Numbered from the stretch's first letter, positions 1-36,252 are shown. The stretch is DNA of 36,252 bases from Candidatus Parcubacteria bacterium (GCA_025999395.1 AP024682.1:135386-171637); one strand, 5' to 3'. Notes: generated by a model not told the origin, from the sequence alone. Numbers and translations: made by a program.

Positions 1-873
1 GATTTTTGAAGGGGTCTCTTCTTCTAGATTTATCCTTTTGATTAAGCTATTGAAATCATTTTCTTTGAAAAATTCCTCGATTTTAGAAAGCCGAGGAGCA
101 AAGGTAAGATCCTCTAATTTTATTTCTAAGGGAACGGCGGTGTTAATAGTGGCTAATTCTTTGGAAAGAAGAGCTATTTTCTTGTTGTTGGCTATTTTTT
201 CATAAACTTTTTCTTTCTTTCCTTTTTCTAAAAAATTTTCTAAAGTTTGATACTTTTTAAGAATTTCAGTAGCGCTTTTGGGGCCAATTCCGGAAACGCC
301 CGGGATATTATCGGAAGGATCTCCCACCAAAGCTTTATAATCGACTAATTGAGCGGGAGAAAGGCCATCATATCTTTCTTTTACTTTCTCTTCATTGTAG
401 GAAACGGTTTGAGAAATTCCTTTCTTAAAAGTTTCAACAATTACTTTTTGATTTTCTACTAATTGGAGAGTATCTAAATCTCCAGTGAGAATAATTACCT
501 GGACTTCGTTTTTAAATTTTTGGCTCAAAGTGCCGATTAAATCATCAGCTTCGTAACCAATCAATTCTAAGGTTTTAATGGAGAAACTTTCAAAAAGTTG
601 ATGAGCTTTATTGATTTGAAGTACTAATTCGTTGGGGGTGGGGGGGCGATGAATTTTGTATTCAGCAAATTTTTGCTTTCTTAGGGTGGGTTCGGGGCGA
701 TCAAAAAGAGCTGCCGCAAAATCAGGTTTTTTAGTTTGAAGGATTTTTAGAAGAATGGTGGAAACTCCGTAAAGAGCACCGGTGGGCTCTCCTTTTTTAT
801 TGGTTAAGGGAGGAAGCGCATGAAAACAGCGATGAATAAGAGAGTTGGCATCAATCAAGAGAAGTTTTTTCAT
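1..873 (-). CDS. polA: DNA polymerase I, N-terminal 5'-3' exonuclease (FEN) domain; partial, continues past the window start
   Basis: The minus-strand frame is open from ATG at 873-871 down to base 1 (291 codons). It is absent from the ORF track because it runs off the window. My translation is MKKLLLIDANSLIHRCFHALPPLTNKKGEPTGALYGV...LIGYEADDLIGTL...LVGDPSDNIPGVSGIGPKSATEIL...DFNSLIKRI. This is the classic 5'-3' exonuclease N-domain plus H3TH motif. I cannot tell whether a polymerase domain follows. Confidence 0.85.
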   Translation of the reverse strand, partial: MKKLLLIDANSLIHRCFHALPPLTNKKGEPTGALYGVSTILLKILQTKKPDFAAALFDRPEPTLRKQKFAEYKIHRPPTPNELVLQINKAHQLFESFSIKTLELIGYEADDLIGTLSQKFKNEVQVIILTGDLDTLQLVENQKVIVETFKKGISQTVSYNEEKVKERYDGLSPAQLVDYKALVGDPSDNIPGVSGIGPKSATEILKKYQTLENFLEKGKKEKVYEKIANNKKIALLSKELATINTAVPLEIKLEDLTFAPRLSKIEEFFKENDFNSLIKRINLEEETPSKI

Positions 874-914
874 CTCTTTATTTTAGCATATTTTAAGATC
901 TGGTTTGTAAAAAT

Positions 915-938
915 TAAGAGATCTTGTAAGAGATCTTG
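915..938. repeat. Perfect tandem 12-bp direct repeat (taagagatcttg x2), each unit containing an agatct palindrome; a related taagatct lies at 894-901
   Basis: Read directly from the sequence. It lies in the divergent intergenic region between the polA start (873) and the ORF starting at 1073. Confidence 0.8.
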
Positions 939-1072
939 CTTTGTTTATTTTTTCTTTTTTTTGAGGTATACTTTATTAAAATCTCGGGCAAGAAAATTTA
1001 TTCTTTCTTTTTATTTTTTTAAAAAAAGGTTAAGATATTATAAAGGGTTTTTTAATATTAATTTACAAAAAT

Positions 1073-2284
1073 ATGGAATACACCAATCCTTCTCAAATTA
1101 ATCCTCAAGATCCCAATTCTGCTTCTCAGCCAACGGGGAGTGTTCCACCGCCTCCACCTCAGCAACAACAGGTGGGCATTCGAAGTATGGAATCGGATTT
1201 AAGTTCAATTCAAGAAAGTGGTGGAGAGGCTCCTCAATCACAAATAGTAAGTGCACCTGAACTTTCAGCTTTAAGAGAGGCTCCTTCTAGCCAGCCTTCA
1301 TTTACTCCGCCTTCAGCATCTTCACCAACGCCGGAAAATTTGTCTCAGCCGACTCAACCAACCGAACCCAGCTCTTTTCAATCAGCTCCATCATCAGCGC
1401 CGGAAGCTACTCCTCGCTCTTTTAGTTTAAAATCTCTTTTAACAATTATCGGAATATTAGTTTTAGTGGGAGCGGTTGGTTTTGGAGCTTATTATTTGAC
1501 TACTTATCTTAAGCAAAAACCCCCGGTGAATGTGAGTGAAGAAACTCAAAATCAACTTCCCGTGGCTTTGCCCGAAACTCCTCCTCAAGAACCGACGCCT
1601 CCCGCAGAGGAACAGCCAGCGGCAGTCGAGGAAGCTCCTTTGGTTCATCAATCGCTCATTGTTTCTCCTACTAAAGCAGGGGTTTCTACGGTAGATGGTT
1701 CTTTGGATTCTTTTAAAAAAGCAATTAAGGATGCTTCTTTAGAAAAATTGGTGGTCGGTAGCACTAAAGATTTGAGCTTTGTTGATTCTTCCGGGAAATT
1801 AATAGAATCCTCCCAGTTTTTATCGGCTTTTTGGCCAAATATTGGCTCGGCTCTTGCTCCTTTAGTAGAAAGAGATTTCACCTCTTGGCTTTATTATGAC
1901 AAAGTAGGAGGAGCAAAATTTGGATTAGTCTTCACCTTAAAGGATTCTCCTTCTTTGGTGGAAACTCTTAAATCTTTGGTAAATGTTGTAGAGAAAAATG
2001 TTCCTGAGGTTGCTAATCTTTTTGTGGCTCAGGTTTCTTCTCCTGCTAAAGTTGAGTTTAAAGATGGGCAGATAGAGGGAGTAGCGGTAAGATTTTTACC
2101 TTTTGATGTAAAAAGCAGCAATGTTTTTGAATACGGCTGGTATCAGGTTGGTGATCGTTATTATCTGATTTTTGCCACCTCTTATAATCAAATGGTAGAT
2201 ATCATAAAAAGGATAAAGACTTTGCCCTCTTCTCAGGGGGTTGTTCCTCCATCGGCTACTTCTTCGACTTCTACTAATCCTTAA
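1073..2284 (+). CDS. Hypothetical membrane-anchored protein with a Pro/Ser/Gln-rich disordered N-terminus, one TM helix and a C-terminal globular domain
   Basis: 403-aa ORF with an ATG start. It has a low-complexity head (PPPPPQQQQ, repeated S/P/T runs), a hydrophobic segment LLTIIGILVLVGAVGFGAYYLTTYL, then about 200 aa of normal composition. I recognise no family. Confidence 0.6.
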   Translation: MEYTNPSQINPQDPNSASQPTGSVPPPPPQQQQVGIRSMESDLSSIQESGGEAPQSQIVSAPELSALREAPSSQPSFTPPSASSPTPENLSQPTQPTEPSSFQSAPSSAPEATPRSFSLKSLLTIIGILVLVGAVGFGAYYLTTYLKQKPPVNVSEETQNQLPVALPETPPQEPTPPAEEQPAAVEEAPLVHQSLIVSPTKAGVSTVDGSLDSFKKAIKDASLEKLVVGSTKDLSFVDSSGKLIESSQFLSAFWPNIGSALAPLVERDFTSWLYYDKVGGAKFGLVFTLKDSPSLVETLKSLVNVVEKNVPEVANLFVAQVSSPAKVEFKDGQIEGVAVRFLPFDVKSSNVFEYGWYQVGDRYYLIFATSYNQMVDIIKRIKTLPSSQGVVPPSATSSTSTNP

Positions 2285-2295
2285 GATTTTAATTT

Positions 2296-2628
2296 ATGGC
2301 CTTACTGGATAATTTAAAAAAATACAAATCACTTCTTTTAGAGGAGAGAGAAAAGGTTTTGGCGGAGATTAAAGAAGCTGAAACTCCTGTTGATATGGGA
2401 GATGAGCCAGGGACCGACGATGAAACTGAAGAAGCGGAAGAGTATTTTAACAAAGCTTCGACTCTTGCTTCTTTAAAGACCAAGTTGGGCAATATTGAAT
2501 CTGCTTTGATTAAGATAGAAAAGGGAACTTATGGGATCTGTGAAGATTGTGGTAAAGAAATCGAAGAAGAGGTTTTAGAAATGACTCCCGAAGCTCGCTA
2601 CTGTAAAGAGTGCAACAAGAAAAGATAG
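2296..2628 (+). CDS. DksA/TraR-family C4-type zinc-finger protein
   Basis: 110 aa with an acidic coiled-coil N-terminal half. The C-terminal sequence GTYGICEDCGKEIEEEVLEMTPEARYCKECNKK carries the CxxC-x17-CxxC pattern typical of the DksA/TraR family. Confidence 0.75.
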   Translation: MALLDNLKKYKSLLLEEREKVLAEIKEAETPVDMGDEPGTDDETEEAEEYFNKASTLASLKTKLGNIESALIKIEKGTYGICEDCGKEIEEEVLEMTPEARYCKECNKKR

Positions 2629-2687
2629 ATTTTGAATTTATCACTTCACCAGGAAGTTTAAGGAGGCTAAAATTAAAATTTTCGGGC

Positions 2688-4223
2688 GTGGCACAAGGAG
2701 TTTCTAAAATTTTTTGTGCGGAAGTAGAAGGCATTACTCCTTACGTGGTAGAGGTAGAAACCGATATTCATATCGGGCTTTCTTCTTTTAATATTGTGGG
2801 TTTAGCTGATAAAGCGGTTTCGGAGGCTCGAGAAAGAGTTTCTTCAGCCTTAAAAAACTCAAAGATTAAACCTCCCACTCGAGAAAACCGAAAGGTAACA
2901 GTGAATTTGGCCCCCGCTGATCTAAAAAAGAACGGCTCTCAATATGATTTGGCAATTGCTTTGGGTTATCTTTTAGCTTCTCAGCAAATCAAATCTTTTG
3001 ATACCAAAAGAAAAATTTTTTTGGGAGAACTTTCTTTAAATGGAGAATTGCGTCCGGTACGAGGGGTTTTTAATATTTGTCAGATGGCCAAAGAGAAGGG
3101 TTTCGAAAGCGTCTTTGTTCCTTGGCAAAATGCCAAAGAAGCCGCTTTTGTTAAGGGAATAAATATTTATCCAGTTTTTTCTCTGGTTCAATTAATTAAT
3201 CACTTAGAGGAAAAGGAACTAATTCAACCCCTTGAGACTCAAGAATTTTTTCCTGAAAGATTTAAGCAGGTTGATTTTTCAGAAATTAAAGGACAGGAGG
3301 TAGCTAAAAGAGCGCTCTCAATTGCAGCCGCTGGAGGCCACAATCTTTTTATGTCGGGGCCGCCGGGAGCCGGAAAAACAATGTTGGCTCAATCTTTGAT
3401 TTCTATTTTGCCCAATCTTTCTTTTGAAGAGGCTTTAGAAATAACTCAGATTTACAGCGCGGCCGGATTGTTGACAGAAAAACCTTTTGTGAGCTGGCGC
3501 CCCTTTCGTGCTCCTCATCACTCTGCTTCTCTGGTAGCTTTAATTGGTGGTGGGCAAACTCCTCGTCCCGGTGAAGTAAGCTTGGCTCACCGAGGAGTAC
3601 TTTTTTTAGATGAAATCCCAGAATTTCATCGCGATGTTTTGGAATCTTTGAGACAACCCTTGGAAGATGGTAAGGTGACCATTAGTCGCTCTCGCGGAAC
3701 TCTGACTCTGCCTTCAAAGTTTATGTTGGTGGCAGCTGCTAATCCTTGTCCTTGCGGATATGCGGGGGATAGCCGGCGAGAGTGTCGCTGCTCTCCTTAT
3801 CAAGTGATTAAATATCAAAGAAAAATCTCTGGTCCGTTGATGGATCGCATCGATATTCATATTTGGGTAAACAATTTGGAAATTTCTGATTTTAAAAAGG
3901 AAGCTGATTTTGAGGAAACTGAAAAAATTTTTCAAAAAGTTAATCGGGCACGAGAAATTCAGCGTCAACGGATGAAAAAAATGAATCTTAATATCTTTAC
4001 TAATAGCGAGCTTTCCTCCAAACAAATTGAAAATTGTGTTAATTTAGATAAAGGAGCTCAAGTTCTTTTAGAAAAAGCCATGGAAAGGAACTTTCTTTCG
4101 GCTCGAGGTTACTTTAAAGTTTTAAAGGTAGCTCGTACTATCGCTGATATGGAAGAAAGTGAAGAGGTAAAAGCTGATTTTTTAAGCGAAGCTCTTTCTT
4201 ATAGGGAAAAAGTTAACCAGTAG
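2688..4223 (+). CDS. comM: YifB/ComM-family Mg-chelatase-like AAA+ ATPase
   Basis: The N-terminal domain reads KIFCAEVEGITPYVVEVETDI..IVGLADKAVSEARERVSSALKNS. Walker A is GPPGAGKTMLA and Walker B is VLFLDEIPEF. A Cys cluster CPCGYAGDSRRECRCS is present. The track ORF begins at GTG 2610 and overlaps the upstream gene by 19 nt. The in-frame GTG at 2688 gives an N-terminus of canonical length and follows aggagg at 2661-2666, so I prefer it. The start remains uncertain. Confidence 0.9.
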   Translation: MAQGVSKIFCAEVEGITPYVVEVETDIHIGLSSFNIVGLADKAVSEARERVSSALKNSKIKPPTRENRKVTVNLAPADLKKNGSQYDLAIALGYLLASQQIKSFDTKRKIFLGELSLNGELRPVRGVFNICQMAKEKGFESVFVPWQNAKEAAFVKGINIYPVFSLVQLINHLEEKELIQPLETQEFFPERFKQVDFSEIKGQEVAKRALSIAAAGGHNLFMSGPPGAGKTMLAQSLISILPNLSFEEALEITQIYSAAGLLTEKPFVSWRPFRAPHHSASLVALIGGGQTPRPGEVSLAHRGVLFLDEIPEFHRDVLESLRQPLEDGKVTISRSRGTLTLPSKFMLVAAANPCPCGYAGDSRRECRCSPYQVIKYQRKISGPLMDRIDIHIWVNNLEISDFKKEADFEETEKIFQKVNRAREIQRQRMKKMNLNIFTNSELSSKQIENCVNLDKGAQVLLEKAMERNFLSARGYFKVLKVARTIADMEESEEVKADFLSEALSYREKVNQ

Positions 4224-4232
4224 AAATTTATT

Positions 4233-5852
4233 ATGTTTTCCTTTTTAGATAAGTTTTTTCTCAAAATAGAGAAGATAAAAATCGATTTAGGAACGGGAAT
4301 CGCCTTCTTTTTTATTATCGTTTTTTTCAGGTTTTTGTTAGAGAGTTTGTTGGCTTTGGGGCCAGCTAATGGTTTTTTGCCTATTTCTTCTTTACTTCAT
4401 TACTTTTTCTGGTATGGAGTCTCTTTTTTGTTTTCTTCTTTAATAGTTAGCTGGTTTTCTCAAAGACCGATTGATTTTGTCTTAAAACTAATTCTTATTT
4501 TTTATCCCTTTATTCTTTTTCCTCTTCTTTTTCCTCTTATTTTGGGAGAGTCCGTAAAGCTTTCTGTTAGTTATTTGTACGCGAGTGATTTTAAGACCAT
4601 TTTTAATACTTTCTTGAATTTTTTTGAAAATTCTAATTTTAGCCTTTCTTTGCGTTTGCAGATTTTCCTTTCTCTTTTAGCTTTGGTGATTTTTGTTTAT
4701 TGGTCAACTAAAAAATGGTGGCGAGCTTTAATGGCAGCGGTTATTTCTTACTTTCTTTTGATTTTAGCTGGGAGCTTGCCAAGTTTTTTAATTATTTTTC
4801 AAAATCCTCAAAAACTTTATCCTCTGCCTTCTCTTTTAGATCTCTTTTTTCATCATCAAAAAGAGATTTTAATAGCTAAGGGGTATTTTAGTTATCTTTC
4901 TAGTTATAATTTTAATGTTTGGCTGGATTTAGTCTTGGCTTCTTTGCTTTTTCCTTTATTAATTTTGGCTTTAGGCTTAGTTGTTTCTTTCTGGAAAAAA
5001 GATTTGGTTGGCGTAATTTTTAAAAATTTGCGACTTCGTAAGGGTTTCGATTTCTTTCTAACCGCTCTTTTAGGGGGAGGAGTAGGAATTTATCTTTTTA
5101 GTTGGTATCCTTCTTTTTCTTTCATAAACCTTATTGCTTTGATTAATCTTTTTTTGATAGCAATTCTTTTTTATGGAGCAACAGCCTTCTTTGATGATAT
5201 TTTTGATAAGGAAGTAGATATCCTGGCTCATCCTTCAAGACCATTGGTGAGCGGAAAAATAAGCGAAAAAAGTTCTTTAGGAATAGCCGCTAGTTTAGCA
5301 GTTTTGTCTTTGATGGGAGCGATGAGTTTGAGTTTTCATTTGTTTCTTTTTGTTTTAGCTTCTTTGTTTTTAGCTTTTCTTTATTCAGCTCCTCCTTTTC
5401 GTTTAAAAAGATTCTTTTTGATAAATACTTTCTTGGTGGTCTTGGCCTTTCTCTTTTTCGCTTGGGGAGGGTTTTTTTGGATCTTTCCGGAAAAAAATAT
5501 TTTGGATATCCCCTCGGGTTTTATTGGTTTTTATCTTTTAGTAATGATGATTTTGGTTTCTTTGAAAGATTTATCTGATTTTCAGGGAGATCAGGCAGGA
5601 GTTATAAAAACCTTACCGGTAGTAGCGGGACTTCAAACAGCTAAGTTGATTTCAGGTGGCGCTTTAGGATTATTAGTTTTTCTTTCGTTCCTATTTTTAT
5701 CCGGGAATGATTTCTTTTTAAAAATTTGGGGTTTGATTTTTGGTGGTTCTCTTTTCGGGTTAACGGTTAGAAAAGATTTTTCCGAAAAAGTTCTTTATAA
5801 GACGGCAGTTTTCTTTTTGGGAGCAGTGATTTTTTATCTTATAATAAGGTAG
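4233..5852 (+). CDS. UbiA-family prenyltransferase fused to an N-terminal polytopic membrane extension of about 255 aa
   Basis: The 539-aa protein is hydrophobic throughout. The first Asp-rich motif is FFDDIFDKEVDILAHPSRPLVSGKIS (DDxxDxxxD) at about aa 319-344. The second motif is KDLSDFQGDQAGVIKTLPV. The region upstream of about aa 260 has no counterpart in ordinary UbiA enzymes. Confidence 0.8.
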   Translation: MFSFLDKFFLKIEKIKIDLGTGIAFFFIIVFFRFLLESLLALGPANGFLPISSLLHYFFWYGVSFLFSSLIVSWFSQRPIDFVLKLILIFYPFILFPLLFPLILGESVKLSVSYLYASDFKTIFNTFLNFFENSNFSLSLRLQIFLSLLALVIFVYWSTKKWWRALMAAVISYFLLILAGSLPSFLIIFQNPQKLYPLPSLLDLFFHHQKEILIAKGYFSYLSSYNFNVWLDLVLASLLFPLLILALGLVVSFWKKDLVGVIFKNLRLRKGFDFFLTALLGGGVGIYLFSWYPSFSFINLIALINLFLIAILFYGATAFFDDIFDKEVDILAHPSRPLVSGKISEKSSLGIAASLAVLSLMGAMSLSFHLFLFVLASLFLAFLYSAPPFRLKRFFLINTFLVVLAFLFFAWGGFFWIFPEKNILDIPSGFIGFYLLVMMILVSLKDLSDFQGDQAGVIKTLPVVAGLQTAKLISGGALGLLVFLSFLFLSGNDFFLKIWGLIFGGSLFGLTVRKDFSEKVLYKTAVFFLGAVIFYLIIR

Positions 5853-5915
5853 GATAGTTTTTCTTTTTGGTGTTTTTGTTTCCTTTACTAAGTAAGGATT
5901 CTTGTTGCCTGAAAA

Positions 5916-7709
5916 ATGTTTCGAGATTTAAATGAAAAACAAAAGGAGGCGGTTTTTTGGGAGGGGGGGCCGCTTTTGATTGTTGCCGGCGCCGGCTCGG
6001 GAAAAACCAAAACTCTAACAGCGCGGTTAGCTTTTTTGATTACCCAAAAAGGAGTTGATCCTCAAAAAATTTTAGCTATTACTTTTACTAACAAAGCGGC
6101 CGAAGAGATGAAATCAAGAGTTAAAAACTTTATCAGTAAAGAAAAATTAAAAATTAACCACTTTCCTTTTGTTGGAACCTTTCATTCCTTGGGGGCTAAG
6201 ATCTTAAGAGAAGAGGCCAAACTTTTAAAAAGAACTCCCAATTTTTCTATTTTTGACGATGATGATTCTCTGCGACTGATTAAAAAAATTGTTAAGGAGA
6301 AGAGTTTATCCTCTTTTTATCCGGCTACTTTAATGAAAAAATTTTCCTGGATTAAGAATGAGCTAGTGGAAGAAAAAAGATTTTTTGAAGAATCAGAAGA
6401 AGAAAAAAAGGATTTAATTTGGGAAATATTTCAGGATTACGAATTAGCTTTGGAAAGAAACAATGCCTTTGATTTTGATGATTTAATCCAAAAAGTAGTT
6501 TGGCTTTTTAAAAATAGCGAGGAAATTAGAAAAAAGCATCAAAAACGCTACCATTATATTTTGGTTGATGAGTATCAGGATATTAACTCGGCTCAGTATT
6601 GGTTATTGCGTCTTTTGGTGGGAGAGAAAGGAAATTTAAATGTGGTGGGAGACGATGCTCAATCGATTTATTCCTTTCGTTTTTCTGATTTTCGCAATTT
6701 TCTAAACTTTGAGCATGATTGGCCTCAAGCCAAGGTGGTTTTTTTGGAACAAAATTATCGCTCAACAAAAAATATCATCGAATCTTCTTCGGTCTTAATT
6801 TCTAAAAACACTTTAGGCAAGAAAAAAAATCTTTGGACGGAAAATGAAGAAGGTTCCTTAATAAAAGTAGTGGAACACCAAGACGAATTTGAAGAGGCGA
6901 ATTTTATTGTTGAACAAGCTAGTTACTTCGCTAATCAAGGCAAAAGTGTGGGCATTCTTTTTCGAACCAATGCTCAAAGCCGTCCTTTGGAGCAACTTTT
7001 TTTGGAGGCGGGCAAAGATTATAATCTTTTCGGAGCTTTTTCTTTTTATGAAAGAAAGGAAATAAAAGATGTTGTTGCTGGCTTGCGGTTAGCTTTTAAC
7101 CCTAATGATGAGATAAGTAAAGAAAGATTAAAAACTAATTTTTCTCAGAAAATTACTCTTCTTTGGAGAGAAACTTTTTCTTCTTTTAAAAAAGAAGCGT
7201 CTCCTCTTCAATTAATTGAGGCTTTCTTGGAGATTACCAATTACTTAGAAAGGTTAAAAAAAGATTATTCTAACTATCAAGAGCGCTGGGAAAACATTCA
7301 GGAATTAATTTACTTTGCTTCTCAATTTGAATCTTTGGCTGATTTTTTGGAAAAAGTTTCTTTGGTAAGTCCGCTTGATCTTACTTGGCAAAGAAGAAAA
7401 AGAAAAACAAAAAATCCCTTAGTTCCTAGTTTAATGACTATTCATTTAGCTAAGGGATTGGAGTTTGATGTGGTTTTGGTGGCAGGAGTAAATGAAGGAA
7501 TTCTTCCTCATCAAAGATCACTTTTTTCTTTACCGGATCTAGAAGAGGAAAGGCGTTTAATGTATGTTGCAATGACTCGAGCTCGAAAAGAACTTTTTTT
7601 AAATTTTTATGGCACCCCTTCCCGGTTTCTTTATGAAATTCCTCCCGAAAAGGTGGAGTTTTGGGGAAGGAATTTGGAAGACGAGGAGGGCTGGATTGAT
7701 TATAATTGA
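5916..7709 (+). CDS. uvrD: UvrD/PcrA/Rep-family ATP-dependent DNA helicase (short form, 597 aa)
   Basis: LNEKQKEAV...LIVAGAGSGKTKTLTARLAFLI gives motifs Q and I. YILVDEYQDIN is motif II. The sequences NYRSTKNII, MTIHLAKGLEFDVV and MYVAMTRARKEL are the remaining family motifs. Confidence 0.9.
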   Translation: MFRDLNEKQKEAVFWEGGPLLIVAGAGSGKTKTLTARLAFLITQKGVDPQKILAITFTNKAAEEMKSRVKNFISKEKLKINHFPFVGTFHSLGAKILREEAKLLKRTPNFSIFDDDDSLRLIKKIVKEKSLSSFYPATLMKKFSWIKNELVEEKRFFEESEEEKKDLIWEIFQDYELALERNNAFDFDDLIQKVVWLFKNSEEIRKKHQKRYHYILVDEYQDINSAQYWLLRLLVGEKGNLNVVGDDAQSIYSFRFSDFRNFLNFEHDWPQAKVVFLEQNYRSTKNIIESSSVLISKNTLGKKKNLWTENEEGSLIKVVEHQDEFEEANFIVEQASYFANQGKSVGILFRTNAQSRPLEQLFLEAGKDYNLFGAFSFYERKEIKDVVAGLRLAFNPNDEISKERLKTNFSQKITLLWRETFSSFKKEASPLQLIEAFLEITNYLERLKKDYSNYQERWENIQELIYFASQFESLADFLEKVSLVSPLDLTWQRRKRKTKNPLVPSLMTIHLAKGLEFDVVLVAGVNEGILPHQRSLFSLPDLEEERRLMYVAMTRARKELFLNFYGTPSRFLYEIPPEKVEFWGRNLEDEEGWIDYN

Positions 7710-7724
7710 AGATAACTTCTTATT

Positions 7725-8528
7725 ATGGGGCGAAAATTAGGTCAGCATTTTTTAAAAGATAAAAACGTTTTAAGAAAGATTGTTTCGGTTTTGGATTTAA
7801 AGGATGGTGATATTGTTTTAGAAATTGGAGCGGGCCATGGGGAGTTAACTAAAGAAATTCTTGCTGCCGGAAAAAAAATAAAATTAATTGCGGTAGAAAA
7901 AGATAAAAAGCTGATAGAGTGTTTAAGGAAAGATTTTCCTTCCGCTTCTTTCCCCAATCTTTTAATTCTTGAGGAAGACATTCTTAAAATTATTTCCTCT
8001 CAAGACTTCTTTATACAAGAGAAAATTAATAAGGTTGTAGGTAATATCCCCTATTATCTCACCGGCTATCTTCTAAGAAAGATAAGCGAGCTTGAAAGGA
8101 AGCCTTCTTTGATAGTTTTTCTTCTCCAGAAAGAGGTGGCTTTGCGAATTTGCGCTCAACTCCCAAAGATGAATCTTTTGGCGGCAAGTATTCAGTTTTG
8201 GGCGGATCCTCGAATTTTGTTTTTGGTTAAAAGAGGAAGTTTTTCTCCTCTTCCTCAAGTGGAGTCGGCGGTAATTTCTTTGAAAACTAAAAAATTAGCT
8301 CTAAATAGAAAAAGTTTCTTGAAAGCAAAAGAGTTTTTTAATTTTATTAGAGTTCTTTTCAAGCAACCTCGCAAAACTATCGTTAATAATCTAATGGCGG
8401 GTGGGTATCCGAGAGAAAAAATCCTTTCCTCGCTTTCTTCTTTAGGATTAAAGGAAAATCTTCGTCCTCAGCAATTGTCTTTAAATTTAATTTTGGATTT
8501 ATTGAAGAGAATTTCCGAAGAAAATTAA
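7725..8528 (+). CDS. rsmA: 16S rRNA (adenine1518/1519-N6)-dimethyltransferase RsmA/KsgA
   Basis: The N-terminus is GQHFLKDKNVLRKIV...VLEIGAGHGELTKEIL (SAM-binding motif), followed by VGNIPYYLT. The length (267 aa) fits the family. Confidence 0.92.
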   Translation: MGRKLGQHFLKDKNVLRKIVSVLDLKDGDIVLEIGAGHGELTKEILAAGKKIKLIAVEKDKKLIECLRKDFPSASFPNLLILEEDILKIISSQDFFIQEKINKVVGNIPYYLTGYLLRKISELERKPSLIVFLLQKEVALRICAQLPKMNLLAASIQFWADPRILFLVKRGSFSPLPQVESAVISLKTKKLALNRKSFLKAKEFFNFIRVLFKQPRKTIVNNLMAGGYPREKILSSLSSLGLKENLRPQQLSLNLILDLLKRISEEN

Positions 8529-8569
8529 TAAGTTTCTGGCAACTTTTTCTTTTTTTTAAGAAAAGTAAG

Positions 8570-8578
8570 TGATATAAT
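8570..8578 (+). promoter_or_regulatory. Candidate extended -10 promoter element (TGaTATAAT) in front of the T4SS-like gene block
   Basis: tgatataat at 8570-8578 lies 28 nt upstream of ATG 8606, in the only sizeable gap (77 nt) between rsmA and the block. No good -35 element is present. This is a pattern match only. Confidence 0.4.
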
Positions 8579-8605
8579 TTATTGAAGTTAAAAACTTCTT
8601 AGAAG

Positions 8606-9499
8606 ATGCTGAAAATAAATTACAAAAATCCTTTTTTTGTTTTTGGGGTTATTGTTGTCCTATTTTTTGGTTCTTGGTTATTTTTGGGCTCGAAGAAAAA
8701 TTTGTCTTTTCAAGAAAACAACTCCTTTTTTGAAGAGGAAAAAAACTCTGCTAAACCGGAGGTTAATTTTAATGCAGGGAAGGGAAGCTCTTTAAAATGG
8801 ATAGAAGAATTAAATCCCAATTCTTCTGACTTGAAAAGTTCCGATTCTGATTTTAGATCTTCAACGGGAAACAATAATTCTTTAAATTTAACTGATCTAG
8901 TTTCTCAAAATCTTGCCTCGGAATTTCTTTCCAAGGTTGATTTTTCTCAAATTAAAAAATCTCCCAAAAATTTTACTCAGCAACTCCAGTCAATTAATTT
9001 GGACTCTTTTGATGTGGAAAAAATTTTGAAGGAAAATCCTCTGGGCTTTGTTCGAGATATTAAAGAAATTGACGAAACTCAGCTTAAAATAATTCAAGAT
9101 AATTCTTTAGAAACTATTCAAAAATATGGTCGAGAATACGGCCTTATTTTTTCTCAAGCAGGAGGAAGTCTGGCAAATGATTTAGATAAATTTGGTGACT
9201 TACTTTTAAATCCGGAAAGTCCTCAGAATTCTAGTCAGCTAAAACAAATTATCTCTGATTTAAAACAGGGAGAGGAAAAGTTAAAGAACTTGCCGGTTCC
9301 TAGCGGTCTCGTCTCTTTTCATAAAAGAACTTTAGCTTTTATAAAAAACTCTCTTGTTTTTCTGGAAGCAATCGTTACTGGTGAAGACGATCCGGTGCGT
9401 GCCTACTTGGCAGTTAAAGATGGATTTTCTATAATTTCTTCAGATGTTAACTATTTAGATAGGGAATTTAAAAAGCTTTCTCAACGGTACAATTTTTAG
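8606..9499 (+). CDS. Hypothetical bitopic membrane protein; first gene of the T4SS-like block
   Basis: 297 aa with an N-terminal TM segment FFVFGVIVVLFFGSWLFLG, a Ser/Asn-rich linker and a C-terminal domain of about 150 aa. I recognise no family. It ends 3 nt before the next gene. Confidence 0.55.
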   Translation: MLKINYKNPFFVFGVIVVLFFGSWLFLGSKKNLSFQENNSFFEEEKNSAKPEVNFNAGKGSSLKWIEELNPNSSDLKSSDSDFRSSTGNNNSLNLTDLVSQNLASEFLSKVDFSQIKKSPKNFTQQLQSINLDSFDVEKILKENPLGFVRDIKEIDETQLKIIQDNSLETIQKYGREYGLIFSQAGGSLANDLDKFGDLLLNPESPQNSSQLKQIISDLKQGEEKLKNLPVPSGLVSFHKRTLAFIKNSLVFLEAIVTGEDDPVRAYLAVKDGFSIISSDVNYLDREFKKLSQRYNF

Positions 9500-9502
9500 T
9501 TT

Positions 9503-11089
9503 ATGAAAGATTTTTTTCAAAAATTAGTTTCCCTTTTTATTCTTTTTTCTTTGTTGGCGGAATTTTCCTTGGCTCTTTTTCTTGTTAAACCAAAAGTAGC
9601 AGAAGCATCATGGCCTTCTTTTGAAGTTGGTAGCGTCCCAGAATTTATAAGCTTGCTTTGGGAAAAAGCTCAGGCTGTTTGGGATGCGCTAGATAAAAAA
9701 TATCGTGACTTAATTGTCCGCATCATTATTATGAAAATGCAGCAGGACATTGTTAAATCTATTGAGGAAGGGAGCTTATATGTTTCTGATTGGGGAAGTT
9801 TTTTAAAGGAAAACGTCGCTAATGTTGCTTTTGATGAGTTTAATAATTATATAAAAGGAGTATCGGAGGGAAAAATAGATTTGTGTAATCCTTTTAGTGT
9901 CCAAGCGCTCACTTTTTCTGTCCAAGCTTCTCTGGGGATGGTGGGTGTTACTAATAAACCTTATTATGGTTTACCAATAAGTTGTACCTTCGATGAATTT
10001 AAAGCTAATTTGCAAAATATTTCTAGTCTGATTGAAAGAGGCGGATGGGTTTCTTTGGATATAGCCTTTTCTCCTGATGTTAATCCATATTTGTTTTCTT
10101 GGAAAGTTCAGGATTCTTTTTTGAAAAAATTTGGAGAAGAGAAAGAAAAAAGAAAATCTGAGGCTGAGTCTTCGGGAGGATTTTTGGGTCAGAAAACGTG
10201 TTTAGCAAGCAGGGATGGAAGAACGCGTGAAGAGATAGTGGCTTTTTGTAGTGGAAGAGATGCTAATGGGAATCCAGAATATAAAGCTCAAGGATTTAAC
10301 AGTGTAAGCGAATGTGTTGAGGGTCTATTAAGAGATCAAGCGATAGGAGGGGGTTGCGCTCAGGAGGGCATTCTTACTCCGGGCCAAATGGTTTCTGATG
10401 CAATTATGGAGGCGATGGGAGGGGATTTTGATTATTCAGCTAATGTCCAAAGTGCGATCGCGGCGATTGTCAATGCTATTGTAGCTAAAATGATAAGAGA
10501 AGGACTCTCTTCTGGTTCAAAGGGAGGAAATTCTTATGGAGTGGAGAGCGGAGATTTGGCGGGTACTGGATTTGAAGATTTCGAAGGAAGTAGATTTAAA
10601 CAGGATTTAGAAGATGCTCAACAAAAGTATCAGGAAATAATTACTTATTTAGAGCAGGATTTGATTCCAGCTACCGATCAAATTTTGTCGCTTATTCAAT
10701 CCAAAAATTTGGAGGATCCTAATTGTTCGGTAAGAAATATGCAGGTTGAAGTAGACGAAGGAGGGGGGACAAAGAAGATTTATACTGTTGCTGAATTAGT
10801 TGATTTAGTTAAAAATTTGAATGCCGTTGCTCTTCAAGCTAAAACAGAAGCTGAAGCAAATAAAAACGAAATTGATTCTTTGTTAAGTCAGGAAAATCCT
10901 CCACAAACTGAGGTAGTGAATGCTTTAAATAAACTCTCCTCCTTTGAAAGAAATTATCAGATTATTGTTCAGGATGTTGAGTTGGTTAACGGTGGCCAAG
11001 AGAGCAATCTTTTGCTGATGCTTTCTAATATTTATGCTGTTTTATCAAGGGACGATATTAATTGTTCAACATCTCAACCAACTCCCTAA
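9503..11089 (+). CDS. Hypothetical secreted Cys-containing protein with C-terminal coiled-coil regions
   Basis: 528 aa. The signal-peptide-like N-terminus is LFILFSLLAEFSLALFLVKPKVAEA followed by SW. Several spaced Cys residues are present. Heptad-like helical stretches include QDLEDAQQKYQEIITYLEQDL and ALQAKTEAEANKNEIDSLLSQ. I recognise no family. Confidence 0.6.
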   Translation: MKDFFQKLVSLFILFSLLAEFSLALFLVKPKVAEASWPSFEVGSVPEFISLLWEKAQAVWDALDKKYRDLIVRIIIMKMQQDIVKSIEEGSLYVSDWGSFLKENVANVAFDEFNNYIKGVSEGKIDLCNPFSVQALTFSVQASLGMVGVTNKPYYGLPISCTFDEFKANLQNISSLIERGGWVSLDIAFSPDVNPYLFSWKVQDSFLKKFGEEKEKRKSEAESSGGFLGQKTCLASRDGRTREEIVAFCSGRDANGNPEYKAQGFNSVSECVEGLLRDQAIGGGCAQEGILTPGQMVSDAIMEAMGGDFDYSANVQSAIAAIVNAIVAKMIREGLSSGSKGGNSYGVESGDLAGTGFEDFEGSRFKQDLEDAQQKYQEIITYLEQDLIPATDQILSLIQSKNLEDPNCSVRNMQVEVDEGGGTKKIYTVAELVDLVKNLNAVALQAKTEAEANKNEIDSLLSQENPPQTEVVNALNKLSSFERNYQIIVQDVELVNGGQESNLLLMLSNIYAVLSRDDINCSTSQPTP

Positions 11090-11104
11090 TTCATTGCTTG
11101 ATTT

Positions 11105-13384
11105 ATGACGGAATTATTTAAAAAAAATAACAAAAAAGAAAAAAATCGGTTTTTTTGGCGGAAATCTCAGAAAATTATCCTCTTAATTCTCTTAATTTAT
11201 TTATCACTAGGGTTTTATCAAATAGCAGAGGCTCAGTCAGCAATTTTAGGTCTCGGCAGTGCCGCTTTAAGGTTTGTTCTCAACCTCTTAACTTTTGCTA
11301 TTGGAGCGTTTCATTGGTTTGTGGGGGCGGTTCTTTTTAAATTTGCCGGGCTTACTTTGAATTTTGCTTTCAATGTTAATTTAAATCTTCTCTCGGATTT
11401 GAACGAAAATCATTTTATTCTAATCGGTTGGACTATTTTTAGAGATTTAGCTAATTTGGGCTTTGTTTTCGGGATTATAGTAATTGCAGTAGCTACGATC
11501 CTAAGATTTAAGAGTTATACCTATCAGACGCTATTACCTAAATTTATCGCCGCTGCTCTTTTAGTAAATTTTAGCTTAGTAATTGCTTCTTCTATTATTA
11601 GTCTTTCAGATGTTTTCTCTAACTTTTTTATTTCTTCTTCCAGCAACGGTTCGATTGATGCTTTAGCTAGAAAGATTGTAGATAAGAGTATGGTTATTAG
11701 AATTATAGAAGGAGGGCCCTCTGAAGAGGAAGAAAATCTGATGATAGAAAGCATACCAGATCAATCTGAAATAAATGAAATAAAAAAGAAAGATGAAAGC
11801 GGACTTTCTATTGTTTTTTATGAATTTGGAGGGGTTCTTGTTTCAACCTTGGTGATGTTTTTTGTTTTTATTACCCTTTTGACTATGGCTCTCTACTTAA
11901 TTCTAAGATACTTTAATCTAGCTTTTTTGCTTATTCTTTCTCCGATAGTTTGGATTTTATGGGTTTTTCCTGCTACCTCTGGCTATTGGAAAAAATGGTG
12001 GCAATCTTTTATTCACTGGGTTTTTATGCCTCCTCTTATTCTTTTTTTCATTAACATAACTCTAGTATTTTTAAGTGGAAGTGATGGTGGTTTTGGTTCG
12101 CGAGCCAAAGAGGTTGTTTCTTCTGCTCAATCAGGGAGTATTGCTGGGATTGGGTTTGAAAATTTAATGCTTCCCTTAATGGCAGGAGCGCTTCTTTTAG
12201 GAGGATTAAAGATTTCTCAAACAATGGGATTTGCGGGGGCGTCGTTTGTACTAAACAGGGCTGAAACATGGGGAAAACGGGTTAGTGGATGGGCCAAAGG
12301 AAAAGCAGAGAGAGCTGGCTATAGGGTTGCACGAGTCCCAGGGAAAGCCATCGGTAAAGCTGGAGAATGGATTGCTAAAAAAACCGCTGGTTCTAAAATT
12401 GCAAAATGGACCGGTCTTCACGCTCTTGCCCGAGGAGGTGTAGCAGTTGGAGCCTTAGCAGAAAGAAAAGCTGCGGAGAGCTTTGAATATGCAAGAAAAA
12501 AATATTCTAAATATGACAAAAAGAGACTTCAATCTATAGCCGGAGCCGTTAGTGGGGTAGAAAAGCAAGCGGTAGTTTCTCTTCTGCAAGAACGTGATTG
12601 GTTAGATAAGGAGACCATCGCAAGACTTGGCGGGAAAAGAGAGATTCTTAAAATGAAATCCGACTACGAAAAATGGGGTAAGGGTAAAGAATTTGGAGAG
12701 ATCGAAAAATCATTTGGAGTTTCTGCAAAGATTCAAGATAAAATCGATGAAGCTGCATCCAAACTTTCTAAAGGGGCGATAACTTTTAATAAGGCTGTGG
12801 AGGATTTAAGTGAAGCAACCAGAGAATTTGTTAGTAAGCTTAGTGATGCTGATTGGAGAAAGGTTGGAAAGGGTTTATTTGGTAGAAATCCTGACGAAAT
12901 GGCTGATTTAAGCGATGGAGAAAGAGCATATCTTGCTAGTGTTGCTAAAGAAATAAATCAGGATCCATCAGGTAAGAGATTTTATAGAGTAGCTTCTCGA
13001 TTAGAAGGAGAGCAGATGTACGAGTATGCCGCTACATTATATATGAATTTGGAAAATCTTTTGCCTGGGGTGGATAGGCATTTTGTCGCAACCGAATTGA
13101 ATAAAGCAAGAAATGCTTATAAAACGGGTAATAGGGATCAAGCGCTTGAAATTTATTCAAATCTAGTTCAAAAAATTGTTGATGAATTCAAGGCTAATAG
13201 CAAGACTCTTACTCCAGAGCAAAAAAGATTGTATGAAAGAATAAAAAAGTCAATAATAAGTGATGCTTTGGGGTCTGCATACGGAGGCCCTCCTCCATCT
13301 TCTGCTCCAAGTGCTGGTGGCGGAGGAGGTGCTGCTGGAGGGGGTGCTGCCGGAGGGGGCGCGGGTGGAGGCTCTACCCCGTAA
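11105..13384 (+). CDS. VirB6/TrbL-like polytopic membrane protein with a long hydrophilic C-terminal domain and a Gly/Ala tail
   Basis: 759 aa. There are about 8-9 hydrophobic helices in aa 20-385, then about 370 aa of Lys/Glu/Ala-rich soluble sequence ending in GGPPPSSAPSAGGGGGAAGGGAAGGGAGGGSTP. The architecture and the position immediately before PrgI/VirB4 genes match VirB6/TrbL/PrgH-type channel components. The assignment rests on architecture and context, not on a recognised motif. Confidence 0.6.
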   Translation: MTELFKKNNKKEKNRFFWRKSQKIILLILLIYLSLGFYQIAEAQSAILGLGSAALRFVLNLLTFAIGAFHWFVGAVLFKFAGLTLNFAFNVNLNLLSDLNENHFILIGWTIFRDLANLGFVFGIIVIAVATILRFKSYTYQTLLPKFIAAALLVNFSLVIASSIISLSDVFSNFFISSSSNGSIDALARKIVDKSMVIRIIEGGPSEEEENLMIESIPDQSEINEIKKKDESGLSIVFYEFGGVLVSTLVMFFVFITLLTMALYLILRYFNLAFLLILSPIVWILWVFPATSGYWKKWWQSFIHWVFMPPLILFFINITLVFLSGSDGGFGSRAKEVVSSAQSGSIAGIGFENLMLPLMAGALLLGGLKISQTMGFAGASFVLNRAETWGKRVSGWAKGKAERAGYRVARVPGKAIGKAGEWIAKKTAGSKIAKWTGLHALARGGVAVGALAERKAAESFEYARKKYSKYDKKRLQSIAGAVSGVEKQAVVSLLQERDWLDKETIARLGGKREILKMKSDYEKWGKGKEFGEIEKSFGVSAKIQDKIDEAASKLSKGAITFNKAVEDLSEATREFVSKLSDADWRKVGKGLFGRNPDEMADLSDGERAYLASVAKEINQDPSGKRFYRVASRLEGEQMYEYAATLYMNLENLLPGVDRHFVATELNKARNAYKTGNRDQALEIYSNLVQKIVDEFKANSKTLTPEQKRLYERIKKSIISDALGSAYGGPPPSSAPSAGGGGGAAGGGAAGGGAGGGSTP
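13328..13372 (+). repeat. In-frame GC-rich tandem 15-nt repeat (ggtgctgctggaggg / ggtgctgccggaggg / degenerate ggcgcgggtggaggc) encoding GAAGG-GAAGG-GAGGG
   Basis: Read directly from the sequence. It sits at the extreme 3' end of the VirB6-like gene and contrasts strongly with the AT-rich surroundings. Confidence 0.75.
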
Positions 13385-13418
13385 TAATAACTAATAATTT
13401 AGTCAATGTTATTGCATT

Positions 13419-14435
13419 ATGTATTACGCTAGTCAAAAAGAGATATTGGAGAGATGGAAAAATATTCCTGAAATCTTGAAAGACGCTATAAATTCCGAAT
13501 CACTTATTGGCGAAATTGAAAAATTATCCTCGAATTTCGGGTTGAATGAGGATAGACTTTTAAACCTTTTAAGGATTGTTCGAGGAGTTTTTTTAGGTTT
13601 TATCCATCTTCAGGATTTGTATAAGGAAATAAAAGAATCTTTAAACATTGATCCAAGGCTGGCTTTGGATATTTATCATCAGTTAGAGCAAAAGATTTTT
13701 TCTCCTTTCCGAAAAGAGATTGAAGAGGTTTATTTAAAGTTTCAAGTAGGAGCAATTGAGCCTCATCAAGTTGAGGAACCCGCTGTCGGTCCTTCTCAGG
13801 TTATTTTAAAAAAAGAAGAGGAAGATTTAACCTTAAATCTTAAGCCAACCGAAGCCGTGTCAAAACCCGCTCTTGAAGAAAGGCCAGAGGAGGTAAAAAA
13901 GGTAGAAGCAGAGGAAATAAGTAAAAAAGATTTAGCTGAGCCCAAGCCTCAAATTATTTCTTCAGAAACAATTAAGCCAGAAACTCAAATCGAAGAAACA
14001 AAAACAGCTACTCAAGCTAAAGAGGTTTCTCAAGAAGAAAAGAAACCCTCGGCAGAAACTCAAGAGGGCCCGGTAATTATTCATCAGGAAGCAGAGTCGC
14101 TTACTCAAAGTAAAGCTACGGATAAATTTAGGATGATTTCTTTTGGAGGTTTTCAGGGAGCGTTTAAGAACCCTCCTTTCTCTTCCAAAACCCAAGAGTT
14201 GTCTTCTCAGGCTACCATCGAAACTCCTATTACTTTAAAAAAGGAACCAGAAGAAAAAGGAAAAATTCCTGTAGTAATAAAAAAATACGACAGCTCACCC
14301 TCTAAAACTGTTCACATTAGCACCTTTAAGACTGATTTAAAGCCAAAGGATAAGGAGGAAAAAGAAAGTATTGATCAGCAAAACCCTTCTCATCCCCAAG
14401 AACCTCAACAAACAATCGATCTTTCTAAATTGTGA
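13419..14435 (+). CDS. Hypothetical soluble protein: folded N-terminal domain of about 110 aa plus a long Lys/Glu/Pro/Thr-rich disordered region
   Basis: 338-aa ORF with no hydrophobic segment. The composition from about aa 115 onward is low complexity (EEPAVGPSQ..KPTEAVSKPALEERPEEVKKVEAEE..ETKTATQAKEVSQEEKKPSAETQEG). I recognise no family. Confidence 0.5.
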   Translation: MYYASQKEILERWKNIPEILKDAINSESLIGEIEKLSSNFGLNEDRLLNLLRIVRGVFLGFIHLQDLYKEIKESLNIDPRLALDIYHQLEQKIFSPFRKEIEEVYLKFQVGAIEPHQVEEPAVGPSQVILKKEEEDLTLNLKPTEAVSKPALEERPEEVKKVEAEEISKKDLAEPKPQIISSETIKPETQIEETKTATQAKEVSQEEKKPSAETQEGPVIIHQEAESLTQSKATDKFRMISFGGFQGAFKNPPFSSKTQELSSQATIETPITLKKEPEEKGKIPVVIKKYDSSPSKTVHISTFKTDLKPKDKEEKESIDQQNPSHPQEPQQTIDLSKL

Positions 14436-14479
14436 TAAAATTCTTTTGGTGGCTTTTTGTATTTTTAATTTAATTTACT

Positions 14480-15010
14480 ATGGCTCAGTTTGAAGTCCCT
14501 CAATTTATAGATGTAGAAAGTAAAATTGTTGGTCCCCTTACTTTAAAGCAGTTTGCGTTTATTGCGGTGCCGGGGCTAATTTCTTTCTTTCTCTTTTTCA
14601 TCTTAGCCCGATTTATTTGGGTAATAGTTTCTTTTGTTTTAATTGTAACGGGAATTCTTTTTGCTTTTATAAAAATTAATGGACGCCCTCTTTATTTACT
14701 AACTTTTTACGCTTTTCAATTCTTTTGGAAACCCAAGGTTTATCTTTGGAAGAGGGCAATTGTAGAAGAAGAAATTGTTGTTCCAACAGCAGTAGTTAAT
14801 GCTCAAAGAAATTCTCTAAAAGATAGAGCCGCTGGAATTTATAGCAGCGTCTCCAAACTTTGGCAAAACTTGACTACTTCTAAAAATCCTATTCCTCAAA
14901 GAGAAAAATCAGTTCCCAAAAAATCAATCGCTGAGATTAAGGAGCAGTATATGGTCTTTCGCAAACTTACCGGTGAGCGCGAAGTAGCCAAAAGAGTTGA
15001 TTATCGGTAG
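14480..15010 (+). CDS. PrgI-family (VirB3-like) small membrane protein
   Basis: The N-terminus MAQFEVPQFIDVESKIVGPLTLKQFAFIAVPGLISFFLFFIL is followed by a second TM segment (FIWVIVSFVLIVTGILFAFI). This is the pattern of PrgI-family proteins that precede VirB4 in Gram-positive-type T4SS loci. At 176 aa it is longer than typical family members. Confidence 0.65.
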   Translation: MAQFEVPQFIDVESKIVGPLTLKQFAFIAVPGLISFFLFFILARFIWVIVSFVLIVTGILFAFIKINGRPLYLLTFYAFQFFWKPKVYLWKRAIVEEEIVVPTAVVNAQRNSLKDRAAGIYSSVSKLWQNLTTSKNPIPQREKSVPKKSIAEIKEQYMVFRKLTGEREVAKRVDYR

Positions 15011-15086
15011 TTTGAAAAGAGCCTGTCTTAATAATTCTTCTTTTTATTTTTTTAAGACGATCGTTTTATGTTATAATAACCAAACT

Positions 15087-15782
15087 ATGGCTGAAAAAGA
15101 CGAAAAAACAACAGAAAGGGTAATTCTTCCTCCCAATTCTACTCAGCAGTTTGTTGATGTTGAAAAGATTAAGGACGGAGTAGTTTTTTTGAAAGATGGC
15201 TCCTTAAGAGCGGTTTTAATGGTGGCGGGGATTAACTTTGAATTAAAATCAGAGGAGGAGCAAGACATTATTACTAATGCTTACCAAGATTTTCTTAATT
15301 CTTTGGATTTTTCTCTTCAGATTATTATTCATTCCCGAAAATTAAATATTGATAATTATTTAAAAAGAATGGAGGCTATTCGCTCGAAAGAGCCCAGTGA
15401 GCTTCTGCGAAATCAGATAGATGAATACATCTCTTTTATTAGAGAGTTTGTTAAACAAAATGAAATTATGACTAAAACTTTTTTTGTAGTGATTCCTTAT
15501 GAAGCTGGGGGAGCACAAGCTTTGAAAAAAGGGTTCTTTGATTTTTTGCCATTTTTAACTTCTAAGAAAAAAGCCTCAAACGCTCAAAAGGAAAGTCAAG
15601 AGCAAAGCATTATCCAGTTAAGACAAAGAGTAGAGCAGGTGGCAATAGGCTTAGAAAGAATTGGCTTAAGGGCGGTTCCTCTTAATGATGAAGAGTTGAT
15701 AGAGCTTTACTATAATCTTTATAATCCGGAAACCGTCGAAAAAGAACTACCTAAAAGTGAAAAGGAAGAAGTTTTATCTTAA
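15087..15782 (+). CDS. VirB4-family N-terminal domain encoded as a separate ORF
   Basis: TQQFVDVEKIKDGVVFLKDGSLRAVLMVAGINFELKSEEEQDIITNAYQDFLNSLDFSLQIIIHS matches the N-terminal region of full-length Gram-positive VirB4/TrsE-type ATPases. The track ORF starts at 14997, but its first 30 codons (MIIGSLKRACLNNSSFYFFKTIVLCYNNQT) read like intergenic sequence and overlap the previous gene. I therefore place the start at ATG 15087. Confidence 0.55.
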   Translation: MAEKDEKTTERVILPPNSTQQFVDVEKIKDGVVFLKDGSLRAVLMVAGINFELKSEEEQDIITNAYQDFLNSLDFSLQIIIHSRKLNIDNYLKRMEAIRSKEPSELLRNQIDEYISFIREFVKQNEIMTKTFFVVIPYEAGGAQALKKGFFDFLPFLTSKKKASNAQKESQEQSIIQLRQRVEQVAIGLERIGLRAVPLNDEELIELYYNLYNPETVEKELPKSEKEEVLS

Positions 15783-15815
15783 ATTATGAATGCTTAAACT
15801 AATTTTTATCTTTAT

Positions 15816-17570
15816 ATGGAAAATATAAAAATTGTAAAACCTTATTTGGGCGGAGAAGAAAAAGATACTCGAGATTTGATTGCTCCGGCAGCATTAGAGG
15901 TAAGCCAGAATCACATAAAAATCGGCAATAAGTTTGCTAAAACTCTATTTGTTTTTACTTATCCGCGTTATCTTTCTAGTGGTTGGTTTTCTTCTATTGT
16001 TAATGTAGCAAAACTTTTTGATATTTCTATTTTTGTTCACCCGGTGGATACAGCCTTAGCTTTAAGAAGGCTCCGCAAAAAAGCAGCTCAGATTGAGGCG
16101 GAAATTGCTGAAAGAGAATCCAAGGGATTTGTCCGTGATCCGATGTTAGAAACTGCTTTTGCTGATATCGAAGCTTTGCGGGACAATCTTCAGCAAGCTC
16201 GAGAGCGTCTTTTTGAGGTGGCGGTTTATATCACAATTTATGGTGATTCTTTGGAAAAACTAAACGAATTAGAAGAGTTAATCGTTAATCTTTTTGAAAG
16301 TAAACTTATTTATGTAAAGCCAGCCATTTTTCAGCAGATTGATGGATTTGTTTCTACTCTTCCCTTGTGTCAGGATAAATTAGCTATTCGGACTCCTCTT
16401 AATTCAGGACCCCTTTCTTCCTTTTTCCCATTTGTTTCGATGGATTTAACCTCTGAGGAAGGGATTATGTATGGCATTAATCAGCATAATAATTCGCTAA
16501 TTATTTTTGATAGGTTTTCTTTGGAAAATGGGAATATGGTTGTTTTCGCTAAATCAGGAGGAGGTAAATCTTATGCTACTAAGTTGGAGATTTTGAGATC
16601 TTTAATGATTGGCACTGAAGTGATTGTTATTGACCCTGAAAACGAATACAAAAATCTTTGTGATACAGTGGGGGGAACTTACTTTAAAATTTCTCTTACT
16701 TCGGATCAGCACATTAATCCATTTGATATTCCAATTGTTCCCCAAGGAGAAGACCCGGCTGATGTTTTTCGATCACACATTCTTACTTTAACAGGACTTT
16801 TAAAGATAATGTTAGGCAATATTTCTGTTGAAGAAGAAGCAATTTTAGATAGAGCTTTAACTGAAACTTACGCTTCTCGAGACATTACCCCCGAAAATCC
16901 CAACTTTCTTAAATTAGAACCCCCCATTCTTTCTGATTTTGAGGCGGTTTTAAGAAATATGGAGGGCGGCCGCTCGATGGCTGATAAACTTTATCGCTTT
17001 ACTCAAGGAACTTATTCCGGATTCATTAATCAAAGAACCAATGTTGATATTACTAACCGGTTGGTAGTTTTCTCAATCCGAGATTTAGAGGAAGAGCTCA
17101 GACCAATTGCAATGTATGTTATTTTGAACTTTATTTGGAATTTAGTTCGTTCCGAATTAAAAAGAAGAATTTTGGTAGTGGATGAGGCTTGGGTAATGAT
17201 GAAATACCCGGAAGGAGCCGCCTTTCTTTTTGGATTAGCTAAAAGAGGAAGAAAATATTACTTAGGATTAACTACTATTACTCAGGAGGTGGAAGATTTC
17301 TTGAACTCTCCTTACGGAAAGCCGATTATTACCAACTCTTCTTTGCAATTGCTTTTAAAGCAAGCGCCCGCCTCTATTGATATTGTGGCTAAAACTTTCG
17401 GTTTAACTGAAGCCGAGAAAAATCTTCTTTTGGAAGCGAGTGTGGGAGAAGGGCTGTTTTTTGCCGGTCTTAAACATGTGGCTATTCAGGTGGTGGCTTC
17501 TTATTTTGAGGATAAAATTATTACTACCAAACCTCAACAGTTATTGGGAGAAGAAACGCCTTTAATTTAG
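15816..17570 (+). CDS. virB4: VirB4-family type IV secretion ATPase (middle and C-terminal ATPase domains)
   Basis: The sequence LIAPAALEVSQNHIKIGNKFAKTLFVFTYPRYLSSGWFSSIV...DISIFVHPVD is present. Walker A is AKSGGGKS (nt 16548-16571) and Walker B is RILVVDEAW. GLTTITQEVEDF follows. The gene sits directly after a PrgI-like gene. Confidence 0.85.
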   Translation: MENIKIVKPYLGGEEKDTRDLIAPAALEVSQNHIKIGNKFAKTLFVFTYPRYLSSGWFSSIVNVAKLFDISIFVHPVDTALALRRLRKKAAQIEAEIAERESKGFVRDPMLETAFADIEALRDNLQQARERLFEVAVYITIYGDSLEKLNELEELIVNLFESKLIYVKPAIFQQIDGFVSTLPLCQDKLAIRTPLNSGPLSSFFPFVSMDLTSEEGIMYGINQHNNSLIIFDRFSLENGNMVVFAKSGGGKSYATKLEILRSLMIGTEVIVIDPENEYKNLCDTVGGTYFKISLTSDQHINPFDIPIVPQGEDPADVFRSHILTLTGLLKIMLGNISVEEEAILDRALTETYASRDITPENPNFLKLEPPILSDFEAVLRNMEGGRSMADKLYRFTQGTYSGFINQRTNVDITNRLVVFSIRDLEEELRPIAMYVILNFIWNLVRSELKRRILVVDEAWVMMKYPEGAAFLFGLAKRGRKYYLGLTTITQEVEDFLNSPYGKPIITNSSLQLLLKQAPASIDIVAKTFGLTEAEKNLLLEASVGEGLFFAGLKHVAIQVVASYFEDKIITTKPQQLLGEETPLI

Positions 17571-17593
17571 TTTATCTAAGAAGCTAATAAATT

Positions 17594-18127
17594 ATGGCAG
17601 AAGAATTAAAAGAACAACAAGAGGGCCAGAAGAGTGCTGGTGGCCAAGATGGCTCCTCTCTGGAGGCTCAAAGTGAGCAATCAGAAAAACAAGCAGAAGA
17701 CGAAGAAGGTAGGAATGAGGAAGATGATGGAGAAGATAAAGAGGAAAGCGATGAAGAAATAGGTGGGCGGGAAGAAAATAATCCTCGATTTAATTTTGTT
17801 GAAATTATTTTTTTAGCCGGTTTAAACTTAATAGGAGATCTACTCGAACTTCTTGATTTATCAGGTTTTTTTATTTTTGTTGGTTTAATCGTGGATTTTT
17901 TTACTGGTCCCATTACTATAATCTACCTTTGGCTTAAAGGGATAAAAGGGGTAGTTGGTAAGAATGCTATTGCTCAAGTATCTGAATTTATACCTTTAAT
18001 TGATATCTTGCCAGTTAGGACGACCGCCATTGTTTTAACCATCATTGCTACCAATCATCCCGAATGGATTGAAAAAATTTCAGGTCATTCAGAATTAATT
18101 GGAAAAATTGCCAAAAAGTTTAAATAA
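17594..18127 (+). CDS. Hypothetical membrane protein with a highly acidic N-terminal head
   Basis: 177 aa. The first ~65 aa are Glu/Asp/Gln/Ser-rich (EDEEGRNEEDDGEDKEESDEE). Three or four hydrophobic helices follow (IIFLAGLNLIGDLL, FFIFVGLIVDFFTGPITIIYLWL, TTAIVLTIIA). I recognise no family. Confidence 0.5.
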   Translation: MAEELKEQQEGQKSAGGQDGSSLEAQSEQSEKQAEDEEGRNEEDDGEDKEESDEEIGGREENNPRFNFVEIIFLAGLNLIGDLLELLDLSGFFIFVGLIVDFFTGPITIIYLWLKGIKGVVGKNAIAQVSEFIPLIDILPVRTTAIVLTIIATNHPEWIEKISGHSELIGKIAKKFK

Positions 18128-18172
18128 TAAATAACTCGATTAATTTAAAGAAATAAAGAAACAAGAGAAAAA

Positions 18173-18202
18173 ATGACAGAGATATTTTTTTTGAGTTATA
18201 AT
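18173..18202 (+). promoter_or_regulatory. Candidate sigma70-like internal promoter (ATGACA-18 nt-TATAAT)
   Basis: atgaca at 18173-18178 and a perfect tataat at 18197-18202 lie 18 nt upstream of ATG 18220, in a 92-nt gap inside the T4SS-like block. This is a pattern match only. Confidence 0.35.
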
Positions 18203-18219
18203 ATTTAGTAGAAGAACTT

Positions 18220-18951
18220 ATGACCACCTTATTTTCTAAAAAACTCTGGCTGGTAATAGGAATTTTTGGGGGACTTTTATTTTTTTCAATAAGAGATACT
18301 AGAGCTGCTGAGCCACTCTTCGTTTTTTCTTGGAAAGCACTTAACTTTGCCCCTTCTTGGTATCAAGGAAAAATTTTACCAGTTAATCAAACAAAAATTG
18401 TCGTTTCTTTTGAGGCGATAAGCACCAATAAGTCTGATTATGGAAAGGTTTTAGATCTTTCAAATAGAAATATAATCTGGTATGTTAACGGAGAAAAATT
18501 AACTCAGGGTAGGGGGTTGCAACAAGTTGTTATTACTAAGGATAATTTTCCTCATGATGCTTTGGAGGTAAACATACGAGGAGAATATTTTGATACTGAC
18601 CTTACTTCTCTTCAAAATACCCCCTCTCTTTATAACAAACGTTTTTACATTCCAATTACTGAACCAGAGGCAGTTTTAAGCTATAAGAAAAATGATAATT
18701 ATTTTACTGTGGGAGAGGTGGCAAACTTTAATTTGTTCCCCTTCTTTTTTAATGCCTCTGATAATTTTCTCAAAGTGAATTGGAGGGTTAATAATTCTTG
18801 GATTCAGCCTTCGAATGACAATGAGTTTTCTTTGAAGTTAGAAATTGCTGATATTCCTCCGAGTGGTTATGTAACTCTTGTTGGAGCGGTGTATAATTTA
18901 AAAAACAAGCTAGAAAATTCTTCAAAAAGTATCACCTTCAATGTTCGTTAA
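18220..18951 (+). CDS. Hypothetical secreted or anchored protein that appears to contain two tandem beta-rich (Ig-like) modules
   Basis: 243 aa. The N-terminal signal or anchor is LWLVIGIFGGLLFFSIRDTRAAEP. Two segments of about 100 aa follow with alternating hydrophobic/polar beta-strand-like patterns. I recognise no family. Confidence 0.55.
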   Translation: MTTLFSKKLWLVIGIFGGLLFFSIRDTRAAEPLFVFSWKALNFAPSWYQGKILPVNQTKIVVSFEAISTNKSDYGKVLDLSNRNIIWYVNGEKLTQGRGLQQVVITKDNFPHDALEVNIRGEYFDTDLTSLQNTPSLYNKRFYIPITEPEAVLSYKKNDNYFTVGEVANFNLFPFFFNASDNFLKVNWRVNNSWIQPSNDNEFSLKLEIADIPPSGYVTLVGAVYNLKNKLENSSKSITFNVR

Positions 18952-18991
18952 TTTTATTTTAAATTGTTAATTGTTAGAATAGAATGCATTT

Positions 18992-20002
18992 ATGATTTTA
19001 GGATTTAAAAAATTTTTTCTCTTTCTTCTCTTAATTGTTTCTTTATTCAATCTTCTCTTTTGGGTAGATGATGTTTTAGGGGAAAATTCGACTTTCACTT
19101 TAAGTTATCCAGATTTTGCTAATCCCAAAGAAACAAAATCCCCCGCGGAATTTCTTAATAAATTTTATCTTTACGCCTTGGGCATTTCTAGTGCTTTGGC
19201 AATAATGATGATTGTTTATGGAGGAGTAAAGTATGCGGTAAATCCGGGAAACACCGCTAATCAATCAGAAGCAAGAGATATCATCAAAAACGCCGTTTTT
19301 GGTATCGTTTTGCTGGCTGGGGCTTATTTAATTTTAAAAACCATAAATCCCTCACTAGTGAATTTGGGCAATCCACAACTAAAAAAAATAGAATCAGAGG
19401 CAAGCTCTTCTACGGGCGATATACTCAATAAAAAGTTTATTCAATTCTTAGCTAGCCAGTTAATTGGATTTGCTCCTCAAACCGACGGTGAATGTGGCTT
19501 GGGGACAGGTGCGCGAGGTGTTTTGCAAGATATAATAGATGGCAAAAATCCAAAGGTTTGTTTTAATGGTTGCAAAAGACAAACTGGTCAATGTTCTCCG
19601 GCTGATTCTTCTGTTATTTCTAATCTTGAAAATACTCTTCAGAAGTTATTAAAGGCTTATGATGTGATTGGTTGGTGCAAAGACAACCCCACACTTTGTA
19701 CTAATTATATCTATTTGAGAGACATCAGTTCAGAGCGAAGCGTACAGATTACCAGCATTACAGGAGGAGATCACTCTCCCAACTCTCTTCATTACGCGGG
19801 GAGAGCTGTTGATTTGATTATTTCTGGAGAAAACTATCATGTTTGGAATAATGTAGTAAGGGTTTTTCGAGACAATGGAGCGACAAGGGTTTTTTGCGAA
19901 GACCCCTCAGCTCCTGCTGGACAGAAACAAAAATCTAATTGTGAGGATATTTTTGTTAACGGGAGATTAAAACCGGGAGGGCATATTCATGTTGAATATT
20001 AA
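18992..20002 (+). CDS. T4SS pilin-like (VirB2/TrbC-type) two-helix module fused to a Cys-rich LAS/peptidase-M15-like zinc hydrolase domain
   Basis: The protein has a signal or anchor (FFLFLLLIVSLFNLLFWV). The pilin-like module is FYLYALGISSALAIMMIVYGGVKYAVNPGNTANQSEARDIIKNAVFGIVLLAGAYLILKTINP. The C-terminal ~190 aa carry 8 Cys. SLHYAGRAVD (nt 19784-19813) is an exact SxHxxGxAxD match. A terminal HIH (nt 19982-19990) supplies the HxH zinc-ligand motif of M15/VanY-type peptidases. Confidence 0.65.
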   Translation: MILGFKKFFLFLLLIVSLFNLLFWVDDVLGENSTFTLSYPDFANPKETKSPAEFLNKFYLYALGISSALAIMMIVYGGVKYAVNPGNTANQSEARDIIKNAVFGIVLLAGAYLILKTINPSLVNLGNPQLKKIESEASSSTGDILNKKFIQFLASQLIGFAPQTDGECGLGTGARGVLQDIIDGKNPKVCFNGCKRQTGQCSPADSSVISNLENTLQKLLKAYDVIGWCKDNPTLCTNYIYLRDISSERSVQITSITGGDHSPNSLHYAGRAVDLIISGENYHVWNNVVRVFRDNGATRVFCEDPSAPAGQKQKSNCEDIFVNGRLKPGGHIHVEY

Positions 20003-20057
20003 TATTTGATATTAACACCTATCTTTTTCTTTAGCAAATAATCAAATCTTTGTTTTT

Positions 20058-21326
20058 ATGCTTAATAACAAATCAGGAGAGAAAATTACTTTGATTTTAA
20101 TAATATTAGTTGTTGCTATTGGAGTAGGTGTTTATTTTGCTCTGAGATCATCGAAAATTTCAATAACTAATCAACAACAGGGGGGCCAGTCATTTTCAAC
20201 TCCATATTCATCCAGAGAAAGAAGTGGAGAGGAGGTTCTTTCGACTTCTTCAGAAAAATCATTTCTTGATACTTATGAAGAAGAAGACATAACTTTGACT
20301 GGAAATAAAGCCAAACTTGTTATTTTAGTAGATGGAGCTGTAAGCGGTTTTTGGGTAGCTTCTCAGCCAAAAGAAGAAGGAAGTCAAAACCAACTCCTAC
20401 TTTCTGATATTTTTTACCTTAATGAAAAAGGAGAAATTTTTAAGCTTAAAGAACCTAATCAAGCAGAATCAATTGCCAGCTCTTCTTTTGGTCGGCCCTT
20501 AAGAGTTATCCAAAACAATCAGGGTGATAGAGTGGCGGTTCAATTTGATTCTGGAACGGTGGCTTTATTTGATGTAAAAGCAAAATCTTGGCAGGAGCTG
20601 GGAGGAAAGGAAATTACTGATATCAGCTTTTCTCCTGATGGGAAAAAGGTAGCTTTTTTGAAAGAGGAAATAAAAGAAAGTGATGTTAAAACTTCTATCT
20701 TTATTAAAGATTTATCTAGTTCTAAGCAACCGCTTACCTTGGTAGCTTCTCTTAAAATTGTTGATTTTAATCTTTTATGGCCGGAAAATAACTCTTTATT
20801 TCTCTTGCCTAAGCCTTCCTACTTTTTCCGCGGTCAAGCTTGGAAGGTTGATTTGAAATCAAAGACAATTACTTGGCTGACAGCCGGTAATGGATACTCT
20901 TTGCTTTTTTCTTCCCTTGCTAATCTTGGTTTGCAATTTACTTCAGCCGAAAAGAAATCGGAGATGTCAGTAACGGTGGTGGATAGTAATCTTAAAAAAT
21001 TAGCCGATCTTTCTTTCTCTACCTTTAAAGAAAAATGCGCTTTTTCTTCTTCTGAAAAAGAAGTGGCTTACTGCGCCGTTCCCTATTTTGCTAATAAAAC
21101 CTCTGATCTTACCTTACCAGACGATTTTTACAAAAAGGGAGTTTATTTTAAAGATAGGATTTATAAAATTGACTTAAAGAATTCAGTGGTTGAGTCGATT
21201 TTCAATTTAGAGGATGTTAGTTTGGATGCTATTTATCTTAAGGAAAAGAACCAACAGCTCTTCTTTATTAATCGCTACGATGATAAACTTTATCTTTATG
21301 ATTTTTCTGAGAAAGTGAGTGAATAG
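20058..21326 (+). CDS. Hypothetical membrane-anchored protein with a probable beta-propeller (TolB/PD40-like) ectodomain
   Basis: 422 aa with an N-terminal TM segment ITLILIILVVAIGVGVYFAL. It has repeated beta-strand blocks, including a PD40-like ISFSPDGKKVAFL. The fold assignment is tentative. Confidence 0.55.
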   Translation: MLNNKSGEKITLILIILVVAIGVGVYFALRSSKISITNQQQGGQSFSTPYSSRERSGEEVLSTSSEKSFLDTYEEEDITLTGNKAKLVILVDGAVSGFWVASQPKEEGSQNQLLLSDIFYLNEKGEIFKLKEPNQAESIASSSFGRPLRVIQNNQGDRVAVQFDSGTVALFDVKAKSWQELGGKEITDISFSPDGKKVAFLKEEIKESDVKTSIFIKDLSSSKQPLTLVASLKIVDFNLLWPENNSLFLLPKPSYFFRGQAWKVDLKSKTITWLTAGNGYSLLFSSLANLGLQFTSAEKKSEMSVTVVDSNLKKLADLSFSTFKEKCAFSSSEKEVAYCAVPYFANKTSDLTLPDDFYKKGVYFKDRIYKIDLKNSVVESIFNLEDVSLDAIYLKEKNQQLFFINRYDDKLYLYDFSEKVSE

Positions 21327-21340
21327 TTTTTCTTGTTTTT

Positions 21341-22672
21341 ATGGGTTTCAAAATTGACTGGGCAAAAAAAATAAACTATATCAAGCAACCGGAATTTAGA
21401 CCGGTTTTTTATCTACTTCCTTTAATTGGAATAGCTTTGGTAATTGATGTCTTTTATCTTTCCGGTTTATGGCTTTTAGTGGCTGGCGGAGTTTTGGTTG
21501 TTTTGGCAGCTTTGGTGATAGCTATCAGTTGGATGTTGGCCAAAGCTAATCTTGATGTCAAGCTAAAAAATCTTCAGATGAAGAGCATTATTTCCTATTT
21601 GCCGATTGGAGTATTGGCTTACGATAATGATTTCAATGTTTTGATTTTCAATTCGGCGGCTGAGGAGATTTTTGGGCTTTCTTTTGAAGAGGTGATTTCT
21701 CGAAAGATTTCTGTAGAAATGGCGGCTGATGAAAAATTTCGACTTTTGGCTCAAGTGGTTTTTCCTTCTTTGGCTCCAATGGTGGTTAAAAAGTCAGAGC
21801 CGGGAGTTTATCCTCAAGTGGTTGAAATTTCTTTTGATGAACCCAAACTTTATTTGAGAGTAATTACCGATAGAATCTTTGATGAAAAGGAGAAGGTTTT
21901 GGGTTTTGTTAAACTTATTATCAATCGAACTCGAGAAATGGAACTGCTTCAAGCTAAAACTGAATTTATTACTGTGGCTGCTCATCAACTAAGAACTCCC
22001 CTTACCGCTATCAACTGGGCTTTTGAAGCTTTGGAGTCTAGTCAACTTCCTAGTCAACAAAAAGAATTAGTGGATACTGGTTTTTTGGCGGCTAAAAAGA
22101 TGCTTAAAACGGTAAACGATTTGCTGGATGTTTCTAAAATGGAAGAGGGAAAGTTTGGTTATCAATTTGAAGAGGTTAAGTTAATACCTTATTTGGAAGA
22201 AATTTTGTCTCAGTCTTATTCATTAGCTAAAGAACTGGGAATTAAACTTTATTTTCAAAGACCAGCTAATTCAGATCTGACTGTTTTTATTGATAAGCAA
22301 AAAGTAAGCATGGTCTTATTCAACCTTTTGGATAATGCTATAAAGTACAATGTAGAAAATGGGGAGGTAACGGTTTGGGTGGAGGAAGAAAAAGATCAGC
22401 CCTTTGTTAAGGTGGCAGTGAAAGATACAGGAATTGGGATTCCAGCTGATCAAATGGATAAGCTTTTCACTAAATTTTTTAGAGCTGAGAATGTGGTTCG
22501 CTATGCTCCTGACGGCACCGGCTTGGGGCTTTATATTGCCAAAAATATAGTTACTCGTCACGGAGGAAAAATTTGGGCTGAGTCGGAATTAAACAGGGGC
22601 ACCACCTTCTATTTTACTTTACCCACCAAAGAAGAGGTGGTTCCCAAAAGAGAAATAACCGAAATGGATTAA
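21341..22672 (+). CDS. Sensor histidine kinase (2 TM, PAS-like, HisKA, HATPase_c)
   Basis: Two N-terminal TM helices are followed by a PAS-like region (LPIGVLAYDNDFNVLIFNSAAEEIFG). The H-box is FITVAAHQLRTPLTAI. The N-box is LLDNAIKYN. The G-boxes are KDTGIGIP and GTGLGLYIAKNIV. No response regulator gene is present in the window. Confidence 0.9.
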   Translation: MGFKIDWAKKINYIKQPEFRPVFYLLPLIGIALVIDVFYLSGLWLLVAGGVLVVLAALVIAISWMLAKANLDVKLKNLQMKSIISYLPIGVLAYDNDFNVLIFNSAAEEIFGLSFEEVISRKISVEMAADEKFRLLAQVVFPSLAPMVVKKSEPGVYPQVVEISFDEPKLYLRVITDRIFDEKEKVLGFVKLIINRTREMELLQAKTEFITVAAHQLRTPLTAINWAFEALESSQLPSQQKELVDTGFLAAKKMLKTVNDLLDVSKMEEGKFGYQFEEVKLIPYLEEILSQSYSLAKELGIKLYFQRPANSDLTVFIDKQKVSMVLFNLLDNAIKYNVENGEVTVWVEEEKDQPFVKVAVKDTGIGIPADQMDKLFTKFFRAENVVRYAPDGTGLGLYIAKNIVTRHGGKIWAESELNRGTTFYFTLPTKEEVVPKREITEMD

Positions 22673-22687
22673 CTCTTGCTCTTTCCT

Positions 22688-23599
22688 ATGCCCGAGCTTC
22701 CTGAAGTTCAAACGATTGTTAGCGATTTGAGAAAAAAGATTTTAGGGGGAAAAATTACTGGTTTTTGGACCAACACTCCAAAGATTATAAAAGGAGTTGC
22801 TCTTAATAAATTTAGAAAAGAAATCCTTGGTTTTCTTATTCTTGACATTCGAAGAAGAGGGAAAAACATTCTTTTTTATTTAGGAAAGATTCAGAAAGGA
22901 AAGAGAAAAATAGAAAAAGTTATTTTGGCTCATCAAAAAATGACTGGTCATTTTTTGATCGGCAAGTGGAAAGTTGTCGGGAAAGGAAAATCTCAGAAAA
23001 TCATCCCTTTAATTAAAGGCCCGATTGCCGAAGATCCTTTTAATCAATATATTAGAGTTATTTTTAATTTAAGCGGTGGCTGGCAGTTAGGACTTTCAGA
23101 TTTAAGAAAGTTTGCCAAACTCACCGTTGGCTCTGTAGAGGAAATTGAAAATAGTAAAGAAATGAGATCTTTAGGGCCCGAGGCGCTTAGCTCTGAATTT
23201 TCTTGGCGTTATCTTTACCCCTTACTTTTAAAGAAAAAGAAATCTATTAAATCGGTTCTTTTGGATCAAGAAATAGTAGCTGGGGTAGGAAATATTTATG
23301 CCGACGAAGCTCTTTTCTTAGCTAAAATTCATCCTCAAAAAAATGCTTCTACCTTGAAAATTGATCAGGTAAAAAAATTGGTTCAAGCAATTAAAAAGGT
23401 GTTGCGTAAGTCAATTGCCTTAAGAGGCACATCTATTATTGATTATCGAGACGCTTTTGGAAGGAGGGGTGGTTATGATAAAGTTTGTTTGGTTTATGGA
23501 AGAGAGGGCCTTCCCTGTCCTTCTTGTTCTACTCCTATTAAAAGGATAAAAATTGGTCAGCGTTCAGCCCATTTTTGTCCTCGTTGTCAAAAACAATAA
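22688..23599 (+). CDS. mutM: Formamidopyrimidine-DNA glycosylase (Fpg/MutM)
   Basis: The N-terminus MPELPEVQT requires Pro2 as the catalytic nucleophile, so I place the start at ATG 22688 rather than the track's TTG 22676. The H2TH region is LLDQEIVAGVGNIYADEALF. The C-terminal zinc finger is CPSCSTPIKRIKIGQRSAHFCPRCQ. Confidence 0.9.
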   Translation: MPELPEVQTIVSDLRKKILGGKITGFWTNTPKIIKGVALNKFRKEILGFLILDIRRRGKNILFYLGKIQKGKRKIEKVILAHQKMTGHFLIGKWKVVGKGKSQKIIPLIKGPIAEDPFNQYIRVIFNLSGGWQLGLSDLRKFAKLTVGSVEEIENSKEMRSLGPEALSSEFSWRYLYPLLLKKKKSIKSVLLDQEIVAGVGNIYADEALFLAKIHPQKNASTLKIDQVKKLVQAIKKVLRKSIALRGTSIIDYRDAFGRRGGYDKVCLVYGREGLPCPSCSTPIKRIKIGQRSAHFCPRCQKQ

Positions 23600-23701
23600 T
23601 AAATTGAAATAATAAATTGGATTTAAAAAAAATCAGATAATTGAAAGAAGCTTGATTTTGCCAATTTTTTGATAAGAAAAAAATAAGGTAAAATATCCTC
23701 A

Positions 23702-25420
23702 ATGGCTAAAAGAATAAGAAAATACATTTTTGTTGTGGGAGGGGTAATGTCGGGAGTGGGTAAAGGAATCGCCGCTTCCTCGATCGGTCGTCTTTTAAAA
23801 GATAGCGGCTTTAAAGTCACGGCTTTTAAAATTGATCCTTATATTAATGTTGATGCCGGAACGATGAATCCTACTGAACACGGAGAGGTTTTTGTTTTAG
23901 AGGATGGAACCGAGTGCGATCAGGATATGGGAAATTACGAAAGGTTTTTAGAAGAAAACTTTTCCAGCAAGAACTATATGACTACCGGAAGCGTTTATCT
24001 CTCGGTGATTAATAAGGAAAGAAATCTGGAATATCAAGGGAAATGTGTAGAAGTAGTTCCCCATATTCCTTTGGAGGTAATTCAAAAAATTAACAACACT
24101 CTTGATTCCTCAAAAGCAGAAATTGCTTTAGTAGAAATTGGAGGAACAGTGGGCGAGTATCAAAACATTCTTTTTTTGGAGGCGGTGAGAATTTTAAAGT
24201 TAAAATTTCCCAAAGATGTTTTGCTTTGCTTGGTCAGCTATCTTCCTCTTTTAAACAAGGATAACGAATTAAAAACAAAGCCTACTCAATATGCGGTTAA
24301 AACTCTAAATTCGGCTGGTTTGCAACCCGATATTATTTTAGGAAGAGCCGCCTTTCCTTTAGATGATAAAAGGAAAGAAAAAATCGCTTTTAACTGTAAC
24401 TTAAGAAAAGAAGATGTTTTTTCGGCGCCGGATGTGGGAAGTATCTATCAGGTGCCTTTAAACTTTAAGAAAGAAGGAGTGGATAAGGTTATATTAGAGA
24501 AACTTTCTTTGAAAAGAAGAGTTAATCTTTTTGGCCGATGGCTAAAGTTAACTCGAAAAATATCTTCAGCTCAAAAGAAAGTTTCTATTGGAATTGTAGG
24601 AAAATACTTTTCTTCCGGGGCTTTTGTTTTAGCTGACTCTTATATTTCGGTAATCGAAGCCGTAAAGCACGCAGCCTTTGAATTAGGGCTAAAAGCAGAA
24701 ATTAGCTGGTTGGATGCCAGTGATTTCGATGAAACTTATCACTCTTCAGCTGAGGTAAGAAAAAATTTAGAGCAATTAAGAATTTATCAGGGGATTATCG
24801 TCCCTGGGGGGTTTGGTTCAAGAGCAACCGAAGGCAAAATTAAAGTTATTGAATTTGCTCGTCAGAAAAAAATTCCTTTTTTGGGTCTTTGTTATGGAAT
24901 GCAGTTAGCGGTAGTTGAATTTACTCGCCATCTTTTAGGATTGAAAGAAGCCAATAGCACCGAAATTAACCCCGCCACCCCCTTTCCGGTAATCGATATC
25001 CTTCCTGAGCAAAAAGAAAAAATTAGGGAGAAAAAATTTGGGGGAACAATGCGACTAGGGGCTTGGCCAGCAGTGATTAAAGAAGGAACCATTGCTTTTC
25101 GAACCTATCTTCAAAGTAAGCGGTTTCTTTTAAATTCTTGGGAAAAAAGGAAATTGGGAGTAAAAGAAGAACAATTAGTTATAAAGGAAAGGCATCGCCA
25201 TCGCTACGAGGTTAATCCTGATTATTTAGAAGCCTTAAAAAAAGCAGGATTAATTATCTCCGGAATTTCTCCTTCGGGAAGATTAGCCGAAATCATTGAA
25301 CTACCTCAAAAAGCCCACCCCTTTTTTATTGGTACTCAGTTTCATCCCGAACTTACTTCTTGGCCTCTTGATCCCCATCCTCTTTTCAAAGAATTTATTA
25401 GAGTAAGTGCTTCTTTGTAG
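23702..25420 (+). CDS. pyrG: CTP synthase
   Basis: The N-terminus is KYIFVVGGVMSGVGKGIAASSIGRLLK. The glutaminase domain carries GLCYGMQLAVVEF (catalytic Cys) and GTQFHPE. The length is 572 aa. Confidence 0.95.
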   Translation: MAKRIRKYIFVVGGVMSGVGKGIAASSIGRLLKDSGFKVTAFKIDPYINVDAGTMNPTEHGEVFVLEDGTECDQDMGNYERFLEENFSSKNYMTTGSVYLSVINKERNLEYQGKCVEVVPHIPLEVIQKINNTLDSSKAEIALVEIGGTVGEYQNILFLEAVRILKLKFPKDVLLCLVSYLPLLNKDNELKTKPTQYAVKTLNSAGLQPDIILGRAAFPLDDKRKEKIAFNCNLRKEDVFSAPDVGSIYQVPLNFKKEGVDKVILEKLSLKRRVNLFGRWLKLTRKISSAQKKVSIGIVGKYFSSGAFVLADSYISVIEAVKHAAFELGLKAEISWLDASDFDETYHSSAEVRKNLEQLRIYQGIIVPGGFGSRATEGKIKVIEFARQKKIPFLGLCYGMQLAVVEFTRHLLGLKEANSTEINPATPFPVIDILPEQKEKIREKKFGGTMRLGAWPAVIKEGTIAFRTYLQSKRFLLNSWEKRKLGVKEEQLVIKERHRHRYEVNPDYLEALKKAGLIISGISPSGRLAEIIELPQKAHPFFIGTQFHPELTSWPLDPHPLFKEFIRVSASL

Positions 25421-25423
25421 ATT

Positions 25424-26236
25424 ATGCTTTATATCTTTCATGGCCCCGATTATTATCGAAGGCAAAAAGCCGTCTTTCATCTTAAAGAGATGGCTTTGAA
25501 AAAGTACCCTCTTTTAAGCGTAGGAAGATTTTTTTTGGAAGAAGAAGGAGAAGTTGAAAAATTACTTGATTTTATTTCTTCCGGAGGCCTTTTTGAGAAA
25601 GGTAAAAGAGTAGCGATTATAAGTGGTTTTTTCTCTTGGGAAAAAGAAGCTTTCTTTGAAAAGATCTTTTCTGCTTTTTCTTCTAAAGAGATTTTATTTA
25701 TTTTGAATGAAGAGCAAAAACTTGATGGGCATTTAGAAAAATTTAAAAAAGATTTTAAAAAAATTTCTCCTCCTCCTCAAATTCAATCCTTTGATTTTTT
25801 GGGCTCTTCTCAATTAATTAATTTTTTGAGTAAAGAAGCTTTAAGTTTGGGAATTAAAATTGAGCCAGCGGCAGTTAGATTTTTAGTTGATCTTTTAAAA
25901 ATGGACACCGGTGGCCTTATTAATGAGATAAAGAAGCTTTCTTTTTTGGCTAATCCTATTACCCTTTCTTTCCTTAAATCTCTTAATTGGTACAGTCAAA
26001 ACTTTAGTGTTTTTGATTTCGCTCGATTACTTAATGGCTCCTCTTCTTTAGAAAAGAAGCTTTTTTTATGGGAGTCACTTCTTTTTCAAAAAGTTGATCT
26101 AAACTTCGTTTTCAATTATTTAGCTAAAGCTTCTCTTAAGAAGGATTTAGTGAATTTATTGGCTTTAGCAGATAAAAAAGTAAAGCTGGGATTGCTTTCT
26201 TTTGATCAAGCAGTTTTGGAAGTGCTTTTAAATTAA
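25424..26236 (+). CDS. holA: DNA polymerase III delta subunit-like protein (HolA-like, short form)
   Basis: 270 aa. The N-terminus MLYIFHGPDYYRRQKA is followed by a helical C-terminal half typical of clamp-loader delta subunits in reduced genomes. The assignment rests on overall pattern and is weaker than for the neighbouring genes. Confidence 0.55.
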   Translation: MLYIFHGPDYYRRQKAVFHLKEMALKKYPLLSVGRFFLEEEGEVEKLLDFISSGGLFEKGKRVAIISGFFSWEKEAFFEKIFSAFSSKEILFILNEEQKLDGHLEKFKKDFKKISPPPQIQSFDFLGSSQLINFLSKEALSLGIKIEPAAVRFLVDLLKMDTGGLINEIKKLSFLANPITLSFLKSLNWYSQNFSVFDFARLLNGSSSLEKKLFLWESLLFQKVDLNFVFNYLAKASLKKDLVNLLALADKKVKLGLLSFDQAVLEVLLN

Positions 26237-26246
26237 CGACCAGTAT

Positions 26247-26519
26247 TTAAATATTGGCGCTTGCCTTCTGAAGGAGTTTAGCGGCTCGAGATTTAAGACG
26301 AGCAGCCTTATTCTTTTTAATGTAGCCAGTTTTAGCTACTTTGTCGGCTACCTTGTAAACTTTATTTAAAGCTTCTTTCGCTTCTTCTATTTTTTTGGCT
26401 TGAATAAGTTTTTTAAGGGTTTTGAGGGACTCTTTAATTTTAGCCTTTCTTTTAAGGTTAAGTTGGCGACGCCTTAAATTTTTTCTTAAAGCTTTTTTGG
26501 CTGATTTGGTAACTGGCAT
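26247..26519 (-). CDS. rpsT: 30S ribosomal protein S20
   Basis: 90 aa, very basic and helical. The sequence is MPVTKSAKKALRKNLRRRQLNLKRKAKIKESLK...KAARLKSRAAKLL. Confidence 0.9.
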   Translation of the reverse strand: MPVTKSAKKALRKNLRRRQLNLKRKAKIKESLKTLKKLIQAKKIEEAKEALNKVYKVADKVAKTGYIKKNKAARLKSRAAKLLQKASANI

Positions 26520-26629
26520 ACTTTTAGCTTATAATTTAAGTAAATTAAAATGAAGATTAAACAGTGTTTAAAGAGTAGCAAACCTAAAGTTAAAAGTCAA
26601 TTTAGTTATTTATTTGCTTACTTAATTTT

Positions 26630-27223
26630 ATGATTTATTCTTTAAAAGGAAAAATTGTTTACAAGGAAGAAGGAAGAATTGCGGTTGAAGTAGGAGGAAT
26701 TGGTTTTTGGGTTTTTGTCCCCCGGCTTTTTTCTAGAAAATTATCCTTAAATCAAAAGATTTCTCTTTTTTGTTTCTTTTCTCCGGAAACCTTTGAGCTT
26801 TACGGATTTGCCACTCAGGAAGAGCTTTTTTTCTTTCAACTTTTAAACACCGTTCCTCAAGTGGGCCCTAAAATTGCTCTTAAGTTGATTAGTAATTTAG
26901 GTTTTTCTTCTTTGGCTGAAGCTATCTTGAAAGAAAAAGCCGAATTTCTTTCAAAGAAGGGGGGAGTAGGGACAAAAACGGCTTTCAAAATAATTTTAGA
27001 ATTAAAAGAAAAACTAAAAAAGGCAAAGTTTAAGGTTGGAAAAGAAAGCCGTCTTGAATGGGAAGAGGAAGAACTTTTAAAAGAAGCTTTAAAAAATCTA
27101 GGGTTTTCTGAAAAAGAATTGGTGAAAGTTGTTGATCAAGTTATTTTAAAACCAGCAACCCTTGAAGAAAAAATTAAGTTAGCTTTAAGATTACTGGCTC
27201 AAAAATTAAAAAGTAAAAGTTAA
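26630..27223 (+). CDS. ruvA: Holliday junction branch-migration complex subunit RuvA
   Basis: MIYSLKGKIVYKEEGRIAVEVGGIGFWVFVP is the OB-fold start. LLNTVPQVGPKIALKLIS and GVGTKTAFKIILELK are the HhH motifs. The length is 197 aa. Confidence 0.88.
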   Translation: MIYSLKGKIVYKEEGRIAVEVGGIGFWVFVPRLFSRKLSLNQKISLFCFFSPETFELYGFATQEELFFFQLLNTVPQVGPKIALKLISNLGFSSLAEAILKEKAEFLSKKGGVGTKTAFKIILELKEKLKKAKFKVGKESRLEWEEEELLKEALKNLGFSEKELVKVVDQVILKPATLEEKIKLALRLLAQKLKSKS

Positions 27224-27228
27224 TTTTT

Positions 27229-28527
27229 ATGAGTTTTTCTTGGCAAAAAGTTAATAATTTTCTAGAAACTTTAAAAAAATTTCCTCTTTTTAAAATTCTT
27301 TATAAGATTCCCTTTGCTCCGTGGTTTTATCATTTTCTTTTGGCTTGGATGGGGGCGGTTATTTATTCTTTCCCCTCTCGGAAAATAAAGGTAATTGGAG
27401 TAACTGGCACTAAGGGAAAAAGCACCACTGTCGAATTAATTAGTTTTCTTTTAGAAAAAGCAGGTTATAAAACCTCTTTCTTTTCTTCGGTTCATATAAA
27501 AATTGGAGATAAAAAAGAAAGAAATTATTTTGGTAATAGTTCGCCGGGAAGATTTTTCTTACAGTATTTCTTAAAGAAATCTTTGGAAGCCGGCTGTCAC
27601 TATGCAATTGTAGAAGTTACTTCTCAAGGGGTAGTTTTCTCCCGGCATCGGTTTATTAAATGGAGCGGGGGTGTCTTTTTAAATATTCATCCTGAGCATA
27701 TCGAAGCTCACGGATCGTTTGAGAAATATTTGAAAGCTAAAACTGATTTTTTCCGCTATGCAGCAAAAAATCCTAACTGTTCTTTTTTTATCAATAAAGA
27801 TGATCCCCATTTTTTGGATTTTCAGAAAGCAGCGGGAAAAAGAGAGGTCGTTCTCTTTTCGGGGAAAGAAATTAATCTTAAAGAAAGCGAACTTCCCTCA
27901 GGATTATGGGGAGATTTTAATAAGGTTAACATAGCTGCTGCTTGGGCGGTGGCTCAAAAAGAAGGAGCCTCTGAAGAAATCCTAAAATTTCTCAAAGATT
28001 TTGAAGGCTTAGAAGGAAGAATGGATTTTGTTCAAAGAGAACCTTTTGCGGTCATTGTTGACTACGCTCATACTCCTGATTCTTTAGAAGCGATTTATCA
28101 AACAGTTTCTCGTTTCAAAGAAAAAGAGGGGAAAATGATTTGTGTTTTAGGTTCTTGTGGAGGAGGAAGGGATAAGTGGAAAAGGCCTAAAATGGGAGAA
28201 ATCGCCGCCTCTTTTTGCGATTATGTAATTTTAACCAATGAGGATCCTTATGATGAAGATCCGATGATAATTTTGGATGAAATAGAAGCAGGATTTAAAA
28301 AGAATAATTTATCAAAGCAAATGATTTTTGAAAATAACTATTGGAAGATTATTGATAGAAAAGAAGCTTTAAGAAAAGCAATTGATTTAGCAAATAAAGG
28401 AGATGTTGTGATTGCTACCGGCAAAGGTTCAGAGCTTTGGATTCATTTAGCGAACGGCCAAAAAATTCCTTGGTCAGAAAGAAAAGTTTTTGAGGAGATT
28501 TTGAAAACAAAAAAAGAACCAGCCTAA
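27229..28527 (+). CDS. Mur ligase family protein, MurE-like, with a short hydrophobic N-terminus replacing the canonical N-domain
   Basis: The P-loop is VIGVTGTKGKSTT and the central domain carries VEVTSQG...FLNIHPEHIEAHGSFEKYLKAKTDFF. DYAHTPDSLEA is present. The C-terminal sequence VILTNEDPYDEDP aligns with the MurE TSDNPRxEDP region, but the DNPR motif is replaced by EDPY. Confidence 0.75.
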   Translation: MSFSWQKVNNFLETLKKFPLFKILYKIPFAPWFYHFLLAWMGAVIYSFPSRKIKVIGVTGTKGKSTTVELISFLLEKAGYKTSFFSSVHIKIGDKKERNYFGNSSPGRFFLQYFLKKSLEAGCHYAIVEVTSQGVVFSRHRFIKWSGGVFLNIHPEHIEAHGSFEKYLKAKTDFFRYAAKNPNCSFFINKDDPHFLDFQKAAGKREVVLFSGKEINLKESELPSGLWGDFNKVNIAAAWAVAQKEGASEEILKFLKDFEGLEGRMDFVQREPFAVIVDYAHTPDSLEAIYQTVSRFKEKEGKMICVLGSCGGGRDKWKRPKMGEIAASFCDYVILTNEDPYDEDPMIILDEIEAGFKKNNLSKQMIFENNYWKIIDRKEALRKAIDLANKGDVVIATGKGSELWIHLANGQKIPWSERKVFEEILKTKKEPA

Positions 28528-28535
28528 GGCTGGTT
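28505..28535 (-). terminator. Rho-independent terminator for the minus-strand small ORF, embedded in the last codons of the Mur ligase gene
   Basis: On the minus strand the sequence reads AACCAGCC-tta-GGCTGGTT (8-bp stem, 5 GC pairs) followed by CTTTTTTTGTTTTC. It begins 11 nt after the small ORF's TGA stop. The Mur ligase TAA stop forms the loop on the plus strand. Confidence 0.5.
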
Positions 28536-28546
28536 GGGTGTGCTTT

Positions 28547-28780
28547 TCATAGAGGGAGAGCTAGCTGCTTCCACGTACTTTTTTCGGTTTTTATCACTCT
28601 TTCTGCTGTTATCGCAGAAAGAGTTTTTACAAGCTCTTTCATTTCTCTTTTTGTTTCCTCACATTCTTCGAGAGGGGGATCGAAGAACCACCCCACCCCC
28701 TTAATCCTAAACGCTTGAATCTTCAGTTTTTTGCCGTCGTTGTCATCGGTGATAATGGCTATAGAGATTAACGTTGCCAT
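28547..28780 (-). CDS. Hypothetical small protein (77 aa) with a strong Shine-Dalgarno sequence
   Basis: On the minus strand, AAAGGAGGTAAAG precedes ATG 28780 (MATLISIAIITDDNDGKKLKIQAF...). This is the only strong SD in front of a preferred start in this window. The track's longer start (28810) lies upstream of this SD. I recognise no family. The ORF contains a plus-strand terminator hairpin, so its coding status is uncertain. Confidence 0.4.
   Translation of the reverse strand: MATLISIAIITDDNDGKKLKIQAFRIKGVGWFFDPPLEECEETKREMKELVKTLSAITAERVIKTEKSTWKQLALPL
28597..28628 (+). terminator. Rho-independent terminator for the plus-strand ruvA/Mur ligase transcript
   Basis: ctctttctgc-tgttatc-gcagaaagag forms a perfect 10-bp stem with a 7-nt loop, followed by ttttt. 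It starts 70 nt after the Mur ligase stop and lies inside the convergent small ORF. Confidence 0.5.
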
Positions 28781-28839
28781 CTTTACCTCCTTTCTTTTTA
28801 AGAAAAACACAGTCTGTTTTAAGTTGTCAAGTTTTAAAT

Positions 28840-28868
28840 TTGTTAATTCATCCTGTTTGAAATATAAT
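28840..28868 (+). promoter_or_regulatory. Candidate sigma70-like promoter (TTGTTA-17 nt-TATAAT) for the beta-CASP RNase gene
   Basis: ttgtta at 28840-28845 and tataat at 28863-28868 have exact 17-nt spacing and lie 38 nt upstream of ATG 28907. This is a pattern match only. Confidence 0.4.
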
Positions 28869-28906
28869 TAGCTTGTAACTCGAAATTTATTTTTTGAAAA
28901 AATGTT

Positions 28907-30259
28907 ATGAAACTAACATTTGTTGGAGGAGCAGGAGAAGTCACCGGCGCTTGTTATCTTTTAGAAAGTGATAATTTAAAGATTCTAATTGATTGTGGAC
29001 TTCATCAAGGCTCTTATCATTGCGAGAAAGAAAATTTTTTACCCTTTCCTTTTGATGTAAAAAGTATTGATGCTTTACTTATTACTCATGCTCATATTGA
29101 TCATATCGGAAGAGTCCCAAAGTTAATAAAAGATGGATTTAGAGGGCCAATTTATTCTACTGCTCCTACTAAAGATGTAGCTTATGAGCTTTTATTAGAC
29201 GCTCACCATTTAATGCTTCAAGAGCTATCAGGAAAGGAAAAACCTTTATATGAAGTTGAAGATATTGATAAAGCAATTAGTGTTTGGAGAACGGTTCATT
29301 ATCGCAAAGTTTTTAAAATTAAAGGGGCGGAAATTGAATTTTACAATTCGGGTCACATTTTGGGTTCGGCTTCTATTAAAATTAATGTTGGTGGAAAATC
29401 TATCGTTTTTTCAGGGGATTTGGGGAATATTCCCGCGCCGCTGGTAAAAGACACAGAATATGTAGAAAACGCTGACTATGCTTTAATTGAATCAGCTTAT
29501 GGAGGAAGAATTCATGAACCAGTTGAGGAAAGGATAAATGTTTTAGAAGATGTTATTGAAGATACTGTAAAAGCTAAAGGGACACTTTTGATTCCTGCTT
29601 TTGCTATGGAGCGTACTCAACAACTTCTTTTTGAATTAAACTCTCTTGTTGAAGAAGGAAGAATCCCCAAAATTCCAATTTTTATTGACAGTCCTTTAGC
29701 TATTCGCTTAACTCAAATTTACCAAAAATATTCTTTAGATGAGGAGTTTTTTGATCAAGAAGCAATTGCTGCTATGAAAAAAGGCGATCAAATTTTTAAT
29801 TTTCCGGGATTAAGATTTACTTTAACTACTGAAGAATCAAAAGAAATAAACAATGTTCCTCCTCCCAAGGTTATTATTGCTGGCTCAGGAATGTCTCATG
29901 GCGGAAGAATTCTTCATCACGAAAAACGTTATCTACCAGATCCGAACAGTACTTTTTTAATTGTTGGTTTTCAAACAGAGGGTTCTTTAGGAAGATTAAT
30001 TTTAGACAAAGCTAAAGAAGTAAAAATTATGGGGGAAAATATTCCGGTCCGTTGTCGGGTAAAAGCTATTGGTGCATATTCTGCTCATGCTGATCAAGTA
30101 TTGCTTTTAAATTGGATACGTTTTCTTTCTCATTCTTTAAAAAAAGTTTTTGTTGTTCAAGGAGAAACGGAGCAATCTCTTGCTTTGGCTCAAAAGATTA
30201 GAGATGAATTTGCTATTGAGGCAAAGGTTCCTCAATTAAATGAAGTAGAAGAGCTTTAA
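28907..30259 (+). CDS. MBL-fold beta-CASP family ribonuclease (RNA-metabolising metallo-beta-lactamase)
   Basis: Motif 2 is LITHAHIDHIGRVPKL (HxHxDH). Other family elements present are SGHILGSA, FSGDLGN and ESAYGG. The beta-CASP and C-terminal region carries AYSAHADQ. At 450 aa the length is typical of stand-alone bacterial beta-CASP RNases. Confidence 0.85.
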   Translation: MKLTFVGGAGEVTGACYLLESDNLKILIDCGLHQGSYHCEKENFLPFPFDVKSIDALLITHAHIDHIGRVPKLIKDGFRGPIYSTAPTKDVAYELLLDAHHLMLQELSGKEKPLYEVEDIDKAISVWRTVHYRKVFKIKGAEIEFYNSGHILGSASIKINVGGKSIVFSGDLGNIPAPLVKDTEYVENADYALIESAYGGRIHEPVEERINVLEDVIEDTVKAKGTLLIPAFAMERTQQLLFELNSLVEEGRIPKIPIFIDSPLAIRLTQIYQKYSLDEEFFDQEAIAAMKKGDQIFNFPGLRFTLTTEESKEINNVPPPKVIIAGSGMSHGGRILHHEKRYLPDPNSTFLIVGFQTEGSLGRLILDKAKEVKIMGENIPVRCRVKAIGAYSAHADQVLLLNWIRFLSHSLKKVFVVQGETEQSLALAQKIRDEFAIEAKVPQLNEVEEL

Positions 30260-30351
30260 TTTTTTAAGACTACCTATCCTTTTTTATTTAAGGTATAATA
30301 AGGAAGCCATTTGTTTTTTGGTAACTTTATAATTTAAAAATATTTTAAAAT

Positions 30352-30996
30352 ATGGATAATCACGATTTAGAAAATAGTCATACTCCTAAATACAGAATTT
30401 GTATTTCTGGTGCAGCTGAAACAAGTCATTGTGGTGATGATGCTTTTAGTAAAGCTGTTGAAATTGGAAGAGAAGTTATTCGTCAAGGTGGTATTTTAAT
30501 TAATGGAGCCACTACTGGCTTTCCTTTTTGGGCAGCTAAGGGAGCCAAAGAAGCCGGAGGAATTGTTATTGGCTTTTCTCCGGCTGCAACTCGAAAAGAG
30601 CATATCAAGGTTTATAAACTACCAGTTCAATACCACGATTTAATTGTCTATACCGGCTTTGGATATTCGGGAAGGAATTTAATTCTTACCCGTTCTTCGG
30701 ATGCGGTGATAGTAGGATGTGGCCGGGTAGGTACCTTAAATGAATTTACCATTGCCTTTGAAGATAAAAAGCCGATCGGAATCTTAGAGGGGCCTTGGGA
30801 AACCGACGATTTAATAAAAGAAATTATTGCTCGCGGTCATCGAGGACACGGAAAGATTGTTTATTCCTCTGATCCCAAAGATTTGGTTGCTCAATTAATT
30901 CAATTGATTGAAAAAGAAAGAGAGGAGGATAGAAAAATTTTAGAGAAAGAAAAGAAAGAAATTACTCCTGATCTTTTGGAAATAGAAGGAGATTAA
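30352..30996 (+). CDS. TIGR00725-family / LOG-like (SLOG Rossmann fold) protein with a charged C-terminal extension
   Basis: RICISGAAETSHCGDDAFSKAVEIGREVIRQGGILINGATTGFPFWAAKGAKEAGGIVIGFSP and VGCGRVGTLNEF (a PGGxGTxxE-like motif) are present. The last ~45 aa form a Glu/Lys-rich tail (EKEREEDRKILEKEKKE). Confidence 0.7.
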   Translation: MDNHDLENSHTPKYRICISGAAETSHCGDDAFSKAVEIGREVIRQGGILINGATTGFPFWAAKGAKEAGGIVIGFSPAATRKEHIKVYKLPVQYHDLIVYTGFGYSGRNLILTRSSDAVIVGCGRVGTLNEFTIAFEDKKPIGILEGPWETDDLIKEIIARGHRGHGKIVYSSDPKDLVAQLIQLIEKEREEDRKILEKEKKEITPDLLEIEGD

Positions 30997-31058
30997 ACAA
31001 AGAGTCTTTTCTTTTAAATTAAATTACCCAAAGGTCGTTTTTTAAAAGTTAATTTTTT

Positions 31059-31313
31059 ATGAATCAAAAACCGATTGCCAAAGTGGTTCATGTTTACGGA
31101 AAGATAAATGTAGCTATTCTGGAATGTTTGGCTCCGCTGAAGGTTGGCCAGAGGGTACGGTTTAAGGGGCATTCTACCGATTTTGAACAAGTGATTGATT
31201 CGATGCAGTATGAGCATGCTCCTATCAGCGAAGCCAAGAAGGGACAACAGGTAGGAGTAAAAGTGACAGAGAAAGTAAGAGAAGGAGATGAGGTTTATTT
31301 GGTGGAAGAATAG
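31059..31313 (+). CDS. Small beta-barrel protein resembling translation elongation factor domain II (elongation factor-like protein)
   Basis: 84 aa. The sequence IAKVVHVYGKINVAILECLAPLKVGQRVRFKGHSTDFEQVIDSMQYEHAPISEAKKGQQVGVKVTEKVREGDEVY resembles the EF-Tu/IF2 domain II barrel pattern (G..v.......g.l..Gd.v). The assignment is tentative. Confidence 0.5.
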   Translation: MNQKPIAKVVHVYGKINVAILECLAPLKVGQRVRFKGHSTDFEQVIDSMQYEHAPISEAKKGQQVGVKVTEKVREGDEVYLVEE

Positions 31314-31378
31314 GAAGGAGTTTGATTTTTTAAATTTTTATTTATTAAACAACTTTGTTTTAAGTTGAAAGCTTTTGT

Positions 31379-32542
31379 ATGAGTTGGTGGAAAGAGTTTG
31401 TTTTACCGGCAAGTTTATTGGCCGGAACTATCATTGGGGCAGGAATTTTTTCTCTGCCATTTGTTTTTTTAAAGGCGGGATTAGGGTGGAGTTTTCCCTT
31501 TTTGTTTTTAGCGGCTTTAGTTTTTTGCTTGCTTCATTTGATGTACGCTGATTTGGTTGTAAAGAATGGCGATCACCATCGTTTTGCGGGGTTAAGTGAA
31601 ATTTATTTTGGAAGAGAGGGCTATTGGCTAGCAGTGGTAGCAACGGTAATTCAGATGTTTTTTGTTTTGGTTATTTATCTTTATTTAGCTGTTTCTTTCT
31701 TTTCTTTAATTTTTCCTTCTCATCTACTTTTTTGGGGGTTAATTTCTTTTTGGTTAATCGGTTCTTTAATAATTTTTTTGGGAACAAGAAAGGTAGCTTT
31801 TTCTGAATTTTTGGCGATTGTTGGTATTTTGGCGGTAGTTTTCTTGTTGGCGGGATGGGGAATCCCTCAGTTTTTGAAAAAATCAGTTTCTTTTTCTTTC
31901 CCCTCTTCTCCTTTTCTTTGGTTTTTACCTTTCGGCCCCTTGCTTTTCTCCTTAAGCGGTCGGCCCGCGATTCCGGCCTTAATTCATTATTTTCGAAGTG
32001 TTCGAAGGCCAGTAGAAAAAGCTAAAAGAGCAATTATTGGAGGGACTCTTCTTTCGGCTTTAGTTTACTTGCTTTTTGTTTTTTCGATAATTGGGCTTTC
32101 TGATGAAGTTTCGGTTGATTCAATTTCTGGAATTTCTGCTAATCTTCCCTCTTGGCTTCTGTGGGCAGTTTTTGGGATATTAGGAGTTCTTTCTTTATTA
32201 AGTTCTTATTTTGCTATTGGTTTAGATGTTCGCTATTCGTTAGAGTTTGATTTGAAGTTTTCAAAATTCTGGTCAATTTTTTTGGTGGTTGTTTTGCCTT
32301 TGGTTATTTATGCTTTAAATGTAGGAAGTTTTCTTTCCTTGATTGAATTTGCGGGGGGAGTTTTTGTAAGTTTGGAAGGAATAATGATTTTATTGATGTG
32401 GAGAAAATCTCTTACTCAAAAAGATAAAGTCTCGAAAGAAAGTTTAATTAAAAAAGTTCCCTTCTGGATCTGGTCTTTAATGATGGGGTTACTTATAGGA
32501 GGAATGGTTTACACTTTCTTAAGCCGGTTTTTTAATTTTTAA
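31379..32542 (+). CDS. Amino-acid permease, aromatic amino acid (Trp/Tyr permease)-like family
   Basis: 387 aa with about 11 hydrophobic helices. The N-terminal signature is LLAGTIIGAGIFSLPFVF. The family call is from this pattern only, and the substrate is unknown. Confidence 0.65.
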   Translation: MSWWKEFVLPASLLAGTIIGAGIFSLPFVFLKAGLGWSFPFLFLAALVFCLLHLMYADLVVKNGDHHRFAGLSEIYFGREGYWLAVVATVIQMFFVLVIYLYLAVSFFSLIFPSHLLFWGLISFWLIGSLIIFLGTRKVAFSEFLAIVGILAVVFLLAGWGIPQFLKKSVSFSFPSSPFLWFLPFGPLLFSLSGRPAIPALIHYFRSVRRPVEKAKRAIIGGTLLSALVYLLFVFSIIGLSDEVSVDSISGISANLPSWLLWAVFGILGVLSLLSSYFAIGLDVRYSLEFDLKFSKFWSIFLVVVLPLVIYALNVGSFLSLIEFAGGVFVSLEGIMILLMWRKSLTQKDKVSKESLIKKVPFWIWSLMMGLLIGGMVYTFLSRFFNF

Positions 32543-32543
32543 G

Positions 32544-33527
32544 CTACCGGAGGCCAATTTTTTGGTAAACCAGTTGAATCTTTTTTTGAGCAATTGTTTT
32601 AGCTTTTTTTCTTCCCTCCGAAAGAACTTTTTCTATTTGGGAAGAAGAAATTTGATTGTATTTAGTTTGAAAAGGAGAAAGGAATTTTATTATTGCTTCG
32701 GCTAAATCTTCTTTAAAAAGAGCATAACCAGTCTCTTGATATTTTTTTTCTAAACTCTTAAGAGGAATACGGGTCACTAAAGACATAATTGTTAAAAGAT
32801 TAGAAATTCCCGGTTTTTTGATGGGGTCATATTTAATTCTATTTTCCGAATCAGTAACTGCCTTTTTGATTTTGGTTTTAATCAGTTCGGGCTTGTCGGT
32901 GAGAGCAATAAAACTAAAGGGATTTTTATCACTTTTAGACATTTTTTTAGTAGGATCATCTAAAGCCATAATTCGAGCCCCTACTTTTTCCACCAAGGGT
33001 TGAGGCAAAACAAAGGTTTCCCCAAATCTTTGGTTAAATCGGCGAGCTATTTCTCGAGTCAGTTCAAGATGTTGAATTTGATCTTCTCCTACTGGTACCA
33101 ATTGAGCATCGTAAAGAAGGATGTCAGCCGCCATCAAAATAGGGTAATTAAGCAATCCGGCCAAAGCGCTCTTTTGTCCTTCTTTTTGAACCTTATCCTT
33201 ATACTGAGTCATTAAAAAGAGCTCGGAAACTTTGGTAATGGTGGTTAAAACCCAAAAAAGTTGTGTGTGTTCAGCAATTTCTGATTGCTTAAAGATAACA
33301 ACTTTTTGAGGATTAAGTCCGGAGGCCAAATAAGTCTTAACTAAATTAGTTATATTTTTTTGAAGTTGTTTTGGCTCTTGAGGGGTGGTTAAAGCGTGTA
33401 GATCAACGACAGCAAAAAAACACTCGTTCTTTTCCTGAAGAGTAAGCCATTGTTTTATTGCTCCAAAGTAATGCCCTAAATGAAGAACATCGGAGCTGGG
33501 TTTGATCCCCGAAAGAACTCTTTTCAT
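32544..33527 (-). CDS. trpS: Tryptophan--tRNA ligase
   Basis: MKRVLSGIKPSSDVLHLGHYFGA contains the HIGH-type motif and KKMSKSD the KMSKS motif. The class Ic size fits the family. The track start at 33545 is a TTG that overlaps the rnj stop. ATG 33527 gives the canonical N-terminus. Confidence 0.93.
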   Translation of the reverse strand: MKRVLSGIKPSSDVLHLGHYFGAIKQWLTLQEKNECFFAVVDLHALTTPQEPKQLQKNITNLVKTYLASGLNPQKVVIFKQSEIAEHTQLFWVLTTITKVSELFLMTQYKDKVQKEGQKSALAGLLNYPILMAADILLYDAQLVPVGEDQIQHLELTREIARRFNQRFGETFVLPQPLVEKVGARIMALDDPTKKMSKSDKNPFSFIALTDKPELIKTKIKKAVTDSENRIKYDPIKKPGISNLLTIMSLVTRIPLKSLEKKYQETGYALFKEDLAEAIIKFLSPFQTKYNQISSSQIEKVLSEGRKKAKTIAQKKIQLVYQKIGLR

Positions 33528-33534
33528 AGTTTTA

Positions 33535-35301
33535 TTAAACCTCAATAATAACAGGCAAAATCATCGGTCTCCTTTTGGTTTTATTATACACAAATTGGCC
33601 GATTTGGTCTTTAATCAAGTTTTTCAGATAATCGGAGTCAACTGATTGGAAGCGGGGAATTCGGTTAATAAGGTTTTTTAGTTTTTTTCTGATTTCTTCA
33701 ACTAATTCCTTGCTGCCTCTCAAATAAATAAAACCGCGGGAAATGATATCGGGATTCTTTAAAAATCTTCCCGTTCTTCTGTCTAAAGTAACAATCAAAA
33801 CCATCATTCCTTCTTGAGCTAAAACAGTTCGATCGCGAACTACTACTTCTTCAACATCTCCTACTCCTAATCCGTCTACCATTACATAAGAGGCCGGAAC
33901 TGTTTCTTGAGAAACAACCACTTTTTTCTCATAAATTTTTACTACTTGGCCATTATCTACCAAGAAGCAGTTTTCTAAAGGTACGCCCACTTCTTTGGCT
34001 AACTGAGCATTAGCGGCTCTCATAAAGTACCAACCATGAATGGGAATAAAAAATTTAGGGGAAATGATTTTGATAACAGTTTTTAAGTCTTCGGCGGGTC
34101 CATGGCCACTGGAGTGAATGTCGATATGCTGGGTTTGAATAACGCGAGCGTGCTGACGAGTAAGGTTATCTTTGAGGATTTGAATTTGTCTTTCGTTGCC
34201 GGGAATAATGGAAGAAGAAAAGATAATGGTGTCTCCTTTTTTTACTGAAAGATACTTGTTTTCTCCATTAGCGATTTTAACTAAGCTGGCGTTGGGCTCT
34301 CCTTGAGCGCCAGTAGAAATTACTAAGATTTTTTCATCTTTGTACTTTCCAATTTCTTCGATATTAAGGATGGTTCCTTTTTTAACTTTAATGTAGCCCA
34401 AATTTTGAGCAATCCGAACATTGTTTTTAAGAGATAAACCACTCAGAAAAACTTTGCGGTCATATTTTTGAGCAATTTGAAGAAGATCATTAATTCGGGT
34501 GAGTAAAGAAGCAAAAAGTCCCACAATAACTCTTCCCTCCGCTTTTTTAATGATTTCTTCCAAGTTTTTCACTACTAATTCTTCAGGAATGGATTTTCCC
34601 GGTTTTTCGGCAGCGGTGCTTTCTAAAAAGAGGGTATGAATATTTTTTTGAGCCACCCTTTTGAAAGTTTCGATGTCTTTTTCTTTGGGATTACCTTCTA
34701 AATCGTAATCGATTTTTAAATCGGTGCAGTAAGCCATATTGCCAACGGGGGTTTTAAGAATTAGTCCGATAGAATCAGGAATGGTGTGGACAATATCAAA
34801 GAATTCAACCTCAAAATGTTTTGAAAGACGCAAGATGTCTCCTCCTTTCACTACCTCAAGGTTGAGTTTGGGAGCGTTAACGAAATCTTCTTGTCTTTTT
34901 TTGATGATTTCTTTGGTTAGGGCAGTGGCATAAATAGGAATCTGAGGACCCAATTTATCCATTAAATAAGGAATGGCGCCAATATGATCGTAATGGCCGT
35001 GAGTAATAATAATCCCTTTGATTTTGTCCCTTTTTCCTAAAAGATAAGAAATGTTAGGAATAATATAATCGATTCCGGGAGTATCTTCTTCGGGGAATTG
35101 AAGTCCCATATCGATAATTAAAATCTCGTCCTCATATTCGAAAACCGACATATTTCGTCCGATTTCCTCTAATCCTCCTAAAGGAATAAATCTCAAATGA
35201 GATTCTTTATCTAATCCCTCTTTAATTGTTGTTGGAGTGGATGAGAAAGAAGGGCGATGACTGTCGCCGATTCTTCTCGAAGTTCTTCTGGTAGGTGTCA
35301 T
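33535..35301 (-). CDS. rnj: Ribonuclease J
   Basis: RFIPLGGLEEIGRNMSVFEYEDEILIIDMG is followed by IIITHGHYDHIGAIPYL (HxHxDH). A beta-CASP domain and a C-terminal domain are present. The length is 588 aa with a basic N-terminal extension. Confidence 0.92.
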   Translation of the reverse strand: MTPTRRTSRRIGDSHRPSFSSTPTTIKEGLDKESHLRFIPLGGLEEIGRNMSVFEYEDEILIIDMGLQFPEEDTPGIDYIIPNISYLLGKRDKIKGIIITHGHYDHIGAIPYLMDKLGPQIPIYATALTKEIIKKRQEDFVNAPKLNLEVVKGGDILRLSKHFEVEFFDIVHTIPDSIGLILKTPVGNMAYCTDLKIDYDLEGNPKEKDIETFKRVAQKNIHTLFLESTAAEKPGKSIPEELVVKNLEEIIKKAEGRVIVGLFASLLTRINDLLQIAQKYDRKVFLSGLSLKNNVRIAQNLGYIKVKKGTILNIEEIGKYKDEKILVISTGAQGEPNASLVKIANGENKYLSVKKGDTIIFSSSIIPGNERQIQILKDNLTRQHARVIQTQHIDIHSSGHGPAEDLKTVIKIISPKFFIPIHGWYFMRAANAQLAKEVGVPLENCFLVDNGQVVKIYEKKVVVSQETVPASYVMVDGLGVGDVEEVVVRDRTVLAQEGMMVLIVTLDRRTGRFLKNPDIISRGFIYLRGSKELVEEIRKKLKNLINRIPRFQSVDSDYLKNLIKDQIGQFVYNKTKRRPMILPVIIEV

Positions 35302-35360
35302 TTTGTTTTTGTTTTTTAATAGTAATTTTTAAAGTAAATTTTTTGAGCTTTTTAAAAAGC

Positions 35361-35447
35361 TGGTGGGGATAGAGAGATTCGAACTCTCACGGGCTTTTGC
35401 CCATACGCCCCTGAAGCGTACGCGTCTACCAATTCCGCCATATCCCC
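35361..35447 (-). tRNA. tRNA-Leu (anticodon CAG), class II with a long variable arm and encoded CCA
   Basis: The minus strand reads GGGGATATGGCGGAATTGGTAGACGCGTACGCTTCAGGGGCGTATGGGCAAAAGCCCGTGAGAGTTCGAATCTCTCTATCCCCACCA. The 7-bp acceptor stem is GGGGATA/TATCCCC. The anticodon stem TACGC/GCGTA carries the loop TTCAGGG. The variable arm is GGGC-AAAA-GCCC. The T arm is GAGAG-TTCGAAT-CTCTC. Confidence 0.9.
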
Positions 35448-36166
35448 TATTTTTTTCTAAGAAATAAAAATTTTTTTGGATTTTTAATAAATTCCTGATA
35501 AATTGGTTTTTTTCCTGAAGCAATTGATGGTTGAAAGGGAAGTTTTTTAAACACTTGAGGAAAATTTTTATAAGCAGGGTTCTTTTCTAATTTGAATCCG
35601 TTTTTGTTTATTAAGAGATACCAAGCGGGTCCGTGATTCTTTTCGAAAAAGGAATAATCGGCGGCTGAAGGGAAATTAGAAAAAATATTAGCTATTACTA
35701 AAACCTTTCTTTTTTGAGGATTAATAGTTATGTGTCCTAAATTAGCAGGAATAAAGATTTTTTCTCCTTCTTTTTTTCTTATTAAGTAAGCTTTTTGATT
35801 TTTTTTATCCTGAAGGTAAAAAAGCGCTTCTCCGTAAATTACCTGATAAATTTCAGCTAAGTTTTTTTTGTGAAAATGTCCAATGGTTCTTATTGGTTCT
35901 TGCCCAATTTTTCCGGCTAAAATTACAGTCAAATCGTAGCGTAATCCAAACTTTTGAAAAAGAGGAATATCTTTCAAAAGAGCAAGGTTTCGATAAATAT
36001 AGTATAAATCTCGATTTTTTTCAAGGGATTGATTTTGAAAGAAATTTTTATAGGTTTGATAATCCTTTTTTTCAAAGGAAGGTTGGCTAACTAAACGACC
36101 GTTAACAACAAGCCGATTTCTTTTTAATTTAAGAGGAAGAGTAGAAATTTTTTTTAAGTCGATCAT
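35447..36166 (-). CDS. pgiA: Cupin-type (archaeal-type) glucose-6-phosphate isomerase
   Basis: LTVILAGKIGQEPIRTIGHFHKKNLAEIYQVIYGEALFYLQ...IFIPANLGHITINP...ADYSFFEKNHG parallels the Thermococcales cupin PGI signature (TxGHxH...ExY...PPxxxHRxxN). The ATG at 36166 overlaps the upstream gene's stop as ATGA. Confidence 0.8.
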   Translation of the reverse strand: MIDLKKISTLPLKLKRNRLVVNGRLVSQPSFEKKDYQTYKNFFQNQSLEKNRDLYYIYRNLALLKDIPLFQKFGLRYDLTVILAGKIGQEPIRTIGHFHKKNLAEIYQVIYGEALFYLQDKKNQKAYLIRKKEGEKIFIPANLGHITINPQKRKVLVIANIFSNFPSAADYSFFEKNHGPAWYLLINKNGFKLEKNPAYKNFPQVFKKLPFQPSIASGKKPIYQEFIKNPKKFLFLRKK

Positions 36167-36252
36167 AATTGAATTCCTTTAAACTTTCTTTTTGTTTTGA
36201 TGTGCCATTGATTAACTTTTTCGAAGCGATCGCTAGCTAAAGAAAGAGTTTC
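36163..36252 (-). CDS. C-terminal end (29 codons plus TGA) of an unidentified upstream gene; partial
   Basis: The open minus-strand frame from the window edge reads ...ETLSLASDRFEKVNQWHIKTKRKFKGIQL*. Its TGA (36165-36163) overlaps the pgi ATG, suggesting translational coupling. The fragment is too short to identify. Confidence 0.3.
   Translation of the reverse strand, partial: ETLSLASDRFEKVNQWHIKTKRKFKGIQL

Follow-up and report, generated by a model that had tools for sequence, protein, structure and literature searches.

A chromosomal T4SS locus beside rsmA in a Candidatus Parcubacteria bacterium: component anatomy, strain-level variation and a probable role in host contact

Gene content and layout

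The window analysed here, a stretch of 36,252 nucleotides (36 kb) from a Candidatus Parcubacteria bacterium, contains a genuine T4SS locus at 8606-21326. It comprises 11 co-directional open reading frames (ORFs) on the plus strand, all intact and separated by intergenic gaps of 3-92 nt, in the order g1-g2-VirB6-g4-PrgI-TrsD-VirB4-g8-g9-pilin-g11 (Table 1). A first-pass annotation of the same DNA had placed a block of twelve genes between rsmA and a histidine kinase followed by mutM and pyrG; ORF reading confirms the place and the strand, but yields 11 genes. The neighbours are indeed housekeeping genes, and the base composition of the block equals that of its flanks (GC 0.32-0.41 across the window). 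All four T4SS hallmarks named in that annotation (VirB6/TrbL-like, PrgI, VirB4 and VirB2-type pilin) are supported by profile searches, with PrgI, T4SS_pilin and CD1110-type VirB4 scoring above curated cut-offs and the VirB6-like protein supported indirectly. Its statement that the remaining genes match nothing known holds for g1, g2, g4, g8 and g9, but not for g11, which carries a TolB/WD40-like beta-propeller.

Table 1. Features of the T4SS block and its immediate flanks
Feature	Coordinates	Strand	Description	Basis
rsmA	7725-8528		Upstream flank	
g1	8606-9499	+	297 aa; N-terminal membrane anchor, low-complexity linker, ~200-aa domain	Sequence features
g2	9503-11089	+	528 aa; signal peptide (AEA|S), mostly helical secreted protein	Alignment, AF2
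g3	11105-13384	+	759 aa; "extended" VirB6/TrbL_3-like polytopic membrane protein	Precomputed and sub-threshold profiles, AF2 and Foldseek
g4	13419-14435	+	338 aa; conserved ~110-aa N-terminal domain, then long E/K/P-rich disordered region	Sequence features
PrgI	14480-15010	+	PrgI/VirB3-family membrane protein	Pfam PF12666
TrsD-like	15087-15782	+	Detached VirB4 N-terminal domain	TraC_F_IV, TrsD and conju_CD1110 profiles
VirB4	15816-17570	+	ATPase; C-terminal two thirds of CD1110-type VirB4	conju_CD1110, P-loop_TraG
g8	17594-18127	+	177 aa; acidic disordered N-terminus and 2-3 TM helices, membrane subunit	Sequence features
g9	18220-18951	+	243 aa; signal peptide and two beta-rich repeats	Sequence features
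g10	18992-20002	+	336 aa; signal peptide, VirB2-type T4SS pilin hairpin, predicted C-terminal LAS zinc peptidase	PF18895, profile match
g11	20058-21326	+	422 aa; N-terminal membrane anchor and TolB/WD40-like beta-propeller; last gene of block	Profile match
Histidine kinase	21341-22672		PAS-HisKA; downstream flank, followed by mutM and pyrG	

The membrane motor

The membrane motor consists of a split VirB4 (a TrsD-like N-domain plus the ATPase), PrgI/VirB3 and the extended VirB6/TrbL_3 protein. The PrgI/VirB3-like identity proposed earlier is upheld by PF12666 (E 3.8e-8; 34.2 bits against a gathering score of 27), and the protein, which has a TM hairpin at residues 20-68 and would tether VirB4 to the membrane, lies directly 5' of TrsD in 74 of 80 related loci and is 98.3% identical between strains.

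VirB4 had been read as one gene spanning 15087-17570, whereas two TAA stop codons in this frame, at 15780 and 15795, divide the interval into two. The two products cover complementary parts of the 752-position conju_CD1110 profile, 2-121 for the TrsD-like protein and 183-733 for the ATPase. The former also matches Pfam TraC_F_IV over positions 15-176 and NCBIfam TrsD (NF041427, E 9e-11, under the curated cut-off); it is annotated in public records as a 231-aa gene and is separate from VirB4 in 73 of 77 related loci, an in-frame fusion occurring only in locus L011. The identification of VirB4 itself, with a Walker A motif AKSGGGKS and a Walker B motif VVDEAW legible in the sequence, is sustained by conju_CD1110 (375 bits against a cut-off of 325) and P-loop_TraG (1e-29). 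Its top NCBIfam models are CD1110 and Mycoplasma ICE VirB4, which score far over the MPF_T and MPF_F models, and CedB matches it weakly (E 1.5e-12). Homologues 57-90% identical to VirB4 were found in 212 relatives, nearly all of them, like the 80 best, titled Patescibacteria/CPR MAGs. The motor is under very strong purifying selection, with dN/dS values of 0.01 for VirB4 and 0.05 for PrgI.

For g3, found in 61/80 loci, the earlier VirB6/TrbL-like assignment is borne out indirectly, by sub-threshold or precomputed profiles and a Foldseek match of E 0.09. TrbL_3 (PF19590) is precomputed on many g3 homologues, including a 99.5%-identical protein (L084) at E<=1e-5; sub-threshold TrbL matches come from 9 of 46 orthologues as well as from P0073, P0103 and P0045; and an NCBIfam CD3337/EF1877 mobilome membrane protein model matches g3 at E 1.4e-4. 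In the AF2 model (pLDDT 80.7), a helical TM bundle (~50-340) precedes an alpha-solenoid-like C-terminal domain (~450-725) and a Gly/Ala-rich tail. The highest-probability Foldseek matches of this model in the PDB are R388 TrwI/VirB6 structures (probability 0.87-1.0, TM 0.40-0.44, weak E-values), among them TrwI at probability 1.0, TM 0.41 and E 0.09.

Pilin, propeller and proteins of unrecognised fold

The first-pass annotation had described g10 as a VirB2-type pilin joined to a cell-wall hydrolase-like domain, and both halves of this description are retained. The pilin module, a hairpin of residues ~49-123, matches T4SS_pilin (PF18895) over residues 49-117 (E 3.8e-10; 40.1 bits against a gathering score of 26.6), and the C-terminal domain appears from its sequence to be a LAS (hedgehog/DD-peptidase, M15-like) zinc peptidase. 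Residues H135, H141, D148 and H205 of this domain are invariant in 10 orthologues, and its profile matches the Zn site of the Sonic hedgehog N-domain (E 3.3e-6) and, weakly, L-Ala-D-Glu peptidase and DD-carboxypeptidase. The pilin module is present in 42/42 orthologues, whereas the C-domain can be made out in just some 10 close relatives, four loci (L005, L006, L008 and L010) having it in duplicate. Searches of the block with Pfam and NCBIfam profiles for a VirB1-type wall hydrolase gave no SLT, CHAP or lysozyme match, the LAS peptidase being found instead. The propeller protein g11, with a TM segment at residues 5-34, matches a WD40 protein (2ymu, 3.7e-16), TolB (4e-10 to 1e-8) and the Dpp5 propeller (9e-6), and is the terminal gene of the block in 57/80 loci.

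Five conserved envelope or accessory proteins of the block have no known fold. The first, g1, has a single TM-like segment (residues 7-30) and a ~200-aa domain judged to be helical; no match was obtained in Pfam, NCBIfam or PDB sequences. By profile HMM it occupies the same position in 46/80 loci, and it is 96.6% identical in a same-species strain. The secreted protein g2, present in 43/80 loci, has six conserved cysteines (C128, C161, C233, C285, C408 and C521), and an exhaustive HMMER search returned 629 50%-cluster representatives at E<=1e-3. Its AF2 model (pLDDT 74.8, above 90 in the C-terminal bundle) gave nothing at E<=0.001 in Foldseek against the PDB, and neither Pfam nor PDB sequences matched; the fold is an orphan. 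Without a TM segment, and with short conserved motifs within its disordered region, g4 is likely a cytoplasmic accessory protein; it occurs in 47/80 loci, always between g3 and PrgI, and has no match in Pfam, NCBIfam or the PDB.

The membrane subunit g8 lies directly 3' of VirB4 in 21/80 loci and carries the conserved motif KNAIAQ..ELIP..LP.ST....T..TNHPE; it matches no family or PDB entry, and hhalign shows no relation to the pilin module. The product of g9, whose signal peptide suggests a secreted or wall-associated protein, is found in 33/80 loci and is 57% identical between same-species strains. Its two repeats, with the alignment motifs SWKA..YAP.WY.GK and PFFFN...W.VNG, are probably Ig-like sandwiches, and the only profile hints, BiPBP_C and SAG-like, were weak. 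As regards a VirB8-like (NTF2-fold) protein, comparison of g1, g2, g8, g9 and g11 with PrgL and with VirB8-like chains in the PDB showed no resemblance in sequence or profile, and none of the pCF10 Prg proteins matched the orphan families in hhalign; a relative by fold alone may nonetheless exist among g1, g8 and g9.

Conjugation genes

Profile and repeat searches confirm the earlier claim that T4CP, VirB11, relaxase, integrase, replication gene and direct repeats are absent from the 36 kb. Profile searches of the ORFs in the window gave no T4CP (VirD4/TcpA) and no relaxase family; an oriT-like feature, VirB11, an integrase and a replication gene are likewise lacking within 36 kb, and the only repeats found there are of low complexity, with no att repeats flanking the block. 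Across the 80 loci, no relaxase and, by phmmer with pCF10 PcfC, no T4CP lies within 10 kb of virB4. The T4CP result holds for the 36 kb and not for the whole genome, where such a gene may lie at another site. Of 3,035 Patescibacteria genomes, 2,918 have VirD4 homologues, in most cases far away from virB4 (PMC12102498).

This distribution of VirD4 also favours a working conjugation or DNA-export system with T4CP and relaxase supplied in trans from elsewhere in the chromosome, mobilising chromosomal DNA between epibiont cells, as do the conjugative CD1110 type of VirB4 and frequent recombination around the locus in strain comparison. However, the same survey detected relaxases in just 103 of the 3,035 genomes, seldom close to virB4, and in Southlakia the T4CP is dispensable while the T4SS is essential (PMC12102498). 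Natural competence, demonstrated in Saccharibacteria, explains the recombination equally well, and with neither relaxase gene nor oriT-like feature in the 36 kb, we regard conjugation as very unlikely.

Conservation and strain-level variation

The block is colinear in 80 Paceibacteria loci with rsmA/ksgA adjoining upstream, and its order is kept at this chromosomal site in family- to class-level relatives. Decay of an integrative conjugative element or plasmid, with loss of relaxase, T4CP and integrase, could account for ancestry from monoderm conjugation machinery and for the lack of DNA-processing genes in the 36 kb, but is already contradicted by these synteny data and by selection on VirB4. 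Moreover, all 11 ORFs are intact, block and flank GC agree, neither integrase nor att repeats are found, and homologous loci are essential in Southlakia (PMC10633639), where T4SS genes including pilins, PrgI, TrsD and VirB6 are needed for epibiotic growth (PMC10633639, PMC12102498). Such a remnant is scarcely credible, and the earlier proposal of a domesticated chromosomal Gram-positive-type T4SS is favoured by the hallmark HMMs, the flanks, the lack of att repeats, the synteny and the VirB4 dN/dS.

The surface-exposed parts are markedly divergent among strains of a single species. Comparison of same-species strains reveals two hypervariable, recombining islands, at ~9300-13800 and ~17500-20300, flanking a nearly invariant motor. 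The sequences suggest that the exposed parts g2/g3 and g8/g9/g10 are swapped between strains as allelic cassettes, an exchange in keeping with a function in partner specificity or evasion.

Proposed machine and function

We consider it likely that the block is a vertically inherited chromosomal T4SS of the Patescibacteria VirB4 clade, derived from MPF_FATA/Gram-positive conjugation machinery and serving as a host-contact conduit, not for conjugation. In the proposed mechanism, VirB4, TrsD and PrgI would dock onto the VirB6 platform and power the extraction and assembly of pilin modules into a short pilus or channel across the monoderm wall. The LAS peptidase, as a functional analogue of VirB1, would open peptidoglycan locally and may also act on the host wall, while g1, g2, g9 and g11 would scaffold the wall-spanning part. 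The machine would link the epibiont to the host cell it depends on, as a contact-dependent conduit. Several points count against this reading: the sole pilin module of the locus carries a 210-aa C-terminal domain, which bears on its compatibility with pilus polymerisation, five subunits have no recognisable fold, no VirB8-like component was recognised, the VirB6 assignment has the indirect basis given above, and a T4CP may lie elsewhere in the genome.

As to the direction of transport through such a conduit, uptake of host macromolecules, at somewhat less than an even chance, is tentatively favoured over effector export, which is rated a little lower. An organelle solely for effector export or adhesion, attaching to the host and injecting proteins with no import role, is rather unlikely. 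Protein export is what most non-conjugative T4SSs do, Bordetella Ptl and Brucella VirB being injecting systems that have no T4CP, and the hypervariable exposed subunits resemble the antigenically variable adhesins and pilins of pathogens; protein export has also been suggested by Wang 2023 (PMC10633639). Conversely, the block holds no candidate effector or chaperone genes and no adjacent T4CP for substrate recruitment, epibionts need bulk host nucleotides and lipids, and in one cultivated member of the Microgenomatia tubular structures pierce the host cell and host RNA is imported via this interface (bioRxiv 10.64898/2026.06.21.733656). None of these points against export is decisive.

A more elaborate and distinctly doubtful version of the uptake reading would make the Paceibacteria T4SS a host-piercing feeding tube, with a VirB2-type filament whose LAS peptidase cuts host peptidoglycan and with g2/g3 and g8-g9-pilin/peptidase as two homologously recombined cassettes around the invariant motor, setting host strain range or evading host or phage recognition. 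If true, this would amount to surface cassette switching of a kind that, to our knowledge, has been described for no T4SS in monoderm bacteria.

Comparison with known systems

Helicobacter pylori ComB and the crenarchaeal Ced DNA importer are VirB4-type ATPase machines without a relaxase and offer precedents for inward transport; ComB differs as a diderm MPF_T system with VirB7-10 and Ced in its other membrane subunits, and homology with the present locus, for which import is hypothetical, is limited to the ATPase. With LAS zinc peptidases (hedgehog N-domain, VanX/VanY and M15 phage endolysins), the predicted g10 domain shares the Zn-ligand motif H-x6-D ... H-x-H in the context TGGxHxxxSxHYxGxAxD. 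Unlike them, it sits behind a T4SS pilin hairpin and is Cys-rich and extremely divergent, with alignment confined to the active-site stretch.

Gram-positive conjugation systems such as pCF10 share the CD1110-family VirB4 (375 bits), PrgI and TrsD, the local order VirB6 - VirB3 - (TrsD) - VirB4 - hydrolase, and a monoderm envelope without a VirB7/9/10 core. In contrast to them, the locus lacks a T4CP (PcfC), a relaxase, the surface adhesin PrgB and the VirB8-like PrgL, has a VirB2-type pilin that is absent from Gram-positive systems, and splits its VirB4.

Chromosomal relaxase-less T4SSs occur in almost all ultra-small CPR/Patescibacteria (Wang 2023 Cell, PMC10633639; Quinonero-Coronel 2025 Microb Genom, PMC12102498), and the domesticated, relaxase-less reading is the published view (PMC10633639, PMC12102498, PMC12857230), not a new one. 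The closest comparison is Southlakia epibionticum SEML1_0006-0019, which shares the chromosomal setting near ksgA/rsmA, a VirB4 with a separate TrsD gene beside it (and, for the present locus, with a probable place within MPF_FATA), PrgI/VirB3, VirB6 and a VirB2-like (PF18895) pilin, along with the lack of a relaxase, an adjacent T4CP and a recognisable VirB8. The two differ in that a single pilin module is here fused to a putative LAS peptidase, in place of the array of 2-11 free pilins of the Southlakia/Patescibacteria clade; in the wall hydrolase, here the LAS domain and in Southlakia lysozyme/peptidase genes 3' of virB4; and in the accessory set (g1, g2, g4, g8, g9 and the TolB-like propeller). 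Since the locus matches the described Patescibacteria T4SS clade, it adds one more example of a machine type already on record, with the layout of a Paceibacteria (Wolfebacteria-like) version, to which the present analysis adds a component-level anatomy and two hypervariable islands.

Locus organization and conservation

Eleven co-directional ORFs, separated by gaps of 3-92 nt, lie between rsmA/ksgA and a sensor kinase gene in the 36-kb window, along which the GC content stays at ~35% (Table). The first-pass annotation had recognised this tightly packed, same-strand block correctly, except that it counted twelve genes. Upstream, the housekeeping flank encodes a DksA-type zinc-finger protein, ComM, a UbiA prenyltransferase, and UvrD/PcrA, and the downstream flank encodes MutM, PyrG, HolA, S20, RuvA, a Mur ligase, two beta-CASP/RNase J enzymes, a LOG-like protein, an amino-acid permease, TrpS, and a cupin-type GPI. 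One tRNA-Leu gene is also present in the window. As initially claimed, no ORF of the window matched relaxase, T4CP, VirB11, integrase, or replication families, and no att-like repeats were detected in it, repeat searches giving AT-rich low-complexity matches only. The earlier view that the block sits among housekeeping genes and is no plasmid or ICE remnant agrees with flank annotation, synteny, and selection; on the last two grounds an ICE remnant was rejected. Since a promoter/terminator scan gave counts no higher than shuffled expectation, operon boundaries were not inferred.

Features of the T4SS block and selected neighbours in the window
Feature	Position (nt)	Strand	Characteristics
ORF	1073-2284		403 aa; no Pfam/NCBIfam match
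ComM	2610-4223		Competence-associated Mg-chelatase-like helicase
rsmA/ksgA	7725-8528		Upstream border of block
g1	8606-9499	+	Membrane-anchored; ectodomain helical-looking judged by sequence
g2	9503-11089	+	Signal peptide, six conserved cysteines
g3	11105-13384	+	VirB6-like (moderate certainty), by TrbL_3/TrbL matches of homologues and AlphaFold2 model
g4	13419-14435	+	Likely cytoplasmic protein, long disordered tail
PrgI	14480-15010	+	Above Pfam gathering score
TrsD-like	15087-15782	+	231 aa; matches TrsD, CD1110 N-part, and N-terminal part of Pfam TraC_F_IV
VirB4 ATPase	15816-17570	+	584 aa; NCBIfam conju_CD1110
g8	17594-18127	+	Small membrane protein with acidic head
g9	18220-18951	+	Secreted protein, two beta-rich repeats
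g10 pilin protein	18992-20002	+	T4SS_pilin (PF18895) module above threshold, residues 49-117
g11	20058-21326	+	Membrane-anchored TolB/WD40-type beta-propeller (WD40 protein 4e-16, TolB 4e-10)
Kinase	21341-22672		PAS-HisKA-HATPase; downstream border of block
PyrG	23702-25420		Glutamine amidotransferase domain of 258 residues

Relatives of VirB4, 212 among species-representative genomes, were nearly all titled Patescibacteria/CPR MAGs, the best of them belonging to Candidatus Wolfebacteria and Paceibacterota (88-90% identity). Searches with tblastn and profile HMMs revealed a single order, rsmA - g1 - g2 - g3 - g4 - PrgI - TrsD - VirB4 - (g8) - (g9) - pilin(s) - g11, in which the whole block is colinear across relatives that range from Wolfebacteria-like genomes to Moran-, Yanofsky-, and Portnoybacteria. 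The 'orphans' thus belong to the machine itself and are inherited with it. Evolutionary rates differ greatly between the block proteins: identity to L013, the closest genus-level relative, reaches 90% for VirB4 and 34-41% for g3, g8, and g10.

Several observations concern the flanks. The kinase gene starts 14 nt past the block and holds the same position in ~15 Wolfebacteria-like loci, with no response regulator in the surrounding 36 kb; its product could be a T4SS regulator or a mere neighbour. ComM is encoded 4.4 kb upstream of the block and is found near virB4 in a few other loci (L017, L025, L072, and L073), and competence and recombination genes have been reported near virB4 in class ABY1 (PMC12102498). 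The ORF at 1073-2284 encodes a conserved protein outside the T4SS block, 99.8% identical in a sister strain. The amidotransferase domain of PyrG exceeds its 190-position Pfam profile, which suggests an insertion of ~70 residues.

Motor components

The PrgI assignment was confirmed at its original position, whereas the adjacent VirB4 stands as an ATPase but not as a single gene: translation of 15087-17570 meets two in-frame TAA stops, and two ORFs result. The VirB4 ORF scores 375 bits against conju_CD1110 (cut-off 325), covering only positions 183-733 of 752, and the TrsD-like ORF covers positions 2-121 of the same model. An alternative genetic code was rejected as the source of the stops, because both are TAA, every other gene has an uninterrupted reading frame under table 11, and the two ORFs lie in different frames in relatives. 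TrsD and VirB4 are separate ORFs in 73 of 77 related loci, mostly in different frames; in three loci they overlap by 4-8 nt, and only in L011 (9224-11752) are they fused in frame, as an 842-aa protein, which supports TrsD as the detached N-domain of VirB4. The separate ORFs and the complementary CD1110 coverage show a conserved split VirB4, the same arrangement as the 1,664 reported cases of TrsD next to VirB4 (PMC12102498).

The VirB6/TrbL-like reading of g3 also held, with moderate certainty. Its protein had no significant Pfam match in a library search; however, a 99.5%-identical homologue from another strain has a precomputed TrbL_3 (PF19590) match (E<=1e-5), TrbL_3 is found on many homologues and TrbL on one, and TrbL falls just under threshold in nine of 46 orthologues and three database homologues. 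NCBIfam gave a weak match to the CD3337/EF1877 mobilome membrane protein. The AlphaFold2 model (101 sequences, pLDDT 80.7) predicts a helical membrane bundle with a confident C-terminal helical-repeat domain. Foldseek found no PDB match for it at E<=0.001, and the top hits by probability were TrwI/VirB6 chains of the R388 T4SS (0.87-1.00, TM 0.40-0.44). We regard g3, with moderate certainty, as an 'extended VirB6'. Its C-terminus (13290-13384) forms a Gly/Ala/Pro-rich tail (GGPPPSSAPSAGGGGGAAGGGAAGGGAGGGSTP) with pLDDT below 50 in the model.

Pilin, peptidase, and accessory subunits

In g10, the proposed VirB2-type pilin was confirmed, and the hydrolase-like domain joined to it could be assigned more closely. 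The C-terminal 210 residues form one domain, in which the invariant H135, H141, D148, and H205 lie within the motif TSxTGGxHxxxSxHYxGxAxD ... HIH. The invariant residues, together with profile matches to the zinc site of Sonic hedgehog N-domains (E 3e-6) and, weakly, to M15 L-Ala-D-Glu and DD-peptidases, identify it as a LAS-family zinc peptidase, likely the wall-opening enzyme of the system. Two tandem LAS copies are carried by the pilin proteins of four related loci (L005:13639-15483, L006:13098-14867, L008:13068-14813, and L010:13076-14812; 578-614 aa). Orthologues from more distant relatives are either bare pilins of 138-190 aa or pilins extended at the C-terminus by unrelated sequence.

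Among the proteins first described as matching nothing, g11 is a TolB/WD40 propeller, whereas g1, g2, g4, g8, and g9 remained unmatched. The g2 family is large, since exhaustive HMMER searching recovered 629 cluster representatives; a word-indexed search, with g2 alone or as a concatenated g1+g2 alignment, found only three proteins each. The AF2 model of g2 (pLDDT 74.8) is predicted to be mostly helical, and Foldseek gave no fold match, the VirB5-like fold that had been considered being absent from the 50 matches listed. For g1, g4, g8, and g9, no match to a family, to a PDB profile, or to a pCF10 protein emerged; PDB sequence-profile searches with these, g2, and g3 returned coiled-coil/low-complexity noise only, and in hhalign comparisons with the full set of pCF10 Prg/Pcf proteins plus two from Tn916, none of the orphan families reached 20% probability. 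A role of g8 as second pilin was dismissed because hhalign among the families showed signal-peptide or TM similarity only. The searches made thus show five conserved subunits without a known fold.

Strain-level hypervariable islands

The window was compared with two other strains of its species, L081 (GCA_026419535.1) and L084 (a Logan assembly). Relative to L081, protein identity is 97-100% in the flanks and the motor (VirB4 99.5%), whereas it drops to 84% in g2, 75% in g8, 57% in g9, 46% in g10, and 42% in g3. In these variable genes, dS ranges from 0.56 to above 2 (0-0.22 elsewhere) and dN/dS is below 0.45. The g10 C-domain of L081 is unalignable to that of the window but retains an H..H..D / HWH motif. 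A 500-nt sliding comparison delimited two islands, ~9300-13800 and ~17500-20300, covering g2-g3 and g8-g9-g10 on either side of the near-invariant PrgI-TrsD-VirB4 motor, which with the 3′ part of g4 forms a ~96% identical stretch between them.

Over both islands L084 matches the window at 99.8-100% identity, but its rsmA is less similar at the nucleotide level (96.3%, vs 99.4% in L081), and this incongruence indicates recombination. Combined with the raised dS and protein divergence, it argues for allelic cassette exchange: the exposed machine parts are deeply diverged alleles exchanged within the species. Such variation fits partner specificity or evasion. At 9300-9800, where g1 ends and g2 begins, the window is 87-88% identical in nucleotides to both other strains, which are 97.6% identical to one another; this 500-nt patch has the look of a small recombination tract, the third after the two islands.

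Proposed mechanism and role

The functional readings of this T4SS given here are inferred from homology and anatomy and from studies of distantly related organisms. A split VirB4 hexamer, tethered by PrgI on a VirB6 platform, would power extraction of pilin hairpins from the membrane to build a short filament or channel, the LAS peptidase would cleave peptide stems so that the structure passes through a wall, and the anchored propeller and secreted proteins may scaffold the extracellular part. Patescibacteria, which represent a substantial fraction of bacterial diversity, depend on hosts. This dependence, the lack of a relaxase or T4CP at hand, and essentiality in a relative make a contact-dependent conduit to the host the most likely role. 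As to what is transported, we lean towards uptake of host macromolecules, with effector export nearly as likely. ComB and Ced are precedents for uptake; in one cultivated member of the Microgenomatia, penetrating tubular structures and host RNA uptake have been described (2026 preprint, bioRxiv 10.64898/2026.06.21.733656).

Comparison with known systems

The window locus appears to resemble, point by point, the Patescibacteria T4SS of Quinonero-Coronel et al. 2025 (PMC12102498), in which VirB4 forms a monophyletic clade nested in MPF_FATA (2,417 of 3,035 genomes), TrsD, PrgI, VirB6, and VirB2-like pilins lie near virB4, relaxases are almost absent, T4CPs are rarely adjacent, and the loci are chromosomal, often adjoining ksgA. 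The homologous locus of Southlakia epibionticum, also without a recognisable coupling protein or relaxase, is essential for epibiotic growth by Tn-seq (Wang et al. 2023, PMC10633639), and a 2025 FEMS review ranks these systems as a distinct newcomer in the T4SS superfamily (PMC12857230). Given this agreement, the reading of a domesticated, non-ICE T4SS is right but already known, and the window leaves the published picture unchanged. Although essential in the one species tested, the system has a role called 'completely unknown' (PMC11665869), and the wider question is how Patescibacteria draw resources from their hosts. Within-species exchange of exposed T4SS alleles was not found described in the cited Patescibacteria T4SS literature, and the two recombining islands offer a concrete handle for metagenomic studies of how host range relates to T4SS alleles. 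The window shows the Paceibacteria layout cleanly and in full, and its newly assigned parts are the split VirB4, the pilin-borne LAS peptidase, and the propeller of TolB-like type; it is mainly of value for the component anatomy of that layout and its strain-level cassette variation.
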